A DNA stretch of 64,000 bases from contig JBIKTR010000005.1 of the NCBI GenBank assembly GCA_044348005.1, positions 11,991-75,990 of the forward strand. Direction: 5' to 3'. Under the pieces are notes generated by a model. The model did not search any database. It was given only the letters and a program-made list of their open reading frames with translations, and had not been told where the DNA came from. The position numbers and the translations under genes were made by a program. This document shows, in pieces, positions 1-64,000 of this stretch. The DNA is from Vampirovibrionales bacterium. GTDB taxonomy: Bacteria > Cyanobacteriota > Vampirovibrionia > Vampirovibrionales > JAJTHC01. Position 1 is the first letter of the stretch. The number at the start of each line of letters is the position of its first letter.

Positions 1-1
1 C

Positions 2-751
2 GCCGCGGTTCAAGCCCGTAAAATGATTAGCAATGCCCAAACAAACCTCTTAACCCAGTGCCAACAGTGGGAATATACGCTGGATGCTCATATTCAATGG
101 TGCAGGGATTTGGCGGGTTCTGCTGTAGAATTACGGGGTAACGGCTTTCTTATCAAACGCGACGCCGTCGAAGATGTAGGCTTGTGGAATGAAAATAGTA
201 TTACAGATGATTTGGATCTTTCAACGCGTTTACACTTAAAAGGCTGGTTAATTCGCTTCGCCCACCAAGCCAGCGTGTATGAAGAAGGCATTACTCAATT
301 TCAGCCTTTGCTAAAGCAACGTGAACGTTGGGCCGAAGGGTCGTTGCGTCGGTACCTGGATTTTGGTGGAGCTATTTTATTTTCAAAAGAAGCGAGTTTA
401 CGCACCCGCACTGATATGTTTGCGTATTGGATCAACTTCCTTTTCCCGATTTTAATGGTTCTAGAAGTCTGTGTGGTGGGGGGAGCCACCGTGTTTGGTC
501 AGGCCAGTCGCGTGCATCAGTTATTGGCGATGTCCTTACTCCCCATGTTTGGGGTGGCCTTTATTCCCACGCTGTACAATGCCATCCGTCGATTTGAACA
601 CCCGCCTCGAGTAGAGGCCATGAAAGCCGCCGTGTTGACGGGGATGTATATGACGGCCGTGTGGTTCCCGATTGTGTTTTACAGTTTTGGGAAAGTTCTA
701 TTTAAGCCAAATGCCCCCTTTAAATGGGAAAAGACGCATCATCAAGGCTAA
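2..751 (+). CDS. Family-2 glycosyltransferase (cellulose/chitin-synthase-like), 5'-truncated by window edge
   Basis: Frame is open back to nt 2. The QRERW motif (QxxRW) is typical of processive GT2 enzymes. C-terminal hydrophobic segments are present. Confidence 0.55.
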   Translation, partial: AAVQARKMISNAQTNLLTQCQQWEYTLDAHIQWCRDLAGSAVELRGNGFLIKRDAVEDVGLWNENSITDDLDLSTRLHLKGWLIRFAHQASVYEEGITQFQPLLKQRERWAEGSLRRYLDFGGAILFSKEASLRTRTDMFAYWINFLFPILMVLEVCVVGGATVFGQASRVHQLLAMSLLPMFGVAFIPTLYNAIRRFEHPPRVEAMKAAVLTGMYMTAVWFPIVFYSFGKVLFKPNAPFKWEKTHHQG

Positions 752-762
752 TATAGAAAAGC

Positions 763-2697
763 TTACGGTTTGCTTTTGGGTTGTTTTTGCAGTTTCAACA
801 AGCGAATTTCTTCTTGTTCGACTTCATTGTAAAGCTTTAACTTTTTGACGTCTTTATCAGTCGATTTAAGCACCGTGGCACGACTCAGTTCTGGCGAGTA
901 ATGTTGATCCAAACGAAACATTAAATCCGCCAAATGGGCTTGCCAACTAATGTGGGTGGCCGTCCATTGACATAGCGTGCTGTTGTCTTGAAACGGCAAG
1001 CCTTCAGGAAATTGGGGCGTGACCCCTTTCAGTAATAAGCCGGGTAACGCCACCCCTGAACTACGCGCCACCTGATTACACGGATTTTTCTGTAAAGGGA
1101 GTTTCCCCAACGCTGGGTTGCCACTCATCATAATGGCGTCCCACGTGTTAAAGCCCATCAAGTAATTAAAAACATCCAGTGCGGATTTAAGATAAGCGGG
1201 GTCTTTGGTGGTGTAATACGCATCCATCCACAACAGGGCATGACGCACCCATGCATCGTTGGACGCCGGCAAAACAGGAAAGTCCTTAAACGCAAAAGGG
1301 CTTACAAAGGGGGTTTGCAACACACGAGTCCATTCCCGACTGTTTTTCGCATCTTTCAGCCACTGCGACTTAATATCTTCTGGAATGTAGGCCTTTAAGG
1401 CAGGAGAAGTCCACAAGCGAAACAATGGCGATTGCCAAGACAAATCATTCACATTCACCTTGTTCCAAAGGGGTTCTGCAACGTTAAGCAGTTGAACATT
1501 GCCAGTGGTATGCCTCAATTCTAAGGCCGCCCAAATCAGGTAAGCATTGGCAGAATCCACGGGTTGTGACCAATAACTTTCACGAAAATATGGCTGAATT
1601 GCTTGGGTATAAAGTTCTTTTTCGCCTTTCCACACCAACGTGGTATGAACGGGTTGAATACTATTTTCTTGTAAGGCTTTCCAGCCTTCTTTGGCCTGAA
1701 TTAAAGCACTTAACGCCAAATCTGGATCCAAATCCTGAAAAACGCGAGCGGCTTGGGCCAACGTGGCAACCGCCGCCGCCGTGCTTAATTGACTAGGCGC
1801 GAGCAACTGACGGGGTTGCCTGTCAAATTCAGGACGCACCCTCACCCCATCAAACGCCTTGGCCGAACCCACGCCTTCGTAAAAGCCTTTGCTCTTCATG
1901 TCTTGCATGTCTAAAATCCACCGTAGGCCATGACGTGCTTCATGCAACAGTTCAGGCATCCCAGAACGAGTGTCTTCCGATTGTGGGTAGGCCAAGCGTC
2001 CTCGTTTTTCGCTCCAAATGGGGTTGCGTTCGTACATCGTCATTAAGGCGGAACAAACCATCACGTGGCTCAGCAAATGGCGATCGTAGGTAGCGCCTTC
2101 ATACCAGCCCCCCGTGGGTAAAGCACTGTCCAAATGCCCCGCTTCTTGAAACAAACCGATGCCTCCATCTAAAAGGGATTGCCCTGAGCGTTGCGTATAC
2201 AACGCACGCATGGCGGCTTGGCCCACCAATTGAAAGACATTGGCATTGACGTTAAAGTCTGTATATTCATTAAACGCACGACGCTGAACAAACTGCCCAA
2301 AGGGGTAGAAGTGCAAGCGTCCTTCTTGTCGCAGTGGGCTTAAATCCACTAAGGCTAAATCGGTACTAATGCGATCGACCGAAGGACGTGCCACAATGCG
2401 ACCGTCTTTGATCAGTTCTGAATAGTTTTGGGCAGGATCTCTAAGAATGGGGCGAATTTGCAGTAACACGCTTTCTAGTTCGGTGTCTAACTTGGCCGTA
2501 GGTTTCACCTTTACCCACAGCAGTTTAGGGGCTTTGGGGTGGTACCCTAGTTTGTTTTGCTTGATTTCCGTGAATTCTAAGGGTTTATAGGTGGATGTTG
2601 GCGGCGTTGAAGCGCTGGCACGTTCTTCCGCGCGGGCCAAAGTAGGAAGCGCGCTTAAAAGGAATACCGCTAAAATTAAGAGGGTTTGAAAGTACAT
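763..2697 (-). CDS. Secreted hypothetical protein, possibly polysaccharide-processing
   Basis: 644-aa ORF with an N-terminal signal peptide (MYFQTLLILAVFLLSALPTLARA). It lies adjacent to the GT2 gene. No motif was recognised with confidence. Confidence 0.45.
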   Translation of the reverse strand: MYFQTLLILAVFLLSALPTLARAEERASASTPPTSTYKPLEFTEIKQNKLGYHPKAPKLLWVKVKPTAKLDTELESVLLQIRPILRDPAQNYSELIKDGRIVARPSVDRISTDLALVDLSPLRQEGRLHFYPFGQFVQRRAFNEYTDFNVNANVFQLVGQAAMRALYTQRSGQSLLDGGIGLFQEAGHLDSALPTGGWYEGATYDRHLLSHVMVCSALMTMYERNPIWSEKRGRLAYPQSEDTRSGMPELLHEARHGLRWILDMQDMKSKGFYEGVGSAKAFDGVRVRPEFDRQPRQLLAPSQLSTAAAVATLAQAARVFQDLDPDLALSALIQAKEGWKALQENSIQPVHTTLVWKGEKELYTQAIQPYFRESYWSQPVDSANAYLIWAALELRHTTGNVQLLNVAEPLWNKVNVNDLSWQSPLFRLWTSPALKAYIPEDIKSQWLKDAKNSREWTRVLQTPFVSPFAFKDFPVLPASNDAWVRHALLWMDAYYTTKDPAYLKSALDVFNYLMGFNTWDAIMMSGNPALGKLPLQKNPCNQVARSSGVALPGLLLKGVTPQFPEGLPFQDNSTLCQWTATHISWQAHLADLMFRLDQHYSPELSRATVLKSTDKDVKKLKLYNEVEQEEIRLLKLQKQPKSKP

Positions 2698-2754
2698 GTC
2701 TCTCTTCTTTTCATAATCGGGTGATATTCGCCTATTTTAGCACAAAATCCATCA

Positions 2755-5505
2755 TTATTCGTCGAACTCGCCAAGGGAATTCAAGAGCTTATCGTCGTCT
2801 CCAGTTAACAATGCGACAACTTGAACACGTAAATCATGTAAAAGAAGACGCAAACCTTTTCTCTTTTTATGTTCAGTGGCAGTTGAACCTCTGGAGCCTA
2901 TTCGGCCGGCTTCACCCTGTGAAAGATCCGTGAGGCTTTCCACATTAGTTCGACCTGCATCCTTGAGATTAAAAGGAATAGGCTCGGCAGACGGAATAAC
3001 CTGTGGCGTTACTCTCTGCACAAGGTCGCCCCCCCTTCCTGCTGGTGCTTGTGCTCCTGCTCCTGCTCCTGCTTGTGCTACTGGTGCTGTTCCTGCTCCT
3101 ACTGTTGGTGCTTGTCGTGCTGGTGTTGCTGATGCTGGTGCTGGTGTTGCTGATGTTGGTGCTGGTGCTGGTGCTGGTGTTGCTGATGTTGTTGCTTCTT
3201 TTATTGCTTGTCGTGCTTGAACAACTTTGTCTGAATAATCAGGTTGGGCATCAAGATATTTCTGTGCGTAACGTTGTTCTATACGACTGTTATTATGCTT
3301 TTTGCCGAATTCGGCAAGGGCAAATAGTGCATCTTCATTTGCTGAGTCACGCTTTAAAAGTGACCTAACTGCCTTGTAGGCTTTTACGCATTCTTTCTTA
3401 TTACCAGTTTGTGAAGCCTGATCATATTGGCTTTTCGCCAAGGTGACAATACTTGTTCGTATAGATGTTAAATCAGAAGATAGCCTATGATTATGAATAA
3501 GAGGATCCAACGAGCTGTTAGTCGCTTGCTCAATGGATTGGATTACTCTCACTACTTCAGCTTCCATTTGTTCAGATACTTTAATGGCTTTAGAGTACTC
3601 TTTTTTTGCTACATGTAGCCCAGCTAGTTTTTCTAATACATTTCGTACTTGTGTATTGGGACTATTAACCAATGCTAAACGTTCCTGTAATAAAGCTATA
3701 GCTCTATCAGGGTTTGTTGATTTATATAAGTCGGCCAGATCTTCTAGTAATATAAACCGAAGATTTGTATGATTGTTCTTTGTAGCAATTGCTTGAACAA
3801 GGGTTTCGTAGAAGCCAATTTTATTAGCCCCTCTAAGATCATTTGGAATTAACTTATCTAATTTTCCTTCACCCGAACTCAATGTAATTAAAATATCATT
3901 AATCTGTTTCAGTAAGGGTTCTTTATCCAATTTTGGATTTCTTTGAAGGGCGGACACAGCTACCTTAATTGCACGATAAGGCTCGCCTGCTTGTAAAACT
4001 TTAGCAACCCTTGCAGACGCCCTTGAGGCATCCTGAGGTAAAGCTTGGGCTGATTTGCCTGGTGACAATAGGCCTGCTATTGGCTTTGGTAGTAGGCCTA
4101 CCGTTTCTGGTCGTGCTGGTACTGGTGTTTTAACTCTTGGTGCTACTGGTGATGCTGGTAGTGATGCTGGTGTTGTTGATGCTGGTGGTCCTGTTGGTGC
4201 TTCTGCTCCTGCATTTCCTGCTCCTGCTCCTGATGCTGTTGGTGTTCCTGCTGATGCTTGTGTTCCTGCTGATGTTGTTGGTGTAGGTGCTGGTGTTGCT
4301 GGTGGTTTTGGTGCTGCTGATGCTGATGCTGTTGGTGCTGATGGTTTTGCTGTTGTTGCTGGTGAGTCTAGGTTTATATTTCGACTCAAAGTGTCAGGGA
4401 GTTCTTGCCCTGACACTTGAAGAGTTGGTATTGAATTTGGTCTAAATGGTTCTTGATTTTGCAGAATAACATCCCCATTAAGTGGGATTGGTTCTGCATT
4501 TGCTCGTTGGAACCCTAGATTAACATCTCCTGCTCCTGCTGTTGTTGCTAGTGCTGGTGCTGGTGTTGCTGATGCTGTTGGTGGTGCTTGTACTGGTGCT
4601 ACTGGTGCTACTGTTCCTGCTCCTGCATTTCTTGCTGGTGCTACTGGTTTTGGTGAGTCTAGGTCTATATGTTGACTCAAAGGGTCAGGGAGTTCTTCCC
4701 CTGACACGTGAAGAGTTTCTGTTGCATCTGATTTAATACTAGGAACAAATTCTTTTTGAATTGTCATTGATTCAAATGGTTTATCACTGTTGACTAATTG
4801 CAGATTAACATTCCCCTTAAGTGGGATTGGTTCTGCATTTGCTCGTTGCAACCCTAGATTAACATCTCCTGCTCCTGCTGGGGCTGCTGGTGCTTCTAGA
4901 TTGGAGAAGCTATTACCACCGCCACTACCACCACCACCACCACCACTGTGGCGAGCTGCTGCAGCTGGGCGCGGGGTAGTAACTTGTTTTACAGCTTCGT
5001 CAACAGAAGCAAGAGGAGGCGTCGGCCCATCTACTTCTCTTTTTAAAAAGCCAAAGGTTTTTTCCAAAAACTCTCCGACGTCTTGACGTCTCCACAATAA
5101 TAGGCCCGCCGTGGTAAGGGCAGCGGCGCCTATGGCCACGTTTCTCACCGTATGGTCTTCTTCTTGAGGCGGTGTTGTTTTGGTGGGTGCTGTGACTTTC
5201 GCAGGTGGCACGGTTTTTTGAGCCACAGGGTGGTGTTCGGCAGGTGGCGTCAAAGGACTCGTCGCCGACGAAGACGAAGAGTGAACCTCTGCCCCAGTCT
5301 TCAAATCAACAGGCGAAGGCGTGGGGGCATAGTTTAATGCGGTAGAATCCACAACGGGCGCTGGGCCTGTGTTCCTCGGGTAAAGATCCGCAGAAGATGC
5401 TCCTTGATTCAAAAGCGGTAACGTGGATGCCAAGGGGGGGGGGGGGGCGAACGCAGATTGTGGCGCTTGAGTAAACGAAAAACTATTCATATTGTTCATA
5501 GCCAT
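2755..5505 (-). CDS. Large Pro/Ala/Thr-rich repetitive protein (putative surface or secreted)
   Basis: 916 aa. Low-complexity PAPAPT/ATPAP runs are encoded by (GCTGGT)n-type DNA repeats. Two tandem ~115-aa repeats (GAGDVNLG.QRANAEPIPL...) are present. The C-terminal part looks helical, with a TPR-like composition. Confidence 0.6.
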   Translation of the reverse strand: MAMNNMNSFSFTQAPQSAFAPPPPLASTLPLLNQGASSADLYPRNTGPAPVVDSTALNYAPTPSPVDLKTGAEVHSSSSSATSPLTPPAEHHPVAQKTVPPAKVTAPTKTTPPQEEDHTVRNVAIGAAALTTAGLLLWRRQDVGEFLEKTFGFLKREVDGPTPPLASVDEAVKQVTTPRPAAAARHSGGGGGGSGGGNSFSNLEAPAAPAGAGDVNLGLQRANAEPIPLKGNVNLQLVNSDKPFESMTIQKEFVPSIKSDATETLHVSGEELPDPLSQHIDLDSPKPVAPARNAGAGTVAPVAPVQAPPTASATPAPALATTAGAGDVNLGFQRANAEPIPLNGDVILQNQEPFRPNSIPTLQVSGQELPDTLSRNINLDSPATTAKPSAPTASASAAPKPPATPAPTPTTSAGTQASAGTPTASGAGAGNAGAEAPTGPPASTTPASLPASPVAPRVKTPVPARPETVGLLPKPIAGLLSPGKSAQALPQDASRASARVAKVLQAGEPYRAIKVAVSALQRNPKLDKEPLLKQINDILITLSSGEGKLDKLIPNDLRGANKIGFYETLVQAIATKNNHTNLRFILLEDLADLYKSTNPDRAIALLQERLALVNSPNTQVRNVLEKLAGLHVAKKEYSKAIKVSEQMEAEVVRVIQSIEQATNSSLDPLIHNHRLSSDLTSIRTSIVTLAKSQYDQASQTGNKKECVKAYKAVRSLLKRDSANEDALFALAEFGKKHNNSRIEQRYAQKYLDAQPDYSDKVVQARQAIKEATTSATPAPAPAPTSATPAPASATPARQAPTVGAGTAPVAQAGAGAGAQAPAGRGGDLVQRVTPQVIPSAEPIPFNLKDAGRTNVESLTDLSQGEAGRIGSRGSTATEHKKRKGLRLLLHDLRVQVVALLTGDDDKLLNSLGEFDE
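5434..5447. repeat. Homopolymeric G14 tract (poly-C on coding strand) inside the 5' end of CDS 2755..5505
   Basis: Direct read of 14 consecutive G. On the coding strand it encodes PPPP at about residues 20-24. Confidence 0.9.
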
Positions 5506-5630
5506 GTGTGGTAATTCCCTAAAAAGTTACGCGAAGAAATGCCTAATTTATACTTCACAATAACATAAAAACAAAAACACCACAAAATTGTGCCACCACT
5601 TTTTTTAAAAAGAAAAAAGCCCCCCAACGA

Positions 5631-6338
5631 TTACCCCCCACTCGACGCAATGGCCTTGGCAATGGCCTCCACATCCTGCTGAGATACATCCCCCGAGCCC
5701 TTCGATTTCGCCTTGCTCAAGCTATTGTTCAAGTTCTGCAACGCCTGTTGCCGAGAAAACTTCGACTGCGTTATGGCATTAAAGCCCGCCAACGTGTAGC
5801 GTTGCTTGCGTGCTTCTGAATCGTCCAAAAAACCAGCCAACGCGTTAAATCGCACACTTCGGGACGCATCCGCATCCGTGAGTTCTTTTAGGGCGTTGGT
5901 AAAGCTCCCCAAATACGCGGATTCCAAGGCGCGCAAGCGGGTTTCGTTCAGGCTACCCAAGGCAATGGCACTAAAGGTGCTGTTTAACGCCCCGCCAAAA
6001 CGCTTGGCTTCACGACTGCGTAACTGGCCACTGGCTTCATTCATCGAACGGTTAATGTCGCTGGCTAGCGGGTCGTACAATTCCTTTTGGCGGTTGCTGA
6101 CGCCTTCTTGGCGTTGACTTTGGGTAAGCGCCATTTCTTGCAACAGCGTGCCTAAGCCTTTTTGGGCGATGCTGAGTTGCGCTTGGGTTTCGCCTGTTAG
6201 GGTGGATTCATCCACCAGGCCTGCGCCCGTGTCTCGCACGCTGTATTCGTTGCCGAGCGAGTCTTTGAGGCTGACGTATTTCAGGCTTTCTTCCGTTTTC
6301 TTTTTCTTGCGTTTAAATAGGTTCATAAATGACGCCAT
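5631..6338 (-). CDS. Hypothetical protein
   Basis: 235-aa ORF with a Lys-rich N-terminus. No recognisable domain. Confidence 0.45.
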   Translation of the reverse strand: MASFMNLFKRKKKKTEESLKYVSLKDSLGNEYSVRDTGAGLVDESTLTGETQAQLSIAQKGLGTLLQEMALTQSQRQEGVSNRQKELYDPLASDINRSMNEASGQLRSREAKRFGGALNSTFSAIALGSLNETRLRALESAYLGSFTNALKELTDADASRSVRFNALAGFLDDSEARKQRYTLAGFNAITQSKFSRQQALQNLNNSLSKAKSKGSGDVSQQDVEAIAKAIASSGG

Positions 6339-6498
6339 GAGTAAGGCTCCTTTTCGTTGTCATGCTAACATCAACACGTTTTTCCCTCGTCGTGTTTGGT
6401 ATAAGTATGACAAAGTTTTTCGCCTCTTCATAGTGTATAAAACCCACTATTTTACGAATTTTTCGCTTGGAAGGGTGTTGTTTTTATGCTATTTTCAG

Positions 6499-6564
6499 AA
6501 GAACTCTAAAAAGAGTTGCTAATACGCAACACCCCCATTCTGTAACGAAAGGAGGTGAGGCAAA
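6499..6564. repeat. Inverted repeat, left copy (pairs with 8342..8401). It contains a near-palindrome TTGCTAATACGCAA and the perfect SD AAAGGAGGTGA
   Basis: About 60 bp, roughly 88% identical to the reverse complement of 8342..8401. Confidence 0.8.
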
Positions 6565-6633
6565 ATGGATCATATTCAAGATATTTTAATCTTGATGAGT
6601 ATCCTCCTTCTAGCGTCTAAACTAGGAGGATAG
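6565..6633 (+). CDS. Micro-ORF, 22-aa hydrophobic peptide (MDHIQDILILMSILLLASKLGG) behind a perfect SD; candidate type I toxin-like or leader peptide
   Basis: The ATG lies 7 nt after GGAGGTGA. The predicted peptide is strongly hydrophobic. A homologous inverted copy exists at 8285..8341. Confidence 0.35.
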   Translation: MDHIQDILILMSILLLASKLGG

Positions 6634-6719
6634 CGTCGCAAAAGAGTTCTCAAGTTTACAAGACTTGGGGACTCTCCCTTTTTGTATTGTGACAAAGCAA
6701 ACGCGCTTTGTCAATCCCC

Positions 6720-7721
6720 CTAGCGAATGCCTTTAAGCGGTGTCATGGCGTCTTGGGGGGGTGGGGCAACCAGCCCTAAAAAGGCGTAAGACTTAGCGTT
6801 TTCAGGGGTTTCCGTCGTCACCACGGGGGAGGTTCCACCGCTAAACATCGGTGATGTTTCGGGCAATTTGGCGTAACTGGGGTGTTCCACCACAAAGCGA
6901 TGCAGGTCGTTTTTTTCCAAATAGCGCGCAATTTCATTGAGCCTAAACACCAAGGGGTGGGCGTTGAGTCTGTTTTCGTTGAGTTCAGGGTACTTTTTCA
7001 GAAAGAAGAGCCATGTTCGGGCTTCACGCATCCAGGCTTGTGCCTCTTCCTGCTTGGAATTGTGGGCATCGCTGTGCATGGCTTCATGCGCAATAAGGGC
7101 GGAAAGTGCTGGTATGGGAGCATTTTGGTGCTTTTCGTTGATGAAAAGCATCCAGTTGCCGTGTTTGTCAAGCCACGCAAGCGCGTCGAAATAGCGGTAT
7201 AGCGGGGAAAGTTCTTCGAGGTTTTTAAACAAGACTTTGCCTCGTTTGGCGTGCAATATAGCCAGTGATTGCACGCCTTCAGGGGATTCACCCATCATGA
7301 TGAGGGCTTTGGCGAGGGTGTCACTAGAAGTGAGGGTGATCCATGGTGGGGGGGCACCAATGGCGGGCAAAACGACAGGTGTTTCAATCGCCGTGCGGGT
7401 TTGAACAGTCGGGAGACTGAGAAAATTGACCGCCGTTTGAGCGCTGGCAGAGGGGGTGGCTTGCAGGTACACCCGCTGTTGGTGCGGAGGAGTCGGGGTG
7501 GGGGGGAGCATGGCATAGGCTGAAGATGATTGCCACCATTGCGTTTTAGTCATTTCTGCCTGAGCCCTATTGACCTGAACGAAGCTGATGATGGGGTACA
7601 GCAGTAGAAGCGTCAAGCCTAAAGCACTTGTGAGCATTTGAAATGGCGTTAAACGAGCAAGCATGCGGGTTTCCCTTTTGTAGAGGGTAGGGTGTGCGTG
7701 TGATGCTTCTTCTTCGACCAA
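6720..7721 (-). CDS. Hypothetical membrane-anchored protein with HExxH motif (possible zinc metalloprotease-like)
   Basis: 333 aa with an N-terminal TM segment. HEAMH motif in LIAHEAMHSD. It lies inside the IR-bounded segment. Confidence 0.4.
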   Translation of the reverse strand: MVEEEASHAHPTLYKRETRMLARLTPFQMLTSALGLTLLLLYPIISFVQVNRAQAEMTKTQWWQSSSAYAMLPPTPTPPHQQRVYLQATPSASAQTAVNFLSLPTVQTRTAIETPVVLPAIGAPPPWITLTSSDTLAKALIMMGESPEGVQSLAILHAKRGKVLFKNLEELSPLYRYFDALAWLDKHGNWMLFINEKHQNAPIPALSALIAHEAMHSDAHNSKQEEAQAWMREARTWLFFLKKYPELNENRLNAHPLVFRLNEIARYLEKNDLHRFVVEHPSYAKLPETSPMFSGGTSPVVTTETPENAKSYAFLGLVAPPPQDAMTPLKGIR

Positions 7722-8284
7722 AACATGAAAACCCTAAAACGTCTCCTTTTTCAGGGGGAAGCCTCGTATTTTCGACACACAGAAACCCCTTTTTTGGCCC
7801 ACGTTTATTCGTTTAAGTGGGCTTTTTTAATGTTTTGTTAAGCTTTGTAACATACGAGCAATATTCACGATTATGAAGACTTTATTAAAGTGAAGAGACA
7901 CCCAAAAGAAAACCTCTTCAAAAACCCCTCATCCCCAACAATACCTTCTTCTTCCTTCACTTCATTCCCCACCCCTCATTTACGAACCTATCCTTCCCCC
8001 TTCTTTATTTTTTAGTTCAGCACTTCACCCGTTTATGTAAACACTTTTTTCTAGGCACGCCACCTATATTTGTTGTGTTTACTGATGTACAGGCCTTTCC
8101 ACGGCGAAGGGTCTGTACCCTCATTCCCCCCTTACCTTAATGGTTTACCCCGCTTTTACAAACACGAATCCCACGCTTTTCGTGATGTTTCAACTTTACT
8201 CTCCCTCTCTCTTTTCTCTATGCCTATGTCCCCCTGTAATGTGTATTCATTACAGGCTTTTTATTGGGGAAACTCTTTAAAACA

Positions 8285-8341
8285 CTAGAGGATACAGAGA
8301 AATAGCGAAAATAACAGAAGTATGGTTTCTGACATAATCAT
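8285..8341 (-). CDS. Micro-ORF, 18-aa hydrophobic peptide (MIMSETILLLFSLFLCIL) behind a perfect SD; paralog of 6565..6633
   Basis: Reverse-complement reading of the right IR copy gives AAAGGAGGTGAGCTAAA-ATG. The composition is like Ibs-type small hydrophobic toxins. Confidence 0.35.
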   Translation of the reverse strand: MIMSETILLLFSLFLCIL

Positions 8342-8401
8342 TTTAGCTCACCTCCTTTCTGTTACAGAACGGGGGTGTTGCTATATTAGCAACCCTTTTA
8401 T
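8342..8401. repeat. Inverted repeat, right copy (pairs with 6499..6564). It contains the palindrome TTGCTAATATAGCAA
   Basis: Reverse complement aligns to the left copy through the SD and the ATG. Confidence 0.8.
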
Positions 8402-8491
8402 TTCAGGTTTTTAGTAGGCTAGCATAAAGCCTTACGTGATTCAAGAACCATGACCCCCACTTTCAAGCGTGGAGCCTTTGTGCTACACTAA

Positions 8492-10102
8492 ATGCCACAA
8501 GCCCCCCTTAATGAGGAACCTGCATCCATGCCTTTTTGGAAAACCAATTGGAAAATTACAAAAATTACGTTTGCGGTATGTACTCTATTATTGAAGGGTT
8601 TTACAACTCTATTTATTTATTCATTCCTATGGAAATTTAAACCAAAACCTCATTATAAAACCTTTTGGGGAAGTGTTGGAAGTTTTGTGCTTACAGCACT
8701 TTTAGTGCTTGTCGTTTTACTTGTTTCTTCTTGGGTTGTAACCTCTGATTTCATAAGCTCTTTAAACTTTTTACACTTGACTACTTCAAATGATGTGAAT
8801 GTCTTTTTAACACTTTTGGTATACGCCTTGACTCTTGCTGTTTTAATACAAACCCTTGACTCTCAACGAGCCTCTGCAGAACGGACGGCTCGTATGGAAA
8901 TGGCGAAGGTATTGACGGAGGCCTTTAGTCATAGTGAAATGTTTGAAGCTATTGAGTATTTCTTGCAGGTGTCACCTTATCTAGTTGATAAAAATGGAAA
9001 AGGTCGTCAAGTTTATATTGAAGAAATCAACGAAAAACCCGAAACTAAAAAATACCGTTACCGAATACTGACCACCTTACACCATGCCGAACGGCTTTAT
9101 AAAACTGAAAAAGCAGATACAGCCTTATTTACGAGTTTAATAACGCCTGACATTGTAGAAGTGGCTTTATGCTTGTACCAACTGGACGACTATATGAAAG
9201 ACGTCGATAAACCTGTTTATGAAATGGTGTATAGGGTGTTTGAAGACATTCGCACCTCTTATCTCGCACCTTATGCGAAAGCCGTTCAAAATAAAAAAGA
9301 AATCAATTCCAAGAAATTACAACACATTCGTCGTATTTTATGTAGTCTTCAAAAGTGGGACAAAGAATGGGGTGATGAAGGCGATATTATCTTAACAGAT
9401 GTTGATTTAATTATGGTTTATTTAATTGATGAAAAGTACAGCTTGGTTGCTTATAAAAATATTTCAAACGAACTCAATCTTCTTGATAAACGATTTGAAG
9501 CCTTAGCTAAGGATTCTAAAAGTACAAAGCCTTTTAAGCGATTTGCGGATCTTTATTTTTTGCGTGCAGATGGGAAATGTGAGCAAAAAGATTATAAAGG
9601 TGCCATTCAGGATTACACTAAATCCATTGAACTAAATCCTAAGAATATCTATACATATAGTAATCGAGGAATTAATCAAGTTAGATTAGGAAACTACCTC
9701 GAAGCTATAAAAGATTTTGATAAAGCGATTATATTAGACCCTAAATTCATTGGAGGGTATTGTAACCGAGGGATTGCCAAATACAACTTAGCACAATATG
9801 AAGAAGCGATAGACGATTATAACCAAGCTATTGAACTCAACCCTGAAGATGACGATGCCTACTACTTGCGAGGGCTTGCCAAAGACGACTTAGAAAAATA
9901 TGAAGAAGCTGTTGTTGATTACACCAAAGCCATTGATCTTGACCCTCAACATGCCGATGCGTACAACAATCGAGCGTTGACTTATCAGCAAATGGCTCAA
10001 CAGGCGAGAGCTAAGGGTAATCACACTGAAGGGAAAGATCTTGAATCTAAAGCCCAAGCCGATTTTGCTCAAGCAAAACGACTTGAATCTGAAAAACAAT
10101 AG
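8492..10102 (+). CDS. TPR-repeat protein with N-terminal transmembrane segments
   Basis: Multiple 34-aa TPR-like units (…AIQDYTKSIELNPKN…, …AIDDYNQAIELNPED…). The gene is AT-rich, and the true start may be at 8528. Confidence 0.6.
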   Translation: MPQAPLNEEPASMPFWKTNWKITKITFAVCTLLLKGFTTLFIYSFLWKFKPKPHYKTFWGSVGSFVLTALLVLVVLLVSSWVVTSDFISSLNFLHLTTSNDVNVFLTLLVYALTLAVLIQTLDSQRASAERTARMEMAKVLTEAFSHSEMFEAIEYFLQVSPYLVDKNGKGRQVYIEEINEKPETKKYRYRILTTLHHAERLYKTEKADTALFTSLITPDIVEVALCLYQLDDYMKDVDKPVYEMVYRVFEDIRTSYLAPYAKAVQNKKEINSKKLQHIRRILCSLQKWDKEWGDEGDIILTDVDLIMVYLIDEKYSLVAYKNISNELNLLDKRFEALAKDSKSTKPFKRFADLYFLRADGKCEQKDYKGAIQDYTKSIELNPKNIYTYSNRGINQVRLGNYLEAIKDFDKAIILDPKFIGGYCNRGIAKYNLAQYEEAIDDYNQAIELNPEDDDAYYLRGLAKDDLEKYEEAVVDYTKAIDLDPQHADAYNNRALTYQQMAQQARAKGNHTEGKDLESKAQADFAQAKRLESEKQ

Positions 10103-10114
10103 AAAACAACATCC

Positions 10115-11056
10115 ATGCCAAACGACCTGCTACGACTTAAAACCGCCCCGAGCTTCCTCCACTGGTGGCAGGGCCTTTACGCCCCCCTAGAGGCATCCGC
10201 TGAACAAGGCGTGGAAGAACTCAAGCGGTGGATCGCTTTTTTAAAGCTCCCCACTTACGAAACCCTCGCCTATGTGATGACCCCAAACGACGCCTACGAT
10301 GCCCTTCTCCCTGCGTGGGACGCTTGGCACCCCCTGCTTGAAAAACGCCTCAACGCTCGTGTGCCGATTCAATATCTGCTCGAAGAAGCCCCCTTCTTGG
10401 GCATGACACTCGTGGTGCGTCCGCCGTGCTTGATTCCACGCCCCGAAACCGAATTGCTCGTGGAAGCCGTGGTGCAACGGCTTCAACAGAACACGCAAGC
10501 GTCCACAATTTGGGAAGTGGGCATCGGCACGGGGTGCATCAGCGTGGGGATCCACCACCTGCTGAAAGGGCATCCGCACAACAAGAGCCTTCACTATTAT
10601 GGAGGGGATGTATGCGTCCATGCGTTGAAGCTGGCTCAAGAAAACGCCAACACGCAAGGGCTTGCGATCACCCTGTTTAAAAGTGACTTACTCGCGGGAT
10701 TCCCCCTTCATTTGGCACCGCCTGATTGCCTCGTGGCGAACTTGCCGTATATTGATAGGGGCTTGTATTCAAGCATGGCGGTTGAAGTGCGAGACCATGA
10801 GGGGCATCACACGCTATTTGCCGAAGACGAGGGCTTTGCACTCATCTTTCGCTTGATCGACGCCGTTCACGCGCGTTTTGGCGAAGACTGGCAAGGGTTT
10901 TTGGCGCTTGAGTTTGGCGAACACATGCACGAACGCCTCAAAACCAAGCTGGACGCTCACGGTTTTACGCATCAGGTGTGGGTGAGCGATTATACAGGCA
11001 TCGTGCGTCATGTGCTAGCCTCACGTTTTCCTTTTTGTGGTATCTTAAAAGAGTAA
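10115..11056 (+). CDS. prmC: Release-factor glutamine N5-methyltransferase (HemK/PrmC family)
   Basis: SAM-binding VGIGTGCISV motif and the catalytic NLPY (NPPY-type) motif. It lies immediately upstream of pheS. Confidence 0.7.
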   Translation: MPNDLLRLKTAPSFLHWWQGLYAPLEASAEQGVEELKRWIAFLKLPTYETLAYVMTPNDAYDALLPAWDAWHPLLEKRLNARVPIQYLLEEAPFLGMTLVVRPPCLIPRPETELLVEAVVQRLQQNTQASTIWEVGIGTGCISVGIHHLLKGHPHNKSLHYYGGDVCVHALKLAQENANTQGLAITLFKSDLLAGFPLHLAPPDCLVANLPYIDRGLYSSMAVEVRDHEGHHTLFAEDEGFALIFRLIDAVHARFGEDWQGFLALEFGEHMHERLKTKLDAHGFTHQVWVSDYTGIVRHVLASRFPFCGILKE

Positions 11057-11082
11057 GATAGCCCCACAAAGAGGATTTTTCC

Positions 11083-12153
11083 ATGAATGCCACCACGTCT
11101 TTAAGTCCTGAACACCTCAACACCCTTGAAGTTCAAGCCATTGCTCAACTCAACGCTTGTGCGAATCTCACTGAACTTGAACACGCGAAGGTCGAACTCT
11201 TGGGCCGCAGCGGAAGCCTGACCCTGTTGAAACGAGGCTTGAAAGACGTGCCTGCCGAAGATCGCCCGCAGGTAGGGGCCCTGCTGAATGCCCTGTCTCA
11301 AGCCGTGGAAGTCGTGCATGACGAGATTAAAGCACGCTTGGACGCCGACGCCTTAGCGCTTCAATTACACGCCGAAACGCTGGATGTCACCATGCCGGGG
11401 CGCCATGTGCCAGTAGGCAAGGTGCATCCACTGAGCCAGATTACGGAAGACGTCTGCCGGTTGTTTGAAGGCATGGGCTTTAGCGTGTTAGACGACAACG
11501 CCTGCCCCGAAGTGGAAACCGAGTTCTTCAACTTTGAAGCCCTCAACTTCCCAGCCGATCACCCGGCTCGAGACATGCAAGACACCTACTATACGGAAGT
11601 CGCCAGCCACGTGTTGTTGCGTTCGCAAACCAGCAATGCGCAGATTCGCCATATGAGCCAGCACAAACCGCCGATTCGTGTGATTGCTCCAGGGCGGGTG
11701 TATCGCAACGAAGAAGTGAGCAGTCGCAAGTATGTGTTGTTTCATCAGATTGAAGGGCTTTATGTGGACAAACACGTCACCTTTGCCGATTTAAAAGGCA
11801 CGCTCAATGCGTTTATCACCGAATTGTTTGGTGGTAATGAACGCCCCACGCGTTTTCGCCCCAGCTATTTCCCTTTCACCGAACCGAGTGCGGAAGTCGA
11901 TGTGCAATGCCTTTTCTGCCAAGGCGAAGGGTGCAAGGTCTGCGGTCATAGCGGATGGCTTGAGATCTTGGGGGCTGGCATGGTTCACCCCAACGTGCTA
12001 GAAAACTGCGGGATCGATTCGACGGTGTATCAAGGTTTTGCTTTCGGCATGGGCGTCGAACGATTGGCAATGTTGCGCGATGCCATTGACGACATCCGCA
12101 TTTTTTACACCAACGATCAACGTTTCCTCAAGCAATTCAAACCCAAGTACTAA
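11083..12153 (+). CDS. pheS: Phenylalanine--tRNA ligase alpha subunit
   Basis: Class II aaRS motifs, a FPFTEPS-type motif, and a typical pheS C-terminal core. Note that pheT does not follow. Confidence 0.9.
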   Translation: MNATTSLSPEHLNTLEVQAIAQLNACANLTELEHAKVELLGRSGSLTLLKRGLKDVPAEDRPQVGALLNALSQAVEVVHDEIKARLDADALALQLHAETLDVTMPGRHVPVGKVHPLSQITEDVCRLFEGMGFSVLDDNACPEVETEFFNFEALNFPADHPARDMQDTYYTEVASHVLLRSQTSNAQIRHMSQHKPPIRVIAPGRVYRNEEVSSRKYVLFHQIEGLYVDKHVTFADLKGTLNAFITELFGGNERPTRFRPSYFPFTEPSAEVDVQCLFCQGEGCKVCGHSGWLEILGAGMVHPNVLENCGIDSTVYQGFAFGMGVERLAMLRDAIDDIRIFYTNDQRFLKQFKPKY

Positions 12154-12176
12154 CAGACTGAAGGATTTAAATTTGT

Positions 12177-13742
12177 ATGCAGCTAAGCCTTTTAGAAAAG
12201 TCCACCTTTTCTGCTCAAACCATTTCTGAAGAGTTGGGTGTATGCCTTTCGACGGTGTCAAATTGGTTGAAATCAGGTATGCTTAAGGGAAGTTTAAAGG
12301 CTATCTCTAAAGACTCTTACCTCTACTTCAAAAAAAACTATTTAGGCACTCAAAAACTTAATAAACGTGCTAATAAATTACACATAACTCCTTCATTACT
12401 GGAGGCAAGTTTGCTTACTTTTGAAAATTACGAGCAAAGTCTTCCTGCTTCTTTTCGTAATTTTGAAGGTATTTTTTATACCCCCGCTCATATCATAGAA
12501 AATTTATGTGACCAAATTGAAACATCATTTCCAACATGGAGCGACTTAATTGTTTGTGACCCTTGTTGTGGGACTGGAAATTTCCTAGCAGAAGCCTACA
12601 AGCGCGGGGTTCCGCTTAATCAACTTTATGGATATGATACCGATGAAAAAGCCATTGAGCTAGCAAAAAATCGTTTTTTTGATTTGACAGGGCAATACCC
12701 TCAGCATTTAACTTGTTTGGATTTTATAGAAAATCCACCTTCATATATTCAATTTGATTTAATCATGACGAATCCTCCATGGGGTAAAAAAGCTTACAAA
12801 AATAAAACAACCCAGAACTCTTTGGAACTTGTTTTGTACAATGCATTTCGTTGTATCAAGGAAGAAGGAAAGCTTGCCTTTGTATTACCTGATTCTTTCG
12901 CCACAACTCAAGCTTTTGAAGATCTAAGAATATGGCTTCTAAAACAAAATATATCCTATTTGGCTGATTATGGGAAAGCGTTTTCTGAGATCCAAAATAA
13001 AGCCTATGGGATTATTTTCTCGCCTCAAAACAAACAGGCTGTTTCAAATGATTTTATAACGCTTTCTAATGAAAAAGGACGGCAGGCTTTAGTTAAAACA
13101 GATTTTCAAAATATGCCTAAGCATATTTTTAATTTTTCTGCGACATCGCAGATGTATACGCTTTATAAACATTTACTTAACCATCCTCACACAACTCTAG
13201 TGCAAAAGGCTGATTGGGCTTTAGGCATTGTAACAGGTCATAATGATCGTTATATTAAAAATACACAAGAAGAAGGATATGTTCCTATTGTGAGGGGAAA
13301 AGATCTCAAAAAAGAAGGGTGCCTCGTAAAATGTATGCCAACTGCCTATTTACTAAATGACTTATCTTCCATGCAGCAAGTGGCAAGTCTTAATTTTTAT
13401 CAATCTCCTAAAAAAATAGTGTACAAATTCATTACCAAGAAGCTTTGTTTTTATGTCGATACGTCTAAAAGTTATGTCCTTAATAGTGCTAATATCCTCA
13501 TTCCTGATTGTGAAGTATTAGGAATCAATATGGAACAGTTGGTTTTTTTGTTTAATACGAGCTTATATACATGGTTGCATCAATTTATGTTTGACACTCA
13601 TAAAATTTTAAGATCAGATTTAGAGCAGTTGCCTATTTATAAAGATTATTTTGATACTCATCTTTATTATGATGAAGCTTCACTATACCAATTTCTGAAC
13701 ATAAAGGAAAATCATGATGGAACTTTTAGCATTAAAAAATGA
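12177..13742 (+). CDS. N6-adenine DNA methyltransferase (gamma class) with N-terminal HTH, restriction-modification associated
   Basis: Motif I DPCCGTGNFL, motif IV NPPW (MTNPPWGKK), and an N-terminal HTH (TISEELGVCLSTVSNWLKSG). The gene is strongly AT-rich relative to its flanks. Confidence 0.7.
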   Translation: MQLSLLEKSTFSAQTISEELGVCLSTVSNWLKSGMLKGSLKAISKDSYLYFKKNYLGTQKLNKRANKLHITPSLLEASLLTFENYEQSLPASFRNFEGIFYTPAHIIENLCDQIETSFPTWSDLIVCDPCCGTGNFLAEAYKRGVPLNQLYGYDTDEKAIELAKNRFFDLTGQYPQHLTCLDFIENPPSYIQFDLIMTNPPWGKKAYKNKTTQNSLELVLYNAFRCIKEEGKLAFVLPDSFATTQAFEDLRIWLLKQNISYLADYGKAFSEIQNKAYGIIFSPQNKQAVSNDFITLSNEKGRQALVKTDFQNMPKHIFNFSATSQMYTLYKHLLNHPHTTLVQKADWALGIVTGHNDRYIKNTQEEGYVPIVRGKDLKKEGCLVKCMPTAYLLNDLSSMQQVASLNFYQSPKKIVYKFITKKLCFYVDTSKSYVLNSANILIPDCEVLGINMEQLVFLFNTSLYTWLHQFMFDTHKILRSDLEQLPIYKDYFDTHLYYDEASLYQFLNIKENHDGTFSIKK

Positions 13743-14313
13743 GATAAAAGATTGTTTCAAAGGAACAGCGGAAGAATGGCTACAATTAGAAGAATTACTT
13801 GAGGAAGATTCGAGCGTTTACCCCTTCAATAGTTTTGAATATCTTTTTCAACTTTGTACCTCTCAAAAGAAAATGACCTTTGAAGAATACCTAGAAATTC
13901 GTACTAGTTATATTCAACAGAATCCGAACTTGTGGATTTTTGAGATTGCTTCCCCTACTAAGTTTGGTATCAATTTTGCCCAAACCTACATTAAGGGAAT
14001 GGCTCCTTTTTTAGAAAAGCCATCTAAAAAAATAGACCCAACTTATAATAACGAGTATGATTTTTGGTATAAAGGTCTGCGTATTGAAGTAAAGGCGTCT
14101 CGTGTGGTACATAAAACTCTGGAAACGCCTCTTTATATCAAGGCTCTTGCCTCAAATACGCAAGAACCTTTTTTAATGAATTTTCCACAACTAAAGCCTG
14201 CTTGTTGTGATCTCTTTATTTGGGTTGCTGTTTTTAGAGACACTATTAAAGCATGGATAATGCCATCTTCTGTTGTACAAGATCATGCTTTATATGCAAA
14301 AGGGCAACATTGA
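13714..14313 (+). CDS. Putative small type II restriction endonuclease (PD-(D/E)xK-like) partner of the methyltransferase
   Basis: Overlaps the MTase stop, so it is operonic. The D…EVK pattern (EYDFWYKGLRIEVK) is consistent with a PD-(D/E)xK core. AT-rich. Confidence 0.35.
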   Translation: MMELLALKNEIKDCFKGTAEEWLQLEELLEEDSSVYPFNSFEYLFQLCTSQKKMTFEEYLEIRTSYIQQNPNLWIFEIASPTKFGINFAQTYIKGMAPFLEKPSKKIDPTYNNEYDFWYKGLRIEVKASRVVHKTLETPLYIKALASNTQEPFLMNFPQLKPACCDLFIWVAVFRDTIKAWIMPSSVVQDHALYAKGQH

Positions 14314-14490
14314 AATAATCATGGCAATGAAGGTCAATTACATATTAAGGAAAATAATATCCACTTATTTGATGCGTATCTGTGTGATGCGTCTAATATA
14401 CTTGAAAAGATAGAAAAACATCTTATCTAACACTTATTTAAAGCTACTATTTGATAATAAATACTCGATAACATTAAGAAAGAAATCCCC

Positions 14491-15426
14491 TTGCCCAAGT
14501 TGAACATAAAACGCCTGCCGTCTAAAACGCAAGTCGCCTTAACCATTGCCAAAGTGGTGGAAGGGCATTTCTTTTCGCATCACATGCAAGGCGACTTACA
14601 CGTAAGAGTCGAACGTGTTGAGGTGGCAATGAAATCACTCAACGCCCCTGTGCGCTTGCTTCATTTCTCTGACATCCACTTAGACTGGAACACCCAAGCG
14701 TGGCTCAAGGCGTTGTTGCCTCATATTCACCGCTTGTGCGAAGACTTTAGCATCGATGCCCTAATTTTTACGGGAGATGCCATTGCTTATGGTCAAGCGT
14801 ATTTACCCGCCTTAAGCGACTGGGTGAATGCCTTGCCTGATTTGCCGTGCTATGGGGTGATGGGCAATCACGATTATTATGAAGCCAGTGGGGGCAAAGC
14901 CGTCAAAGCAGCCTTAGAAGCGGGAAGAATGAGGGTTTTGGTGAATGAGTCTTGCCAGCACGCGTTTTCAGGCGATCGGGGGAGCGTGTATTTTCATGGG
15001 GTCGACGATTTCGTCAAAGGACGCCCTGATGTAGCTTCACTGCTTCACACCGCACAAGAACATCCTACCCTAACGCATGTGTTGCTGACGCACAATCCCG
15101 CTCAAATGGCACAGCCTTTTGCGTGGCAGGCGTTTGATGTCGCCTTGGCCGGTCACACCCATGGCGGGCAGTTTCGATGCCCCAATTGGTTTGCTCGCTT
15201 AGTCACCGAATCACCCTATATTCGCAACTGGTACAGCCTTGGGCAAGCCCCTTCAACCCTAGAAGCCTGCCAGCTTTTCGTGCATCACGCCACGGGAACG
15301 GCCAGTATTCCTTGCCCCATTCGACTGCCCTTTATGCCCCGCCGACTGCCGATTTCGGTGCCTCGTTGGGGGTTGATGAGTGAGGTCGTGATTCAAGAAC
15401 TTGTGCCAGTTGTTCCTTCGGCTTAG
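14491..15426 (+). CDS. Calcineurin-like metallophosphoesterase
   Basis: Carries the LHFSDIHLD, TGD and GNHDYY motifs. Confidence 0.65.
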   Translation: MPKLNIKRLPSKTQVALTIAKVVEGHFFSHHMQGDLHVRVERVEVAMKSLNAPVRLLHFSDIHLDWNTQAWLKALLPHIHRLCEDFSIDALIFTGDAIAYGQAYLPALSDWVNALPDLPCYGVMGNHDYYEASGGKAVKAALEAGRMRVLVNESCQHAFSGDRGSVYFHGVDDFVKGRPDVASLLHTAQEHPTLTHVLLTHNPAQMAQPFAWQAFDVALAGHTHGGQFRCPNWFARLVTESPYIRNWYSLGQAPSTLEACQLFVHHATGTASIPCPIRLPFMPRRLPISVPRWGLMSEVVIQELVPVVPSA

Positions 15427-16232
15427 GTGGCACTTTCTTTGCTCGCGTCAGCACTGGTTTCTTCCGCTTCTGTTTGTGCTTTAAGTTCTTCAACAGCTTG
15501 ATCAAAGCTCTGTTCATTCGGTTCCATGAGGTAAAACTTCAAGCGAGTCACCAACAACAACGGACGGTTCAAATGACGAGCAGGATCCGACTTCTTGCCA
15601 GAATCTTGACTCGAAAAATTCGTCATCAAACGTTCGCCTAGGCCTTCATAACTGAGGTACATGCTTTCCACCTGTACCAATTCCTTTTTAAAGGTGGCTA
15701 ACGTTTCCATGAACCGTTTTATTTCGGCGAAGTTGCCTCGTATTTTTAGTTCCATTTTGGTGGAATACAAGGGCAAGTCCTGTTCTTTAATGGCTTGAAA
15801 GCGTTCTAATTCTTCAGGAATTTCGCTAGACTTTTCACCGTCTTCTTTTAGTTTTTCTGCTTTTGTGGCGCTGTCTTGAAGCGCACCGCCATAGGGTTGA
15901 ATGGTGATTAATTGATTGCCTGTTTGCGTGGTTAGGGTAGAAAGCACCCGCATGAAGCCTTTCATGCGAGATTCTAAATCCTTATTTTCAAAGGTAAACG
16001 AAAGAGCTGTCTTATTTTCTTCATACTGGGTTTTGGCTTGTCCCACTTGTTGATTCAATAGCATTTGCTCGGCTTCAAGGACTTTGACTTCCCCTGTCAC
16101 TTCTATAAAAGCAGAAGCACTTCTTTCTACCGCTTTAAATTGTGGTTTTAACACCAGCAAATAGCCCATGGCTAAAATACCGACTGAACACAGCAGACTT
16201 AATAAAATGGCTTCGCGTTGATTGAATTCCAT
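15423..16232 (-). CDS. PilO/GspM-like secretion or pilus assembly protein
   Basis: N-terminal TM segment followed by a coiled coil. It lies immediately downstream of the PilM/PilN-like gene. Confidence 0.4.
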   Translation of the reverse strand: MEFNQREAILLSLLCSVGILAMGYLLVLKPQFKAVERSASAFIEVTGEVKVLEAEQMLLNQQVGQAKTQYEENKTALSFTFENKDLESRMKGFMRVLSTLTTQTGNQLITIQPYGGALQDSATKAEKLKEDGEKSSEIPEELERFQAIKEQDLPLYSTKMELKIRGNFAEIKRFMETLATFKKELVQVESMYLSYEGLGERLMTNFSSQDSGKKSDPARHLNRPLLLVTRLKFYLMEPNEQSFDQAVEELKAQTEAEETSADASKESAT

Positions 16233-16278
16233 GGGGAGGGGGGCATCCTTTATTCAAGGGGAAGGGGCGGAACGAGTA

Positions 16279-17958
16279 TTAAGTCGAAGGTTGAGAAGAG
16301 GGGGTAACGGTTTCTTTTTCGGGGTCTACAGAATCCGACGCTGTTTCAAGCGTCGCGGCTATGCCTTCAGCAGGCGTTGCGTCTTCTTTTTTTGTTTTGG
16401 GCGTGGGGGCGTGCGTGGTGTTGAGCAAGCCGCCTAGTTTGAAGCTATACAGCAAGGGTTTTTCAGGGCTTACTTCTTCTTCACGAATGTAATGCAACAC
16501 AAAATCTCGGCCGTACTGGCGTTGTTCTAACTGATTTGTCAAGTCTAAAATATCTTCATGGCGCAGGGCTTTGCCTGTGATGGAAATATCCTTGTCATAC
16601 GCCACTTCACTAAACCATAAAGAAGAGGGGAGGTGTTGAATGTCATTTAACAAGCCGAGCAACACTTTATTCACACTTTTTGATTTACGAGCAATGGAAA
16701 GAATTTTAAGCGAAAGTTGATTGTAGCGATGGTAGTAATCGACTTGATCTTTTAAGCGGGCGATATTGGCGGTGAGTTGTATCTTATTTTGTTCAGTTTC
16801 AATTTTATTAAGTTGATTAGATTTATGAATCGTTAGAGTGGCAATCCACACAATGCCCACCAACACACAAGAACCAATCACAGAAGGTAAGACCAAAGAC
16901 ATTAAAAGATTATTTTTAAAATCCATATCTTGTAAGGAAGACGCACTAAGGCTTCCAAATGTGCCTAAAGAAAAAGCAGACTTGTTCTTGTTATAGGGGG
17001 AACGTTTGTCTAAAAAATTAAGGCTATAAGGTCGAGGTTCAGGTTCGAAAAAACAACCCCCTACCGTTACAATGCCAATATCCGCTCGATCTACTTGAAA
17101 TGAAGCAGGGACTTCAAAGCTTCTAAAATTTACGCCAATGGCGTGTTGTAAATGTTGCAATAACACATAGTTTAAACGATGCGTAAACCAAAACAACGGT
17201 TCAAAGGGTTTGTTGGCCGCCACTGTTCGGTGAAGTTCATTTACCAAATCTTCTAAAATCACGGGGTTTTCATTGGCATTAGAAAGCACTTGGCCTGAAA
17301 GGGTAATTTCACGAATGTCAATCAAATTAGTACCACGCCAAATTAAGAAACGCAGTCGATCAAACTCATGCATTAAGGAACCCCAGCAAAAATTCGGATC
17401 TTCGGCTTGTTCCGCAATGTTGGAAACAATGCCTGTGGCAATCATGCTACGAACCACTTGAAGGGGTTCCACTTCAATGGAAAGCAAGTGGATTTTAGCG
17501 TCAGCCGCGGCTTTTTGATACCGTAAGAAGGTGTCTTTACGAATGGCACTGTAAATCAATTTTTGGTGAGCCACATTAACGGCATCGTCTATTTCTTCAA
17601 ACGCCACGATGGCTTCGGTGTTGTCAAAGGCTCTAAAACGTTCGGATTCACTAGCCAAGTACATATAGTAATCAGCTCGTTCCATTTTAGGCAGTTCCAT
17701 TAAACGCAACAACGTACAGGGAATGCTTAAATGCACCTTGCGGGTGGGGGCGTCCAGATCCTTCATCATCACGCTCAGTAAATCGCTCAACTGGCTCACT
17801 TCAGCGATGACATCCCCACCGGAAACCAACACCCCCATGGGCATTTTATGCACGACCGATTTAATCACGGTTTGGCGGTTATGGCAATACACCGCCCCTT
17901 CAATTTCAGTGGCGGCAATACTAATGGAAATGCTGTACTTGTCTTTTTTCTTACTCAT
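16279..17958 (-). CDS. PilM-PilN fusion (GspL-like) assembly protein
   Basis: The N-terminal actin-like ATPase domain resembles PilM. A central TM segment is followed by a coiled coil (PilN-like). The start was trimmed to MSKKK (the ORF track extends to 18036 into the divergent promoter). Confidence 0.5.
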   Translation of the reverse strand: MSKKKDKYSISISIAATEIEGAVYCHNRQTVIKSVVHKMPMGVLVSGGDVIAEVSQLSDLLSVMMKDLDAPTRKVHLSIPCTLLRLMELPKMERADYYMYLASESERFRAFDNTEAIVAFEEIDDAVNVAHQKLIYSAIRKDTFLRYQKAAADAKIHLLSIEVEPLQVVRSMIATGIVSNIAEQAEDPNFCWGSLMHEFDRLRFLIWRGTNLIDIREITLSGQVLSNANENPVILEDLVNELHRTVAANKPFEPLFWFTHRLNYVLLQHLQHAIGVNFRSFEVPASFQVDRADIGIVTVGGCFFEPEPRPYSLNFLDKRSPYNKNKSAFSLGTFGSLSASSLQDMDFKNNLLMSLVLPSVIGSCVLVGIVWIATLTIHKSNQLNKIETEQNKIQLTANIARLKDQVDYYHRYNQLSLKILSIARKSKSVNKVLLGLLNDIQHLPSSLWFSEVAYDKDISITGKALRHEDILDLTNQLEQRQYGRDFVLHYIREEEVSPEKPLLYSFKLGGLLNTTHAPTPKTKKEDATPAEGIAATLETASDSVDPEKETVTPSSQPST

Positions 17959-18037
17959 CGAACGTCCATTTTCTCGCCTTTTCGTGTATACTAAACTGGT
18001 AAAAAGCTCACAAAAAGAGTAGAGGACGATCTTCACT

Positions 18038-18772
18038 ATGTCAAAAATGGAAGGGTTTCAAGAAAAAATGGCTTTTTTTGACACAAAAAACATCCATTGT
18101 CGGCAGGTTGAAGACAGATCCTACTTTCATTATACCAAAGCCGACTGGCGTCTATGGGCGAAGGCGTGGCGTAATTCATTCAAGAGTGGGACGTTTAAAG
18201 CCCCCACCCCCAAAAAACAGGCGGATGCTCAGATCGTGAGCCTGCTTGAAGTCTTCTTTAAAACACTTACCCAGCAATCGACTCAACTCAACATTGCCGT
18301 TTACCTGCCTACCCAAAGCGAAGTGGATTTAAACCCCTTATTTAAGGCGTGTTTAGAACGGGGGCATCGACTTTTGGCGCCGCGTGTGGTGGGGAAGGCA
18401 CAGTTGGTGTGGCACCGTGTTTCTCAGCTTCTTGAAGAAGCCCCTGAACAATATCAGCAAAACCGCTACGGCATTTGGGAACCCAAGGCGTCTTTAGCGG
18501 TTTTTGAAGACTTGCCTGATGTAGTGCTAGTGCCTTGTTTAATGGTGGATTTTAAAGGCTTTCGCTTGGGGTATGGAGGGGGCTTTTACGATGCCCAACT
18601 TAAGCAGTGGCAAGGCGATGCCACTGCTGTAGAAAAACCCGTTCCGTTGAGTGTGGGGGTGTTGTATCAAGAAACCGTCATTCGAGCCTTGCCTGTGGAC
18701 GGGTGGGATTTCCCCTTGGATGCTTACATCAGCGAAGCAGGTTTATTTCCTACTGTAGGGAAAACTCTTTAA
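18038..18772 (+). CDS. 5-formyltetrahydrofolate cyclo-ligase family protein
   Basis: GYGGGFYD signature near the C-terminus. Confidence 0.65.
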   Translation: MSKMEGFQEKMAFFDTKNIHCRQVEDRSYFHYTKADWRLWAKAWRNSFKSGTFKAPTPKKQADAQIVSLLEVFFKTLTQQSTQLNIAVYLPTQSEVDLNPLFKACLERGHRLLAPRVVGKAQLVWHRVSQLLEEAPEQYQQNRYGIWEPKASLAVFEDLPDVVLVPCLMVDFKGFRLGYGGGFYDAQLKQWQGDATAVEKPVPLSVGVLYQETVIRALPVDGWDFPLDAYISEAGLFPTVGKTL

Positions 18773-18870
18773 AGTACTATAGAGTTTGATTCTTGGCAAT
18801 TTAAGTCGCATTTTTAAACTTTCGGCGGATTAAACATTTACATTTCAAAGAAAATACCTTACAATGTGAT

Positions 18871-18885
18871 TGTGTGTGTGTGTGT
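18871..18885. repeat. (TG)7 dinucleotide microsatellite in the intergenic region upstream of CDS 19013
   Basis: Direct read of tgtgtgtgtgtgtg. Confidence 0.85.
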
Positions 18886-19012
18886 TACTTGAAATCTATT
18901 TCAAATAATTTTTGTAAGTAGACATTCACCCAGAATTTTAAGTCCCCCGTGTTCTTAAACACAACCACTTTCTTAACCACTCCTTCCCTTTGATTCAGAA
19001 ACGACCGAGTAA

Positions 19013-19507
19013 ATGATGTCCTATAATATCTCTTCACCCACGCCTAGATTCACCAGTGCCGTTTCTCCTACGACGGCTCCTGAAGCGGTGACATCGAAAT
19101 CCTTGGTTATTCCGAAGATGAATCCCCCCAACTATGGGACGACCATGCCCCCTCTGCCCAATCCCGCACTAACGGCGCCCAGTCAAGATCAACTCATCAG
19201 CTCTCGTTCTTTTTCTGACTTGGTGAAACAAGTCCAACGCATTCAAGAACAGCTTAATGTGCTTCAAGCCAATCAAAACTTAACACGTAGTCAACAATTA
19301 ACGAACCCTATTCAGTATTTAAGCCAAAACGGTTTGGGCAACATTATTTCCAACTTCTTTGGTGGGCGACGCCAAATGCAAACAGGCAAAACCCTTACGG
19401 ATGCAGAACAAGATGCTCAAAAAGACACCTACTTTGAAGACATTGAAGCCCCTAAGGTGTTTAGTACCACTCGCGTTTCGCAGGTGTCTAACACATCATT
19501 ACGTTAG
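19013..19507 (+). CDS. Hypothetical Pro/Ser/Thr-rich protein
   Basis: 164-aa ORF with no recognisable domain. Confidence 0.35.
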   Translation: MMSYNISSPTPRFTSAVSPTTAPEAVTSKSLVIPKMNPPNYGTTMPPLPNPALTAPSQDQLISSRSFSDLVKQVQRIQEQLNVLQANQNLTRSQQLTNPIQYLSQNGLGNIISNFFGGRRQMQTGKTLTDAEQDAQKDTYFEDIEAPKVFSTTRVSQVSNTSLR

Positions 19508-20664
19508 TCGTCTTTTAATAAATGCGCGTTGTGAATGCCTTGTTTGTGTGAAGGCGAACAGTTCAGGGCACAGTTAATGCAGGCATCTGGCACAGCGATT
19601 TTCTTGGGTGATGCTGAAGCACGTCCTGCGAGTGTTGCATGCTGATGAATGGCTCGCGCGTATTGAAAATGGGGTGCATTCCAAAAATCGCCCTGCCATA
19701 TTTTACGGTTGCCCGCTTCAAGCAATGCCCACTTAGGGCAAGGCGACGTGTTAAAGGCGGTGTCCATGGTCACCGTGGAATAGGGGGCTTCACAAAATCG
19801 ATTGGCGGGATTTCCCCTTTGTGATTCAATCAAGGTGGGTAGTTCAAAAGCAACCCGAAAATCTTCAGGTTGAAGGCGATTTAGAAAAGTAGTGGCTTCA
19901 TGATCTTCTTGGTAGAGTGGCAGCGGTGTTTTGAAACTCTCAACGGAATCCGTATCAGTAATTTTCAACTGTTCTAAACAGGCATGGTTAATAAAGCGAA
20001 CGCCATGAACACCCCATTGTTCTGCGGTTTGAAGCATAGCAGGCATCAATTTATAGTTAGATTGATTCACCTTAAAATTAACCCACACCTGAAGGGGGAC
20101 TCTAAACGTGGGTTTTTGACTCCTGTCGTGTAAACGCTTCGTTAAGAAACGATATAACGCCTGTTGATACTGTAAAAAAAGCGAGGGAACTTTACCTGTA
20201 AGTAAGTTGAACTGCGTCGGGTGATGACTTTCCATTAAAACTGTAAGGCGCGTGATGGGCGAATCTAAAAGAGCTTGACTATGTGTAGCAAGCGTAGAAG
20301 GCGCTAGTTCTACATGACATTCAACCCCATAAGTTTCATGGAGTACGCTTAATAAGTGAGAAAAGTTGTTAAGAACGATAAAAGGATTACCATGCCCGAC
20401 AAAGCTAATTTTATTAAGCTTTGGAAGTTGAAGCATTAAATGATGAATGGTATCTTCATCCCAACGATTCGCGGAAAACGAATCTTCCAAACACACGATT
20501 AATTCTTTTGGTTCGCTATGGCGAACGATCCCACTGCTTTCATCCAAACGGGTCATTACTTTATCCAGCATTCCCGTCAACCAGGCCTTCGATTTTTCAC
20601 TAGGGGGTTGGGTGGGTGGGGGCGTCTTTTCAACGAGTCTTCGGGTTTGTGGAATGTCAAGCAT
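19504..20664 (-). CDS. Hypothetical protein with C-terminal Cys cluster
   Basis: 386 aa. C-terminal CPKW…CINCALNC cysteines. No canonical radical-SAM CxxxCxxC motif. Confidence 0.4.
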   Translation of the reverse strand: MLDIPQTRRLVEKTPPPTQPPSEKSKAWLTGMLDKVMTRLDESSGIVRHSEPKELIVCLEDSFSANRWDEDTIHHLMLQLPKLNKISFVGHGNPFIVLNNFSHLLSVLHETYGVECHVELAPSTLATHSQALLDSPITRLTVLMESHHPTQFNLLTGKVPSLFLQYQQALYRFLTKRLHDRSQKPTFRVPLQVWVNFKVNQSNYKLMPAMLQTAEQWGVHGVRFINHACLEQLKITDTDSVESFKTPLPLYQEDHEATTFLNRLQPEDFRVAFELPTLIESQRGNPANRFCEAPYSTVTMDTAFNTSPCPKWALLEAGNRKIWQGDFWNAPHFQYARAIHQHATLAGRASASPKKIAVPDACINCALNCSPSHKQGIHNAHLLKDD

Positions 20665-20834
20665 CTAAGGGAACCTTTAATATTATTAAGTATTATTTTA
20701 AAGGCCACGCTTAAAAACGACTAGGGCTTTGGCCTTGAACCCCTTCACATGGAGGAGCCTTTTTAACACACCCAGTGTTCTTACCGAAGGATTTAAAGCA
20801 ATCACACGAATGACCACACAAAGGATGAAGATCC

Positions 20835-21680
20835 ATGATAATGCTCCCGACTCCTTCTTGGGAAACAACCAAAGTACTTATAGGACGCAGTTGTACTGTT
20901 TTTATGGGGCTTTCTTCCTTATTGATTCTTCTGTCTTTTCACCCCGATGCGGTACAAAAACAGTGGGATGCCACGATTCAAGGGAAGAGCTCCGCTTTTC
21001 AGGACGGCTCCGCTTGGGTGAATGCTTCTCAAGGTAAGGGCATGCCCCCTTTAACGGCTTCTGCTGTTGCGTCTAATTCCACTAGGCGTCTTTCATTAGA
21101 AGAAAACACACGTCTTACTCCATATGAAGAACTGCTTCAAGGGCCTAATTGGTTTGAAGAATTGGCCACAAGTATTGGTCAGAATTTGCAGGAAACCCTT
21201 GGGGGTAAAGGTACACCTGTTCCCCTTCCAAGTATGCCGTCCTCGTCGTCTGTCGCTCAAGGAACCGCTCAAGTGGGGGTTTCTAAAACGGCAGGGCCCT
21301 TTACTTCTGTGCCGATGTCTGTCAAGCCAAAAGCCTTATTTATTCAAGTCAAAATTAACGACAAAGCCACTGGGCATTTTATTTTAGACACAGGTGCCAC
21401 CTACACCACCATTTCAAGACGCATGGCACGTCAGCTGGGCTTAGATTTAGAGCAAAGCGAAAAAATTGCGATTACCACTGCCAATGGCGAATTAGATGTT
21501 CCCAAGGTAAGGCTAAAAACTGTGGCCGTTAATGGGATTGAAGCGTCTAATGTGGAAGCCACCGTCATGGATTTTGGAGAAGGCAATAGTTTTGCGGGCT
21601 TATTGGGCTTAAGTTTTATTCAACACTTTAAGTTGACGTTGGATCCTAAAAATGGACAAATGATTTTTGAACCTATTTAG
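20835..21680 (+). CDS. Secreted retropepsin-like (clan AA) aspartic protease domain protein
   Basis: N-terminal hydrophobic segment. DTGAT active-site motif (ILDTGATYTTIS) in a C-terminal domain of about 120 aa. Confidence 0.55.
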   Translation: MIMLPTPSWETTKVLIGRSCTVFMGLSSLLILLSFHPDAVQKQWDATIQGKSSAFQDGSAWVNASQGKGMPPLTASAVASNSTRRLSLEENTRLTPYEELLQGPNWFEELATSIGQNLQETLGGKGTPVPLPSMPSSSSVAQGTAQVGVSKTAGPFTSVPMSVKPKALFIQVKINDKATGHFILDTGATYTTISRRMARQLGLDLEQSEKIAITTANGELDVPKVRLKTVAVNGIEASNVEATVMDFGEGNSFAGLLGLSFIQHFKLTLDPKNGQMIFEPI

Positions 21681-21716
21681 CTTCTCTCTTTAAAACACTA
21701 TGTATCTTTCGAACAC

Positions 21717-21878
21717 TATAGAAGGCTCTGCAAAAGTCTATTTTGCTTTGTTCCTCCTCCCTTAGGGAGGAGGCTAGGAGGAGGGACACCAGCTCTGACG
21801 GGGCATCCCGAATCCCTCACCCCAACCCTCTCCCTAAGGGAGAGGGAGTAAAACGCCCTTTTGCAGAGCCTTCTATAG
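21717..21878. repeat. GC-rich REP/MITE-like element with 21-bp terminal inverted repeats (CTATAGAAGGCTCTGCAAAAG) and internal CCCTCTCCC…GGGAGAGGG hairpins
   Basis: Terminal arms at 21717-21737 and 21858-21878. Internal palindromes cctcccttagggaggagg and ccctctccctaagggagaggg. Confidence 0.75.
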
Positions 21879-22074
21879 AAAAAAGCAAAATAAAAGGCGT
21901 CACTGCTTGAACAGGACGCCGCTCTCTTATGCAATGTGTTTTCAAATCGAAGATTTAACATCGTCTGAAAAACGAGGGGAAGGGAAAATTAAAAGTTAAG
22001 TCTTTAAAAAGGTCAATTTATGCATTTGATTAAAGCCGACCCTGAACATCAGTTAGTGTTTTTTAGGGGACTAG

Positions 22075-22341
22075 TCAATCCGTTTCGTTAGGCAGTTCTT
22101 TCACCCAACGCCGAGTCATTGTTATCGTTTCACTCAATCGATACAGGGACTCTTCGGTCATCCCCCCTTTCAAGGTCATATTTTTTACCGTGGTGGGTAA
22201 AAGGTTTTTAGATTCACTCAAACAAACACACATCAAGAAGAAAACAACACGAGTAGCCCTTAACTCACTGAAGGGTACACCGCCGTTAAAAGTCATGAAG
22301 CATTGAAGGGAAATAGCCGAAACCGATAGACATTGTGTCAA
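22075..22341 (-). CDS. Hypothetical small protein
   Basis: ORF only. Confidence 0.2.
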   Translation of the reverse strand: MTQCLSVSAISLQCFMTFNGGVPFSELRATRVVFFLMCVCLSESKNLLPTTVKNMTLKGGMTEESLYRLSETITMTRRWVKELPNETD

Positions 22342-22470
22342 CAGGTCGCGTTCAATCTCATGTATTTATATTAGCTGAAAAACCGAAACGGGAAAGCACT
22401 TTTTGCATTTTTAAGCGCACTTGTAACATATTTTTTGGAATGTAAAAATTTCAAAAGAGACTTGACAACC

Positions 22471-22830
22471 CTAAAAAATGAGATAATCACGCCAATTGCG
22501 TTGTAGTAAATACACCTGATTCGGTGTTAATGTATCAGTCAATTTGTTTAAATCATGTAACGATTTATAGGGACGCCCTTCAATCACAGAAAGTGCGATG
22601 CGTCCATTTGCCCCTGGAAGGGTGATGAGATCATCATAGGAAGCGAGATTGATATTGAGTTTACTTTGTATCTTGACAGTGCGATTTACCTCGTAATGTA
22701 GCAAGTCTCGATCGTCCGCATAGTTAGGGTGCCATAGGTAAGAAGAGGCATCCGTTTCTGGAATGACGCCCCAATAAAAGCCGATTGTACAAAAACCTAA
22801 ACAAATAAAACGACGCATAAACAACCACAA
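22471..22830 (-). CDS. ComEA-like helix-hairpin-helix DNA-binding protein
   Basis: N-terminal signal/TM segment. HhH pattern NINLASYDDLITLPGANGRIALSVIEGRPYKSLHDLNKL. Confidence 0.5.
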   Translation of the reverse strand: MWLFMRRFICLGFCTIGFYWGVIPETDASSYLWHPNYADDRDLLHYEVNRTVKIQSKLNINLASYDDLITLPGANGRIALSVIEGRPYKSLHDLNKLTDTLTPNQVYLLQRNWRDYLIF

Positions 22831-22889
22831 AATTTAAAAACTAAACAGGACACTAGCCTAAAAGCTTCTAAATTCTTTTTTGTGTCATA

Positions 22890-24041
22890 ATGAAAGAAAT
22901 TATTTTTAGGAGTCTTAAAATCGTGACATCCGCAGAAGCCCTCACGTTGCTTCCTTACGAAAAAAGTACCTTGCCTCAACAGCAAACGACTGCAACGCCC
23001 CTGCTCTTACAAGTATTTGAAGGAAAAGCCCTTAAACGCCCCCCTGTGTGGATGATGCGTCAAGCGGGGCGTTACATGCACGAATACCAAGCCGTGCGTC
23101 AACATTATAGCTTTTTAGAAATTTGCAAAACACCTGAAGTCGCCGTGGAAGTGACCTTGCAACCCCTTCGTGCCTTTGGCTTTGACGCCTCCATTATTTT
23201 TTCCGATATTCTCATTCCCCTTGAAGCCATGGGCTTAGACTTAAGCTTTAGCGATTCACACGGCCCTGCCTTTGCCAATCCCTTACGCACCGCAAGCGAG
23301 GTCGACGCCTTTCACCCTGCCGATGTGCAAGACACCTGCGGGTTTTTGGCCGAAGCCTTGACGATGATGCGTCGTGAACTCACAGGAACAGGCATTGCAC
23401 TCATCGGTTTTGCAGGAGCACCGTGGACGCTTGCCAGTTACGCCCTAGAAGGCAAAAGCTGGAAGACAGGGCAACATACCAAAGCTCTTCTTTTGGAAGA
23501 TCCACAACGCTTGCACACCATTTTACAACGCATTACTGAGATGCTAATTCCTTACCTGTGCATGCAAGTCGACGCAGGCGCCGAAGTGTTACAACTCTTT
23601 GACACATGGGCAGGCTTGGTGCCCACGCGTTACTATAACGACTTTGTGATGCAGTACCAAAACCAAGTGATTGAAGGCGTCAAAGCCAAACATCCGCATG
23701 TGCCTATTGTGTTGTTCGTTAAAAACAGCCGGGGCTTGCTTGAAGTCATCGGGCAAAGCCCTGCGGATGCCATTAGCATCGACGATTTGACGTCTTTAAG
23801 CGACGCTCGCCAAGCTTTAGGCGCTTCTCGCATTTTACAAGGCAACTTGGATTCAAGCTTTTTGTTTAGCCATAATGAATCGGCGCTTGTGGCGGAAGTT
23901 CATCGCTTGCTTGAAGAAGGAGGCCCTTCGCATTACATTTTTAACTTAGGTCATGGGGTGTTACCCAAAACCCCTCGTTCAAACGTCAAGCGGGTGGTGG
24001 AAACCATCAAGGCTTGGTCATCAGTCCATCACCCCTTATAA
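22890..24041 (+). CDS. hemE: Uroporphyrinogen decarboxylase
   Basis: PVWMMRQAGRY signature and the overall URO-D layout. Confidence 0.85.
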   Translation: MKEIIFRSLKIVTSAEALTLLPYEKSTLPQQQTTATPLLLQVFEGKALKRPPVWMMRQAGRYMHEYQAVRQHYSFLEICKTPEVAVEVTLQPLRAFGFDASIIFSDILIPLEAMGLDLSFSDSHGPAFANPLRTASEVDAFHPADVQDTCGFLAEALTMMRRELTGTGIALIGFAGAPWTLASYALEGKSWKTGQHTKALLLEDPQRLHTILQRITEMLIPYLCMQVDAGAEVLQLFDTWAGLVPTRYYNDFVMQYQNQVIEGVKAKHPHVPIVLFVKNSRGLLEVIGQSPADAISIDDLTSLSDARQALGASRILQGNLDSSFLFSHNESALVAEVHRLLEEGGPSHYIFNLGHGVLPKTPRSNVKRVVETIKAWSSVHHPL

Positions 24042-24052
24042 AGGAAAGCACA

Positions 24053-24784
24053 ATGACTTACAGCCCCTTATACGAACGGACTCCGCTCGCGTCTTGGAAA
24101 GAACTGCCAGAAGCGAACATGGCTCAACGCTGGATTTTTGTGGGGATTGATTTGGCCCCCAATGCGTCCTTAGAAAGCGGTGTGGCCATTTTAGACCGTG
24201 ATTTAACCCTTTTACGAATGGACAAACTCTATAGCGATGAAGCCATTTTGGATGCGCTCACTCAACTAGGGGCCCCACACACCTTGGTGGTTTGCTTGGA
24301 CATGCCCAAGAACCTGGCTATTTCTGGGCGTTTTCGTCAAGAAGAAATTAAATACAACGCCATGCGACTAGACAACCCCGAATACGACCGACCAGTGGTT
24401 GATCGCTTTTCGGATCGCGCCTATCTTCTGTACAAAAAAATTAGCGATTTAGGCATGTTACCGTTTTTAACGTATACGCCCAATACCAAATCAAGCTATA
24501 AGTTTTTCTTTCCCTATAAAAGTCGTTCGCCTCAAGGGTGCCGTGCCTTACAAGGCTTGATTCAAGAAGAGTTAAAGGTCAAGAATATGCCCACCAATCT
24601 GGCACCCAGTTCTGTGTTGGAAGCCTTGTTGGCGTCTTACAGTGCGTGGTGTACCTATTCAGGCACGCTGAATAAAGAGTTTCAAATCAAACGCAACCAT
24701 CAGGGGTTGCATGTGCTGGTGGCCAAAACCCCTGTGGCTTATGATTCCAAAAGTGATGTGCGTCCTGCGTGGGTGCCTGCTTAA
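24053..24784 (+). CDS. Hypothetical protein (possible RNase-H-like or DUF)
   Basis: The start was moved to MTY just after the hemE stop. Carries the motifs VGIDLAP and SGVAIL. Confidence 0.4.
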   Translation: MTYSPLYERTPLASWKELPEANMAQRWIFVGIDLAPNASLESGVAILDRDLTLLRMDKLYSDEAILDALTQLGAPHTLVVCLDMPKNLAISGRFRQEEIKYNAMRLDNPEYDRPVVDRFSDRAYLLYKKISDLGMLPFLTYTPNTKSSYKFFFPYKSRSPQGCRALQGLIQEELKVKNMPTNLAPSSVLEALLASYSAWCTYSGTLNKEFQIKRNHQGLHVLVAKTPVAYDSKSDVRPAWVPA

Positions 24785-24905
24785 GGTGCTTGTTTACAAC
24801 CGTATATTAGACACTAAGCTTCGTGTCTGATACCAAATTGTTACATACTTGTCAGGTCAACTCAAATCTGTATAATAAAAGTCAGGTCATGTTACTTCCG
24901 TCGCA

Positions 24906-25247
24906 TTGCCTATGAATTTCTACTGCAATTACCAACGTACAAAAATCTCAACTATAGGGAGGTTGCTCATGCCTAACAGTAAGCTTTTAGAACGCTTTAG
25001 CGTCTTGTCGTACGGTCATGAAATTCGAAAAGGACTCAGAACACTCGCGGTGGTGGCCACACGCACCACTCGTTTTCGCAATCGAATGTTAAGCTACATT
25101 ACGTTTCCTGAAGGATTAAGGGTGCTGGCTCATATTCGTAACGGGTTTGCTTTGCCACTGGGTGTTAGCGAGTTTATTAAGGACGGCGACGTGCTTATTT
25201 TTGAATCGATGCTGGAAGATGCGTCGATGCATCGACTCATTTTTTAG
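24906..25247 (+). CDS. Hypothetical small protein
   Basis: 113-aa ORF followed by a 13-bp-stem hairpin. Confidence 0.25.
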   Translation: MPMNFYCNYQRTKISTIGRLLMPNSKLLERFSVLSYGHEIRKGLRTLAVVATRTTRFRNRMLSYITFPEGLRVLAHIRNGFALPLGVSEFIKDGDVLIFESMLEDASMHRLIF

Positions 25248-25670
25248 TGCCTAAAAAAAGTCCCCTTTACAAAGCTCTGTCTTTTTATGAAATAGGCAGA
25301 GCTTTGTAACATATTGTAAAAGATTTGAATCCCCGCGCAATTTAGGGCATTGCGTGACGTTTATTTAAGTGCCTTTAGCAAGTCCAGCATATCAAGTATT
25401 CTTCAAACGTCGCAGGAGTATTCAGCGTGATTCATTCTATTGCCAGTCAATTTTCCTTGGCCAACAATGCCCTTGTTCGGCAAAGCATCACTGAAGCTGA
25501 CCGCTTGAGCTATATTCGCCGTCATTCGTGGTTTCAAACCGCTATGATGAGTAACCCCATTACGGCACCCATGGCCTTGGTGTCGGAATTATTTTCAGGC
25601 ATGAAGCGCATATAAGCCGTAAAGTGTATGACAGGATCCATTAACACGATCTTTAATCGTTTAAGGGGTA

Positions 25671-28016
25671 TTAGCCACTGCAAGAAATGCACTCATCGGG
25701 ATTGTCCAACGAGCAGGCCATCTCTTCTTCGCGTTGTTCCTTAAGCAGGGTTTTGTCCACCGTGAACTTAATGGCTTCTACTGCGGCGTTAGAACGCAAG
25801 TAGTACATACCTGTTTTCAAGCCTGCCTTCCATGAATAGAAGTGCATGCTGGCCATTTTCGCAAAATTCGGATTCGCCAAGTGAATATTCAAACTTTGGC
25901 TTTGGCAAATGTACGGGCCACGATCAGCCGCCATATCAATAATGTCTCGCTGGCTAATTTCCCAAACCGTTTTGTACATGGCCTTAATCTCTTCAGGAAT
26001 GTTGGGAATCGATTGCACAGAACCATTGGCGGAAATGATGCGTTGACGCATGCGTTCATCCCACAAGCCTAGGGCGATTAAGTCTTTCACCAAGTACTTG
26101 TTAATAATAGTAAACTCGCCTGAAAGGACTCTTCGGGTATAGATGTTGCTGGTGTAAGGCTCAAAACATTCATTATTGCCCAAAATCTGAGACGTTGAAG
26201 CGGTTGGCATAGGGGCCAACAATAAGCTGTTATATAAGCCAGATGTCTTAATCTTCTTTTTTAAAGCGTTCCAGTCATAGCGTTCTTGGCCAGGATCGAC
26301 CCCCCACATGTCAAACTGCAAGATACCTTCACTTGCTGGAGAACCCGCAAACGTTTGATACGCCCCATGTTCTTGCGCCAGTTCATTAGACGCTTCTAAG
26401 GCGCCATGATAAATCGTTTCAAAAATTTGACGATTCAGCTCTTTGGCCGCGTCACTGTCAAAGGGCATTTTAAGCTGTAAAAAAGCATCCGCAAGGCCTT
26501 GAATACCAATACCAATGGGGCGATGACGCAAGTTTGAGTTCGACGTTTCTGGCAGTGGGTAATAGTTAATGTCAATAATTTTATTTAAATTACGCGTCAC
26601 GACTTTTGAAATGTAATGCAAGCGTTCAAAATCAAACTTTCCGTGAGACACAAAGCGACTAAGCGCAATACTCGCTAGGTTACACACCGCGATTTCGTCT
26701 TTAGCCGTGTATTCTACAATTTCCGTACATAAGTTAGAAGACTTAATGGTGCCCAGGTTTTTTTGATTGCTTTTGAGGTTACAGGCGTCTTTATACAACA
26801 TATAAGGCGTGCCTGTTTCAATTTGTGATTCTAAAATAGCAAACCATAATTCACGCGCCTTCACCACACGACGAGGCTTGTCCGATTCTTCGTACTTGGT
26901 ATACAACGTTTGGAAATCTTCGCCGTACACGTCTGAAAGTCCGGGGGCTTCATTCGGGCAAAACAGGGCCCAGTCTGCATCTTCTTCCACACGTTGCATA
27001 AATAAATCAGGAATCCACAAGGCCAAGAATAAATCTCTGGCTCTGAACTCTTCTTTCCCGTGATTCTTCCGTAAATCGAGAAACTCAAAAATATCGGCGT
27101 GCCACGGTTCAATGTAAATGGCAAACGCTCCTTTACGTTTATTACCGCCTTGATCCACATAACGAGCCGTGTCGTTAAAAACACGGAGCATCGGCACAAT
27201 GCCGTTGGATGTGCCGTTGGTGCCACGAATATAACTGCCTTTGGCACGCACATTATGGATGTGTAAGCCAATGCCACCAGCGTTTTTGGAAATTAGCGCG
27301 GTTTGCTTGAGCGTGTCGTAAATGCCTGCGATGCTATCGTCTTGCATGCCGAGTAAGAAGCACGAAGAGAGCTGAGGGCTTGGCGTGCCTGCATTAAACA
27401 AGGTGGGCGAGGCATGGGTAAACCATTTTTCAGACATCAAGTTGTAGGTTTCAATCGCGGCATCTACATCGCCGGCGTGAATACCCACCGAAACACGCAT
27501 CCACATGTGTTGGGGGCGCTCAACGACTTGGCCGTACAAACGCAACAGGTACGAACGTTCCAGTGTTTTAAAACCGAAGTAATCAAACAAATAATCACGC
27601 TCATAACGAATGGCGGCGTCCAAACGCGCCGCGTTGGCTTGAATAAACGCGTACACTTCATCACTAATTAAGCCGGCGGGTTGTTCACTTTTCGGATCAA
27701 TATACGTGTACAAATCTTCAATCACACTACTAAACGATGCCTTCGTTTTTTTATGCAGGTTAGACACCGCCACCCTAGCTGCCAAGTTCGCATAATCGGG
27801 ATGTAAAGACGTCATGCTCGCGGCTGTTTCGGCGGCGAGTTGGTCGAGCTGTTCGGTGGTGACCCCGTCATAAATGCCGTCTACCACGCGTTTGGCAATT
27901 TCAATGGGTTCAATATAGCGATGATCCAAATCAAAGCACAGTGAATTGACACGGTCTAAAATTTCATCAAATCGAACTTCCACGCGTTGCCCATTGCGTT
28001 TAATCACGTGCATCAT
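25671..28016 (-). CDS. nrdA: Ribonucleoside-diphosphate reductase alpha subunit (class I) with N-terminal ATP-cone
   Basis: ATP-cone ([18 protein letters not shown]) and conserved class I catalytic core. The start was chosen at the Met preceded by GAGGAG. Confidence 0.9.
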
Positions 28017-28284
28017 TAGGGGAATCTCCTCGAAGTCAAAAAATAATAGGTATGGCAATGGGATTATAAAGCCGAGCCATAGATTGTTACCTATATTTTA
28101 TGCAAAGAAGCACTCAAAATGCAAGTAAAGTTCCATGTAACAGTTCATTGACTTTTTTCAAACATCCATGGTAAAAATAGCCGCTATTCGATGATTTCTT
28201 TTACAGAAAGTGTTCCAAAAGCAGGTTTTGCTTGATTCCAAAAAAGGACTAGGACGCGAATAGACTCCACGCTATAATAGGCGT

Positions 28285-29778
28285 ATGCAAACGATATTTC
28301 AGGAAAAAATACAACGCCTCAAACAACGATGCCCCGAAGTGACTTGGCTGGATTCTTCGGCCCAGCGTTTGGCATACGAACGGGATGCCAACGTACTGAT
28401 TGCCCAAGCCCCCGCAATAATTGCCTTGCCGACTTTTCCACAAGCGGTGGCCACTGTGGCCAAAGCCTGCTACGAACTAGAACTGCCCTTTACCACCCGT
28501 GGAGCAGGCACCGGCCTAGCCGCAGGAAGTGTGCCCCATTCGCCTGATTGCGTGATGATTTCCACCGCACGCCTGAATCAGATTCTTCACATCGATGCGG
28601 ATGCCCTAACTGCTCACGTGCAAGCAGGCGTCGTCAATGCTGAACTCAATGAAGCCCTCGCTCCCTATGGCGTGATGTACGCCCCCGATCCATCAAGCCA
28701 AAAGGCGTGCACGCTGGGGGGGAATTGGGCCGCCAATGCAGGAGGCGTCCATTGTATTGGCTATGGTGTGACAACGGATCACGTGCTGGCCTTGCAAGTC
28801 GTGACCGCTCAAGGCGACGTGCTATGGACTTCCCCTCCCGACTCTCAAGGCAATTCCCCCCTGACGCAAGCCTTTAATGCGCTTTATTGTGGCAGTGAAG
28901 GGACACTAGGCATTTTAACTGAAGCCGTGGTGAAATTAACGCCCTTACCTGCGCATGTAGGTGTTGCCCTTTTGGCCTTTAACAGCGTAGAATCTGCGAT
29001 GAAAGCCGTTACGTCTTTAACCGCCAGTGGCCTTTCTCCCAAGGCCGTTGAGTTTATGGATGCGCTTACCATTCGATGCGTGAACCAGACCTTCCATGTG
29101 GGCCTGCCTGAAGAAGCGCAAGGGGTTTTACTCATTGAACTGGCCTATTATTACGAAGCAGAACTTCAAGAAGCGTTTCAGGCCTTACATAACTTGGTAC
29201 AGGGCTGGAACGCCCTTTCCTTTGTGTGGGAAACCTCCCCCCAGCGTCGTGATGACTTGTGGAAGGCTCGCAAGGGGGCGGTGGCCAGTTATGGGCAACT
29301 TTCGCCGATGTTTTATATTTTAGACAGCGTCATTCCTCGTTCGGCCTTGCCTGAAGTACTTCAACAGATCGACGCCATTTCAAAAGCAGTCGATTTACCG
29401 ATTGCAAACGTCTTTCATGCAGGAGACGGGAATTTGCATCCGCATTTGATGTTTCACGACACGCACGAATCCACCATTGCTCGGGTCAAGGCGGGGGCGG
29501 ATGCGATTTTTGAACTCTGCTTAGCGGTAGGTGGGGTGTTAAGTGGGGAACATGGCATTGGGCTTGAAAAAGTGGCCCACATGGTAGAACAATTTGATGA
29601 ACTCAGTTTAGACGCTCAGCGGGCCGTATGGCAAGCCTTTGATTTTAAGGGTTTAGCCAACCCCATGAAGCAATTGCCTCAAAAAAGCTGTTGTGGGGGG
29701 GCGGGTCATTCGCATGGGGTAGCGCAGGCCAAAGGGCTTTCGGTAGAAGGCTTAGGGCACCAAGGTCTGTGGATTTAA
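28285..29778 (+). CDS. FAD-linked oxidase (GlcD / D-lactate dehydrogenase family)
   Basis: PCMH-type FAD-binding N-terminal domain (TRGAGTGLAAGSVP). Confidence 0.65.
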   Translation: MQTIFQEKIQRLKQRCPEVTWLDSSAQRLAYERDANVLIAQAPAIIALPTFPQAVATVAKACYELELPFTTRGAGTGLAAGSVPHSPDCVMISTARLNQILHIDADALTAHVQAGVVNAELNEALAPYGVMYAPDPSSQKACTLGGNWAANAGGVHCIGYGVTTDHVLALQVVTAQGDVLWTSPPDSQGNSPLTQAFNALYCGSEGTLGILTEAVVKLTPLPAHVGVALLAFNSVESAMKAVTSLTASGLSPKAVEFMDALTIRCVNQTFHVGLPEEAQGVLLIELAYYYEAELQEAFQALHNLVQGWNALSFVWETSPQRRDDLWKARKGAVASYGQLSPMFYILDSVIPRSALPEVLQQIDAISKAVDLPIANVFHAGDGNLHPHLMFHDTHESTIARVKAGADAIFELCLAVGGVLSGEHGIGLEKVAHMVEQFDELSLDAQRAVWQAFDFKGLANPMKQLPQKSCCGGAGHSHGVAQAKGLSVEGLGHQGLWI

Positions 29779-30110
29779 TAAAGGCTTTTTGGTGAAAATA
29801 CGACAGCCAAACAGTTGTACAGAAGCTTCTGTAGTGAAAAGTCAGGGGCTTAATCCTTAAAACAACCTTAAGATTGTTTTATGCTACTTAAACCTAATTT
29901 GTAACATCGTGTAACAAAGTCGACTTATAGAGTAAATAACAATCTTAATAAATACTTTATTACAGTAAGAACTCCCCCTTACAGTATAAAGCTTAAAAAC
30001 AACGCTTTTTTCTAGTTAGTCTATTCCCCTGTTCTCTCGTGTGAATCCTTCACCTATTCACCACAAATCGCAACACCAACATTTTTTACCAAAGAAAGTA
30101 CCCTGTAACG

Positions 30111-30440
30111 ATGTCTTTTGTGACCAATTATGCCATTACAAATATGTATAGTGCCCAACTCTATGATTTACGTTGGGAACAACAATTGATCGCTATGGCT
30201 TCAATGAATCTAGATAATCAGAAAAGTTCATATCAACAGTTAGGTCAAAATATCCGACCTGGTACAATTGAATATGTACAATTTCAACAAATATTACGAA
30301 ATATCATGCTAACTGAAAAGGCTTTATATCTACGTCAACAACAACTTCAACAAACTATACAAATGGTTGAAGCTGCACGAAAAGGTACTGAAGAAGTGGC
30401 GAAAAAAAGTATGGAAAGTACCATGAGCTTTTTTGCATAG
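30111..30440 (+). CDS. Hypothetical Gln-rich small protein
   Basis: ORF in an AT-rich accessory region. Confidence 0.3.
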   Translation: MSFVTNYAITNMYSAQLYDLRWEQQLIAMASMNLDNQKSSYQQLGQNIRPGTIEYVQFQQILRNIMLTEKALYLRQQQLQQTIQMVEAARKGTEEVAKKSMESTMSFFA

Positions 30441-30449
30441 TCTACAAAC

Positions 30450-30720
30450 CACAGAGGGTTCTACCTCACGTGTTAAGTATGGAGTCCCTTCGCGGGGTCT
30501 TGGTGCAAGAGCGAACTAGCCAGCACGTTGAGACACCCAGTTCCGCCATGTTGAGGGACAAGAGCTTGAGGCGTCAACGACAGGGGCTAGTTGCCTTCAC
30601 AACAGCATCGAAATCGCCAGTACCTTGGCGCAACACATCGCGACTCGTTAAGGGGAGCATCGAACAAACACCCCCCTGCCAGAGAGGGAGCACGCATCTC
30701 GTTTCTTATTTCCAGCCCTA
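30450..30720. ncRNA. Candidate structured ncRNA (GC-rich island with nested complementary stems) rather than the predicted CDS 30470..30754
   Basis: GC-rich block in AT-rich surroundings. Long-range pair gcgaactagcc / ggctagttgcc, with a nested cgttgag / ctcaacg-like stem. No good RBS and an odd translated composition. Confidence 0.25.
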
Positions 30721-30787
30721 TTTACAACGTCTGATAATATATATTATGTTCTAATCTACTTTATTAAAAGAAAGGTAACTTTTTAGC

Positions 30788-31456
30788 ATGACTAATTTAA
30801 GTGCAAATGGTGGTTCTTTATCGCAGCCAACTAATCCAACGCGTCGGTTTGGTTCCGAAGCTGTCTCGTATGAATTAAGAGCGTTGACTTCTCCAGATAC
30901 TCTTCCAGCAGATGATGCTGAAACGGCAAGACTTTTAGATGATGGTTGGGCTGATGAGCTTCCTTCTCTCGAAAAATATAAGCGATATGGAGGTAAAGAC
31001 GCGGTTCGTTTTGGGAATCATGAAATCGTTGAAAATACTTATGTCGATGTTATACATGATTCCCCAGTGCATCATTTTTTAGATGCCGTCGAGCCACGTA
31101 TCCCTAAAGATTCCTACGTTAAAAATCCTATTAGCTATTTTACAAGTACTTTAATCAGAGCTAAAGAAAATCAACCCTCTTCACATAATGAGTTTATCGC
31201 TCATCCGCTTGTGGCACAAGCTATGCTAAAGTCTCACGGTAATTTGGGTCGTGCAGAATATAGAGCTTTACCAGTTAATGAGGCATTGGCTAAGTATTTC
31301 CCAAATGTTGTTGAATTATTTACGCAAGTAACGGACCCTGAAAGATGTCGCACTATTTTAGGTGACGCCAGAGCATTGATAGATAAAGCAGATCCTTTCC
31401 ATAGAAAGGGTTTATTCTACCCTGTTTTAGAGATTATTCATCAGTCTATTAGGTAA
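30788..31456 (+). CDS. Hypothetical protein
   Basis: 222-aa ORF, AT-rich. Confidence 0.4.
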   Translation: MTNLSANGGSLSQPTNPTRRFGSEAVSYELRALTSPDTLPADDAETARLLDDGWADELPSLEKYKRYGGKDAVRFGNHEIVENTYVDVIHDSPVHHFLDAVEPRIPKDSYVKNPISYFTSTLIRAKENQPSSHNEFIAHPLVAQAMLKSHGNLGRAEYRALPVNEALAKYFPNVVELFTQVTDPERCRTILGDARALIDKADPFHRKGLFYPVLEIIHQSIR

Positions 31457-31509
31457 GACACGAACTCATCAAAAAGCCCTCGCACATGCGAGGGCTTTGG
31501 CTCTAACAA

Positions 31510-31911
31510 CTACGCCTTCTTGCGAGGGGGCGTCTTGCCCCAATCCTGAAACGATGCCACAAACTCCTTAGGGTCCAACCCCGCTTCTTCGAGCTCTTCC
31601 ATCATGTAATCAAACACAAAGGGGGCCACGTCGTAATCAAGCGCATCCACCCATTTCACCAGCACCGAAATCGGGGGCTTACGACGCTTCTTTTCAAAGT
31701 CGTTGATGCGTTGGGTCGGCACACCGATGACTTCCGCCAGTGCTTTCATCGTCATGCCCATGGCTTGGCGCGTTCGGGTCAACTGCCCAATCACGCTTAG
31801 ATCCACTTTTCGAGGATAAGGAATGCCTCGTTCCTTATAGAACTCTTCAATAGTCATGCTATCAGGATATTTATCATCGTCGTCGTCGTGTAAGTCAATG
31901 TCGATATTCAT
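31510..31911 (-). CDS. higA: HigA-like HTH (XRE family) antitoxin
   Basis: HTH segment MTMKALAEVIGVPTQRINDFEKKRRKP. Lies downstream of and overlapping the higB-like gene. Confidence 0.6.
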   Translation of the reverse strand: MNIDIDLHDDDDDKYPDSMTIEEFYKERGIPYPRKVDLSVIGQLTRTRQAMGMTMKALAEVIGVPTQRINDFEKKRRKPPISVLVKWVDALDYDVAPFVFDYMMEELEEAGLDPKEFVASFQDWGKTPPRKKA

Positions 31912-32167
31912 GGGGTGTAATTCTTTCTATGGTGACAATGGTCTGTGAATTTTCTTCAAAAATGACGCGCCATTGTTTGTTGAGTCTAACGGAACGCAAG
32001 CCTTTTAATTTACCTTTTAGGGCTTCATCTTTATAGCGTTTCATCCGTAAAAACAAGTTGTCTTGATGAACGCCCATAAAGTCAATCCATAAATCAAACG
32101 CTTCTTTAATGTAATATGGCGCCTTATCGTAATCTTTTAGAGCTTGCTTTTTAAGTATAACAGACAT
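31895..32167 (-). CDS. higB: HigB-like (plasmid maintenance system killer) toxin
   Basis: Shares LKGK.KG.RSVRLNKQWRVI with 45064..45336. Toxin-first higBA gene order. Confidence 0.6.
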   Translation of the reverse strand: MSVILKKQALKDYDKAPYYIKEAFDLWIDFMGVHQDNLFLRMKRYKDEALKGKLKGLRSVRLNKQWRVIFEENSQTIVTIERITPHEYRH

Positions 32168-32221
32168 GCAATTTCCTTAAAATGGATGATACACATACTA
32201 TAACCAAATATGGTTACAGTG

Positions 32222-33250
32222 TCAAGCCCCCCAGCGACGCAGCACCTGCGAAAAATGCTGATAAAAACGACGCACCGCCCCTGACGCCAACGCGTCCTTC
32301 ACCACCGCCGTTGCAGAAGCCAACGACTCATGCGGATGCACCAACTGCCACGCCAAGCCCGCATTCAACACCACCTGCCAATAGGCTAAACTCGCCGCAT
32401 CGTGACCTTCAATCATGTCAAAAAAGCGTTGCCGATTCGCGTGAGGCGACAGATCGAGGGCGGGGGCGCTTTCGATGACGTCTGATGGGGTTAAAAATGG
32501 CGCCAGCTCTAGCATTAAAGGCCGTTTTTTACCGATGTACAAGCCCTTGGTGCTTAGTTGTGGATGCCCTTCATCTAACCCGTTAGACGCCCTCACCAGT
32601 AGGCTGTAAACGTTCCCTAAATCGGGCGTTTCCAGTAATTCCCCCAGCGGAAGCATCAACGCCGAATGTGAACACCCCAGCAGTCGATGCGTGGGGCAGG
32701 TCGGATTCAACAACGGCCCCAAGAAGTTGAACGCCGTGGGATGCCCAACCCGCTTGCGAAAGGGGGCGAGCTTTGCCAAGCTGGGGTAGACTTGTGGAGC
32801 CATTAAAAACGACAGGCCTGTCTGTTCAAGTAGCGGGAAAACGGCGTGATTGGCTAAAGGCGTCGGCACGCCCAAGGCTTCTAAAAAATCGAAGCTCCCT
32901 GAGGCGGAAGTCGCCGCACGATTGCCAAACTTCAACACAGGCACGCCTAAGCTTGCCAGCACAAAGGCCACGGCAGTCGATGTATTAAAACTTGAAAGGC
33001 CACTGCCTCCCGTTCCGCAGGTGTCTAGCAGGATGCTTGGTTTTTGTGGAAAGGTTTGAAAGTCGCGAACTTGACGGGACCAGATCGCGGTATGTAACAA
33101 GCGTAAAGCTTCTGGAGTAAGCGTTTGAGCGTGAAGACTCTTGAACCGTTGAAGCATCAGGGCGTCGTCTTCTTGAGCGTCTAAAAAACGATGGATTGTC
33201 GATGTTTCAGCCAACCACGCGAGCGTGTCGGGGAGGTTCACGGCGCTCAT
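32222..33250 (-). CDS. trpD: Anthranilate phosphoribosyltransferase
   Basis: Carries the CGTGGSG motif and the characteristic PRT fold sequence. Confidence 0.85.
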   Translation of the reverse strand: MSAVNLPDTLAWLAETSTIHRFLDAQEDDALMLQRFKSLHAQTLTPEALRLLHTAIWSRQVRDFQTFPQKPSILLDTCGTGGSGLSSFNTSTAVAFVLASLGVPVLKFGNRAATSASGSFDFLEALGVPTPLANHAVFPLLEQTGLSFLMAPQVYPSLAKLAPFRKRVGHPTAFNFLGPLLNPTCPTHRLLGCSHSALMLPLGELLETPDLGNVYSLLVRASNGLDEGHPQLSTKGLYIGKKRPLMLELAPFLTPSDVIESAPALDLSPHANRQRFFDMIEGHDAASLAYWQVVLNAGLAWQLVHPHESLASATAVVKDALASGAVRRFYQHFSQVLRRWGA

Positions 33251-33843
33251 TAAACACGTTCCACAAAGTTTTGAAGCAGGCGCTGTCCTTCAGGCGTACC
33301 AATACTTTCAGGGTGAAATTGTACGCCGTATAAGGGCAGCGATGTATGTTGCACGCCCATAATTAAGCCGTGGGTTGTGTCCTTACAAGTGACTTTAAGC
33401 ACACTGGGCAAGGTGGCCTCTTCCACGACTAAGGAATGGTAACGCATGGCCTGAAAGGGGCGAGGCAGGCCCACAAAAAGGGGGCAGTCTTCATCTAACA
33501 CGTCTATTTCAGACGTTTTGCCATGAACGATGGCAGGGGCCTGCACGACGTTGGCGCCATAGACGCTAGAAAGCCCTTGATGCCCCAAACACACGCCCAA
33601 AATCGGGATGCCGTGCGTGGCTTGTGTGGCTATTAAATCCCGGCAAACGCCGAAATCGCTCGCGACATCGGGGTGGCCAGGCCCTGGGGACAAGATGATT
33701 TTTTCTGGCTGAAGGGCCAGTAGTTCTTCACAGGTTTTTTCGTCATTACGAAACACCCACACCGGCACCGTACTGATTGCCTGCACCATTTGAAAGAGGT
33801 TGAAGGTGAATGAATCGTAGTTGTCAATCAAAACAATGGGCAT
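33250..33843 (-). CDS. trpG: Anthranilate synthase component II / glutamine amidotransferase
   Basis: GVCLGHQ catalytic Cys motif. Stop/start overlap (ATGA) with trpD. Confidence 0.8.
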   Translation of the reverse strand: MPIVLIDNYDSFTFNLFQMVQAISTVPVWVFRNDEKTCEELLALQPEKIILSPGPGHPDVASDFGVCRDLIATQATHGIPILGVCLGHQGLSSVYGANVVQAPAIVHGKTSEIDVLDEDCPLFVGLPRPFQAMRYHSLVVEEATLPSVLKVTCKDTTHGLIMGVQHTSLPLYGVQFHPESIGTPEGQRLLQNFVERV

Positions 33844-33880
33844 GGGCGTTGGACTCCTTTAGCATTCGCGAAAACAAAAT

Positions 33881-33992
33881 GCCTTGTTCCTTCTCCCTTT
33901 GGGAGAAGGTTAGGATGAGGGAAACACTCGCTAAAATGGGTATCGCCGATTCCCTCACCCCAGCCCTCTCCCAAAGGGAGAGGGAGCAAAGC
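33881..33992. repeat. GC-rich REP/MITE-like element copy (CCTCACCCCAGCCCTCTCCCAAAGGGAGAGGGAG core)
   Basis: Shares the core with copies at 21815, 40390 and 56880. Also contains a ttctccctttgggagaa hairpin. Confidence 0.7.
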
Positions 33993-34081
33993 TACTTTTA
34001 CAGCGCTTTTGTACTTTACTACTCTAGCACAAAAATAACTTCACTGGGCTTTATGCCACTAAGAAATAAGGATGATGTTTC

Positions 34082-36265
34082 GTGATACCCAAGACGACGT
34101 TCCCCCAAGCCAAGCCTCCCTATGCAACCACGGCGACGACGGCCAATCCCGTTCCCGCCCCTATTTACGTGCCAGAAGGGATGTTTCACCACAACAAGGC
34201 CTTGCCTTATGTCATGGCCACAGGCGTTGGGTTGGGAATAGCCGTCTTGGGGGCAGGGGCCTACACCCTGGCCAACATCTCACATTCCAGCGGACGCCTT
34301 CAACAGTGGATTACAAAAGATCTCAAAACCATGGCCACCCATATGGATCTACAAGAAAAAGGCCAAGCCCTCAAGATTCAGTATCGTGATTTGCCCGATT
34401 CGTTTAAGTCATTGCGCACGTTGAAGCTGAATTTTGATCGTCCTTTTTTTGATGACGTTGAAGTGGTAAAGAACGGCAAACGGGTTATTGAAAAACGCTT
34501 AAACGCCAAAGAATTGAGCGAACATGTGGCCGAATGGATTCCCTTTATTGGCACGCTGTTTAATGGGTTTCCGCGTCGAACGCGCCTTGCGGTTGTCGGC
34601 TATTTCTTTTCCCCCACGTTTTGGATGAAAGACCTCTTTTCTCAAGACGCCATGTGGCTTAAAAAGCTCTTAAGCATTGCAGGCACCCCTGCTAAAAAAA
34701 TCACGCAACAGCTTGCTGAAGTCGTCAAGATGGCGTTGCCCTTAGACGAACTGGATAAGGCGGTAGCCAGTATGCACAAGCGATCAGCGGAATTGTTTCA
34801 GGAAGCGATCGCCTTTAATCCCAAAGGTCAGAACAGTCGCTTTCAAAATTTAACAGAAGCACTAGTGGCTAAGTTTATTGCCACTATGGCCAAACCCATG
34901 TATGTGGCCATGAACGACTTGCAAGACAACGCCCCCGCCTTACCCATAGGGGTGCTGGTTAAACAAATGGCGCCTTATTTTAAGAAGCAGTACCCAAAAC
35001 TGAGTCTTTCCCCACATAAATTCAAGATTTTTGCGGTGGCTTCGGTTGGGCATATTGTCACGCATGAAGATCTCCCGAATCGGGCGTTTAAAGTGATTCG
35101 CCCCATTGACAATGAAAACCTGCTGGCCACTGGGCGTGCCATTCACGGCGTAATTACCACCTTGGGGCCTGAAATCGTGAAACCTTTGTTGGGTTCAGGC
35201 AATCTACAAAACCCTCAACGTTTGAATCGATTGATGGAAACCCAAGAGTTCAGCACCTTGTCGTATCAGTTTTGCTTGCAGTTTTTAAGGGGACTCCAAA
35301 AGGAAGGCGATATTGCCCGAGAATTTGAAGCCACCAAGGCCTTTAGAACGCATTATCATGGGCATCATGGTTTAATTGTGCCTGAAGTTTTCGGCCGAGA
35401 CGAGCAAAACGGAATCATTGAAATGGAACTCATTAAAGATTCCTTGAGCATGAAAAACCTAGAAGCCCGCAGCATTGACCCCAAACAGCCCCACTATAGT
35501 CAAGAATATAAGCGAATTAAGGCCCAAGCCTTTTACGGCCTTTTACAAGGATGGCTTGATTTTTCCGACACCCACATCGTTCATACGGATCTTCACGGCG
35601 GTCAATTTCGCCTCCAAAAAGGCAGCAAAAAAATCGCCTTGCTTGATTTTGGCGCCTTTTTGTCGTTCACGCCTGAAACGCGCCAACGTATTGTAGACAC
35701 CCTACTGACCGCTCATTTAAACAAGGCCTATTACCTCAAAGGCCAGCAACCGCCTAGGCAAAGAAGTGTGAGTGCAGTGGCGTCGAAGTTGGGGTCTGGG
35801 TTGAATGAGATTCAAAATAACCGTCGACTCACGGAACTATTTAGTCGTTTAGATGACCCCCTGACGTTTACGTCTATAGGCGTGATGCACGGCCTTAAAG
35901 GGGATGGCGTCAATCAATGGGCAGTGGGCTATGACATGAAAAAACTAAACACCTTTGGCAAAAGCGTGGCGTGGGATGAAGCGGATTTATCGGCATTGAA
36001 TGTGCAAGAGCGAAAGGCCCTACAATTTATGAGGCTTGAAACCTTAGAACGCGATGTGGATCAATTGCTGGCGTCGATGTTAAAGCAGTCGAGTTTGACG
36101 TTTAAGGCTGGTGAAATAGCGTCCATTCGGGAAAGTTTACGCAACGAATTTTTAAGTACCTTTAAACCCTACATTATAGGGGCAGAAAACGAACAAGTGC
36201 AATTTTTACAGGAAGAGCATCCACGTAGTTTTTCTGGGTTCTTTGGAAGAAAGCGTCAGAAGTAA
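34082..36265 (+). CDS. Membrane-anchored atypical kinase-like protein (UbiB/ABC1-like fold suggested)
   Basis: N-terminal TM segment. HTDLHGGQF (HxDxHxGN-like) followed by LLDFGAF (DFG). Confidence 0.35.
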   Translation: MIPKTTFPQAKPPYATTATTANPVPAPIYVPEGMFHHNKALPYVMATGVGLGIAVLGAGAYTLANISHSSGRLQQWITKDLKTMATHMDLQEKGQALKIQYRDLPDSFKSLRTLKLNFDRPFFDDVEVVKNGKRVIEKRLNAKELSEHVAEWIPFIGTLFNGFPRRTRLAVVGYFFSPTFWMKDLFSQDAMWLKKLLSIAGTPAKKITQQLAEVVKMALPLDELDKAVASMHKRSAELFQEAIAFNPKGQNSRFQNLTEALVAKFIATMAKPMYVAMNDLQDNAPALPIGVLVKQMAPYFKKQYPKLSLSPHKFKIFAVASVGHIVTHEDLPNRAFKVIRPIDNENLLATGRAIHGVITTLGPEIVKPLLGSGNLQNPQRLNRLMETQEFSTLSYQFCLQFLRGLQKEGDIAREFEATKAFRTHYHGHHGLIVPEVFGRDEQNGIIEMELIKDSLSMKNLEARSIDPKQPHYSQEYKRIKAQAFYGLLQGWLDFSDTHIVHTDLHGGQFRLQKGSKKIALLDFGAFLSFTPETRQRIVDTLLTAHLNKAYYLKGQQPPRQRSVSAVASKLGSGLNEIQNNRRLTELFSRLDDPLTFTSIGVMHGLKGDGVNQWAVGYDMKKLNTFGKSVAWDEADLSALNVQERKALQFMRLETLERDVDQLLASMLKQSSLTFKAGEIASIRESLRNEFLSTFKPYIIGAENEQVQFLQEEHPRSFSGFFGRKRQK

Positions 36266-36437
36266 GTTGATTCATCTCTCACTTTTTAAAACCCTCTAAA
36301 AAGTATGCCAGCTCTCAAAATAACGATTTAAAACATAATATATAAAAACACCACTACAGGTATTCTTATACAAAGACAAAACACGGTAAACGATTATTTG
36401 TGCGGGGCACATAAAAAATGTTTCGAAATGTAAAGAC

Positions 36438-38240
36438 TTGAACTATAATAAACCCATGTACACTTCTTCCGCGCCCCACATTGTGCTTGACGCCACCGCC
36501 CTGCCGTTTGCCCTGCAAACAGGCACCCATAGCCACGAAGACTGGCGACTCATGCTCATTTCCCTCAACTGGATTCACGAACGCTATAGCCAGCATCCGG
36601 AAAATATGGGCAAGGTGTACTGGAATAGTCGCACGGTGCAAGGCTTTATGACCCTGCTTCAACTTCACCCCAAGCTCATTCGCCAGTGGAGGCAAGACGA
36701 CCCGCGACTCGAAGAGCTGCTACACCATTCACCCGTGGCCAAAGGCATTTGGCAAGCCTTCCACGCCCTAGAAGCTTCAGCTCATCGCCAAGTGGAAAAA
36801 CTCCCCTTTCACCTGCAAGACAAACTCTACCCGCTCGCGCGATATTTAGAACATCGTTCCACGATGTTTGAACTCAATCGCTATGTTGAACAGGGCGCGA
36901 CTCGTACGATGGTGCATAGCCTTGGCCTGCCTATTTCAGCCGAACACGCCGACACTGTTGACGTCATTACCGTGGCGGATGTTTCCCTGCTTCAGTTGCT
37001 TGAATCCGCCACCACCATTCGTGAGTTGCCCAAAAAACAAGCCCTGCTCAAACAACAATTAAGCTATGTGCATGAAGGGCACCGATTGGTGAGTTGGGAC
37101 GCTGAAACGGCGGATCTCCTCAAAGAAAACCTCCCCCACTTGTACGACGTTCACGTGAATGTGGCTCCACCGTGTTGGCTTATGGAAATGCCGGCAAGCT
37201 TGTCTCAAGGCACTTCAGCAGATGCCCCAGAACGCCTTGAAAAGGCCTTTCAAGCCTGGTGTGTGCAGCATCGCTGGGTGAAGACGAAACATGAACCCAC
37301 CCTAGTGGAAGCGGATGAAGCGTCCCAAGGGGGTGAAACGAGCATTGAATCCGCGTTAGAATCCATGAAAAGTAGCTTGTCACTTTCTAGTGAAGATATT
37401 AAAGAACTGCTTGAATTGGCGGAAGATCCAGATATTGAAGTCGTGTTGCATTATCAAGAAGCTGAATCAGATACGCCAGAAGCACCTGAGCGCATCGATG
37501 CCCTAGAAGCTAAAGAAACGAAAGATTTAACGAAAGAAAATAAAGAATTCGCTAAAGAAAATAAAGAAATGAAAGAAAATAAACTTTATTTTATTTCGTC
37601 TTCTGAATACCTGATTATTTCTTTGAGAGATGAAGCGCATGAAGATTTTGAAAGCACCCTAAGTTTGGCGTTGATGGCACTTTTTAATGCCTATGAATAT
37701 GAACCTGAAGAAGCCGATGGGGAAGGGGTGGGCATTCAACGCTTGGCCTACCACCTGATTCGCCAAAACGGGCGAGCGGTGGCCCAGCAAGGCCAACGGC
37801 GCTTAATGATTTTTTATAGCCCAGGGCAGTTTTTACACATCCGTGCGGAAGTGAAGAAGCATCCGCTTTATGCGTATGTGGCGGAACGTGTTATTTTAAT
37901 GCCTTCTACAGCGTATAATAAGGCCATGTTTTACCCAAAGGCGCTGGCCTTTTGCGTCGTGCCAACAGGTAAAACCTTCTACCCTACCATTTTAGAAGCC
38001 ATGGCTTATTCGCTCCCGATTGTGGCGCCAAAACGCCTTTCTTTTGAAGTTTTGGCCAAAGAAGGAGGCTTCTATTTTAACCCAGAACGCCCCACAAAAC
38101 TGCCCACCGTGCTTTACAAACTTTCCCAAGCCGAGACAAATCGAAGCAAGCGTGCTAAACTAATGGCACGACGTACGGCTGAAACGCGTAATTGGCAACG
38201 CTTTGGTGAACAATTATGGAAGGCCTACGAGTTACAATAG
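36438..38240 (+). CDS. Glycosyltransferase family 4-like protein carrying an in-frame repeat-element insertion
   Basis: C-terminal GT4-type EAMAYSLPIVA motif. Low-complexity insert EAKETKDLTKENKEFAKENKEMKENK at nt 37508-37620. Confidence 0.5.
   Translation: MNYNKPMYTSSAPHIVLDATALPFALQTGTHSHEDWRLMLISLNWIHERYSQHPENMGKVYWNSRTVQGFMTLLQLHPKLIRQWRQDDPRLEELLHHSPVAKGIWQAFHALEASAHRQVEKLPFHLQDKLYPLARYLEHRSTMFELNRYVEQGATRTMVHSLGLPISAEHADTVDVITVADVSLLQLLESATTIRELPKKQALLKQQLSYVHEGHRLVSWDAETADLLKENLPHLYDVHVNVAPPCWLMEMPASLSQGTSADAPERLEKAFQAWCVQHRWVKTKHEPTLVEADEASQGGETSIESALESMKSSLSLSSEDIKELLELAEDPDIEVVLHYQEAESDTPEAPERIDALEAKETKDLTKENKEFAKENKEMKENKLYFISSSEYLIISLRDEAHEDFESTLSLALMALFNAYEYEPEEADGEGVGIQRLAYHLIRQNGRAVAQQGQRRLMIFYSPGQFLHIRAEVKKHPLYAYVAERVILMPSTAYNKAMFYPKALAFCVVPTGKTFYPTILEAMAYSLPIVAPKRLSFEVLAKEGGFYFNPERPTKLPTVLYKLSQAETNRSKRAKLMARRTAETRNWQRFGEQLWKAYELQ
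37508..37620. repeat. AT-rich ACGAAAGAAA-type palindromic element inserted in frame inside CDS 36438..38240
   Basis: Units gaaacgaaagatttaacgaaagaaaataaagaa, then a complementary arm tttattttatttcgtc. Confidence 0.7.
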
Positions 38241-38276
38241 CAAGCCCCCTTTTCTTGTGAAAAAAGGAACGAAAAC

Positions 38277-38792
38277 GTGTTTTTAAAACCCGACTACATT
38301 TTTAGTGATTTAACGCAATTAAAACCTGAACATCTTGAAAAAATAGGCGTAAGCGGCCTTATTTTTGATTTGGACAACACACTCATGCCCCCCCACACTC
38401 AGCGATTGCAAGACTACGTTTCACAATGGCTAGAAGGCCTCTGCCAAGCGGGATTTCCCTTTGTTGTGGTGAGCAATAATAAGGATCTCGCCTATCTCAA
38501 GCAGGCGGAACATTTGTTTAATGTGCCTGTGCTTGGCCCAGCCAGAAAGCCCAGCACGCGCATGATTAAACAAGCCATTGCGTGGCTCCAACTACCGCCC
38601 CAAGCCGTTGCGGTGATTGGAGATAGACCGCTTACGGATTTGTGGTCAGGGCAGCGGGCGGGGTGTAAAACCATTTTAGTTGATCCGTTAATGAGGGCAA
38701 ACGAACGTGGGATCATCCACCTTTTACGAACATTGGAACGCCTGCCTGTTAGCGTCCCTAAACACACCCAAGAACACCTTTATTCCCTGTGA
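38277..38792 (+). CDS. HAD-superfamily phosphatase (YqeG-like)
   Basis: FDLDNTL motif I and VVVSNN. Confidence 0.6.
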   Translation: MFLKPDYIFSDLTQLKPEHLEKIGVSGLIFDLDNTLMPPHTQRLQDYVSQWLEGLCQAGFPFVVVSNNKDLAYLKQAEHLFNVPVLGPARKPSTRMIKQAIAWLQLPPQAVAVIGDRPLTDLWSGQRAGCKTILVDPLMRANERGIIHLLRTLERLPVSVPKHTQEHLYSL

Positions 38793-38802
38793 TGAAGCGG
38801 GG

Positions 38803-40074
38803 TTGACAGCTTTCCTTCAACCATTAAACGGCCGGTTTATAGGCGTGATGAGTGGCACTTCGCTTGATGCCGTGGATGTTGTGGTGGCGGATTTAGCCCT
38901 TTTGCCCGTGCAGAAAACGAAAAAAGATAAAGAAACGAAAGACTTAACGAAAGAAACTAAAAATAAAATATCTTTATTCTCTTTAGTTTCTTTCGTTTCT
39001 TTATTTTCTTTCGTTGAACGAAATATAAAACATTATGCGCACCCGTACCCTGAAAATCTAAAGAATCAAATACTCGATTTGCAAAAGGGCTCACGCCTTT
39101 CTTTAGCCCACTATGTGGACGTAGAAAAAGCACTGAGCCTGCTGTACGCTGAAGCGGTTGAAACGGCGCTAAGGCAGTGGCAGATTGAAAAATCGACTGT
39201 TGTGGCGGTGTGTAATCACGGCCAAACCGTGTTTCATCAACGGGATGAAACGGGTGATATGGGGACGATTCAACTGGGGGATGCGTCTCGCTTGGCTGAA
39301 ACACTCGGCATGCGAGTCGTCGCCGATTTTAGGCGCGGAGACATTGCCGTAGGGGGTCAAGGCGCGCCGTTACTGCCGTTTTATGACGCTTTACGCCTAA
39401 GTCAAGCCGAACAAACGATTGTGGCGCACAATTTAGGGGGCATTAGTAATGTAAGCGTTTTGCCCGCGCATGCCCTTGAAATGGATCCTTTTGCCTTTGA
39501 CACGGGACTGGCCAACCTCTGGATCGATCGTGCGATGCAGGCGTATTTTGGCAAGCCCTTCGACGAAGACGGCTCAATCGCGCGGCAGGGGAAACCGATA
39601 GAGGCACTGGTGACGGCTATTTTAGCGCATCCGTTTCATCAACAACACCCCCCCAAATCAACGGGGCGAGACGATTTTAGTGATGAAGCGTTGCATGCCC
39701 TTGTCCGTCAATACGCCAACGGGTCGAGCAAAGAAGCCATTGTCGCCAGTTTTACACACGCCACAGCGCTAAGCATGGTCAAGGCGTATCAAGCTTTTAT
39801 ACTGCCCCGCGTGGGCCACGTGGATGCCATTTTCATGAGTGGGGGAGGGGTTGATAACCGCTATTTAATCGAGTTATTTGAAACCTACTGGCAGCAGGAA
39901 GGGCTGGGTGTTTTGCCTGAACTGAAGCGAACGGAAGCGGTGGGCATCCCCAACAAAGCGAAAGAAGCACTGGGGTTTGCGTGGTTGGGTTGGGCCAAAT
40001 GGCACGGCTTACCGAACAATGTGCCGAGTTGCACAGGGGCGGGGGCCTATGTGTCTGGTGGCGTTATCTACTAA
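38803..40074 (+). CDS. anmK: Anhydro-N-acetylmuramic acid kinase with an in-frame repeat-element insertion
   Basis: GRFIGVMSGTSLDAVDVV N-terminus. Start assigned to an in-frame TTG just after the HAD stop; the ORF track starts at 38707 and the start is uncertain. The KETKDLTKETKNKISLFSLVSFVSLFSF insert is encoded by a palindromic element. Confidence 0.7.
   Translation: MTAFLQPLNGRFIGVMSGTSLDAVDVVVADLALLPVQKTKKDKETKDLTKETKNKISLFSLVSFVSLFSFVERNIKHYAHPYPENLKNQILDLQKGSRLSLAHYVDVEKALSLLYAEAVETALRQWQIEKSTVVAVCNHGQTVFHQRDETGDMGTIQLGDASRLAETLGMRVVADFRRGDIAVGGQGAPLLPFYDALRLSQAEQTIVAHNLGGISNVSVLPAHALEMDPFAFDTGLANLWIDRAMQAYFGKPFDEDGSIARQGKPIEALVTAILAHPFHQQHPPKSTGRDDFSDEALHALVRQYANGSSKEAIVASFTHATALSMVKAYQAFILPRVGHVDAIFMSGGGVDNRYLIELFETYWQQEGLGVLPELKRTEAVGIPNKAKEALGFAWLGWAKWHGLPNNVPSCTGAGAYVSGGVIY
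38912..39035. repeat. AT-rich ACGAAAGAAA-type palindromic element inserted in frame inside anmK
   Basis: aaagaaacgaaagacttaacgaaagaaactaaaaataaa paired with tttattctctttagtttctttcgtttctttattttctttcgtt. Confidence 0.75.
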
Positions 40075-40129
40075 TACCTATTAGTCGTTTAAATGGTATA
40101 GCGCTTTATAAATAAAAAGTGACTCGCCT

Positions 40130-40470
40130 TAAATGGTTGCACCAGCAGGCGTCCAAGCACTAAATCCGAGCGGGTGAGCGCACTGCGACCCCCGAGCGAT
40201 TTTGCGGACGTCGTGCAACGAGAATGATGCGAGGAGGTGGGTCAAAAGGGGGTGGATTTTCAAGGAGGGGGAAATGAGGGAGGAGAAACGCAATACGTCC
40301 TCCCTTCCCCCTCCTTGAACCGCCTTTGGGGGTTTGGGGAGTCTTTGGCGGCGCAAAGACCCCCAAGCACCAGCGTTAAAAGGAGCTAGAAAGCCACCCT
40401 CACCCCAGCCCTCTCCCAGAGGGAGAGGGGGCTTTGTTCCTTCTCCCAGAGGGAGAGGGAGTAAAACCCC
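40130..40470. repeat. Composite GC-rich repeat block: a ~150-bp unit (40231-40385, about 90% identical to 51209-51360) plus two CCCTCTCCCAGAGGGAGAGGG hairpins
   Basis: Direct alignment of both loci. ORFs predicted inside (40129..40366) are judged artefacts. Confidence 0.8.
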
Positions 40471-40598
40471 AATCGCGTCTGGCGTCCTAAAAAGGCTTTA
40501 AAGTTTTTCGTAAAACGGTCGAAACAAGGGGATAGCTCGTAGCGTTTTTAACGTATAAATGCGACAAAACAGCCTCACACATAGAAGGTTTTCTGTGA

Positions 40599-41261
40599 AT
40601 GCGTAACGCTTGGATTCATTTATTTCACCCAAAACGATTTCGTTCAAAACGCGCCTTTTCACTGATTGAAATGTTTGTTTCACTCGGTTTGCTGGCCGTT
40701 ATTTCCGTGAGTGTTATGCAAGTGTTGCGTTCGGCGATTGAACAAACGCAAAATACCCGCATGCGTATTCATCAAGCCACGGTGTTAAATACGTTTATCA
40801 CTTTTTTTAAGGCCGACGCCAACAATGCCACCCGCATTGCGTGGGATCAAGTCGACCATAATTGGATCGCCTTTGAAAACGATCAAACCGTGATTCGCTA
40901 TAGTATTCAGCCACAAAGCGCTTTTTTAGATCGTGATGTGTTTGTGAGAGAAGCCTTGATTAAAACAGCCCCTTTGCCGTATGTGATTACGTCAAGTTCT
41001 GCCATGCCCACGACTTTTGACCCGCCTGATGTACCGATGACGAACTTCATGCCTGCTGAATATGCCAGTCACATTGATTTTCGCTGCGAAGACCCTTGCT
41101 TTGATTTTCAAGCAGGGTTTCGCGTGCAATGGAATGAACCACAGGTGGAAACCGTCAGCAGTAACCCGTATGATAGCATGGTTTCCATTGTATTTGGGGA
41201 AATGGGGCATCGGCACCCAGTGGTGTTGGTCTTCAAAACACTCACCGTGCCGATTCTTTAA
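40599..41261 (+). CDS. Pseudopilin/prepilin-like protein (N-terminal cleavage/methylation-type motif)
   Basis: KRAFSLIEMFVSLGLLAVISV has F+1, E+5 and a hydrophobic helix. The leader is unusually long and has Ala at -1. Confidence 0.4.
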   Translation: MRNAWIHLFHPKRFRSKRAFSLIEMFVSLGLLAVISVSVMQVLRSAIEQTQNTRMRIHQATVLNTFITFFKADANNATRIAWDQVDHNWIAFENDQTVIRYSIQPQSAFLDRDVFVREALIKTAPLPYVITSSSAMPTTFDPPDVPMTNFMPAEYASHIDFRCEDPCFDFQAGFRVQWNEPQVETVSSNPYDSMVSIVFGEMGHRHPVVLVFKTLTVPIL

Positions 41262-41320
41262 ATATACATTTGATATTATTTAATTCTTGTAGTATACTAG
41301 TGCAGTAAGCCCTCTCTGCC

Positions 41321-43204
41321 GTGTTCAACTTTCGGGTTGAACCCCCTATCGTACAAGTGATGCTCTCTATGTCTAACCCCTTTCTGCTTTCTACCGTGTT
41401 TTCTCGCTTGCCTTTTTATGCGCCAAAAAGCACCCCTGCCCAAGAAACTCAAGATTCTACGGCAGATCAACTTCGCTGGTTTAGTCAATTACAAAACGCC
41501 TTTTCCGAAAAACCCGAACAAAAAAAAGCCTTGCTTCACCTATGGAACAAGGGGGTGTTGAGTGACCACAAGGGAGACGATGCCCATTCAACGCTTTTCT
41601 ACCTCAATAAACGCTTACAAGAACCGTGCCTACCCGGTTTGGATCCCCTGCAAACGGTGGAAGAAACCGTCAACTTATTGGCCGATTCTTCGCGGCTGAC
41701 TCAGCACATCAGCCCTCTGAATCAAACCCACCTGCTGGCCATGATGTCAAGCTACCACAACGAGAACGATTCACCTTACCAGCAACAAGCCTTGCCCATT
41801 CCGCAATCCACGCAAGAAGTACAACGCACGCAACTCAATAGTTGTAGCGTACTGGCTGAAATCGGGCGTTTGGTGGACACTCAACCCAAAGAAGTGGCAC
41901 GCATGGTGTATGAAGCGTCAAACCCCACGCAAGACCTTCACGAAATCGTCCACGCCGAAGAACTTTTCCCCGATGCTCCCATTCTGGCCGAACAAGTCTT
42001 AAAAGACTTAAACTTGGACTACCACGTTTTAGATGAAGAGACTCCTTCAAATACAACGGCGCCCACCCGTTTTCGAGTGTCGCTGCCTGTGCCTCATCTT
42101 GGGGTGATTCGTGCCATGAACGCCCAAGCCCTTAAGGATCCCGCAAGCGCTTCAGGCGCCGAATTGCTCTTGGAAGAAGCCCTGCTGTACAATTTTACGT
42201 CCAAAAGCTATGACGCCGGCCGTGACACACGCGATGCCTTGGCTTTGACAAGCGCTGAAATCAACAAAACCCCCAGCCTTACGGTGAAAGACAAGGCCGC
42301 GCTCAATCAACTCATCAACCAAAGCCCGCGGCGCCCAGATCAAGCAAAAGCAGCGATTAAGGGCTATTTAGACTCCATTCAAACCGCTCACCCCGCAGAA
42401 CTTCACGCCCTGTATGCCAGCCTAGAACAAAGCAGTGCGGGCCTTACGCAAGAAGAACAACTGATGATGGAACGCATTTTTGAAGATGACATGGCGCTTG
42501 AAAATGTGACGTATCATCACGTGGGGCAACGAAACGCGAACCCTTCTAAAGCGGTTGAACAACCCGCTGCTTCGTCAGTTTCGAACCCGCCCCCACACGT
42601 GCTACTGGGCTATACCAAGCCTTTTTCGGCTATTAAGCAAGATTTACTCATCGGCTTAGAAAGTCCGCTCACCCAAGTCTTGGCCAACGTGGTTGAACCC
42701 AAGGGAGACGGTTCGTTTGACAAGGGCCACGTGGTTAGAGTGGTGGCGTCTCGCCCTAGTCCGCTGAAAATCCCTCAATTCAACAGCACTGATTTTCTCG
42801 TGCAAGACACTTCCCTGCCTTCAAATGCCCAAGGCAAGGGCAATAATCGCTTGCAATGGTGGCATGAAAGTCAGCTCATTCCGCGTATTCACCACATTAC
42901 CGAAGCCCAACGCGACGCTGAACAAGCCTGGGCGTCCATGACACCCGCCACCGCGGAACACCCCTATGGGTTATTGAATGCCGAACAAGCCAACGACACC
43001 CGCTACACGCTTGATTTCATTACGCCTTCGCCCAATGGCACCCAAGTGCTTGAAACGCCCGAAGCGTTTCATCGACGTGTGCATGATTATCGTCACCAAC
43101 AGGCCAAGCAGGTGGAAGAAGACCTTAGGGAAAAGCAGGGTGGTCCCAGCCAAAGCAAGACAGAAAATAGCCCGGTCCTATGGGGCGCAGCACCCCGCGC
43201 TTAA
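41321..43204 (+). CDS. Hypothetical large protein
   Basis: 627-aa ORF with no recognisable domain. Confidence 0.4.
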   Translation: MFNFRVEPPIVQVMLSMSNPFLLSTVFSRLPFYAPKSTPAQETQDSTADQLRWFSQLQNAFSEKPEQKKALLHLWNKGVLSDHKGDDAHSTLFYLNKRLQEPCLPGLDPLQTVEETVNLLADSSRLTQHISPLNQTHLLAMMSSYHNENDSPYQQQALPIPQSTQEVQRTQLNSCSVLAEIGRLVDTQPKEVARMVYEASNPTQDLHEIVHAEELFPDAPILAEQVLKDLNLDYHVLDEETPSNTTAPTRFRVSLPVPHLGVIRAMNAQALKDPASASGAELLLEEALLYNFTSKSYDAGRDTRDALALTSAEINKTPSLTVKDKAALNQLINQSPRRPDQAKAAIKGYLDSIQTAHPAELHALYASLEQSSAGLTQEEQLMMERIFEDDMALENVTYHHVGQRNANPSKAVEQPAASSVSNPPPHVLLGYTKPFSAIKQDLLIGLESPLTQVLANVVEPKGDGSFDKGHVVRVVASRPSPLKIPQFNSTDFLVQDTSLPSNAQGKGNNRLQWWHESQLIPRIHHITEAQRDAEQAWASMTPATAEHPYGLLNAEQANDTRYTLDFITPSPNGTQVLETPEAFHRRVHDYRHQQAKQVEEDLREKQGGPSQSKTENSPVLWGAAPRA

Positions 43205-43721
43205 CCAAGTAGGAAAGGCGAGGGTAGACGTCTGAAAGTTTGGAGTTTTCGAAGGTTTTGCCTTGGGGGGTGCGAATGTTTTGTTCAATTAGGTAGGCGC
43301 GTACTTCGGCGGTGCTTGCTTTTCCGCCGTTTAGCACAACGGCGCGAAACAGTTCGTAGTTCATGGATTGGCGGTGTCGTAGAACGGCATCTGCCTGTTG
43401 GAAGGCCAGCTCAGGCAAAAACACCCCGCTCGATTCTGGCGCAAGCATCGTTTGAAACGTAGGCTCTGAAGGATCCAGCAAATACGCCGAAGGTTTTGGG
43501 TGCGAGTGATGGGATTGTCTCAATTCCACAGGTTTTTTTAGCAAGTGTAATAAGTGCCCCAGGCTGGCTTGAAAGGCTTCTAACTGCAATACTTTTTCAT
43601 GCAAATCGTCGATTTCTTCAACGTAGCCCGTGAGTAATTTAATGCGTTTTTGCACTTCAGCAAGTTCTTCTTTGCTTTGGGCTAACAATTCGGTGAGGTT
43701 TTGGGCATCCACAATAGACAT
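43125..43721 (-). CDS. Hypothetical coiled-coil / winged-helix-like protein
   Basis: N-terminal coiled coil and a C-terminal segment that may be a winged helix. Overlaps 41321..43204 convergently by 80 bp. Confidence 0.35.
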   Translation of the reverse strand: MSIVDAQNLTELLAQSKEELAEVQKRIKLLTGYVEEIDDLHEKVLQLEAFQASLGHLLHLLKKPVELRQSHHSHPKPSAYLLDPSEPTFQTMLAPESSGVFLPELAFQQADAVLRHRQSMNYELFRAVVLNGGKASTAEVRAYLIEQNIRTPQGKTFENSKLSDVYPRLSYLVKRGVLRPIGPGYFLSCFGWDHPAFP

Positions 43722-43747
43722 TCATCATTTCCTTTAAACGCAAGATT

Positions 43748-43930
43748 CTTTTCTTTAGTTTAGCATAGTTTTTCAAAAAATACGCTATAAAACGAAAGAA
43801 AATAAAGAAACGAAACAAACGAAAGAAAACGACCTAAAACTAAAGAAAAACGAAAGATAACGAAAGAAAGCTAAACAAAACGAAAGAAAACTATAAAAAA
43901 TAAATAAAACGAAAGAAAATAAAGAAGAAG
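43748..43930. repeat. Intergenic copy of the AT-rich ACGAAAGAAA palindromic element (tandem degenerate 11-mers)
   Basis: aaacgaaagaaaataaagaaacgaaacaaacgaaagaaaacga…cgaaagataacgaaagaaag…aaacgaaagaaaataaagaa, with the complementary arm ctttagttt at the 5' end. Confidence 0.8.
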
Positions 43931-43987
43931 CCCGACAAGGCAAAATAGGCTACACTATAAAAATATCTCACCCTAGAGGAAACGCCG

Positions 43988-44989
43988 ATGCCCACTGTCG
44001 CTTTTTTAGATCAAGCCCATCTGCCCGAGTTTACCCCCCTGTACGACGCCTTTCAACGAGAGGCCACCCTGCTTTACCAGTGGCATCACTCCCCACTCGA
44101 TTTACAAGACTTGTGGCAACGGCTCCCCCAAAACGACTTGGGCGTCTTGCTTTTGAAAGATGATGAGCATACGGTTGTGGGGTTTTGGTTCTATGCCTTT
44201 CCGCCTCATGGGGCGTTGGAAATGTCGGTTTTTTATTTGAAAGATGGCTTTTTACCTAGTGAAGACTGGGTGAAAGACGCCTTTCAACAAGCCTTTCACG
44301 CATGGAAGACTCTGGATCACTGGCAAGACTTTAGCTTTGGCATTTATGGCCTTCAAACCCAGTGGGCAAAGGCTTTAGAAGGGCTTGTCGTCAACGGATG
44401 CTCCCCAATTGGGCTGGCAGAACAGCACATTTTACGACGAGACATTATCGCTGGTGACGCCCTGCCGATTTTGAATCTCTATAAAACGCCTGTCTTCCCT
44501 TATGCGATTCATCCGTGGAAAGACAAGTACCAAGCGGGTTTGGCGGTTGCTCTTGCCGCCGCTTTTAAAGACGAGCCCGACGCCTTGTGGGACGCTCGCT
44601 TTCGCAGTGAAGCAGGTGCGAAAGAGGTGTTGACGCTCATTGAAACGCATCAATTCGGGCAGTTTCACCCTAAATTGACCTATGTCGTGCTGGACGAACG
44701 CCGAAAGCCAGTACCTGTGGGAGCCATTTTCTTGTTGCAAGGTGAGGTGGACACGGTGAACATCCCCTTGTTTTTTGTGCATCCTAATCATCAAGGCAAG
44801 GGCTTGGCGAAAATGCTGATGCTCAACTTCATGCAGGGCTTGATTCAAGCGGTGCATGCCAAGCAGTTGGGGGCGACTTCGGTGAATGCGACGACGAACC
44901 CTGTGCAGGTCAAGGCGTTGAAGGTCTACACCGACTTGGGCTTTACCCTCCATGAAGCGGGCTTTCACGCCTATAGCAGTAAGGGGTGA
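43988..44989 (+). CDS. Hypothetical protein with C-terminal GNAT-like acetyltransferase motif
   Basis: VHPNHQGKGLAKMLM (a Q/RxxGxG/A-like acetyl-CoA binding motif). Confidence 0.4.
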   Translation: MPTVAFLDQAHLPEFTPLYDAFQREATLLYQWHHSPLDLQDLWQRLPQNDLGVLLLKDDEHTVVGFWFYAFPPHGALEMSVFYLKDGFLPSEDWVKDAFQQAFHAWKTLDHWQDFSFGIYGLQTQWAKALEGLVVNGCSPIGLAEQHILRRDIIAGDALPILNLYKTPVFPYAIHPWKDKYQAGLAVALAAAFKDEPDALWDARFRSEAGAKEVLTLIETHQFGQFHPKLTYVVLDERRKPVPVGAIFLLQGEVDTVNIPLFFVHPNHQGKGLAKMLMLNFMQGLIQAVHAKQLGATSVNATTNPVQVKALKVYTDLGFTLHEAGFHAYSSKG

Positions 44990-45063
44990 AAGACTATATT
45001 CAAGCAAACTGCTTGACAAAATAAGAAAAAGTTTCTATACTAAGATAGTATAAGGAGTTACTT

Positions 45064-45336
45064 ATGACCGTCGTAGGTGTTTCAAAACAAGCCATTAAAG
45101 ACTTAAATAAGGCTCCTTCAAACATTCAGATTAAGTTTGCCACTTGGAAATTAGCGGTTGAAGTTCAAGGGATTGAAATCGTACGTCAACGTTCAGGCTT
45201 TCATGACGAACCCTTGAAAGGAAAACGTAAAGGGCAACGTTCCGTAAGGCTAAACAAGCAGTGGCGTGTGATTTATGTCGAAGTCAATGAAATCCTTAAC
45301 ATTACCGTATTGGAGGTGAATCCGCATGACTACTAA
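45064..45336 (+). CDS. higB: HigB-like toxin (paralog of 31895..32167)
   Basis: LKGKRKGQRSVRLNKQWRVIYVE. Lies upstream of and overlapping the HTH antitoxin. Confidence 0.65.
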   Translation: MTVVGVSKQAIKDLNKAPSNIQIKFATWKLAVEVQGIEIVRQRSGFHDEPLKGKRKGQRSVRLNKQWRVIYVEVNEILNITVLEVNPHDY

Positions 45337-45640
45337 AGATGAACTCGGCCACGAACTCGGGGACTATGTTCCGCCTAAGCTGACGATTGGTCAAGTGATT
45401 AAGGCACATCGTGAATGCGAAGACTGGACGCTTGAAGAAGCGGCAAAAAAGTTGGGTATTTCTAAACAAGCCTTGCACCAGTACGAAACAGGTCAAAGGC
45501 TCCCCAGTAGTGAACAAACCATTCGCTTGGCGGAAGCGTTGGGATCTTCCCCTGAAGCGTGGCTGATTTACCGCATTGAAACTGAACTTGAAAAGCACGG
45601 CATGTTTTACAAAGTTCGACTAGAAAGACGTCCAGCCTAA
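45326..45640 (+). CDS. higA: HigA-like HTH (XRE) antitoxin
   Basis: HTH segment TLEEAAKKLGISKQALHQYETGQRLP. Confidence 0.65.
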   Translation: MTTKDELGHELGDYVPPKLTIGQVIKAHRECEDWTLEEAAKKLGISKQALHQYETGQRLPSSEQTIRLAEALGSSPEAWLIYRIETELEKHGMFYKVRLERRPA

Positions 45641-45654
45641 AGTCTAAAAACATA

Positions 45655-45750
45655 CCGTCATTGCGAGCGTAGCGTGGCAGTCTGTAGAGATTCCGTAAGT
45701 GGTGAACAGATTGCTTCACATGCGTTCGCAATGACAACGCTCCACTTTTA
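45655..45750. repeat. Imperfect palindrome (arms GTCATTGCGAGCG / CGTTCGCAATGAC). Its first 24 nt recur, inverted, at 51112..51135
   Basis: ccgtcattgcgagcgtagcgtggc versus the reverse complement of gccacgctatgctcgcaatgacgg (23 of 24 identical). Confidence 0.7.
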
Positions 45751-45786
45751 AGCTAGAATATATCTAAACTAAAGGAGGGCGTTTAT

Positions 45787-47154
45787 ATGAACTGGATTTT
45801 TCTACTAAGCGGTGTGGCACTTGGGGCGTTGGTGAGCTATCTTATTTTTCAGGCCCACGCGAATCAACGTATCACCACGATTCAAGCTCAAGCCAACGAA
45901 AAAGACTTGCACCTGGTGCGCCTTGAAGAACAACGCCAGCATCTGCAAAACGAACTGGCGACGTCAAAAGAACAGGCTCAACAGTATTATGACGATCTCG
46001 CTCTCAAGCAAGATGCCTTGGCGAGCGAAAAAGAAGCCAATGCGTCCTTGAAAAGCCAAGTGGACTCATGGCAAGCGCGCTTTAGTGAATCGAAAACGGA
46101 ATGGGAAACCGTGTGGAAGGAAAATCTGCAACACTTTTTAAGCCAAGAACTGATGCAAACCCGTGAACAGCTCAACAAACTGGCGCAAGTGGAAGATGAA
46201 GAACGGCATCAACGCTTTAGCGGACTGGTGGATCCTGTGAAAAAGATGCTCGACGAGTACCAAGCCAAGCTCGATGCGATGAACACGGCCTATGCCACGC
46301 AAATCGGGATTGTCAATAACAATGTGGACAAACTCACTTCGGCGAAAAACCAGTTGCTTTCTGTGTTAAAGCATAATAAGGGGGCGGGCGATTGGGGTGA
46401 AATTCAGCTCAACATGATTTTAGAAGCGTCTGGCTTGCAAAAAGACACCCACTATTTCACGCAAAAAAAGCTCGAAGGCAGTAAAGGCATCCCTGATGTG
46501 GTGGTGAAAATGGAGCAGGAACGCTATGTGGTGATTGATTGTAAAACGCTCCGTTTTTCGAGCAAGCCCTTCCATGACTTTGAGCAAGACGAAGCTGAAG
46601 TTGCCAGCGAACCGACGTTCACCGATGCCAAGGCGCTGGTAAACTCGATTCGGCAAGCCGTGAAAAGCCTTAATTTGAAGGATTACCTTCAAAATAACAC
46701 GAAGCAAACGCCTGATTTTGTGGTGATGTTTCTGCCTCAAGAATCGATGCTGTCTCACGCGTTGGACGAAGACAAGGACTTGTGGCAATTTGCGTGGGAA
46801 AAGGGCGTCGTGTTGAGTTCACCGCTGACGCTGATTGCGCTGTTGCGGATGATCCACATGGGCTGGAGCCAATACCACTTCACCCAAAACATGGAAGAAG
46901 TGAAAAAAATTGGCCTTGAACTGCACGAGCGTTTGGTGCGACTGGCCAAAAGTCTCCATGCGGTAGATGAAAAATACAAGCACTTGGGCGAGGCGCTTCA
47001 AGATGTTAAAATCAAGCATGATGGTCAGCAAGGGCTGCTTAAAAGCATTCGCAAGCTTGAAAACATTGGGGTGAAATCGTCCGCCGTGGTGCCGAAAGAA
47101 CTCACGGTGGTGGAAGAAGCGTCCCCGTTGGCTTTAGAAACACTGCCAGTTTAG
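45787..47154 (+). CDS. rmuC: DNA recombination protein RmuC
   Basis: N-terminal TM segment, a long coiled coil, and a conserved RmuC C-terminal domain. Confidence 0.75.
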   Translation: MNWIFLLSGVALGALVSYLIFQAHANQRITTIQAQANEKDLHLVRLEEQRQHLQNELATSKEQAQQYYDDLALKQDALASEKEANASLKSQVDSWQARFSESKTEWETVWKENLQHFLSQELMQTREQLNKLAQVEDEERHQRFSGLVDPVKKMLDEYQAKLDAMNTAYATQIGIVNNNVDKLTSAKNQLLSVLKHNKGAGDWGEIQLNMILEASGLQKDTHYFTQKKLEGSKGIPDVVVKMEQERYVVIDCKTLRFSSKPFHDFEQDEAEVASEPTFTDAKALVNSIRQAVKSLNLKDYLQNNTKQTPDFVVMFLPQESMLSHALDEDKDLWQFAWEKGVVLSSPLTLIALLRMIHMGWSQYHFTQNMEEVKKIGLELHERLVRLAKSLHAVDEKYKHLGEALQDVKIKHDGQQGLLKSIRKLENIGVKSSAVVPKELTVVEEASPLALETLPV

Positions 47155-47322
47155 AAGCCACCTAAGCGTCTTATACCGCTTAAACGTCTCAATTAATTTT
47201 TAACTTGGCCATTTTAATCAAATCGCCTATAATATAGAGGACATTCAACAAAAAGAACAGACTAAAAACTTGAACCTGTGTATACTGTAGGTATTACCAT
47301 TCAGTAAAGGATTCTGCTGCTC

Positions 47323-48789
47323 ATGGCTTCAAAAAAAGAACGCATCGTTGTGGTTTCAAATAGAGAACCGTATTCCGTTAAATTGACGCTTGACGGCGTG
47401 GCGGTTCAAAAAAATGCAGGGGGGCTAGTTTCCGCCTTAGAACCGCTGGTAAAACAAAGTAACGGCCTGTGGGTGTGTTGGGAAGGTGAAGCGGGTTCTA
47501 AAAGTCAGCTTTCTTCGGTGATCAATGAAATGTCTGAAAACGAAGGGGAATCTTGCTTGCCCTTTTCCGTCTTGCCTGTGGCTTTGACAGATGATGAGAT
47601 TAATCACTATTACAATGGATACGCCAATCGCGTTTTATGGCCGTTGTTTCACTATTTGGTGAGCTACTGCGTTTTTTGGGACGAAAAAGCCTGGCCCAGT
47701 TACTACAGTGCCAATGAAAAGTTTGCCGACAAAGTCATAGCCTACAGCACCAGCAACGACTTGATTTGGGTGCATGACTACCACTTAATGCTGGTGCCTA
47801 GTATGGTTCGTGAAATTAAGCATCACGCGCGCATCGGGTGGTTTTGCCATATTCCTTTTCCCAATTATGAAATCTACCGTCACTTGCCCAATCGTGTGGA
47901 ACTGATTCGCGGGGTGTTGGGGGCCGATTTAGTGGGCTTTCATGTGCCTTCTTATGTCAATCACTTTTTAGAATGTGTGGAGCGTTGCTTGTTAGACGAA
48001 GTCGTGGTTGATCGAAGCGCGCAAAGCATCCGCTACCAAGGGCGGACGATTAAAGTCATTGCCTGCCCCATTAGTATTGACACCGATGAATTCAATGCCC
48101 TGAACGTCAATGAAGACGTTCACCAAAACTCACGCAAGCTTAAAAAAGCGTTTGGCGTGGAGTTTATAGGCGTTGGGGTGGATCGCCTAGACTACACCAA
48201 AGGCATTGTAGAGCGCTTTAAAGCCATTGAACTGTTTTTTGACAAGTACCCACAATACAAAACAAGACTCACCTTTGTGCAAATCGGTTCGCCCACGCGA
48301 ACGGATGTTCCGATGTACAAAAAACTAAAAGACGAAGTGGATTTGGTGCTCGGCAGTATTAACAGTCGTTTGGCCGAAGGGCCGTGGGTACCGATTCAGT
48401 ATTTTTATCGCAAGTTCACGCATGAGCAAATCATGCCGTACTTTGCCGCCAGCGATTTTTGCCTGGTGACCCCCCTGCGAGATGGCATGAATCTAGTAGC
48501 CAAAGAATACTGCCTGACCTGCACAGATGACTTGGGCGTGTTGGTGTTAAGCGAAATGGCCGGTGCTTCTGAAGAAATGACCGAAGCCTTAATGGTCAAT
48601 CCCTACGATTTAGAATCGATGGCCGATGCCATTTACCAAGCCATTACCATGCCCGCCTTCGAACAGAAACAACGCATGAAATCGTTACGAAAACGCATTG
48701 AAGCCTTTACCGTCTTTGACTGGGTGGATCAATTTATAAAGGAGTTCCACGACCATGAGCATTCTAGCCGAGAAGCCGTCCTTTCCTAA
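47323..48789 (+). CDS. otsA: Trehalose-6-phosphate synthase
   Basis: GT20 family features: the LWVHDYHL segment and the C-terminal PLRDGMNLVAKEY motif. Confidence 0.85.
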   Translation: MASKKERIVVVSNREPYSVKLTLDGVAVQKNAGGLVSALEPLVKQSNGLWVCWEGEAGSKSQLSSVINEMSENEGESCLPFSVLPVALTDDEINHYYNGYANRVLWPLFHYLVSYCVFWDEKAWPSYYSANEKFADKVIAYSTSNDLIWVHDYHLMLVPSMVREIKHHARIGWFCHIPFPNYEIYRHLPNRVELIRGVLGADLVGFHVPSYVNHFLECVERCLLDEVVVDRSAQSIRYQGRTIKVIACPISIDTDEFNALNVNEDVHQNSRKLKKAFGVEFIGVGVDRLDYTKGIVERFKAIELFFDKYPQYKTRLTFVQIGSPTRTDVPMYKKLKDEVDLVLGSINSRLAEGPWVPIQYFYRKFTHEQIMPYFAASDFCLVTPLRDGMNLVAKEYCLTCTDDLGVLVLSEMAGASEEMTEALMVNPYDLESMADAIYQAITMPAFEQKQRMKSLRKRIEAFTVFDWVDQFIKEFHDHEHSSREAVLS

Positions 48790-49642
48790 TCCCCTCATGG
48801 TCGAAACCCTCGTTCAAGCGCTTCACAACGGGCAACATTTGGCCCTGATGCTAGACTATGACGGCACCTTAACGCCGATTGTCAGCCGTCCGCAAGACGC
48901 GCAATTGAATGAAGAAGGCCTAAAAACGCTGGTGGCGTTGGCTCAGCATCCGCAAATACAGCTCGCGATTATTAGTGGCCGTTCTGTGGAACAGTTAAAG
49001 CACTTTATGCAAGACATTTTACCGCAAACGCTTTTGCTCGCTGGTTTACACGGTGGCCAAGTGTGGGATGCCTTCCATAATCTTCCGCTTGCAGAACCTG
49101 ATGAAGCCCTCGTTCAGCTTAAAACGCAATTCTTGCAGATGATTTCCAATCAACTTCTCGCCACCTATGGTGAAATTCCTCAAGGCGTAAGCTTTGAAGA
49201 AAAGGGCTATACCTTTGCGTTGCACTTTCGTTTGGCAGAAGCGACGCTGGCCCGTGAAGTGCATGCGCTTTTTCAAAAAATGTTTGATGAAATGCCCGCC
49301 ATTCATAACGCCTTTCGGGTGCAGACGGGGCATTGCGTGATTGAAATAGTCCCTAAGCCCTTTAACAAAGGGGCAGGCGTTCAATTTTGTGTTGATTATT
49401 GGAAAGCGCAACATCCTCAAACGTCGTTCTTTCCCCTTTTTGCGGGCGATGACAAAACCGATGAATTGGGGCTTAAAGCCGTTCTGACCCTTGAAGGCGC
49501 AGGGATTGCCGTTAGTGTAGACCCCCAACACATGCAAGCCCTTACCCCCCATGAACGAGACGCCTTATGGGTATTGAAAGATCCCGCCGAACTCCACGTC
49601 GTGCTTAAAGCCCTCGTAAACGCGCTGGCGCCACACGCTTAA
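48755..49642 (+). CDS. otsB: Trehalose-6-phosphate phosphatase
   Basis: HAD motif I LMLDYDGTL. Overlaps the otsA 3' end. Confidence 0.7.
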   Translation: MSILAEKPSFPNPLMVETLVQALHNGQHLALMLDYDGTLTPIVSRPQDAQLNEEGLKTLVALAQHPQIQLAIISGRSVEQLKHFMQDILPQTLLLAGLHGGQVWDAFHNLPLAEPDEALVQLKTQFLQMISNQLLATYGEIPQGVSFEEKGYTFALHFRLAEATLAREVHALFQKMFDEMPAIHNAFRVQTGHCVIEIVPKPFNKGAGVQFCVDYWKAQHPQTSFFPLFAGDDKTDELGLKAVLTLEGAGIAVSVDPQHMQALTPHERDALWVLKDPAELHVVLKALVNALAPHA

Positions 49643-49653
49643 AAGGAACCCGT

Positions 49654-50763
49654 ATGTTTGACGATCCAGTAAAACCGCACACCTCACGTTCTTCAGATGA
49701 AGCCTACCGTCAAGCAGGGGTGGACTTAGAGCGTGCGAAAGATGTGGTTGAAATCGCTAAAACCGCGACTCAAAAAAGCCAGCGACCCGACATCACCCTC
49801 GGCGGTATTGGTGGATTTTCAGGAGCGTTTCGGATTCCTAAGGGGTATGAATCCCCCGTTTTGTTGGCGGCTACAGACGGCGTGGGAACGAAGCTTGAAC
49901 TGGCTCAACAGTTGGGCCTGCACGACGGCATTGGCATTGATTTAGTGGCCATGAGCGTTAATGACCTACTGACCCAAGGCGGTGAACCCTTGGTATTTTT
50001 AGACTATTTCGCCACAGATCGTATTGAACCAACTCGTTTAGCCACGATTTTAGAAAGCATCGCAAGTGGGTGTGCCGAATCGAATTGTGCATTGGTGGGG
50101 GGGGAAACCGCGGAAATGCCTGGATTTTATGCCAAGAATCAATATGATTTGGCGGGTTTTGCCGTGGGCGTGGTGGAAGAAGCGAAGCTTTTACCGCGTA
50201 GTGAGGCGATGCGCGCTGGAGACGTCTTGCTGGGTGTGGCTTCTAGTGGGCCTCACGCCAACGGATATTCACTAATTCGCAAAATTTTAAAAGACGCCCG
50301 AATCACTGCTGACGTCCCCCTTCCACACAGTGAATTTTCCCTTTACAGCGCCTTGCTAAAGCCGACTCGCCTGTATGTAAAACCGATTTTAGCCCTGCTT
50401 AAAACGCATGCTGCTGCCATCAAGGGCATGGTCCATGTTACAGGCGGTGGCTTTCAGGACAACCTTCCGCGTATATTGCCAGCACATCTAAAGGCCGTGG
50501 TGGATCTTTCTTCGTGGAGCTTACCGCCCGTGTTTCGCTGGCTAGCCCAAACAGGGGGGCTTGATGCCTTGAGCTTATTACACACGTTTAATGCGGGTGT
50601 GGGCTTTGTTTTGTGTGTTTCAGGTGAAGAAGCCGATGGGGTTGCTCAGCAACTTTCAGCGATTTTAGAAGGGGAATCTGTCATTCGCTTGGGCCACCTC
50701 GATGAAAAAACCCCTCAAGACACGGCCATTTCCTTTTTACACGTCGATTCATTTACGTTCTAG
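49654..50763 (+). CDS. purM: Phosphoribosylformylglycinamidine cyclo-ligase (AIR synthetase)
   Basis: AIRS N-terminal and C-terminal domains (GGIGGFSG, DGVGTK). Confidence 0.85.
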   Translation: MFDDPVKPHTSRSSDEAYRQAGVDLERAKDVVEIAKTATQKSQRPDITLGGIGGFSGAFRIPKGYESPVLLAATDGVGTKLELAQQLGLHDGIGIDLVAMSVNDLLTQGGEPLVFLDYFATDRIEPTRLATILESIASGCAESNCALVGGETAEMPGFYAKNQYDLAGFAVGVVEEAKLLPRSEAMRAGDVLLGVASSGPHANGYSLIRKILKDARITADVPLPHSEFSLYSALLKPTRLYVKPILALLKTHAAAIKGMVHVTGGGFQDNLPRILPAHLKAVVDLSSWSLPPVFRWLAQTGGLDALSLLHTFNAGVGFVLCVSGEEADGVAQQLSAILEGESVIRLGHLDEKTPQDTAISFLHVDSFTF

Positions 50764-50874
50764 TGTGTTCGATAGATGAAACGGTCTATGGTCTCTTCGT
50801 TGTCGCGACGATTGGTTATGTATAGTTTTTTTCATTTAAGTGGAGTCTAGAAAATCATTGTATTTTAGGGTTTC

Positions 50875-51365
50875 TAGCTCCATTTAACACTGGTGCTTGG
50901 GTTTCTCGTTTGTTTTTATAGCTGGTGCTTGGAGACCTTTGTGCCGCCAAAGGTCTCCAAACCTCTAAAGGCGGCTTAAGGGGCGGCGGGGGGAGGGACG
51001 TGTTACGTCCTCCCTCCCCCCAGTACGCCCCCCTTAAGAATCCCCCATCCCCCCCTCCCTCCCGTTCCAAACCACGAGGCAAAAATAAACACACAAGGTC
51101 TATAGAAATTGCCACGCTATGCTCGCAATGACGGGCAAAAAGCTTGCCGACAACGCACTAAATGCGAGGCTTCCGAGACATTTTGCCCACGGCAGGAACG
51201 AAGATAGGGCGAGGAGGTGGGGATTCAGGGGGGATTTTCAAGGGGGGACGAAGGGGAGGAGAAACGCAATGCGTCCTTCCCCGTCCCCCCTTGAACCGCC
51301 TTTGGGGGTTTGGGGAGTCTTTGGCGGCGCAAAGACCCCCAAGCACCAGCGTTAAACGGAGCGAG
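50875..51365. repeat. About 480-bp composite palindromic repeat block: an inverted diverged copy (50882-51075) and a direct copy (51209-51360) of the ~150-bp GC-rich unit, flanking a ~130-bp core
   Basis: 51290-51360 is the reverse complement of 50885-50960. Shares the unit with 40231-40385. ORFs predicted inside are judged artefacts. Confidence 0.8.
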
Positions 51366-51434
51366 AAAACCAAACATACAATGATTTTCTAGACTGCTAC
51401 TGTTTAAATAGAAAATACTATAGCTTTATCGTGT

Positions 51435-51833
51435 CTACACCAACGCCGAAGCAATGGCTTCAGGGATGCGACGAAAGGGCTTGAAATCCGCATCGCAGAC
51501 CACACACACGGTGGTTGACTCGTAAATCAACGTCTCCGACCCGTCCGCTTCCAAACGAAATACGGGTTGCGAAAAAATTAAGCGAGGCCCCTTAATTTCA
51601 ACGGTGGTACGAATTTCAAGGGCATCTCGCAATTTGGCAGGTTTGCGAAAACGCACCGTCTGTTCCGCCACAGGATACACATAACCTTCTTGGGGCGTCT
51701 GCAAATCTAGCCCAGCTTCGACCATCACAGCATCCCGAGCTTGTTCCAGCCATTTCAAGTAATTGCCGTGCCACATCACGCCGTAACAATCCGTATCGTA
51801 AATATGCACCTTGAACTGGAGTTTAGAGACTTT
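51435..51833 (-). CDS. Acyl-CoA thioesterase (4HBT/YbgC hotdog family)
   Basis: VHIYDTDCYGVMWHGNYLKWLE hotdog signature. The start was trimmed to MKVSK. Confidence 0.55.
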   Translation of the reverse strand, partial: KVSKLQFKVHIYDTDCYGVMWHGNYLKWLEQARDAVMVEAGLDLQTPQEGYVYPVAEQTVRFRKPAKLRDALEIRTTVEIKGPRLIFSQPVFRLEADGSETLIYESTTVCVVCDADFKPFRRIPEAIASALV

Positions 51834-52566
51834 CATCTGAAGAGACCTCCTCTGTTTCAAGAACCGCTGCCTTGGCGAGTTTTTCCGCTTGACGCTTAAG
51901 TTTTCGCTTGGCATAGGGTGTCAATTTTTTTGCTGTAGATTCAGCCACCGTGTTTTCTTCAACTAAAAAACTATCTAGCCCCGTGAGCGTCAAGCGTTTT
52001 TGTGACAAATCCACGGCTTCGACAAAGTGCGCGTCAAAGGGAATGAGCGTCACTTTTTTGGATGCCTTCATCGTCAATTCAATAAAGTTTTGATCGCCCG
52101 CGTGCGTGGCACTAATAATGGCGGTAACATCTGCCAACGCTTCGGTTGATGTGGTCGTCCATACGTCTAAGCCCACCAGCTCATAAGTGCGGAAGGTAAA
52201 GGGCTCTTTTATCGCGGGGAGCTTGGATTTTTCAAGGTGTAAGGTGGCCCCAATCCATGATTTAATGACTTCGGGGGTGTTCCAGCCTTCAATTTGCAAG
52301 GTGAGCTTAAAGGGTTCGTAGGCGTCTGTTTTCGTCAGTGTCACCCATTGCGGGACTCTCCCCTTGTTGGGCTTACCTTCGGGGGGGCGTATCCAGAGGC
52401 GTTTGACGGTATGGAGCCAATCGGGGTGAGCATCCGTACTGCGGACTTTTACATCGGTGGTGATGCCAACAGCGCCCATAATCTCGCCCACTTCAACCCA
52501 TTCTTGGGCAGGGCTTGGAAAGGCTTGAGCGGTTTCGGCTTTTTCTGTTGGGTGTGTTTGATTCAT
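51823..52566 (-). CDS. rimM: Ribosome maturation factor RimM with Lys-rich C-terminal extension
   Basis: RimM N-terminal and PRC-barrel-like regions. A C-terminal KRKLKRQAEKLAKA tail follows. Confidence 0.65.
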   Translation of the reverse strand: MNQTHPTEKAETAQAFPSPAQEWVEVGEIMGAVGITTDVKVRSTDAHPDWLHTVKRLWIRPPEGKPNKGRVPQWVTLTKTDAYEPFKLTLQIEGWNTPEVIKSWIGATLHLEKSKLPAIKEPFTFRTYELVGLDVWTTTSTEALADVTAIISATHAGDQNFIELTMKASKKVTLIPFDAHFVEAVDLSQKRLTLTGLDSFLVEENTVAESTAKKLTPYAKRKLKRQAEKLAKAAVLETEEVSSDESL

Positions 52567-52572
52567 CGAGGC

Positions 52573-53019
52573 TTACCCTAAAATGGCGGTAATCACGCCG
52601 TCTTTTACGAGAATTTCCGCCCCTTTGAGGCGATCGTAAATGTTGTCTCCCACATGGAGGGTGAGAGAATCGGTGACGTTGCCTGTGGAAACATAGGTGC
52701 CATTGGGCGTATTGGCCAAAAGTTCTTGGCGATTGAGGACGTCTTGCTTGAGGCTTAAGAGTTGCGTGACTTGCTCGTCAAACTGTTGTTGCAAGTGCAT
52801 TTGCGCCAATTGCTGGTCTTCTTGGCTCAAATTGGATTGCATGAGCTCATTCAAACGCCCTTGCGCGGATTCTCTCAATTGCAGGATGTTGGCATCTAGG
52901 GCGCTGAGTTCGGCTTGGTCTTCTTTCATGGCTTTTTCGCGAAAGCCGTCGGTGACCATGGTTTTCACGGTGAGGTCTCGTTGGACGGTGATACTGGCTT
53001 GAGAAGCTAGGGCTTGCAT
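52573..53019 (-). CDS. Hypothetical coiled-coil protein (YlqD-like position upstream of rimM)
   Basis: Positional and compositional analogy only. Confidence 0.3.
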   Translation of the reverse strand: MQALASQASITVQRDLTVKTMVTDGFREKAMKEDQAELSALDANILQLRESAQGRLNELMQSNLSQEDQQLAQMHLQQQFDEQVTQLLSLKQDVLNRQELLANTPNGTYVSTGNVTDSLTLHVGDNIYDRLKGAEILVKDGVITAILG

Positions 53020-53035
53020 AGGGGTTTTCCTTTAC

Positions 53036-53476
53036 TTATGATATATTGAGTCGATAGTGATAACCATGGGCGTCAAAGCCTTCTTTGACCCAAAAGCGGA
53101 TGCCTGAAAAATTGTGGACATAGCAATTCAGTTCAATTTCTTCGATGTCGTTTTCGTCAGCATACGCTTTAATAAAATCCAGCATCGCATGCCCTGCCCC
53201 CTGCCCTTGCAAGTCGGGGAGAATAATGACGTGATCCAACTCCACCGAACGCCCACTGTAATGCCGTGTTGAAAACCATAATCCGCACAGTCCCACCAAG
53301 CGATTTTCTTGAAACACACCGAGGCATTTGTAGGCGTCTTGGGTGAAGGCGTCTAGGCATCGTTCCTTGAGTTGGGGCGGTGGTGTTTGGTGTAAGAGGT
53401 GCATTAAGGGAAGCATCTCTTCAATAAAAGAGGCGTCCAAAAAAGAAAAATGGAAAAGGGTTTTGTTCTCTTGCAT
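53036..53476 (-). CDS. GNAT family N-acetyltransferase
   Basis: LQGQGAGHAML acetyl-CoA motif. Tandem paralog of the next gene. Confidence 0.6.
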   Translation of the reverse strand: MQENKTLFHFSFLDASFIEEMLPLMHLLHQTPPPQLKERCLDAFTQDAYKCLGVFQENRLVGLCGLWFSTRHYSGRSVELDHVIILPDLQGQGAGHAMLDFIKAYADENDIEEIELNCYVHNFSGIRFWVKEGFDAHGYHYRLNIS

Positions 53477-53503
53477 AGGGTTTTCTTTATCTTTTAAATC
53501 TTA

Positions 53504-53944
53504 CTATTCGTGATTATAAATCATGTGATAACGATTGCGATTAAATCCATGCCGTTCATAAAACGCCAACCCTGCTTCATTAAAGGTGAAACAAGCGAGT
53601 TCCATTTTATCAATGCCTTGTGTTAAGCCATACGCCTTAATGAAGTCCATAATGGCTCCACCGATATTACGACCCCGAAAGGCTTCATCCACAATGTAAT
53701 GTTCTAATTCAAAGGAACGCCCCATATAGGTTTTTGTTAGCGTCCAGATGCCACAAATCCCCACGAGCTGATCGTCCACAAAAGCCCCCACACATTGATA
53801 CGCTTCTTGCATGGCTTGCAACCAACGCTCTTTCGCAAGTTCAGGGCTTAAGCTTGGATTTAAGAGACGTAATAAACGGACGACATCAGCCACATTTTCT
53901 TCGCTCACAAAATCAACTTTTAGCGTTTCAGAACTGTTTATCAT
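53504..53944 (-). CDS. GNAT family N-acetyltransferase
   Basis: FRGRNIGGAIM motif. Paralog of 53036..53476. Confidence 0.6.
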   Translation of the reverse strand: MINSSETLKVDFVSEENVADVVRLLRLLNPSLSPELAKERWLQAMQEAYQCVGAFVDDQLVGICGIWTLTKTYMGRSFELEHYIVDEAFRGRNIGGAIMDFIKAYGLTQGIDKMELACFTFNEAGLAFYERHGFNRNRYHMIYNHE

Positions 53945-53964
53945 CAGATCTTCCTTTTAACGTG

Positions 53965-55077
53965 CTACAAACTTGGATTAAACACCTGCTCTTCTGGGCG
54001 CACGTTCGTGTCAAAATCCTCATTAAACGCATAAGGCGGGAAAAACACCCCTTTTTCGGTGATAATCCCTGTAATGAGACTCGCTGGCGTTACATCAAAG
54101 CCGGGATTAAACACCGCCACGCCTTCAGGCGCCGTCCATGTTTCGCCGAGCTGTGTGACTTCAGAAGCGTCTCGCTCTTCAATGGGGATGCCTGAACCGT
54201 CCGCCAAGGTGGGGTCAAACGTCGAGCTGGGGGCCGCGATGTAAAACGGTACGTTATGAGCCTTTGCCACGAGTGCCAAGTTATACGTCCCGATTTTATT
54301 AGCGGAATCGCCATTGGCGGCAATGCGATCGGCGCCAGTGATGACGGCGTCGACCATCTTGTTTTGCATCATCAGCCCGCTCATGCCGTCAGTCACCACC
54401 GTGACAGGAATGCCGTCTTGCATGAGTTCCCATGCCGTAAGCCGAGACCCTTGCTGGCGGGGACGTGTTTCATCGGCGTAGACCATGCTACAGCGTCCTT
54501 GGGCGAAAGCTTCACGAACGACGCCCAACGCCGTCCCGTGACCGCCTGTGGCTAAGGCCCCTGCGTTACAATGCGTGTGAATGCGGGCGTCTTTCGGCAG
54601 GAGCCTGGCCCCGTGGCGACCCATCGCCAAATTGGCTTCGATGTCTTCTTTGTGAATGCGACGGGCTTCGGCTTCAAGTGTGGGCAGCGCATCGGTGAGG
54701 CTGAGGGCATTTTCTTTGACCAGCGTACGAAGCAGGCCGTTCATGCGATCGACCGCCCACATGAGGTTGACGGCGGTAGGCCTGCTTTGACGCAGGGTGT
54801 TTATTTCACGTTGCAGGTATTCATAGGCACAGTCGGCATCGCCAGCGTCATGCACGGCATTTCGCACGGCAAGCACAACGCCATAGGCCGCCGCAATCCC
54901 GATGGCGGGAGCCCCCCGCACAATCATATCCACAATGGCTCGGGTCATTTCAGGGGCGGTGTGAATGGCCACAAACTTGACTTCGGTGGGAAGCAGGCGT
55001 TGATCCAGCAACAAGCAGGCCTCAGGCGTGAGTTCAACAGCAGGGGGCATGTGGGGGTGAAGGGGCATAACTCGCAA
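53965..55077 (-). CDS. mtnA: S-methyl-5-thioribose-1-phosphate isomerase (MtnA / eIF-2B-like family)
   Basis: eIF-2B alpha/beta/delta-like family sequence. The true start is possibly at MPPAVEL. Confidence 0.75.
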   Translation of the reverse strand: MRVMPLHPHMPPAVELTPEACLLLDQRLLPTEVKFVAIHTAPEMTRAIVDMIVRGAPAIGIAAAYGVVLAVRNAVHDAGDADCAYEYLQREINTLRQSRPTAVNLMWAVDRMNGLLRTLVKENALSLTDALPTLEAEARRIHKEDIEANLAMGRHGARLLPKDARIHTHCNAGALATGGHGTALGVVREAFAQGRCSMVYADETRPRQQGSRLTAWELMQDGIPVTVVTDGMSGLMMQNKMVDAVITGADRIAANGDSANKIGTYNLALVAKAHNVPFYIAAPSSTFDPTLADGSGIPIEERDASEVTQLGETWTAPEGVAVFNPGFDVTPASLITGIITEKGVFFPPYAFNEDFDTNVRPEEQVFNPSL

Positions 55078-55304
55078 ACCTTTCCTTTGGGGGGGGGGAC
55101 TTACGCATCATACCAAAAACATACCCATTATAAAATAGGCTTTTGTGATTGGCATTCATTTTTTCTGCATTTTTTAAGGGAGCTTCTCAAGAATTACTTG
55201 TTTCATGGCAAAGTCGTGCTAAACTGGTGTAAGACGCTATATGCCCTTGTTGTGAGGGGTTGTGTCTTTAAAATAGAGATAGCTAGTTTAGGAGATTTAG
55301 GCAA

Positions 55305-56816
55305 ATGATGAACGCCACAACGGAAAGTCCTGCTTGCGCCTTGAATGCGGATGGCTCACCACAAGTGAACGTCCCTATTACGGTGGCTCGTGGAGACGGC
55401 ATCGGCCCCGAAATTATGGAAGCCACCTTGAAAGTGTTAAAAGCCGCTGGAGCCCGTATCGCCATTGAAGAAATTGAAATCGGCGAAAAAGTTTACGGCC
55501 GTGGGCATATGTCGGGTATTGAAGAATCCTCATGGGAAAGTCTTCGTCGCACGAAAGTCTTTTTAAAAGCCCCTATTACCACGCCTCAAGGCGGTGGAGT
55601 CAAAAGCTTGAATGTTACCACGCGTAAAACCTTGGGCTTGTACGCCAATGTGCGTCCGTGTGTGAGCTATTCGCCATTCGTTGCCACCAAGCACCCCACC
55701 ATGGATTTGGTCATTATTCGTGAAAACGAAGAAGATTTGTACGCGGGTATTGAACATCGTCAAACGGATGAAGTGTATCAGTGCTTAAAATTGATTTCTC
55801 GCCCTGGGACTGAAAAAATTGTTCGTTATGCCTTTGAATACGCGCGTTTGCACAACCGCAAAAAAGTCACCTGCTTTGCCAAAGACAACATCATGAAGTT
55901 GACCGATGGTCTGTTCCACAAAGTCTTCGACGAAGTGGCGAAAGAATACCCTGAACTTGAAAACGAGTTCTGGATTATTGACATTGGTGCCGCCAAAATG
56001 GCCGACACCCCCGAAGCCTTCGACGTTATTGTTATGGCTAACTTATACGGCGACATTTTGTCGGATGTAGCGGCTCAAATCGCGGGTTCTGTGGGCATTG
56101 CGGGTTCCGCTAACATTGGTGAACATTGTGCGATGTTTGAAGCCATCCACGGTTCAGCGCCTCGTCGTGCGGGTCAAAATGTGGCTAACCCTTCGGGCTT
56201 AATGTTGGGTGCGGTGCAAATGCTCGTACACATCAACCAGCCTGATGTCGCCACGTTGTTCCACAACGCTTGGTTGAAAACCATGGAAGACGGCATTCAC
56301 ACGTATGACATCTACAAAGAAGGTGTTTCTAAGCAAAAAGTGGGGACGCAAGAGTTCGCTCAAGCCGTTGTCGATCGTATCGGTCAGAAGCCTTCCACCT
56401 TGAAAGCGGTGAGCTATCAAGCCAACGTGGTTGAAGCTGGCGAGCCGAAGAAAACCTATACCCCTACGGTTCCTGCCAACAAGCAAACCGTCGGTGTGGA
56501 TGTCTTCCTTCATGTGAAAACCCCTACCGATGTTGAAGCCTTGGCGGTTAAATTGCAAGCCGCTCAATTGCCGAACTTGCCTTTGAAACTCATTTCAAAC
56601 CGTGGACAAAAAGTCTGGCCTCATGGCTTTGCTGAAACCTTCCATACGGATCACTGGCGCTGTCGCTATGAAAACAAGGAAGGTCAGTCGATTTCTCACA
56701 AAGACATCGTGACCTTGCTTACCAATGTGGATGCTCAAGGCCTTGATTTCATTAAGACGGAAAACCTTTGCACCTTTGACGGTGAACAAGGGTGGACGGC
56801 AGCTCAAGGCAGTTAA
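55305..56816 (+). CDS. icd: Isocitrate dehydrogenase (isocitrate/isopropylmalate DH family) with ~130-aa C-terminal extension
   Basis: Carries the GDGIGPEI, SLNVTTRK and NLYGDILSD motifs. The extra C-terminal domain is uncharacterised. Confidence 0.75.
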   Translation: MMNATTESPACALNADGSPQVNVPITVARGDGIGPEIMEATLKVLKAAGARIAIEEIEIGEKVYGRGHMSGIEESSWESLRRTKVFLKAPITTPQGGGVKSLNVTTRKTLGLYANVRPCVSYSPFVATKHPTMDLVIIRENEEDLYAGIEHRQTDEVYQCLKLISRPGTEKIVRYAFEYARLHNRKKVTCFAKDNIMKLTDGLFHKVFDEVAKEYPELENEFWIIDIGAAKMADTPEAFDVIVMANLYGDILSDVAAQIAGSVGIAGSANIGEHCAMFEAIHGSAPRRAGQNVANPSGLMLGAVQMLVHINQPDVATLFHNAWLKTMEDGIHTYDIYKEGVSKQKVGTQEFAQAVVDRIGQKPSTLKAVSYQANVVEAGEPKKTYTPTVPANKQTVGVDVFLHVKTPTDVEALAVKLQAAQLPNLPLKLISNRGQKVWPHGFAETFHTDHWRCRYENKEGQSISHKDIVTLLTNVDAQGLDFIKTENLCTFDGEQGWTAAQGS

Positions 56817-56840
56817 GCCTAGGGCTCATTCAATGCTTAA

Positions 56841-56873
56841 AAAGGGATGCTTTTACGAGCATCCCTTTTTTTG
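56841..56873 (+). terminator. Rho-independent terminator after icd
   Basis: aaagggatgc-ttttacg-agcatcccttt hairpin followed by a T7 run. Confidence 0.7.
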
Positions 56874-56914
56874 TGTTTACTCTCTCTCTCACTTAGGGAG
56901 AGGGAGTAAACACA
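56873..56914. repeat. REP-like hairpin copy (GTGTTTACTCTCTCTC…GGGAGAGGGAGTAAACAC)
   Basis: Shares the GGGAGAGGGAGTAAA core with the 21840 and 40450 copies. Confidence 0.7.
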
Positions 56915-56985
56915 AAAGGCAATTCACAGAACTTTCTTAGCACAAAAAAAACTGGAGCCGTCTTTAAGCCTTTGTTACCTTCGAT

Positions 56986-57258
56986 ATGGATAGGATGTCT
57001 TCCATGAATACGTGTGTTCCTAATCAACTTGATCTATTTTCCATTCGGCGTCGTTTGATTGAAGCCGATATTTTCAAACAACTGCAAGGCCGTTCTGAAC
57101 AAGACGCCAAAGAAGCCTTGGTGGAAGAATTTGGCGTGGAAATGGCGGCTTACATTGAAGCGGAATATCCGCTGTTGTATCAGGCGTATGTAGAGATGGT
57201 GTTAGACCAAGTCCCTTGGACGACGGGCGTGTTGAGTTCACCTCACTTTTTTTCGTAA
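56986..57258 (+). CDS. Hypothetical small protein
   Basis: ORF only. Confidence 0.3.
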   Translation: MDRMSSMNTCVPNQLDLFSIRRRLIEADIFKQLQGRSEQDAKEALVEEFGVEMAAYIEAEYPLLYQAYVEMVLDQVPWTTGVLSSPHFFS

Positions 57259-57422
57259 ATAAAGTGAAGAAGGGCTTTACTCAGGCAAGCCTTTGTAATT
57301 TAAGCGAGTAAATGAGGCGTGTATAGTTTTGTAACAAAACGTAAAAAGACGTCAATTTTGAGTGGGTATTTTCGTTTATTGAATAGAAGTCCTTTTCTCT
57401 ATAAATAGAGAGGTTTATCAAC

Positions 57423-57803
57423 ATGTCCATGATTAGTCGAACTAACCCTGAATACAACGCCAAGCCTTGGTTAGCAAAATCTTCAAGTCACTCTTTACCT
57501 ACGGCAGGTGGGGAGAAACTTTTTGCTCCAGCACCTGTATTTACAACACCAGCGTGGATCAAAAAAAGGTTAGGTATGCAGATAGAGGAAAATCCATCTG
57601 GATGCTATGGGAAAAATCCCCCACCTTCTTCATTGGCTAAGTTTATAGAATCATGGAATACATTTATAAACTCATGGCCTAATTTCAAGCTTAACAACGA
57701 TTTAGCTGATTCAGAGATGGATCCGTACACCATGGTACAAAACCCATGGATGCCTACTACTTCATCATCTCCAAGGACTTCTACTTTTTCTTGGCAAGCT
57801 TAG
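57423..57803 (+). CDS. Hypothetical small protein (AT-rich)
   Basis: ORF with a plausible RBS. Confidence 0.3.
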   Translation: MSMISRTNPEYNAKPWLAKSSSHSLPTAGGEKLFAPAPVFTTPAWIKKRLGMQIEENPSGCYGKNPPPSSLAKFIESWNTFINSWPNFKLNNDLADSEMDPYTMVQNPWMPTTSSSPRTSTFSWQA

Positions 57804-57855
57804 TGACGCAGAGATTCCTTCATCCTGAAAGAAACAGACGTTTCTCGACCAAGGG

Positions 57856-58590
57856 CTAGATCTTCCCCCCAGATCGCTTCAACAGTTTGACCACCGCAGT
57901 CTGTTGGCGTTCCATGGCCCAGGCCAAAGGGGTTTTGCCGTCTTTGTCTTGGGCATTAATGTTCGCCCCATTCAACAGCAACACATACACAATGTCGATA
58001 TATCCAAAAGCACTGGCCAAATGCAAAGGCGTCAAGCGTCGTTCACGCTCAACAACATTCACCTTCGCCCCGTGTTGCAATAAATCCTTGGCAATTTCAA
58101 AATGGCCGTTCTTACAGGCATATAACAAGGGGGTATCATCAAGCAAGTAAGCATCTACAGCATTGACGTTTGCCCCATGCGCAATCAGTGTTTTTACGAC
58201 GTCTACATGCCCGTTTTGGCTGGCGTTAATCAGAGGGGTACGCCCATAAGGGTTGCTCGCATCAACCGCAACGCCTTTTTCAAGCAGGGCTTTAACGATG
58301 TCGTTATTTCCCAACAAACTCGCCGTGTGCAACGGGGTGGCTCCGTCCGCATCAGCGACGTTTAGTTCACGCTTTGTGGCCAGCAGACGTTTGACTTGTT
58401 TGAGATCCTCCGCTTGAATGGCTTGATTCAAGGGATTGTGGTGTAGAGAGGGCTTTGCGCGTTTAAAGGGTGAAAACACTCCTAACCACGCGGGTTTTTC
58501 AAAGGCTTGTGCCATACCCGCACCGTGAAGGATTAAGCCACACAAGGCAAGGGTGAAAAGTCGTTTAAGCACAGGGGGATGTATTTTCAT
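57856..58590 (-). CDS. Secreted ankyrin-repeat protein
   Basis: Signal peptide followed by at least 5 ANK repeats (GATPLHTASLLGNNDIVKALLEKGVAVDA…). Confidence 0.75.
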   Translation of the reverse strand: MKIHPPVLKRLFTLALCGLILHGAGMAQAFEKPAWLGVFSPFKRAKPSLHHNPLNQAIQAEDLKQVKRLLATKRELNVADADGATPLHTASLLGNNDIVKALLEKGVAVDASNPYGRTPLINASQNGHVDVVKTLIAHGANVNAVDAYLLDDTPLLYACKNGHFEIAKDLLQHGAKVNVVERERRLTPLHLASAFGYIDIVYVLLLNGANINAQDKDGKTPLAWAMERQQTAVVKLLKRSGGKI

Positions 58591-58742
58591 GGGCGCTGTT
58601 TTTCGAGTCGTGTAGGCTTAAAGCCTAATGTTTAAAGTAATGAATGGTTCTATTATAACGGTTTTTTTGGTTTTGGTGTGTGGGCTTCTTTTTGCGATAT
58701 AATAGTAGCACTGTTTCTAACCCGTTGTAAAAGGGGCCTGCC

Positions 58743-61700
58743 TTGACTGAATCCATACAAGCCAAACCCTTTGTACACCTGCATGTGCATAGCCAATACA
58801 GTCTGTTAGAAGCGTCTAGTCGCATTAAAGATCTGGTTAAAGTGGCGACTTCTTTCGCGATGCCCGCCCTTGCTCTGACCGACAGTGGCAACTTGTATGG
58901 CGCTGTAGATTTTTATAAAAGCTGTAACGCCAGTGGAATCAAGCCCATAGTCGGCGCTGAAATTGCTGTTATTGACGGCGACATTAGCGACAAATCCACG
59001 CGTAAAGCCACGGTGCAAGTCGTGTTGTTGTGCAAAAACTATAAGGGCTATCAGAATCTTGCCAAACTCCTTTCGATTGCCCACCTTGAAGGCTTTTACT
59101 ACCGCCCCCGCATTAATTGGGACATGCTTGAAACTCATGCCGAAGGCTTGATTTTGTTGAGCGATTGCACCCATGGCCCCATTGGCTACCATGTGCTACG
59201 CGGGCATCGAGACGAAGCCAAGGCGCATTTGGCTTGGTTGAAACGCGTGTTTAAGGACGACGTATACGTCGAATTGCAAGATCACCACATCGGCACTGAA
59301 ATGCAAATCACGCAAGAAGCCGTGGCACTTGCAGACGCCTTTGAAATGGAAGTGGTGCTCACCAACGACAGTCGATTCACTGCCAAAGGCCAAGGCGAAA
59401 CCGTGGACATTTTGCTCTGTATGCAAGTCGGCACCACGCTTTCAGACGAAAACCGTCGTAAAAAGTTTAATGAACAGTACTACCTTAAAAGCCCTGAAGA
59501 AATGAGCGAACTGCTTCAACATTTGCCCAAAGGCGTTATTGAAAAAGCCATGGCAAACACGCTCAAAGTGGCTGAAAAAATTGAACTCGACTGGCCCATG
59601 GGTGAATCGCTATTGCCTGCCTACCCCTTGCCTGATGGCGAAAATGAAGCCAGCTATTTGGAAAAGCTGGTCATCGACTATTCCAAAAAGAAATACGGCG
59701 ATCCCTTGCCTGAAGAAATCCAAGCTCGTGCGGATTATGAGCTAGGCATCATCAACGCCATGGGCTTTCCTGCCTATTTCTTGATTGTGTGGGATTTTAT
59801 GAATTGGGCAAGGGAACAAGGCATTCCCGTAGGACCAGGTCGGGGCTCGGCCGCAGGTAGTTTGGTTGCTTATGTCTTGGGCATTACGAATATCGACCCG
59901 ATCGAGCATAGCTTGTTATTTGAGCGATTTTTGAATCCTGAACGAGTCAGCATGCCCGATATTGATATTGACTTTTGCATCGAACGGCGTGGGGAAGTCA
60001 TCGATTACGTGGGTAAACGCTACGGAGCAGAACGGGTTTGCCAAATTGCGACCTTTGGCACATTGGCCGCAAAAGCAGCCGTAAAAGCCGTGGCTCGGGT
60101 ACTTGAAATCCCCTTTGAAGAAAGTAATCGCATTTCTAAAATGATTCCTTCAACGCCCGGTACAAAACTAGCCGATGCCTTGGCGGAAGGCATGGAACTT
60201 CAAAAAGAACTCGACGCTCAGCCTCATCTCAAACGCTGGATTGATCTGGCGGTGGACTTAGAAGGGACGGCCTGTAATGTGGGGACTCACGCGGCGGGGG
60301 TTGTGATTTCAAAAGACCCGTTGCACGAAGTCATTGCCTTACAAGCGTCTAAAGACGGTATGATGATTTCTCAATGCACCATGGGTGATTTGGAAAAGTT
60401 GGGCTTGCTTAAAATGGACTTTTTGGGTTTACGGAACTTGACGATTATTCGAAATACCCTAAAGCTCATTGAAAAAGCAGGCAAACCCTTGCCTGATATT
60501 GAAAAAATTCATTTGGACGATGTCGACACCTATAAGCTCTTAACGGCAGGGGATACTGATGGGGTGTTTCAGCTTGAAAGTAGCGGGATGAAAACCTTGG
60601 TGCGTGACTTAAAGCCTTCCGTGTTTGAAGACATTAACGCGTTGGTGGCGCTGTATCGCCCTGGCCCCTTGAATTCAGGCATGGCAAAAAACTTTGTGGA
60701 TCGTAAGCACGGCCGTGAAGCCATTAGCTACCCCCACCCAAGCTTACAAGGTATTTTAGAACCCACCTACGGCACCATTGTTTACCAAGAACAGATTATG
60801 CAAATTGCCCAAGTCTTGGCGGGTTATTCACTGGGTCGCGCCGATTTACTTCGCCGTGCCATGGGTAAAAAAAATGCCGAAGTCATGGAAAAGGAACGAG
60901 ACGGTTTTGTGCAAGGCTGTGTGGCCAATAATGTAGATGCAACACTTGCCAACGATCTTTTTAACGTAATGAGCGAGTTTGCCGCGTATTGCTTTAACCG
61001 TTCACATTCAGCGGCGTATGCCTTTATTGCTTACCAAACCGCGTATTTGAAGTGTCACTACCCAGTGGAATACTTGTCGGCCTTGTTGTCTTCGGTGCGA
61101 GATAGTTTGGATAAAATCCAGCATTATATCTTAACGGGGCGAAAAATGGGCATCGCTGTGTTGGCCCCTTCTGTGGAATCGAGTGATGTGGACTTTACCC
61201 CTTCCTTAGACGCACAAGCCATTCGCTTTGGTTTGGCTTCTGTAAAAGGGGTGGGCGTGGGCGTGGTGGAAGCCATCGTTAAAACCCGTGAAGAAGCCCC
61301 CTTTTCGAGTTTAGAAGACTTTTTAAAACGATCGAATACGAAGATTTTGAATCGAAAAACCATGGAAGCCCTTATTTTGGCAGGCGCCTTAGAAAGCTTT
61401 GGTTACACGCGTAAGCACTTAATGAACAACCTTGAAACGATTTTTAATTACGCGGAACAATGCCATAAGCAAGCTGAAACAGGCCAAGCCAGCCTCTTTG
61501 ATTTATTGGGAGCTTCTGATGACGGCAACGCCATGAGCGGGTTGCTCCTGCAAGGGGATGCTTCTGAAGAGTTTAGCGACGAAGACATTCAACGCCATGA
61601 AAAAGACTTATTGGGCTTTTATGTGACCAGTCATCCCTTAGACAACATTAAAGACACCCTGCCTTTGATGACGACCCATCGACTTTCTGAACTCCCCAAG

Positions 61701-62183
61701 CTTAACGACGGAGACGTGGTTCGCGTAGGAGGCCTTATTTCAAGCGTTCAGCATCGCTTAAGCAAGAAAAACAAGCCCTTAATCATTGGTGTGGTGGAAG
61801 ATTTCACAGGCGAGCGAGAGTTTATTGTGTTTGGCAAGGCGGTGGAACAGCTTAAACCTGTGCTAGAAGCGGGTAAAAAGCTGATTCTTAAAGCCAAAGT
61901 GTCTTTTCGTGGGGATGATAGCGAACAGTTTAGCTTGGTGCTGAATGAAGCGTTGCCCATTGAAGCATGTCAGCCCTTTGAACTTTCCTTTAGCGCCCCG
62001 CCCACGTATGAAGAGTGGGTGTTTTTGGCGAAGACTTTGCGTGAACATCATGGAGACGTCCCCACGATTTTACATTTTTCAGATGGCACGCGTCTAAAAA
62101 CGGGGGAACGATTTTGGGTGAACCCGTCTGGCTTTACCCAATTGAAGCAATCTTTACAACGCGTGATGTCCACCTTGGGGTAG
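58743..62183 (+). CDS. dnaE: DNA polymerase III alpha subunit
   Basis: PHP-domain N-terminus (HLHVHSQYSLLEA), PolIIIA core, OB fold. Confidence 0.9.
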   Translation: MTESIQAKPFVHLHVHSQYSLLEASSRIKDLVKVATSFAMPALALTDSGNLYGAVDFYKSCNASGIKPIVGAEIAVIDGDISDKSTRKATVQVVLLCKNYKGYQNLAKLLSIAHLEGFYYRPRINWDMLETHAEGLILLSDCTHGPIGYHVLRGHRDEAKAHLAWLKRVFKDDVYVELQDHHIGTEMQITQEAVALADAFEMEVVLTNDSRFTAKGQGETVDILLCMQVGTTLSDENRRKKFNEQYYLKSPEEMSELLQHLPKGVIEKAMANTLKVAEKIELDWPMGESLLPAYPLPDGENEASYLEKLVIDYSKKKYGDPLPEEIQARADYELGIINAMGFPAYFLIVWDFMNWAREQGIPVGPGRGSAAGSLVAYVLGITNIDPIEHSLLFERFLNPERVSMPDIDIDFCIERRGEVIDYVGKRYGAERVCQIATFGTLAAKAAVKAVARVLEIPFEESNRISKMIPSTPGTKLADALAEGMELQKELDAQPHLKRWIDLAVDLEGTACNVGTHAAGVVISKDPLHEVIALQASKDGMMISQCTMGDLEKLGLLKMDFLGLRNLTIIRNTLKLIEKAGKPLPDIEKIHLDDVDTYKLLTAGDTDGVFQLESSGMKTLVRDLKPSVFEDINALVALYRPGPLNSGMAKNFVDRKHGREAISYPHPSLQGILEPTYGTIVYQEQIMQIAQVLAGYSLGRADLLRRAMGKKNAEVMEKERDGFVQGCVANNVDATLANDLFNVMSEFAAYCFNRSHSAAYAFIAYQTAYLKCHYPVEYLSALLSSVRDSLDKIQHYILTGRKMGIAVLAPSVESSDVDFTPSLDAQAIRFGLASVKGVGVGVVEAIVKTREEAPFSSLEDFLKRSNTKILNRKTMEALILAGALESFGYTRKHLMNNLETIFNYAEQCHKQAETGQASLFDLLGASDDGNAMSGLLLQGDASEEFSDEDIQRHEKDLLGFYVTSHPLDNIKDTLPLMTTHRLSELPKLNDGDVVRVGGLISSVQHRLSKKNKPLIIGVVEDFTGEREFIVFGKAVEQLKPVLEAGKKLILKAKVSFRGDDSEQFSLVLNEALPIEACQPFELSFSAPPTYEEWVFLAKTLREHHGDVPTILHFSDGTRLKTGERFWVNPSGFTQLKQSLQRVMSTLG

Positions 62184-62213
62184 GGCGTTTTATAGGAAAC
62201 ACTATACATCTGA

Positions 62214-63134
62214 TTATGCTGGGTTTGGGCGATGTTCTTTCCCTTTTTCAGAACCGTCTTCATTACCTGTTTCCATGCCTGAAAGGAAGTACACCAACGG
62301 CAGTACTTTGTCCACAAAAGGCAAAGCCCCTGTGACGGTGAATGCCGCCGCCATGTCATCGACTTGAATCAAGAAATCTTTGGCATGAATTTTACGAGGG
62401 GGAATATCATCTTTGTGAATCCGTTTATTCAACTGATTCGACAAGAAAGCACCTAGGGTTACGCCTGTCACGACCCCAGCAAGACCAATAATGGCGGATC
62501 TCGTTATTTTGGGGAAGTTTTTTTCAGAAGAAAGTAAGTCTATTTTAGGAAATTGGTGAGCTAACTTTTCAGCAATACCGTCAAAGAACTTGCAAAACAG
62601 AACAGGCATAACAATATTGGTAATAAATTGATAATTCCCTTCTTTAATTTTGGCCCAGGTGTCTTCACCTTTGTCGTTAATAACGCCTCCTAAAAATCCA
62701 CCTAAAACAGCAGACCCACCCAAAGCGATAATTTTCAAATATCCGTTTTTACTTTTGTAGTCTACATTTAAAGGTGCAAACAATTGTTTGAGACCTATGC
62801 CTATATTTTGGATTGTCTTTTCATTAACCTTAAACGGGGTCAATACTTTTTTAGTTATCTTGAGTGGTCCTTTAAGACCCTTTGCCTTTTTAAACAGATC
62901 TTCCCTACTTGCCATCACAATCATCGGCAAAATCGTCCCGATCAAACTGCCCAGCACCACAGGCAAGGATGTTTTGCGTTCGGGCTTGAGTTCTCGCACG
63001 TTAGAATGAAACACGTCTAAATCTGGTGGGGGAAAGGCGTCTTCAGGGATGCGTTGTGTAGGGGTTTTTACACCACTTGGCACAGCGGATCCCGCTTGTA
63101 AGGGTTGGTAGTGATATTGAAATGAAGCGTTCAT
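62214..63134 (-). CDS. Hypothetical membrane protein
   Basis: Multiple hydrophobic Gly-rich segments. Confidence 0.4.
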   Translation of the reverse strand: MNASFQYHYQPLQAGSAVPSGVKTPTQRIPEDAFPPPDLDVFHSNVRELKPERKTSLPVVLGSLIGTILPMIVMASREDLFKKAKGLKGPLKITKKVLTPFKVNEKTIQNIGIGLKQLFAPLNVDYKSKNGYLKIIALGGSAVLGGFLGGVINDKGEDTWAKIKEGNYQFITNIVMPVLFCKFFDGIAEKLAHQFPKIDLLSSEKNFPKITRSAIIGLAGVVTGVTLGAFLSNQLNKRIHKDDIPPRKIHAKDFLIQVDDMAAAFTVTGALPFVDKVLPLVYFLSGMETGNEDGSEKGKEHRPNPA

Positions 63135-63460
63135 GCGTTTTCCTATTTTCCCTAAGTATTACACACTTATAAGCATTAAACACTTTGGCGTCCTTTTTTA
63201 TGCTATAGGGTTCGAAAAATAAAACGGTCTATGGTCTCTTCGTTGTCGCTACGATTTTTTTGTTTGGTTATGTACGTCTGTGTACACGCCCGCACAAAAA
63301 AATCTAGGCTCCTAGAATAGCCTCATCGCCTGTTTCATCTTTGGAACCCTATAGTGCCGTTTCTAAGACCTTTGATTCGCACTTTTTTCTGTGTTTGGTG
63401 TTTAATAAGACTATAATCGCTTTTTAAAGGAAATACTTGTCAAAAAAAAAGAGGTTTTTT

Positions 63461-64000
63461 ATGACCACGCCCTCCACACTAACGCAATCACACGCCGAAA
63501 AACTTCCGCCTCACGGGTTGATTAAATCAACGGCGGCCTTTCCCAAGCTTCAAAGCAATCAGGCCGTTATTCAAGAAGTCTTTTCTTCAATTCAAGGCGA
63601 AGGGCTCCATGCTGGGCAGCGCCAAGTCTTTGTAAGAGTCGCCCACTGCCACTTACATTGTGCCTATTGCGACACCCCCATGACGACGGCTCGTGGCGAT
63701 TGTGCGGTGGAAACACAACCAGGATCCAACCAATGGGTGGCGGTACCCGGTTTACAACGCGTGGAAGACACGGAAATGTTGATTGCCGGTTTAATTGCTC
63801 AAGCCCCCCACCACAGTGTAAGCTTTACAGGTGGGGAACCCTTGTTGTACCCCTATTACCTCAAAAGCCTCATGCAACGCATTCAACGCTTGGGGGTAAA
63901 AACGTACCTAGAAACCAGTGGCACACAACCCCATAGCTTGGCCAAAGTCCTAGCGTTTACCGATGTTATTTCCATGGATGTCAAACTCCCTTCAAGCACC
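63461..64000 (+). CDS. queE: 7-carboxy-7-deazaguanine synthase (radical SAM), 3'-truncated by window edge; not in the ORF track
   Basis: Manual translation from the ATG at 63461 gives VFSSIQGEGLHAGQRQVFVRVAHCHLHCAYCDT (CxxxCxxC plus the QueE N-terminal signature). It stays open to the last base. Confidence 0.65.
   Translation, partial: MTTPSTLTQSHAEKLPPHGLIKSTAAFPKLQSNQAVIQEVFSSIQGEGLHAGQRQVFVRVAHCHLHCAYCDTPMTTARGDCAVETQPGSNQWVAVPGLQRVEDTEMLIAGLIAQAPHHSVSFTGGEPLLYPYYLKSLMQRIQRLGVKTYLETSGTQPHSLAKVLAFTDVISMDVKLPSST

What the first reader, a model, noticed from the sequence alone, without database searches (positions are those of the whole stretch)
21717..21878. Discrete 160-bp element with 21-bp perfect terminal inverted repeats and internal GC hairpins (MITE-like)
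CTATAGAAGGCTCTGCAAAAG at 21717 is repeated exactly, inverted, at 21858. Between the two lie the hairpins cctcccttagggaggagg and ccctctccctaagggagaggg. Perfect TIRs of this length suggest recent mobility of a non-autonomous element that shares its core hairpin with the REP-like family at 33881, 40390 and 56873.
Basis: seen in the sequence. Interest (0 to 1): 0.5.

Follow-up and report, generated by a model that had tools for sequence, protein, structure and literature searches.

The report
IS5-family MITE in a Vampirovibrionales genome
The 163-bp palindromic element is a small non-coding transposon (a MITE), most likely moved by an IS5-type transposase encoded elsewhere; it is an ordinary kind of bacterial mobile DNA, described here in a little-studied lineage.

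Summary
CTATAGAAGGCTCTGCAAAAG lies at 21716-21736, one base earlier than reported, and its exact reverse complement lies at 21858-21878. Two perfect GC hairpins sit between them.

The 21-bp "TIR" breaks down into three parts: one chance-complementary base, a palindromic TATA target-site duplication, and a 16-bp true TIR, GAAGGCTCTGCAAAAG.

The TIR is not unique. About 57 exact arms turned up, nearly all in five to six Vampirovibrionales MAG species. They bound 45 elements, whose interiors form at least three unrelated multi-copy MITE families. The GC-hairpin family seen here has 11 complete copies.

A nested insertion, compared with three paralogous empty sites, shows a net gain of the element plus 4 bp at a TATA.

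The same ends bound 1129-1134-bp insertion sequences that encode a 313-aa IS5-family DDE transposase. Three of these copies are 99.9% identical but sit in different flanks. A related Vampirovibrionales MAG keeps an 80-bp stub of this IS.

The element is therefore an IS5-family MITE, not a REP/RAYT or IS200/IS605 derivative.

Not shown: the IS in this same genome, and an empty site for this particular copy.

Verdict: a new member of a known kind, of modest interest.

The parts
21717..21720 (.). Left TATA, one copy of the duplicated 4-bp target. C21716 pairs with G21878 only by chance.
   Evidence: All 45 TIR-bounded elements have TATA on both sides, while the base outside it varies. The empty and filled sites of the nested insertion in L038 differ by the element plus one TATA.
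21721..21736 (+). Left terminal inverted repeat, GAAGGCTCTGCAAAAG (16 bp)
   Evidence: The consensus GAARGCTCTGCAAAAG is shared by MITEs and by the IS5-family IS copies.
21737..21752 (+). Left subterminal spacer, TCTATTTTGCTTTGTT. It partly pairs with 21847-21857.
   Evidence: Alignment A2 and the folds.
21753..21773 (.). GC hairpin 1: CCTCCTCCC-TTA-GGGAGGAGG
21772..21827 (.). Central stem arms GGCTAGGAGGAGGGA (21772-21786) and TCCCTCACCCCAACC (21813-21827), around a variable 26-nt loop
   Evidence: Inverted repeat I1, the folds and alignment A2.
21826..21846 (.). GC hairpin 2: CCCTCTCCC-TAA-GGGAGAGGG
21858..21873 (-). Right terminal inverted repeat, CTTTTGCAGAGCCTTC on the + strand
21874..21877 (.). 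Right TATA, the second copy of the target duplication
21687..21715 (.). Left flank: two tandem remnants (TCTTTAAAACACTAT and TCTTTCGAACACTAT) of the terminus of a second TATA-flanked MITE family. The element sits at the TATA that bounds them.
   Evidence: Direct repeat D1. The same terminus, GTGTTCGATAGA..., starts the repeat family at 50760 and 63203 and abuts TIR elements in L075, L102 and L104.
33858..34017 (+). Older, degenerate copy of the same GC-hairpin MITE. Its right TIR matches 12 of 16 bases and its left TIR is eroded.
40391..40470 (+). Two GC-hairpin units in a different order, with no TIRs (a rearranged fragment)
56873..56915 (+). A single diverged hairpin unit just after an intrinsic-terminator-like hairpin, with no TIR
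45620..45760 (+). Degenerate copy of another MITE family of the same TIR superfamily (GTCATTGCGAGCG...CGCAATGAC core)

Best explanation
[quoted passage not shown] It spans 21721-21873 (153 bp), or 21717-21877 with its duplicated TATA target.

It has no coding capacity. It carries the 16-bp ends GAAGGCTCTGCAAAAG that an IS5-group DDE transposase recognises. That transposase is supplied in trans by 1.13-kb insertion sequences with the same ends. It would cut the element out or copy it, and insert it at a TATA, duplicating those 4 bp.

Because TATA is a palindrome, it lengthens the apparent inverted repeat to 20 bp. One further complementary base pair, C21716 with G21878, is chance.

The interior is a passenger module made of two GC-rich hairpins plus a central stem, so the whole element can fold into a rod or a cruciform. 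It sits between convergent genes, 36 bp after the stop codon of an aspartyl-protease-like ORF, and next to the end of another TATA-flanked repeat.

Shown:
- the ends and the TATA on both sides;
- multicopy status in related genomes;
- a 4-bp net gain at TATA;
- an IS5-family IS with the same ends.

Inferred:
- that this IS family mobilised this copy;
- that the host genome carries the IS;
- any effect of the hairpins on transcripts.
For: 1. Perfect ends, no chance expectation.
2. About 57 exact TATAGAARGCTCTGCAAAAG arms, nearly all in Vampirovibrionales MAGs JBJTUB01, JBILSS01, CANGYO01, JBIKNF01, JAJTHC01 and CAZDMD01.
3. The window is 80-83% identical over kilobases to CANGYO01 and JBILSS01 contigs.
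4. There are 45 TIR-bounded elements, all with TATA on both sides. Four are the IS copies. The other 41 are 44-315 bp, apart from one 1267-bp stretch of MITE fragments. The GC-hairpin family has 11 complete copies (87-209 bp) at unrelated flanks.
5. L073 carries a 97% identical copy at a different site.
6. The nested insertion L038 4385-4534, compared with paralogous empty sites in L095, L035 and L111, goes from gggtcTATAgggg to gggtc|TATAGAAG...TTTCTATA|gggg.
7. Tandem copies share a single TATA.
8. Full-length elements of 1129-1134 bp have the same ends and a 313-aa ORF.
9. That ORF matches Pfam DDE_Tnp_1 and DUF772 and NCBIfam NF033581, IS5 family, at 294 bits against a cut-off of 140.
10. 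It is 44.6% identical to E. coli IS5 InsH, and the three DDE-motif blocks (VDATxxEAP, GDSGY, VEHPFRxIK) align with those of InsH.
11. Three IS copies are 99.9% identical in three different flanks.
12. An 80-bp IS stub lies in Vampirovibrionales MAG locus L049.
13. Three Logan contigs all end inside the element at window 21755, and a JGI contig starts at 21719. Breaks like this are expected at a repeat.
14. Degenerate copies of two families lie elsewhere in the same window.
15. MITEs that share TIRs with IS5-family IS are an established class (PMC4596501).
Against: - The TIR occurs only once (one pair) in the 64-kb window.
- No transposase gene was found in the window or next to any TIR in the MAG loci.
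- The IS copies come from short metagenome contigs of unknown host. The only link to Vampirovibrionales is the 80-bp stub in a MAG, which could be mis-binned.
- No empty allele of this locus was found, although the collection searched lacks the source sample.
- The TSD rests on one nested insertion plus the TATA-sharing tandems. Because TATA is palindromic, three readings cannot be separated: a 4-bp TATA duplication, insertion at the centre of TATA without duplication, or a 2-bp AT duplication.
Confidence: 0.9

Rival explanations
1. REPIN-like element. The two inverted GC hairpins would be REP sequences mobilised as a doublet by a RAYT (IS200/IS605-like Y1 transposase), and the outer 21-bp repeat would be incidental.
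For: - The hairpin units also occur without TIRs, at 40391-40470 and 56873-56915.
- A similar unit occurs in an unrelated proteobacterial MAG (L026).
- The stems keep perfect complementarity across five sequence variants.
- The doublet has REPIN-like inverted symmetry.
Against: - Every intact doublet copy found is bounded by the IS5-type TIR and TATA.
- The same TIR bounds unrelated cores and a DDE transposase gene.
- Insertion adds 4 bp at TATA, whereas Y1 transposases make no duplication (established knowledge).
- No Y1 or RAYT gene was seen, though this was not searched systematically.
Confidence: 0.05
2. Stowaway-type MITE of the IS630/Tc1-mariner superfamily, with a TA duplication and TIRs that start TAGAAGG.
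For: The ends read TA-TAG...CTA-TA, which looks superficially like a TA duplication. Neisseria Correia elements have TATAG ends with a reported TA duplication (from memory).
Against: The empty site is TATA, not TA. A TA duplication would leave TATATA on one side, and that is not seen. The full-length partner encodes an IS5-family transposase, not an IS630-family one.
Confidence: 0.02
3. A locus-specific functional palindrome, such as a transcription terminator, an attenuator or a structured small RNA gene, rather than mobile DNA.
For: - The predicted fold is very stable: RNA -92.9 kcal/mol (z = -10.3) and DNA -51.6 kcal/mol (z = -9.0).
- The element lies between convergent genes.
- The stems show compensatory changes.
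Against: - It is multicopy at unrelated flanks in several genomes.
- There is no Rfam match.
- No T-tract follows it on either strand, and only one weak terminator-like site was scanned, no more than in shuffles.
- A secondary, co-opted role is not excluded.
Confidence: 0.03

Closest known systems
IS5 of Escherichia coli (IS5 family, IS5 group; transposase InsH)
   Same: - The partner IS is a 1.13-kb element with a single transposase ORF, against 1195 bp for IS5.
- Its transposase is 44.6% identical to InsH, with aligned DDE blocks.
- Both have 16-bp terminal IRs with a similar layout: IS5 GGAAGGTGCGAATAAG against GAAGGCTCTGCAAAAG.
- Both show a 4-bp gain on insertion (for the IS5 group this is from established knowledge).
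   Different: - It is less than 50% identical to any named IS5-family transposase in plasmid records, so it is a new IS.
- Its target appears to be strictly TATA.
- The object in the window is the non-coding derivative, not the IS itself.
IS5-family-related MITEs: Porphyromonas gingivalis BrickBuilt, MITE239, MITE293 and MITE700, and the Neisseria meningitidis ATR element (parent ISNme1, TIR GAGACCTTTGCAAAA)
   Same: These are short non-coding elements whose TIRs match resident IS5-family IS and whose interiors are unrelated to the transposase gene. Their TIRs are of the same type...CTTTGCAAAA (PMC4596501).
   Different: - The host lineage differs (Vampirovibrionales / Melainabacteria).
- The internal modules differ (a GC-hairpin doublet).
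- Here the TATA flank is uniform, whereas BrickBuilt shows variable or absent TSDs.
REP/REPIN elements with RAYT transposases
   Same: GC-rich palindromic units arranged as an inverted doublet that folds into a long hairpin. Both are intergenic and multicopy.
   Different: The copies here are bounded by DDE-type TIRs plus a 4-bp duplication, and they share ends with an IS5 transposase gene. No RAYT association was found.
Neisseria Correia elements (CREE/NEMIS)
   Same: Elements of about 100-160 bp with TIRs beginning TATAG, an AT-rich target and no known dedicated transposase inside; often found at gene ends (from memory).
   Different: There is no sequence similarity beyond TATAG. Correia elements are reported to duplicate TA, whereas here the gain is 4 bp at TATA and the partner IS is identified.

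Membership tests
MITE (bacterial, DDE-transposon derived) | Terminal inverted repeats | tested here: met
   16 of 16 bp are complementary, or 21 of 21 with the TATA and one extra base.
MITE (bacterial, DDE-transposon derived) | Target-site duplication flanking the TIRs | tested here: met
   This copy has TATA on both sides, as do all 45 elements. A nested insertion compared with three empty paralogues shows a 4-bp gain at TATA. An empty site for this copy itself was not found.
MITE (bacterial, DDE-transposon derived) | Small size and no transposase coding capacity | tested here: met
   The element is 153 bp, or 161 bp with the TSDs. The only overlapping ORFs (81 aa on the - strand, 55 aa on the + strand) run through the repeat. 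The 81-aa ORF had no Pfam hit; the 55-aa ORF was not scanned.
MITE (bacterial, DDE-transposon derived) | Multiple copies at unrelated sites | tested here: met
   Met in related species' MAGs: 11 complete copies of this family and dozens of the superfamily. In this genome there is one intact copy and two degenerate copies in 64 kb, plus assembly breaks inside the element. The genome-wide count in this organism was not obtainable.
MITE (bacterial, DDE-transposon derived) | An autonomous element with matching TIRs that encodes the transposase | tested here: met
   IS copies L121 89-1217, L128 615-1743, L122 472-1605 and L135 68-1198. Their presence in the same genome as the window was not shown. 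An 80-bp stub lies in related MAG locus L049.
IS5 family, IS5 group (for the partner IS) | DDE transposase of the IS5 type (DDE_Tnp_1 with an N-terminal DUF772 domain) | tested here: met
   Pfam PF01609 at 5.7e-24 and PF05598 at 8.2e-23. NCBIfam NF033581 at 294 bits against a cut-off of 140. 44.6% identity to InsH, with the DDE blocks aligned.
IS5 family, IS5 group (for the partner IS) | Length of about 1-1.5 kb, short terminal IRs starting Ga/g, 4-bp duplication | tested here: met
   The IS copies are 1129-1134 bp and their IRs start GAAG. The family criteria themselves are from established knowledge (ISfinder) and were not re-derived here.
REP / REPIN (RAYT-mobilised) | Association with a RAYT (Y1 HUH transposase) gene flanked by the repeats | not tested
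   No systematic Y1 search was run. None of the ORFs examined next to the repeats was a Y1 transposase.
REP / REPIN (RAYT-mobilised) | Insertion without target duplication and without DDE-type TIRs | tested here: not met
   Intact copies have TIRs and a 4-bp gain at TATA.
IS630/Tc1-mariner (Stowaway-like) MITE | TA target duplication | tested here: not met
   The empty site is TATA and the filled site has TATA on each side, which is incompatible with a simple TA duplication.

The most novel reading that the evidence does not exclude
The GC-hairpin doublet might not be an inert passenger. It could be a separately selected, structure-dependent module, such as a REP-like binding site or an RNA 3'-end stabiliser, that spreads among bacteria by being captured between IS5 ends. 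That would make these elements chimeric vehicles for a functional hairpin.

Three observations hint at this:
- Five stem variants all keep perfect complementarity.
- Units occur without TIRs.
- A similar unit occurs in an unrelated proteobacterial MAG.

The same TIR also appears in predatory or endosymbiotic Alphaproteobacteria, namely Micavibrio, Rickettsiales and Holosporales, which would imply cross-phylum transfer.
Probability: 0.12. Interest if true: 0.5.

Novelty: new member of a known kind. Interest (0 to 1): 0.25.

Why it matters
MITEs derived from IS5-family elements are well known, so the mechanism is not new.

The practical value lies in annotation and assembly. These repeats break metagenome assemblies of Vampirovibrionales, as seen here in four independent assemblies. 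They also generate spurious ORFs, such as the 81-aa ORF at 21716-21961.

The work defines a previously undescribed IS5-group IS and its strict TATA target. It also shows that a single TIR type has captured several unrelated cores in this lineage. That makes the lineage a convenient natural system for studying how MITE families arise and how arrays build up by re-use of TATA flanks.

Tried and rejected
- **Native terminator or ncRNA.** Rfam gave no match at gathering thresholds over the whole window. The promoter and terminator scan showed nothing above shuffles.
- **Transposase next to the TIRs in the 115 genome loci.** An all-vs-all comparison of ORFs found no multicopy ORF. Ten ORFs adjacent to solo TIRs were ordinary genes such as CydB, MotA and an SDR. 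The 1267-bp TIR pair in L095 is a pile of MITE fragments, not an IS.
- **Viral contigs.** A scan for the TIR gave 0 hits.
- **Empty allele of this locus.** The 26-mer TTCGAACAC-TATA-GAAAAAAGCAAAA gave 0 hits in the metagenome collection. That collection evidently lacks the source sample, so the result is uninformative rather than negative.
- **Orthologous empty sites from related MAGs.** L094 against window 8150-8630, and L033 against window 58420-58840, have flanks too diverged or rearranged to read a junction.
- **L041 as the orthologous locus.** Rejected. Only the element and a 12-nt repeat-derived flank match.
- **Linking the IS to the window's samples.** The transposase look-ups returned other samples only.
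- **My degenerate genome-scan pattern.** It was meant to catch the 33881 copy as well, but it was mis-specified at one position. This did not affect the outcome.
- **First regex census of hairpins.** It mis-registered loops and was replaced by an explicit palindrome scan.

Full report
**Observation.**
The window reads C-TATA-GAAGGCTCTGCAAAAG at 21716-21736 and CTTTTGCAGAGCCTTC-TATA-G at 21858-21878. This is a perfect 21-bp inverted repeat, one base to the left of the coordinates given. With up to three mismatches allowed, these are the only two matches in 64 kb, and none occurred in 100 dinucleotide-preserving shuffles.

Between the arms lie two perfect hairpins, CCTCCTCCC-TTA-GGGAGGAGG (21753-21773) and CCCTCTCCC-TAA-GGGAGAGGG (21826-21846). 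There is also a pair of imperfectly complementary arms, GGCTAGGAGGAGGGA and TCCCTCACCCCAACC.

The whole unit folds as a rod as RNA (-92.9 kcal/mol, z = -10.3). As DNA it folds as a cruciform with two side hairpins (-51.6 kcal/mol, z = -9.0).

The sequence is real. A JGI contig (3300042515, Ga0453190_0000421) and three Logan contigs carry identical sequence.

**Setting.**
The element lies 36 bp after the stop of a 281-aa ORF with an aspartyl-protease domain (20835-21680, + strand). To its right are minus-strand ORFs, followed by hemE (22890-24041).

Just right of the element, read on the minus strand, GGCGTC-N13-GACGCC (21921-21897) is followed by a T-rich run (21896-21879). From the sequence this looks like the terminator of the minus-strand gene. 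That is my inference; the scan tool does not consider 13-nt loops.

There are no Rfam matches anywhere in the window.

**Is the TIR unique?**
No. About 57 arms have the form TATAGAARGCTCTGCAAAAG. Nearly all of them lie in MAGs labelled Vampirovibrionales: JBJTUB01, JBILSS01, CANGYO01, JBIKNF01, JAJTHC01 and CAZDMD01.

The window itself is 80-83% identical over kilobases to CANGYO01 and JBILSS01 contigs, so it comes from a related Vampirovibrionales organism (lineage).

All three Logan contigs stop at the same base inside the element (window 21755), and the JGI contig starts at 21719. Breaks like this are expected when an assembler meets a repeat.

**Anatomy of the family.**
Pairing left and right arms gave 45 bounded elements. 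Their interiors fall into unrelated groups:
- a large cluster of 149-315 bp, which includes one 1267-bp stretch of MITE fragments in L095;
- a GTCATTGCGAG...CGCAATGAC group of 135-142 bp;
- a GC-hairpin group of 87-209 bp, to which the window copy belongs (11 complete copies);
- a group of 1129-1134 bp, which is the IS described below;
- a few single elements.

Alignment of the GC-hairpin group shows conserved ends, two hairpins and a variable central loop. L073 holds a 97% identical but truncated copy at a different flank.

Across the loci the hairpins occur in five stem variants: CCCTCTCCC, CCCTCCCCT, CCCTCTCC, CCTTCTCCC and CCTCCTCCC. Each is perfectly complementary to its partner arm, so changes are compensated.

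The window also holds:
- a degenerate copy of the same family at 33858-34017, whose right TIR matches 12 of 16 bases;
- TIR-less hairpin fragments at 40391-40470 and 56873-56915;
- a degenerate copy of the GTCATTGCGAG family at 45620-45760.

**Target site.**
The base outside TATAG varies between copies, but TATA is invariant on both sides. One element (L038 4385-4534) is nested inside another repeat whose uninterrupted paralogues (L095, L035, L111) read ...aaaacgggtcTATAggggcgaagcccc.... The filled site reads gggtc|TATAGAAGAC...GGTTTCTATA|ggggc.

Insertion therefore adds the element plus 4 bp at a TATA. A plain TA duplication would leave TATATA on one side, and that is not seen.

Adjacent elements share a single TATA (L047, L025, L122, L135). 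The real TIR is thus 16 bp. The palindromic TATA extends the apparent repeat, and the C/G pair outside it is chance.

Because TATA is a palindrome, three readings cannot be separated: a 4-bp TATA duplication, insertion at the centre of TATA without duplication, or a 2-bp AT duplication.

**The autonomous partner.**
A first metagenome scan, for the reconstructed empty site of this locus, found nothing. The second scan, for the TIR, gave 12 loci. Four of them carry a long element with the same ends and TATA flanks:
- L121 89-1217 and L128 615-1743, both 1129 bp;
- L120, truncated by the end of its contig;
- L122 472-1605, 1134 bp.

L135 68-1198 (1131 bp) was added later.

Each encodes one 313-aa protein. 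It matches Pfam DDE_Tnp_1 and DUF772 and NCBIfam NF033581, "IS5 family transposase", at 294 bits against a cut-off of 140. It is 44.6% identical to InsH of E. coli IS5, and the three DDE-motif blocks (VDATxxEAP, GDSGY, VEHPFRxIK) align with those of InsH.

E. coli IS5A has 16-bp IRs, GGAAGGTGCGAATAAG, of similar layout.

The L120, L121 and L128 copies are 99.9% identical but sit in three different flanks, which indicates recent transposition. The three IS subtypes are 77-88% identical and keep the same ends.

No named plasmid-borne IS exceeds about 49% identity. The protein has thousands of IS5-family homologues, most of them on stand-alone contigs of about 1.1 kb.

A Vampirovibrionales MAG locus (L049, CANGYO01) retains the first 80 bp of this IS: the TIR, the leader and 11 codons, 93.8% identical to the L135 copy.

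I could not place an intact IS in the window's own genome.

**Mechanism.**
The best-supported account is trans-mobilisation by the IS5-group transposase. It would bind the 16-bp ends and insert at TATA with a 4-bp duplication. The GC-hairpin core is a passenger.

Insertion next to the remnant terminus of a second TATA-flanked repeat family (21687-21715) fits the pattern of arrays built by re-using flanking TATAs.

A secondary role for the rod structure in the 3' UTR of the upstream gene, as an RNA stabiliser or terminator, is possible but untested.

**Comparison and novelty.**
MITEs that share TIRs with resident IS5-family IS are established. Examples are P. gingivalis BrickBuilt and MITE239/293/700, and N. 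meningitidis ATR with ISNme1 (TIR GAGACCTTTGCAAAA) (PMC4596501).

REPIN/RAYT and IS630-type readings fail on the 4-bp TATA gain and on the identity of the partner transposase.

I found no paper describing these elements in Vampirovibrionales, but that literature search was limited.

The finding is a new member of a known kind: well supported, useful for annotation and of modest interest.

Noticed in passing
window 63203-63354 and 50760-50813; remnants at 21687-21715 and 8274-8293; L075 2706-2790: A second MITE-like family of about 152 bp has its own TIR, TATAG[G/T]GTTCGAWAGATRAAAC, and is also flanked by TATA. It often abuts the IS5-type MITEs and shares one TATA with them (for example L075). 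It is widespread in the Vampirovibrionales loci. Its transposase is unknown.
   Followed up: partly
L010, L048, L072 (Rickettsiales / Alphaproteobacteria UBA6149), L067 (Holosporales), L089 (Micavibrio OY762938.1): The same TIR, exact or one mismatch off, occurs in MAGs of predatory or endosymbiotic Alphaproteobacteria. L067 has one mismatch to the consensus. In L089, L048 and L010 the TIR has nearby partner arms or its own internal sequence. L048 7526-7569 is a bare TIR-CTTG-TIR hairpin. This could reflect cross-phylum transfer of the IS or MITE, or bin contamination.
   Followed up: no
L026 3484-3560 (uncultured proteobacterium MAG): A GC-hairpin unit very like the MITE core (CCCCTCACCCTAGCCCTCTCCC...CTCCCTTCTCCC-TCT-GGGAGAAGGGAG) occurs in an unrelated genome, with no IS5-type TIR seen next to it in the ~260 bases read.
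   Followed up: no
L041 1005-1035, L113, L054: A subvariant of the GC-hairpin MITE carries an extra hairpin of about 20-22 nt (CACGCCTCGCC-TATG-GCGGGCTACGC) inserted into hairpin 1.
   Followed up: no
L073 3549 onward; L033 27-144: Copies of the GC-hairpin MITE are interrupted at the same internal point (CCCCA|CCATGGTCGAAAAAG...) by another sequence. This suggests a further insertion element with site preference inside the MITE.
   Followed up: no
window 40131-40396 and 50865-51376: Another repeat family (130 nt at 88% identity between 40267-40396 and 51243-51372) is shared with many Vampirovibrionales loci (L033, L056, L080, L113, L009). It lies directly next to the TIR-less hairpin pair at 40391-40470.
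   Followed up: no
window 3007-4900: Dense 9- and 12-nt periodic repeats, plus 97-198-nt direct repeats at 92% and 71% identity respectively, probably lie within a repetitive protein-coding gene. They show weak similarity to L055 1483-1655.
   Followed up: no
window 37507-37583, 38920-38961, 43771-43923: A-rich short repeats (AAAGAAAATAAAGAA, AACGAAAGAAAA) recur in three places. They may encode lysine/glutamate-rich low-complexity protein, or they may be intergenic.
   Followed up: no
window 21716-21961 (- strand) and 21743-21910 (+ strand): ORFs of 81 aa and 55 aa run through the MITE, for example ...SLSLRERVGVRDSG...LLQSLL. They are almost certainly spurious and are the kind of repeat-derived hypothetical proteins that populate databases.
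   Followed up: partly
window 6483-6714 and 8339-8555: Another short repeat is shared between two places in the window and with L091 and L031 (80-90% identity).
   Followed up: no

What the first reader, a model, noticed from the sequence alone, without database searches (positions are those of the whole stretch)
37508..39035. Palindromic AT-rich repeat elements inserted in frame into two unrelated protein-coding genes (anmK and a GT4 glycosyltransferase)
The same element type, built on ACGAAAGAAA / AAATAAAGAA units with a complementary return arm, lies inside anmK (38912-39035) and inside the glycosyltransferase (37508-37620). Neither copy introduces a stop or a frameshift. The inserts encode K/E/T-rich peptides (KETKDLTKENK…) followed by a hydrophobic stretch, inside otherwise well-conserved enzymes. 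A third, longer copy is intergenic (43748-43930). This mirrors Rickettsia palindromic elements, a selfish element that survives by being translated. AnmK is also roughly 80 aa longer than typical homologs at exactly this position.
Basis: partly seen in the sequence, partly recalled or inferred. Interest (0 to 1): 0.75.

Follow-up and report, generated by a model that had tools for sequence, protein, structure and literature searches.

The report
In-frame AT-rich hairpin repeats in Vampirovibrionales
A small family of AT-rich 9-10-base repeats, sometimes folded back into hairpins, sits at the same few places in a group of predatory relatives of cyanobacteria, including inside two working genes where it is translated into floppy surface peptides. 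It resembles the palindromic elements of Rickettsia but is smaller, rarer and old rather than recently inserted.

Summary
Three loci within 6.4 kb share units A(C/T)(G/T/A)AAAGAAA: four exact copies of a 19-mer, and 10 matches at up to 3 mismatches against 0.05 expected.

Several details need correcting:
- Only the AnmK copy is a true palindrome (DNA fold -27.3 kcal/mol, z -6.3). The copy in the glycosyltransferase-like gene is essentially a one-armed period-9 array. The intergenic copy is a period-10 array with no fold.
- AnmK carries about 30 extra residues at this site, not 80. The rest is a conserved N-terminal extension.
- The 'GT4' label rests on a hit below threshold.

The lineage is Vampirovibrionales. 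All three loci are occupied in every relative examined (host proteins down to about 47-51% identity) and empty in more distant homologues. These are therefore ancient, vertically inherited residents, not recent insertions.

- The likely ancestral form is a 34-nt palindrome, AACTAAAGAAAATAAA-NN-TTTATTTTCTTTAGTT. It has one stop-free frame in either orientation, encoding TKENKxLFSLV.
- The arms covary across lineages.
- Repeat number changes fast: a 9-nt indel separates strains that are 98.6% identical.
- A related genome holds at least two more copies, both intergenic.
- AlphaFold places both inserts in low-confidence surface or linker regions.

Verdict: an RPE-like outcome from a new, low-copy hairpin-minisatellite family. 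Mobility is not shown.

The parts
36456..38240 (+). Host gene 1: a 594-600-aa protein with a conserved N-terminal domain of unknown function and a C-terminal half that resembles a GT-B glycosyltransferase only weakly. The ORF opens at TTG 36438; orthologues start at MYTS (36456).
   Evidence: ORF. Pfam Glyco_trans_1_4 scores 21.2 bits against a 27-bit cutoff, residues 471-555 only. 14 orthologues were found, one of them named 'glycosyltransferase [Vampirovibrionales bacterium]'. Alignment A2.
37506..37600 (+). Repeat tract inside host gene 1. It is a period-9 tandem array (GCT/ACG/AAT)AAAGAA encoding EAKETKDLTKENKEFAKENKEMKENK, followed by a very short return arm (ctttattttatttcg). It is essentially one-armed.
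   Evidence: TRF gives period 9/21 at 37512-37583. The fold is not significant (z -1.5). The tract corresponds to residues about 357-385, inside the 326-389 segment with pLDDT below 50. Orthologues have a K/E/T-rich tract of variable length at the same place.
38277..38792 (+). YqeG-family HAD-IIIA phosphatase gene lying between the two host genes. It carries no repeat. Its 3' end overlaps the long form of anmK by 86 nt.
   Evidence: TIGR01668 E 1e-34. The gene order GT-like, HAD, AnmK, 216-aa pilin-like is conserved in all relatives.
38707..40074 (+). Host gene 2: anmK (anhydro-N-acetylmuramic acid kinase). It is 455 aa from GTG 38707, or 423 aa from TTG 38803.
   Evidence: Pfam PF03702 E 8.5e-86 and NCBIfam AnmK models. 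The AF2 model has pLDDT 88.7. Target-normalised TM-score to solved AnmK 3QBX, 3CQY and 8BRE is 0.92-0.93. The N-terminal extension motif is shared with P0011-13, P0018 and P0019.
38914..39018 (+). Hairpin element inside anmK. An A-rich left arm of 9-nt units encodes KTKKDKETKDLTKETKNK, and a T-rich right arm of the complementary units encodes ISLFSLVSFVSLFSFV. The best-matching arms are 38916-38942 and 38989-39015.
   Evidence: Inverted repeat I16, 27 nt, 93% complementary. DNA fold -27.3 kcal/mol, z -6.3, 0/200 shuffles fold as well. TRF period 9. The insert spans residues 36-67; residues 43-49 and 51-61 have pLDDT below 50. It lies between strands E23-35 and E68-81. A 98.6%-identical strain differs here by one 9-nt unit.
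43744..43929 (.). Intergenic copy in the divergent promoter region between a conserved 198-aa gene (43125-43721, minus strand) and a GNAT acetyltransferase gene (43988-44989, plus strand). It has a short T-rich arm (43744-43762) followed by about 13 A-rich units of period 10 (43789-43929).
   Evidence: TRF gives period 10, 13.4 copies. No stable fold. No ORF spans it. The orthologous intergenic site is also occupied in L006, L083, L084 and L085.

Best explanation
This is a lineage-specific family of AT-rich, strand-asymmetric short repeats with unit A(C/T)(G/T/A)AAAGAAA, 9-10 nt long. Its simplest form is a 34-nt palindrome, AACTAAAGAAAATAAA-NN-TTTATTTTCTTTAGTT.

The family became established at a handful of loci in an ancestor of this Vampirovibrionales clade. 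Since then it has been inherited vertically at those loci.

Inside genes it survives for two reasons:
- The palindrome has exactly one stop-free frame in either orientation. That frame encodes a hydrophilic stretch (T/K/E/N) followed by its antisense-coded hydrophobic stretch (L/F/S/V).
- The two occupied sites are structurally permissive: a beta-hairpin tip in AnmK and a disordered interdomain linker in the GT-like protein.

The tracts then evolve in place. Slippage of whole units gives rapid length change, and selection allows only multiples of 3 inside genes. Fold-back or template-switch events, or selection on the hairpin, keep the two arms complementary.

Shown here: family membership of the three loci; in-frame translation potential; age and site conservation; unit-wise length polymorphism; period 9 in genes against period 10 between genes; arm covariation; permissive protein locations.

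Inferred: the original dispersal mechanism, the slippage and template-switch mechanics, and that the element is neutral or selfish rather than useful.
For: Family:
- Shared 19- to 27-mers and the statistics.
- In the genome-contig scan, clusters of units occur only in a Vampirovibrionales MAG. The other 73 stretches are single matches with no unit cluster, almost all in unrelated taxa (one is a Melainabacteria MAG).

Age and vertical inheritance:
- AnmK orthologues P0001-P0010 (99-51% identity) all carry K(E/Q)NK..LFSL-type sequence at the site. The 13 more distant homologues aligned do not.
- GT-like orthologues down to 47% identity carry it; P0131-P0134 do not.
- Ortholog DNA shows single palindromes in L083, L087, L088 and L081, and triple hairpins in L078 and L084.

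DNA-level rather than purely peptide-level identity:
- Lys codons in the elements are 16 AAA to 0 AAG, against 581 to 287 in window ORFs.
- Intergenic copies use the same units.
- Paralogous copies (35/38) are as similar as orthologous copies between genomes (33-34/38).

Frame filter:
- There is one open frame in either orientation, giving TKENK[P/G]LFSLV.
- The period is 9 in both genes and 10 in the intergenic array.

Fast unit turnover:
- A 9-nt indel (AACGAAACA) separates the window from a 98.6%-identical contig.
- The interior is completely rearranged against L006, whose AnmK is 88% identical, while the flanks are conserved.

Palindrome maintenance:
- Of 12 hairpins, 93.2% of cells are paired and 5 of 16 pairs show changes on both sides. 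For each measure, 0 to 5 of 500 shuffles reach the observed value, and slid registers give 40-62% pairing.

Tolerance:
- The AnmK insert has low pLDDT at the beta2-beta3 hairpin tip, with the rest of the fold intact.
- The GT-like insert lies in a linker with pLDDT below 50.
Against: - No direct evidence was found that the family ever moved: no TIR or TSD, no transposase, and no empty or filled site polymorphism among close relatives.
- The long-term retention of near-identical units at separate loci, together with compensatory changes in the arms, could instead mean the sequence is functional as DNA, RNA or peptide.
- Genome-wide copy number is unknown. Only 8-20-kb pieces of related genomes could be read.
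- The covariation sample is small (12 related sequences, some from the same genome), and the shuffle control ignores relatedness.
- Expression of the inserts in mRNA or protein is untested.
Confidence: 0.55

Rival explanations
1. A classical active selfish mobile element (RPE- or MITE-type). A palindromic non-autonomous transposable element recently inserted into anmK and the GT-like gene, and is tolerated because it happens to be in frame.
For: - Dispersed copies with shared 19- to 27-mers lie in unrelated contexts: two genes, a divergent promoter, the accA-tsaD spacer, and the purL/tsaB convergent spacer.
- Hairpin potential is strong in the AnmK copies.
- A single open frame explains the shared reading frame.
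- An 8-nt direct repeat CTATAAAA flanks the window's intergenic array, seen by reading the sequence.
Against: - All three window sites are occupied in every relative examined, so the insertions predate the clade.
- No TIRs or consistent TSDs were found. The CTATAAAA repeat is not conserved in L006.
- No transposase was linked to the element.
- Copy density is low.
- Two of the three copies are one-armed tandem arrays.
- No copy was found on viral contigs.
Confidence: 0.15
2. A functional cis-acting nucleic-acid site. The repeat or hairpin would be recognised by a lineage-specific factor as DNA (phased A-tract or iteron-like sites) or as RNA (an mRNA hairpin), and selection would conserve it both inside and outside genes. 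One candidate partner is the conserved, unannotated 198-aa protein encoded immediately beside the largest array.
For: - Units stay nearly identical at separate loci across lineages whose host proteins are only 50-65% identical.
- Paralogues are as similar as orthologues.
- Arms show compensatory changes.
- Only AAA Lys codons are used.
- The intergenic array has a 10-nt period, roughly one helical turn.
- The intergenic array sits in a conserved divergent promoter next to a conserved gene of unknown function.
Against: - Unit number, arm balance and hairpin number vary freely, even between close strains.
- The position relative to genes is inconsistent: promoter, co-directional spacer, convergent 3' ends, and coding interior.
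- Intergenic copies do not fold.
- No Rfam family matches.
- The 198-aa protein has no detectable domain.
- Template switching within a palindrome can produce compensatory-looking changes without selection.
Confidence: 0.15
3. A functional peptide module. The TKENKxLFSLV-type hairpin peptide, or the long hydrophobic ISLFSLVSFVSLFSFV stretch, would give the two envelope-related enzymes a shared property such as membrane association or partner binding, and protein-level selection would keep it.
For: - The module has been retained for a long time in two proteins of one conserved gene cluster related to the cell envelope.
- The 3' end of the element contributes to strand beta3 of AnmK in the model.
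- The hydrophobic run in AnmK is 16 residues long.
Against: - Intergenic copies cannot act as peptides.
- Codon homogeneity and DNA palindromy are not explained by selection on the peptide.
- Peptide length and sequence are hypervariable. For example, the window and L006 inserts differ almost completely in their hydrophobic part.
- Both inserts have low pLDDT.
Confidence: 0.1
4. Unrelated low-complexity linkers. K/E-rich coding tracts and an A-rich intergenic tract would have arisen independently and resemble each other only through composition.
For: - K/E-rich disordered linkers are common.
- A similar 9-nt AATAAAGAA palindromic satellite exists in an unrelated metagenomic contig, L086. This shows that such architectures can arise independently.
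Against: - Exact 19- to 27-mers and a 35/38 match are shared between loci in a 47%-GC genome.
- The same units occur in non-coding copies.
- Shuffles expect 0.05 matches against 10 seen.
Confidence: 0.03

Closest known systems
Rickettsia palindromic elements (RPE; Ogata et al. 2000; reviewed in PMC10969869)
   Same: - Short non-coding-type repeats found both between genes and inside unrelated housekeeping genes.
- Inserted in frame and translated as part of the host protein at positions compatible with the fold.
- Many copies are old and shared between species.
   Different: - RPEs are about 100-150 bp, fall into defined families, and number tens to hundreds per genome (44 first reported in R. 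conorii, per PMC10969869).
- Here the core is a 34-nt palindrome built from 9-nt units, which expands and contracts as a tandem array.
- Only a handful of loci were detected.
- Two of the three window copies are not palindromic.
- The phylum is different (Melainabacteria/Vampirovibrionales).
- Sequence relationship to RPEs was not tested and is not expected.
Bacterial MITEs with intragenic in-frame copies (ERIC, BOX, Nezha and Anabaena MITEs, QMITE1; PMC10969869)
   Same: Small, hairpin-capable, non-autonomous repeats that can create in-frame fusions with host ORFs.
   Different: - MITEs are defined by terminal inverted repeats, target-site duplications and a cognate transposase family. None of these was found here.
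- This element is much shorter and behaves like a minisatellite.
Intragenic variable-number tandem repeats / minisatellites (including PARCELs, PMC2996958, whose coding DNA shows dyad symmetry)
   Same: - In-frame tandem units, with length polymorphism between close strains.
- Dyad-symmetric DNA encoding alternating hydrophilic and hydrophobic peptide segments.
   Different: - PARCELs are 25-residue units in long arrays within ORFs of unknown function, often surface lipoproteins, and are spread by horizontal transfer.
- Here 3-residue units and 11-residue hairpin units sit as short inserts in conserved enzymes and also in intergenic DNA. They are inherited vertically within one clade.
REP/BIME extragenic palindromes
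   Same: Short, dispersed, hairpin-forming repeats kept palindromic by compensatory changes.
   Different: - REPs are extragenic, usually G+C-rich, number in the hundreds, and are linked to RAYT transposases.
- This family is AT-rich, low-copy and partly intragenic.
- The window does contain a separate G+C-rich palindromic repeat family that looks more REP-like (see the items noticed in passing).

Membership tests
Rickettsia palindromic elements (RPE) | Palindromic sequence able to form a stable hairpin | tested here: inconclusive
   Met by the AnmK copy (z -6.3) and by the AnmK and GT-like hairpins of relatives (z -3.3 to -7.0). Not met by the window's GT-like copy (z -1.5) or by the intergenic copies (z +1.1, -0.6, 0.0, -0.9).
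Rickettsia palindromic elements (RPE) | In-frame presence inside conserved protein-coding genes without disrupting them | tested here: met
   The ORFs are continuous. Orthologues align on both sides. The AnmK fold is intact, with TM 0.92-0.93 to solved AnmK.
Rickettsia palindromic elements (RPE) | Insert lies at a surface-exposed, structurally permissive position | tested here: met
   The AnmK insert is at the beta2-beta3 hairpin tip with pLDDT below 50. The GT-like insert is in a linker with pLDDT below 50. These are predictions only.
Rickettsia palindromic elements (RPE) | Unit of about 100-150 bp belonging to the RPE sequence families; tens to hundreds of copies per genome | tested here: not met
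   The core palindrome is 34 nt and the arrays are 90-190 nt, built of 9-10-nt units. There are 3 loci in 64 kb, and 5 loci were seen in the related MAG. No complete genome could be scanned, and sequence similarity to RPE consensus sequences was not tested.
MITE | Terminal inverted repeats, target-site duplication, and relationship to an IS transposase | tested here: not met
   Inspection of the sequences shows no common termini and no consistent flanking direct repeat. CTATAAAA flanks one copy only and is not conserved in L006. No transposase was seen near any copy.
MITE | Presence/absence polymorphism at orthologous sites (evidence of movement) | tested here: not met
   All three sites are occupied in all relatives with DNA available. 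The two extra sites in MAG JBIKNF01 could not be compared with other genomes.
Intragenic/intergenic VNTR (minisatellite) | Head-to-tail units with copy-number differences between close strains; unit length a multiple of 3 inside genes | tested here: met
   TRF gives period 9 in both genes and 10 in the intergenic array. One 9-nt unit indel separates the window from L089 at 98.6% identity. The unit content is different in L006.
PARCEL (palindromic amphipathic repeat coding elements) | Tandem 25-residue amphipathic motif in ORFs lacking assigned function | tested here: not met
   The peptide units here are 3 or about 11 residues long and lie in AnmK and a GT-like protein. The Pfam scan of both hosts shows no other repeat family. 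The PARCEL definition is taken from PMC2996958.
REP/BIME | Extragenic, high-copy imperfect palindromes associated with RAYT | tested here: not met
   Two of the three copies are intragenic, the family is AT-rich, and copy number is low. The window was not systematically searched for a RAYT gene.

The most novel reading that the evidence does not exclude
The repeat is not junk but a conserved cis-acting site of a Vampirovibrionales-specific system. It would be a hairpin or phased A-tract motif, kept complementary by selection, embedded both in coding sequence and in promoters, and read by a dedicated factor. One possible factor is the conserved, unannotated 198-aa protein encoded right beside the largest array. 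The in-frame peptides would then be a by-product of placing a nucleic-acid signal inside genes.
Probability: 0.15. Interest if true: 0.75.

Novelty: new variant of a known kind. Interest (0 to 1): 0.5.

Why it matters
In-frame palindromic repeats inside housekeeping genes are a classic curiosity that is well documented mainly in Rickettsia.

A second, unrelated case in a free-living or predatory sister lineage of Cyanobacteria shows that the phenomenon is more general. This case also has a much simpler anatomy: a 34-nt palindrome made of 9-nt units, with a single open frame. That makes the rules visible.
- The frame filter is explicit.
- The period is 9 inside genes and 10 outside.
- The element is tolerated at a beta-hairpin tip and in a disordered linker.
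- The arms stay complementary over long evolutionary time.

The case offers a tractable system for asking whether such elements are maintained by selection on a hairpin, by template-switch self-correction, or by use of the encoded peptide. It also bears on how palindromic DNA can add hairpin-shaped extensions to proteins.

On the practical side, these tracts are hypervariable strain markers, and they are likely sources of assembly and annotation artefacts in Vampirovibrionales MAGs.

Tried and rejected
1. Protein-level census of other host proteins. A concatenate of element peptides searched against 5.8 billion proteins returned nothing at E <= 10, not even the known positives. The 37-aa AnmK insert searched against 1.84 billion representatives returned 0 hits. 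Both searches are uninformative, because the queries are too short and too biased in composition.
2. Metagenome scan with the palindrome pattern. It gave one hit, L086, an unrelated 71-nt satellite probably not from this lineage.
3. Genome-contig scan with the 19-mer. Four of the 77 stretches came from Melainabacteria, and only the three from one Vampirovibrionales MAG held unit clusters. The source genome itself is not in the collection, so no whole-genome copy count was possible.
4. Phage origin. 29 viral contigs had single chance matches with no unit clusters, and the palindrome pattern gave no hits. Rejected.
5. Replication origin or DnaA-box cluster near the intergenic array. DnaA boxes occur 17 times against 13 expected, with none near 43.8 kb, and the GC skew is weak. 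Rejected.
6. Known RNA family. Only generic miRNA-precursor-like hits, all below threshold, on the AnmK hairpin. Rejected.
7. Promoter or terminator role for the intergenic array. The consensus scan found nothing above expectation.
8. Target-site duplications or common termini. None are consistent across copies, judged by reading.
9. Presence of the L024 and L068 host genes (accA/tsaD, purL/tsaB) in the window, to test for empty sites. They are not in the window.
10. Annotation of the neighbouring 198-aa protein with Pfam, NCBIfam and PDB sequence searches. Nothing was found.

Full report
**What is in the window**

Three AT-rich tracts stand out from flanks of about 50% GC. Each reaches 19-21% GC in 80-nt windows.
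- 37506-37600 lies inside a 600-aa ORF.
- 38914-39018 lies inside anmK.
- 43744-43929 lies between two divergently transcribed genes.

All three are built from the same unit, A(C/T)(G/T/A)AAAGAAA.
- The 19-mer AACGAAAGAAAATAAAGAA occurs four times exactly. With up to three mismatches it occurs ten times, against 0.05 expected, and only in these three tracts.
- The 10-mer ACGAAAGAAA occurs nine times against 0.34 expected, again only there.
- A 38-nt stretch is 35/38 identical between the two genic copies.

Nothing else in the 64 kb belongs to the family.

**Corrections to the description**

- *Palindromy.* The AnmK copy is a real hairpin. Its arms, 38916-38942 and 38989-39015, are 93% complementary. 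Single-stranded DNA folds at -27.3 kcal/mol, z -6.3, and no shuffle folds as well. The copy in the other gene is essentially a one-armed tandem array (z -1.5; 18 of 200 shuffles fold as well). The intergenic copy has no structure even when its short T-rich left arm is included.
- *Period.* Tandem Repeats Finder gives period 9 for both genic tracts and period 10 for the intergenic one.
- *Hydrophobic stretch in the GT-like protein.* This stretch (YxIKPSEYLIxSLRD) is native sequence, present even in orthologues that lack the repeat.
- *AnmK length.* AnmK is about 30 residues longer than usual at this site (residues 36-67 counted from TTG 38803). Much of the rest of the 455-aa ORF's extra length is an N-terminal extension. 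Its motif STFYEHWNAxL recurs in several homologues, so the long ORF starting at GTG 38707 is probably real and overlaps the upstream HAD phosphatase gene by 86 nt.
- *'GT4' label.* This rests on a Pfam hit below threshold, over the last 85 residues only.

**Host genes and lineage**

- anmK is secure. Pfam gives E 8.5e-86. The AlphaFold model has pLDDT 88.7 and a target-normalised TM-score of 0.92-0.93 to solved AnmK structures.
- Close relatives of both proteins come from Vampirovibrionales (Melainabacteria) MAGs.
- The gene order GT-like, YqeG-type HAD phosphatase, AnmK, pilin-like protein is conserved throughout the group.

**The sites are old**

- In AnmK, the ten closest homologues (99-51% identity) all carry K(E/Q)NK...LFSL-type sequence at exactly this position. 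The thirteen more distant homologues aligned do not.
- In the GT-like protein, orthologues down to 47% identity carry a K/E/T-rich tract at the same place in the linker. Four more distant ones do not.
- The intergenic site is also occupied in L006, L083, L084 and L085.

These are therefore not recent insertions into this genome. They are residents shared by a whole clade.

**Anatomy revealed by the relatives**

In lineages whose AnmK is 54-66% identical, the AnmK site holds a single short palindrome.
- L088 has GATAAAGAAAATAAA-TG-TTTATTTTCTTTATC, a perfect palindrome.
- L087 has AGCTAAACAAAATAAA-CA-TTTATTTAGTTTAGTT.
- L083 has a 12-bp perfect stem.
- L081 has a diverged but still significant hairpin (z -4.1).

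In the L078/L084 lineage, the same 34-nt palindrome, AACTAAAGAAAATAAA-NN-TTTATTTTCTTTAGTT, occurs once in the GT-like gene and three times in anmK. These fold with z -3.3 to -7.0.

In the window's own lineage the arms have grown by addition of 9-nt units.

The palindrome has one stop-free frame, and because it is a palindrome this holds in either orientation. It always encodes TKENK[P/G]LFSLV. This explains why both genes read the element in the same frame, with no need to invoke selection on the peptide.

**How it evolves**

- *Unit indels.* A contig 98.6% identical to the window over 8.8 kb differs in the AnmK element by exactly one 9-nt unit (AACGAAACA), and in the GT-like element by one point change.
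- *Reshuffling.* Against L006, whose AnmK is 88% identical, the element flanks are conserved. The interior is rearranged unit by unit, with a different balance between A-rich and T-rich arms, yet the total length is the same.
- *Arm complementarity.* Across twelve hairpins from six lineages and two genes, 93.2% of positions are paired. Five of sixteen pairs show changes on both sides, for example G-C to C-G and A-T/C-G to G-C/A-T. For each measure, 0 to 5 of 500 shuffles reach the observed value, and slid registers give only 40-62% pairing.
- *Codon usage.* Lysine codons in the elements are AAA 16 times and AAG never, against 581:287 in the window's long ORFs.
- *Paralogue similarity.* The two paralogous genic copies are as similar to each other (35/38) as each is to its orthologue in L006 (33-34/38).

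Together these results show that identity is maintained at the DNA level, that the tracts mutate by whole units, and that selection inside genes allows only multiples of three.

**Other copies**

Unit clusters occurred only in three contigs of one Vampirovibrionales MAG.
- One of those contigs is the syntenic region, L006. The other two are new sites, and both are one-stranded arrays without a fold:
  - between accA and tsaD (L024);
  - between the convergent purL and tsaB genes (L068).
- The family is therefore dispersed, but at least five loci is a floor, not a count.
- Viral contigs hold only single chance matches.
- The metagenome scan with the palindrome found only an unrelated satellite.

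**Protein context**

- In the AnmK model the insert forms a low-confidence excursion (residues 43-49 and 51-61 have pLDDT below 50) between strands 23-35 and 68-81, the beta2-beta3 hairpin of the N-terminal ASKHA domain. The last few element-encoded residues (FSFV) form the start of beta3.
- In the GT-like model (mean pLDDT 62.8) the element, residues about 357-385, lies within a segment with pLDDT below 50 (326-389), part of a largely low-confidence region between the two folded halves.
- Both are permissive sites. These are predictions, not measurements.

**Interpretation**

The best-supported account is a low-copy, lineage-specific hairpin-minisatellite family.
- It spread to a few loci in an ancestor of this clade by an unknown mechanism and has been inherited vertically since.
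- It is tolerated in two genes because of its single open frame and its permissive positions.
- It evolves in place by unit slippage and by processes that keep the arms complementary.

In outcome this is RPE-like, but it fails the RPE and MITE membership tests on size, copy number, termini and evidence of movement. It meets the definition of a variable-number tandem repeat.

The main unresolved question is why units stay so uniform, and arms so complementary, over this much divergence. Possible answers are template-switch self-correction, exchange between copies, selection on a DNA or RNA signal, or selection on the peptide. I rank the neutral/selfish resident reading first (0.55). A functional nucleic-acid site and an actively mobile element follow at 0.15 each, a functional peptide at 0.10, and coincidental low complexity at 0.03.

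**Literature**

- Full-text searches found the RPE and MITE literature and the PARCEL paper, which are the closest concepts.
- None of the listed papers mentioning Vampirovibrionales and 'repeat' had either term in its title or abstract; none was opened.
- The library is incomplete, so this is absence of evidence only.

Noticed in passing
window 38707-38802 (overlap with the HAD gene, which ends at 38792): The long anmK ORF starts at GTG 38707 and overlaps the upstream YqeG-type HAD phosphatase gene by 86 nt in another frame. Its N-terminal peptide STFYEHWNAxLxASL..TPK...PC is conserved in AnmK homologues P0011-13, P0018 and P0019. Gene callers chose the overlapping start in related contigs (L083; also the P0008 contig). 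This is an unusual conserved N-terminal extension of AnmK, of unknown role.
   Followed up: partly
window 21745-21878, 33881-33999, 40391-40470, 56884-56915: A second, unrelated repeat family: G+C-rich palindromes of the type CCCTCTCCC-AAA-GGGAGAGGG, arranged as inverted pairs about 26 nt apart (repeat finder D7, D9, D14, I3, I7). It looks REP/BIME-like and is intergenic, with one copy just downstream of anmK.
   Followed up: no
window 50844-51395 and 40217-40396: A unit of about 550 nt is bounded by 63-nt inverted repeats (50844-50906 / 51333-51395, 87% complementary). A 130-nt segment of it is repeated at 40267-40396 (88% identical) (I1, D5, I5, D20). It looks like a MITE or a solo IS end.
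   Followed up: no
window 30756-31507 compared with L089 2574-2679: The 98.6-99.2%-identical contig L089 has about 106 nt where the window has about 750 nt. This is a strain-specific insertion, deletion or replacement, next to an AT-rich patch at 30702-30821.
   Followed up: no
window 37283-37320: A second variable spot lies in the GT-like linker. A net 18-nt in-frame difference from L089 is spread over several small gaps. It is independent of the repeat element.
   Followed up: no
window 43125-43721 (minus strand): A conserved 198-aa protein with no Pfam, NCBIfam or PDB sequence match is encoded immediately beside the largest repeat array in all relatives (199 aa in L083, 210 aa in L084). By eye its C-terminal half looks like a winged-helix domain. 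This was not tested.
   Followed up: partly
window 45064-45640: A HigB-like toxin (Pfam 26.3 bits against a 27-bit cutoff) and an HTH_31/HTH_3 antitoxin pair. In relatives the same pair sits upstream of the GT-like gene (L078, L080, L082, L089), so it has moved relative to the conserved cluster.
   Followed up: partly
L086 1357-2562 (metagenome contig Ga0126342_10019137): An unrelated 71-nt satellite of 17 copies. Each unit is a palindrome of 9-nt AATAAAGAA repeats plus a G+C-rich spacer, and it lies next to other satellites. It probably does not come from this lineage. It shows that the same architecture can arise independently.
   Followed up: partly
window 3007-4946: Dense, imperfect 3/6/9/21-nt tandem repeats (TGCTGG, TGGTGA and similar), probably a long low-complexity coding region.
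   Followed up: no
window 40599-41261: A 220-aa protein with a prepilin-type N-terminal methylation motif and weak ComGE/ComGF/GspJ-like matches. It is conserved directly downstream of anmK in all relatives as a 216-aa gene.
   Followed up: partly

What the first reader, a model, noticed from the sequence alone, without database searches (positions are those of the whole stretch)
50875..51365. About 480-bp composite palindromic GC-rich repeat block between purM and a convergent thioesterase gene
A ~150-bp GC-rich unit (…GAACCGCCTTTGGGGGTTTGGGGAGTCTTTGGCGGCGCAAAGACCCCCAAGCACCAGCGTTAAA) is present in direct orientation at 51209-51360. An inverted, diverged copy is present at 50882-51075. Together they form a giant imperfect palindrome around a 130-bp core. 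That core itself contains a 24-nt motif shared with 45655-45680. Such structures are typical of BIME/REP clusters or MITEs. They may act as bidirectional terminators, as mRNA stabilisers, or as recombination hot spots.
Basis: seen in the sequence. Interest (0 to 1): 0.55.

Follow-up and report, generated by a model that had tools for sequence, protein, structure and literature searches.

The report
Back-to-back mobile repeat pair (MITE)
The GC-rich palindrome after purM is two inverted copies of a small non-coding mobile repeat that litters the genomes of a group of Vampirovibrionales bacteria, so it is an ordinary kind of element but a family nobody appears to have described.

Summary
Window 50815-51424, about 610 bp, is one imperfect palindrome that fills nearly the whole purM/thioesterase spacer. 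It consists of two head-to-head copies of a roughly 350-nt non-coding repeat. The repeat has about 25-nt terminal inverted repeats (TATAGTG...CACTATA) and a highly structured G-rich core.

The family is dispersed. I counted 82 copies, all intergenic where both neighbours could be called, in six related MAGs plus the window. Five MAGs are labelled Vampirovibrionales; one is labelled Gammaproteobacteria, probably wrongly. One more copy lies in a complete Vampirovibrio genome.

A syntenic relative with 90-93% DNA identity lacks both window insertions: 40 nt replace 657 nt, and 5 nt replace 384 nt. The head-to-head form recurs at non-orthologous loci.

The best reading is a MITE-type non-autonomous transposon family with a double, foldback-like variant. 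The transposase was not found and the target-site duplication is unresolved. The hairpins covary, but inter-copy gene conversion can explain that.

There is no intrinsic-terminator signature, no sigma-70 promoter and no Rfam match. REP/BIME membership is not supported. Verdict: a new member of a known kind, of modest interest.

The parts
50815..51104 (-). Left arm: an 'A2'-type copy of the repeat in reverse orientation. Its 3' end (CACTATA type) faces purM. Most of the 5' module M1 is deleted, and one 32-nt tail module is tandemly duplicated (50883-50946).
   Evidence: The nhmmer profile hits 50838-51056 (-). The alignment to other copies is, the direct repeat D1, and the arm-to-arm alignment.
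51100..51424 (+). Right arm: a 'B'-type copy in forward orientation. Its alternative 5' end starts TCTATAGAAATTGCCACGC, and its 3' end, ...AGAAAATACTATA, faces the thioesterase gene.
   Evidence: nhmmer hits 51124-51428 (+), E = 4e-80. The same B-type 5' end appears in L055, L041, L014, L056, L001 and L010.
51091..51116 (.). Head-to-head junction CACAAGGTCTATAGAAATTGCCACGC, with the palindrome TCTATAGA at 51099-51106.
   Evidence: Inverted repeat I6. The same junction, with 2 mismatches, is found in L056 from another genome.
50844..50906 (.). Outer inverted-repeat arm, left. It contains a 19-nt variant found only in this block.
   Evidence: I1, 63 nt at 87%. The 19-mer is exact on both sides and absent from all 104 fetched loci.
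51333..51395 (.). Outer inverted-repeat arm, right.
   Evidence: I1.
50975..51038 (-). M2 long G/C hairpin of the left arm (variant CTTAAGGGGcGGCG...CGCCcCCCTTAAG).
   Evidence: Read directly from the sequence. Covariation is shown.
50929..50960 (-). M3 hairpin of the left arm (TTGGAGACCTTTG / CAAAGGTCTCCAA, a 13-bp perfect stem).
   Evidence: I5.
51237..51295 (+). M2 long hairpin of the right arm (TTCAAGGGGGGACG...CGTCCCCCCTTGAA).
   Evidence: I4, 14 nt at 100%.
51312..51340 (+). M3 hairpin of the right arm (GGGGAGTCTTTG gcggcg CAAAGACCCCC). It lies inside the near-invariant core CCGCCTTTGGGGGTTTGGGGAGTCTTTGGCGGCRCAAAGACCCCCAAGCACCAGC.
51099..51134 (+). 36-nt 5'-terminal segment of the B arm. 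It also occurs inverted at 45655-45690.
   Evidence: I5 (36 nt, 86%).
40095..40396 (+). Third copy: a solo 'A' element lacking its 3' tail. It is followed directly by a fragment of a different repeat family (40391-40470).
   Evidence: nhmmer E = 4.9e-100, profile positions 6-303. D5. Absent from relative L102.
50761..50821 (+). Flanking fragment of another small repeat family ('R54'), between the purM stop codon and the left end of the block.
   Evidence: D13. Full copies at window 63203-63318, L047, L008 and L021.
49654..50763 (+). purM (AIR synthase), the upstream flanking gene.
   Evidence: Pfam AIRS and AIRS_C.
51435..51914 (-). 4HBT-type thioesterase, the convergent flanking gene.
   Evidence: Pfam 4HBT_2 and 4HBT.

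Best explanation
The block is a double copy of a non-autonomous DNA transposon (a MITE).

**The basic element.** It is about 350 nt long and non-coding.
- It is bounded by imperfect terminal inverted repeats of about 25 nt (to about 38 nt), 5'-TATAGTGTTTTTTAGATAAAAAGTG... and ...CACTTCTTAAATATAAAACACTATA-3'.
- Between them lies a G-rich core that folds into three hairpin domains, M1 to M3.

**How it moves (inferred).** A transposase encoded elsewhere, not identified here, is inferred to bind the two ends. It would insert the element into AT-rich, TA-containing intergenic sites.

**The window block.** At the purM/thioesterase spacer the inserted unit is the head-to-head variant. Two copies are joined at their 5' ends, so both outer ends are 3'-type termini in inverted orientation. 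That arrangement is itself a valid two-ended substrate.

**How the family evolves.** Copies exchange segments by gene conversion. This gives mosaic variants and a core that is more uniform than the termini.

**What is shown and what is inferred.**
- Shown: repeat anatomy, terminal inverted repeats, copy number, intergenic location, presence/absence between close relatives, recurrence of the double form, and conserved hairpins.
- Inferred: the transposase, the size of the target duplication (TA or about 4-8 bp around TTAT), and any effect on the two convergent transcripts. Read-through RNA from either gene would fold into a very stable hairpin and would probably be processed or destabilised.
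For: - **Terminal inverted repeats.** Consensus ends match at 20 of the first 25 positions. The block's own outer ends match at 63 nt, 87%.
- **Copy number.** The 21-mer core hits 61 true loci in six MAGs. An nhmmer profile counts 82 copies including 3 in the window. One more copy lies in the complete genome CP050876.1.
- **Location.** All 39 copies with two callable neighbours are intergenic and show no orientation bias: 12 in the same sense, 11 antisense, 11 between convergent genes, 5 between divergent genes.
- **Empty sites.** Relative L102 has PurM 95% identical and DNA 90-93% identical, fully syntenic over window 39998-52112.
  - It has 40 nt where the window has 657 nt (50764-51422).
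  - It has 5 nt where the window has 384 nt (40083-40468).
- **The double form recurs.** The head-to-head form is present at non-orthologous loci in L055, L056, L014, L001, L010 and L041. L056 has the same junction.
- **No coding capacity.** Variants differ by 2-nt and 22-nt indels, so no frame is conserved.
- **Independent insertions.** At one orthologous site, L051 carries the element forward and L062 carries it reversed.
- **No match to other classes.** No Rfam family reaches its gathering score. There are no matches in plasmids, phages or viral contigs.
Against: - No transposase with matching ends was found in the window (Pfam) or in about 0.5 Mb of related loci.
- No clean target-site duplication could be read at either empty site.
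- One copy (L029) has TGTAG...CTACA ends. This suggests the outer 'TA' belongs to the inverted repeat rather than to a duplication.
- The internal core is more conserved than the termini, the reverse of the usual MITE pattern.
- The hairpin stems show compensatory changes. That could mean the structure itself is selected.
Confidence: 0.8

Rival explanations
1. It is a family of structured non-coding RNA genes or cis-acting RNA modules (for example a stability or processing element, or a guide-like RNA for a mobile-element enzyme). The inverted ends and dispersal would then be secondary.
For: - The M2 and M3 stems keep 98.2% of cells paired.
- 13 of 44 pairs change on both sides, against 5.9 +/- 1.5 in shuffles (0 of 500 reach it) and at most 5 when partners are slid.
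- A further compensatory stem change appears in the distant L098 copy.
- The core is more conserved than the termini and than the flanking intergenic DNA in orthologous copies.
- The G-rich strand folds better than its complement in 53 of 53 variants.
Against: - There is no orientation bias relative to neighbouring genes.
- There is no sigma-70 promoter or intrinsic terminator in the block and no Rfam match.
- Both window copies are dispensable in a 90-93% identical relative.
- Orthologous copies differ by a 105-nt internal module with no duplication. Hairpin and core variants are also shuffled between copies. Both point to gene conversion, which can produce paired changes in palindromes without selection.
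- The strand asymmetry is expected from G-richness alone.
Confidence: 0.1
2. It is a REP/BIME-type cluster: short extragenic palindromes propagated by a RAYT (Y1, IS200/IS605-like) transposase acting on single-stranded hairpins.
For: - The copies are extragenic and GC-rich, with hairpins in alternating orientation within the block.
- The G-rich strand folds better than its complement.
- Several unrelated small palindromic families coexist in the window.
Against: - The repeated unit is about 350 nt with about 25-nt terminal inverted repeats. It is not a 20-40-nt palindrome.
- The hairpins never occur alone outside the unit.
- No Y1-transposase-like multi-copy ORF was seen in the window or loci.
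Confidence: 0.04
3. It is primarily a host-selected bidirectional transcription terminator or insulator between the convergent purM and thioesterase genes.
For: - The block lies between convergent genes.
- As RNA the whole block folds to -325.6 kcal/mol, z = -18.
- 11 of 39 copies lie between convergent genes.
Against: - No hairpin in the block is followed by a T tract, and the scan finds no terminator inside it.
- The close relative manages with a 54-nt spacer between the two called genes and no element.
- Copies occur equally in tandem and, less often, divergent contexts.
Confidence: 0.05

Closest known systems
Prokaryotic MITEs in general (as defined in PMC10969869 and PMC11602168)
   Same: - Size within 50-800 bp.
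- Terminal inverted repeats of at least 10-15 bp.
- No transposase gene.
- Many copies, in intergenic regions.
- Transcripts predicted to form very stable stem-loops.
- Abundant in the cyanobacterial lineage.
   Different: - The flanking direct repeats could not be resolved.
- No parent insertion sequence was found.
- The core is GC-rich and better conserved than the AT-rich termini. MITEs are usually AT-rich throughout, with the termini the best-kept part.
Correia repeat-enclosed elements of Neisseria
   Same: - Short non-coding elements with inverted ends, in many intergenic copies.
- Strain-to-strain presence/absence.
- The RNA hairpin is cut by RNase III (PMC10969869), which is the most likely fate of this block's transcript.
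   Different: - Correia elements are smaller. They carry defined promoters and an IHF site (PMC10969869) and a TA duplication (own knowledge).
- No sigma-70 promoter was found here.
- There is no sequence similarity.
BOX / RUP / SPRITE clusters of Streptococcus pneumoniae
   Same: - Modular small repeats.
- Several unrelated families bunch in the same intergenic sites and insert next to or into one another (PMC10969869).
- In this window the A/B, P, R54 and 45655 families share spacers in the same way.
   Different: - Different phylum and sequences.
- BOX elements have variable numbers of an internal module. Here the variable parts are a 32-nt tail module and a 105-nt optional insert.
REP/BIME elements of enterobacteria and pseudomonads
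   Same: Extragenic, GC-rich, palindromic, and found in head-to-head arrangements.
   Different: - REP units are 20-40 nt with a conserved 5' tetranucleotide and are linked to RAYT genes (own knowledge).
- Here the unit is about 350 nt with terminal inverted repeats, and no RAYT was seen.
Foldback-type transposons with very long inverted arms (eukaryotic FB elements; own knowledge)
   Same: In the double form each arm, about 290-325 nt, is most of the element, and the whole is one giant imperfect palindrome.
   Different: - Foldback elements are eukaryotic, and their arms are built of tandem subrepeats.
- Here each arm is a complete copy of a smaller element. The resemblance is architectural only.

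Membership tests
MITE (non-autonomous class II element) | Small size (about 50-800 bp in prokaryotes) | tested here: met
   The solo element is about 350 nt (profile of 363 positions). The double form is about 610 nt.
MITE (non-autonomous class II element) | Terminal inverted repeats of at least 10-15 bp | tested here: met
   The consensus ends match at 20 of the first 25 positions. The block's outer ends match at 63 nt, 87%.
MITE (non-autonomous class II element) | No transposase or other conserved ORF inside | tested here: met
   Copies differ by 2-nt and 22-nt indels and by an optional 105-nt insert, so no frame is conserved. Only chance ORFs of 50-86 aa overlap the block.
MITE (non-autonomous class II element) | Multiple dispersed copies | tested here: met
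   82 copies in the window plus 61 loci from six MAGs. One more copy lies in CP050876.1.
MITE (non-autonomous class II element) | Evidence of mobility (filled versus empty sites) | tested here: met
   Both window sites are empty in relative L102, which is 90-93% identical. The element is in opposite orientations at one orthologous site in L051 and L062.
MITE (non-autonomous class II element) | Target-site duplication of 2-10 bp flanking the element | tested here: inconclusive
   - The purM site is compatible with TA (GGT-TA-[...]-TA-TCGTG) or with TTAT.
- The anmK site is compatible with TA, but its right end is a different repeat.
- The flanks are too diverged to decide.
MITE (non-autonomous class II element) | A related autonomous insertion sequence with the same ends | tested here: inconclusive
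   None was found in the window (Pfam) or in about 0.5 Mb of related loci. Whole genomes could not be scanned.
IS630/Tc1-mariner-derived MITE | TA target duplicated on insertion | tested here: inconclusive
   Most copies read TA-TAG...CTA-TA. However, L029 has TGTAG...CTACA, so the outer dinucleotide behaves as part of the inverted repeat there.
IS630/Tc1-mariner-derived MITE | Ends matching those of a DDE (DDE_3) transposase gene in the same genomes | not tested
   No such gene was available in the fetched DNA.
REP/BIME | The unit is a 20-40-nt imperfect palindrome that occurs on its own | tested here: not met
   The M2 and M3 hairpins occur only inside the roughly 350-nt unit.
REP/BIME | Associated RAYT (Y1 transposase) gene flanked by the repeats | tested here: inconclusive
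   None was seen in the window or loci. Whole genomes were not scanned.
Intrinsic (Rho-independent) terminator | GC-rich hairpin followed directly by a T tract | tested here: not met
   No site lies inside 50815-51424. The only hit, at 50797-50811, is outside and weak, and the count is below the shuffle expectation.
Any Rfam RNA family | Score at or above the family's gathering threshold | tested here: not met
   There are 0 hits in the whole window. Only generic hairpin (miRNA-type) matches appear, far below threshold.

The most novel reading that the evidence does not exclude
The near-invariant, covarying G-rich core (M1-M3) might not be passive cargo. It could be a functional single-stranded module that the element needs or supplies. 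Examples are an RNA or ssDNA scaffold recognised by the still-unknown mobilising enzyme, or a cis-acting RNA that controls the fate of neighbouring transcripts. That would explain why the core is better conserved than the termini and why several unrelated small repeat families in the same genome share only the (C)TATAG tips.
Probability: 0.1. Interest if true: 0.6.

Novelty: new member of a known kind. Interest (0 to 1): 0.3.

Why it matters
- **Assembly and annotation.** The family, with at least three other small palindromic families in the same window, fills and reshapes intergenic spacers in a little-studied, uncultured lineage, the non-photosynthetic relatives of cyanobacteria. Many copies sit at contig ends, so they break metagenome assemblies. 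They can be mistaken for regulatory RNA or for lineage markers.
- **Strain typing.** The insertions give ready-made presence/absence markers.
- **Gene expression.** The 610-bp palindrome between two convergent housekeeping genes is a natural test case. It could show how such insertions affect transcript ends.
- **Limits.** None of this changes what is known about how MITEs work.

Tried and rejected
- **Rfam.** The gathering-threshold search of the whole window gave nothing. E-value searches on both copies gave only generic hairpin hits.
- **Metagenome scan with PurM.** It returned only distant loci. The closest, L064 (65% aa), has another gene 18 nt after purM and no element.
- **Exact-protein look-up of the thioesterase.** Not on record.
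- **Empty-site tests among the fetched loci.** L002 against L060, and L051/L062 against the window, were uninformative about the duplication. The spacers are diverged or hold other repeats.
- **Search for an autonomous partner.** There are no further elements beyond three weak partial end matches outside known copies. No multi-copy ORF family resembles a transposase. There are no transposase domains in 48 window ORFs.
- **Other collections.** Plasmid, phage and viral-contig searches gave no match.
- **attC (integron) idea.** Prompted by GTTAAAC near the 3' side and rejected. That hexamer is variable (GTTAAA, TATAAA, TCAAAA), the units are far too long, and the copies are dispersed, not arrayed.
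- **IS200/IS605-type (PATE or omega-RNA-like) idea.** Rejected because the two ends are true inverted repeats.
- **Terminator adjacency.** About 9 of 78 element ends lie next to a terminator-like hairpin, against 0.9% of random positions. The background includes coding DNA, so this is weak.
- **Literature.** I found no report of MITEs in Vampirovibrio or Vampirovibrionales.

Full report
**Observation.** The sequence between purM (49654-50763, +) and a convergent 4HBT thioesterase gene (51435-51914, -) (Pfam) holds a large imperfect palindrome.
- The repeat finder gives arms 50844-50906 / 51333-51395 (63 nt, 87%) and 50954-50991 / 51279-51316 (38 nt, 82%).
- A 19-mer is exact on both sides, with 0.00 matches expected by chance.
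- BLAST of the block against itself, and a global alignment of the arms, extend the symmetry to about 50815-51424. There are 204 matched positions, 81% over ungapped columns, with several indels.
It is the 5' portion of the right-hand copy abutting the truncated 5' end of the left-hand copy, at a TCTATAGA palindrome (51099-51106).
- The motif shared with 45655 is 36 nt and inverted.
- A third copy at 40095-40396 was missed.

**Anatomy of the unit.** I aligned 43 copies and built an nhmmer profile. These define a solo element of about 350 nt.
- *Ends.* The 5' end is TATAGTGTTTTTTAGATAAAAAGTGTGATGCTTAAAATCG. The 3' end is TCTTAAAATAyCACTTCTTAAATATAAAACACTATA. At consensus level they are inverted repeats, matching at 20 of the first 25 positions.
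- *M1.* About 110 nt, closed by GTTGCAC...GTGCAAC, with a 22-nt indel variant.
- *M2.* A long hairpin of roughly 21-25 base pairs that exists in at least five sequence variants.
- *M3.* The nearly invariant CCGCCTTTGGGGGTTTGGGGAGTCTTTGGCGGCACAAAGACCCCCAAGCACCAGC.
- *Tail.* An A/T-rich tail whose 32-nt module is sometimes duplicated, as at window 50883-50946.
- *Coding.* The indels are not multiples of three, so the element is non-coding.

**Distribution.**
- One scan of the species-representative genome collection with the 21-mer core returned 63 loci. Of these, 61 are true copies.
- The copies come from five MAGs labelled Vampirovibrionales and one labelled Gammaproteobacteria.
- That sixth MAG shares orthologous flanks at about 91-96% identity with a Vampirovibrionales MAG, so its label is probably wrong.
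- The profile counts 82 copies in those loci plus the window. Another copy lies in the complete genome CP050876.1.
- Many copies lie at contig ends.
- The window itself belongs to this clade. It is syntenic with L001 at about 85% identity. Among its closest PurM homologues, those that carry a source name are mostly from Vampirovibrio or Vampirovibrionales.
- There is no match in plasmids, phages or viral contigs, and no Rfam family.

**Mobility.**
- Contig L102 has PurM 95% identical and DNA 90-93% identical. Its gene order is the same from anmK to the gene beyond the thioesterase gene (RimM in the window).
- Its purM/thioesterase interval has 40 nt where the window has 657 nt (50764-51422).
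- Its anmK downstream interval has 5 nt where the window has 384 nt (40083-40468).
- Both window copies are therefore insertions, or precise losses, since the two lineages split.
- At another orthologous spacer, L051 carries the element forward and L062 carries it reversed, while the window (56871-56933) holds a different small palindrome. These are independent events at a favoured site.
- The target duplication could not be read.
  - The purM site fits TA or TTAT, and the anmK site fits TA.
  - The flanks are diverged and partly made of other repeats.
  - One copy has TGTAG...CTACA ends. That argues the outer dinucleotide belongs to the inverted repeat.

**The double form.**
- The head-to-head arrangement is not unique to this locus.
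- The same pairing recurs in L055, L056, L014, L001, L010 and L041. One arm is a 'B' copy whose 5' end is TCTATAGAAATTGCCACGC...; the other is an 'A2' copy whose outer 5' repeat is missing.
- L055's flanks are unrelated to purM.
- L056 has the same junction as the window with two mismatches.
- The B-type 5' end was seen only inside such pairs.
- The two outer ends of the window block share a private 19-nt variant found in none of the other copies, as expected if they function together as the two ends of one element.
- The block is best read as a member of a roughly 600-nt foldback-like variant that moves as a unit.

**Structure.**
- On 13 representative variants, RNAalifold predicts 44 pairs, 13 of them with changes on both sides.
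- Counting on that structure gives 98.2% paired cells. The 13 covarying pairs compare with 5.9 +/- 1.5 in shuffles (0 of 500) and at most 5 when partners are slid.
- The distant L098 copy adds another compensatory change in M3.
- The whole block folds to -325.6 kcal/mol as RNA (z = -18).
- The hairpins are therefore maintained, but this need not mean selection on an RNA.
  - Hairpin and core variants are shuffled among copies.
  - Orthologous copies differ by a 105-nt internal module with no duplication.
  - Element cores are 96-100% identical where the flanks are 72-96%.
  - Frequent gene conversion among copies, and between the arms of palindromes, would give the same picture.
- The G-rich strand folds better than its complement in 53 of 53 variants, but that follows from G-richness and G-U pairing.

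**Context and function.**
- All 39 copies with two callable neighbours are intergenic. They show no orientation preference: 12 in the same sense, 11 antisense, 11 convergent, 5 divergent.
- The block has no sigma-70 promoter and no hairpin-plus-T-tract terminator.
- The element-free relative has none either in its 54-nt spacer.
- A dedicated terminator or RNA-gene role is therefore not supported.
- Read-through RNA from either gene would form a very long duplex. By analogy with Correia elements (PMC10969869) it would probably be a substrate for RNase III. This is inference.

**Comparison and verdict.**
- The element meets the defining features of a prokaryotic MITE (PMC10969869, PMC11602168): size, inverted ends, lack of coding capacity, copy number and mobility.
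- Two features remain open, the target duplication and the parent insertion sequence.
- It fails the REP/BIME, intrinsic-terminator and Rfam tests.
- Two features are unusual for a MITE: the GC-rich core is better conserved than the termini, and the double form recurs.
- I found no published description of such elements in Vampirovibrionales.
- I rate it a new member of a known kind, of modest interest.

Noticed in passing
window 21716-21878; also 33881-33999, 40391-40470, 56884-56915: A second small palindromic repeat family ('P', about 163 nt). Its ends are CTATAGAAGGCTCTGCAAAAG...CTTTTGCAGAGCCTTCTATAG, with internal CCCTCTCCCnnAGGGAGAGGG hairpins. At the site orthologous to 21680-21716, the related genome L001 carries the A/B double element instead.
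   Followed up: partly
window 63203-63318 and 50761-50821; L047, L008, L021: A third small repeat family ('R54', about 115 nt), running from TATAG...AAACGGTCTATGGTCTCTTCGTTGTCGC to ...TCTAGGCTCCTATAG. The fragment at 50761-50821 starts at the purM stop codon and abuts the left end of the block. All the small families in this window end in (C)TATAG...CTATA(G) but are otherwise unrelated.
   Followed up: partly
window 45640-45773 versus L102 5039-5616: In the window, the spacer between the HTH gene and rmuC holds an 85-nt palindromic repeat (45655-45740, arms CGTCATTGCGAGCG / CGTTCGCAATGAC). In the close relative the same spacer holds 577 nt with a 117-aa ORF that has no Pfam hit.
   Followed up: no
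window 45105-45338: About 233 nt are present in the window but absent from relative L102 (L102 4733-4737), just upstream of the HTH gene.
   Followed up: no
L003, L004, L009, L013 and others (assembly JBEISK01): This MAG is labelled 'Gammaproteobacteria bacterium'. It shares orthologous flanks at about 91-96% DNA identity with a Vampirovibrionales MAG (JBILSS) and carries 15 copies of the element. The label is probably wrong.
   Followed up: partly
L036 4477-4906 versus L003 6854-7178; L043 versus L049: An optional internal module of about 105 nt (ACAAAAAACCTTCTTATTCACGAAGTGAATC...ACTTTTTCGAC) is present or absent between orthologous copies of the element. It has no flanking duplication. It sits at the same M1/M2 boundary in different hairpin-variant backgrounds.
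   Followed up: partly
window 2755-5505 (-), repeats at 3007-3238 and 4045-4736: A 916-aa ORF with no Pfam hit contains long runs of 9- and 12-nt periodic repeats, seen as 25 overlapping 157-nt copies.
   Followed up: no
window 37507-37583, 38916-39018, 43749-43925: A-rich AAAGAAAAyrAAAGAAA-type short repeats recur in direct and inverted orientation, some inside ORFs and some in spacers.
   Followed up: no
window 12177-13742 (+): An ORF with N6 DNA methylase, TaqI-like specificity and Eco57I-type domains. It looks like a type II restriction-modification methyltransferase, sitting between pheS and unannotated ORFs.
   Followed up: no
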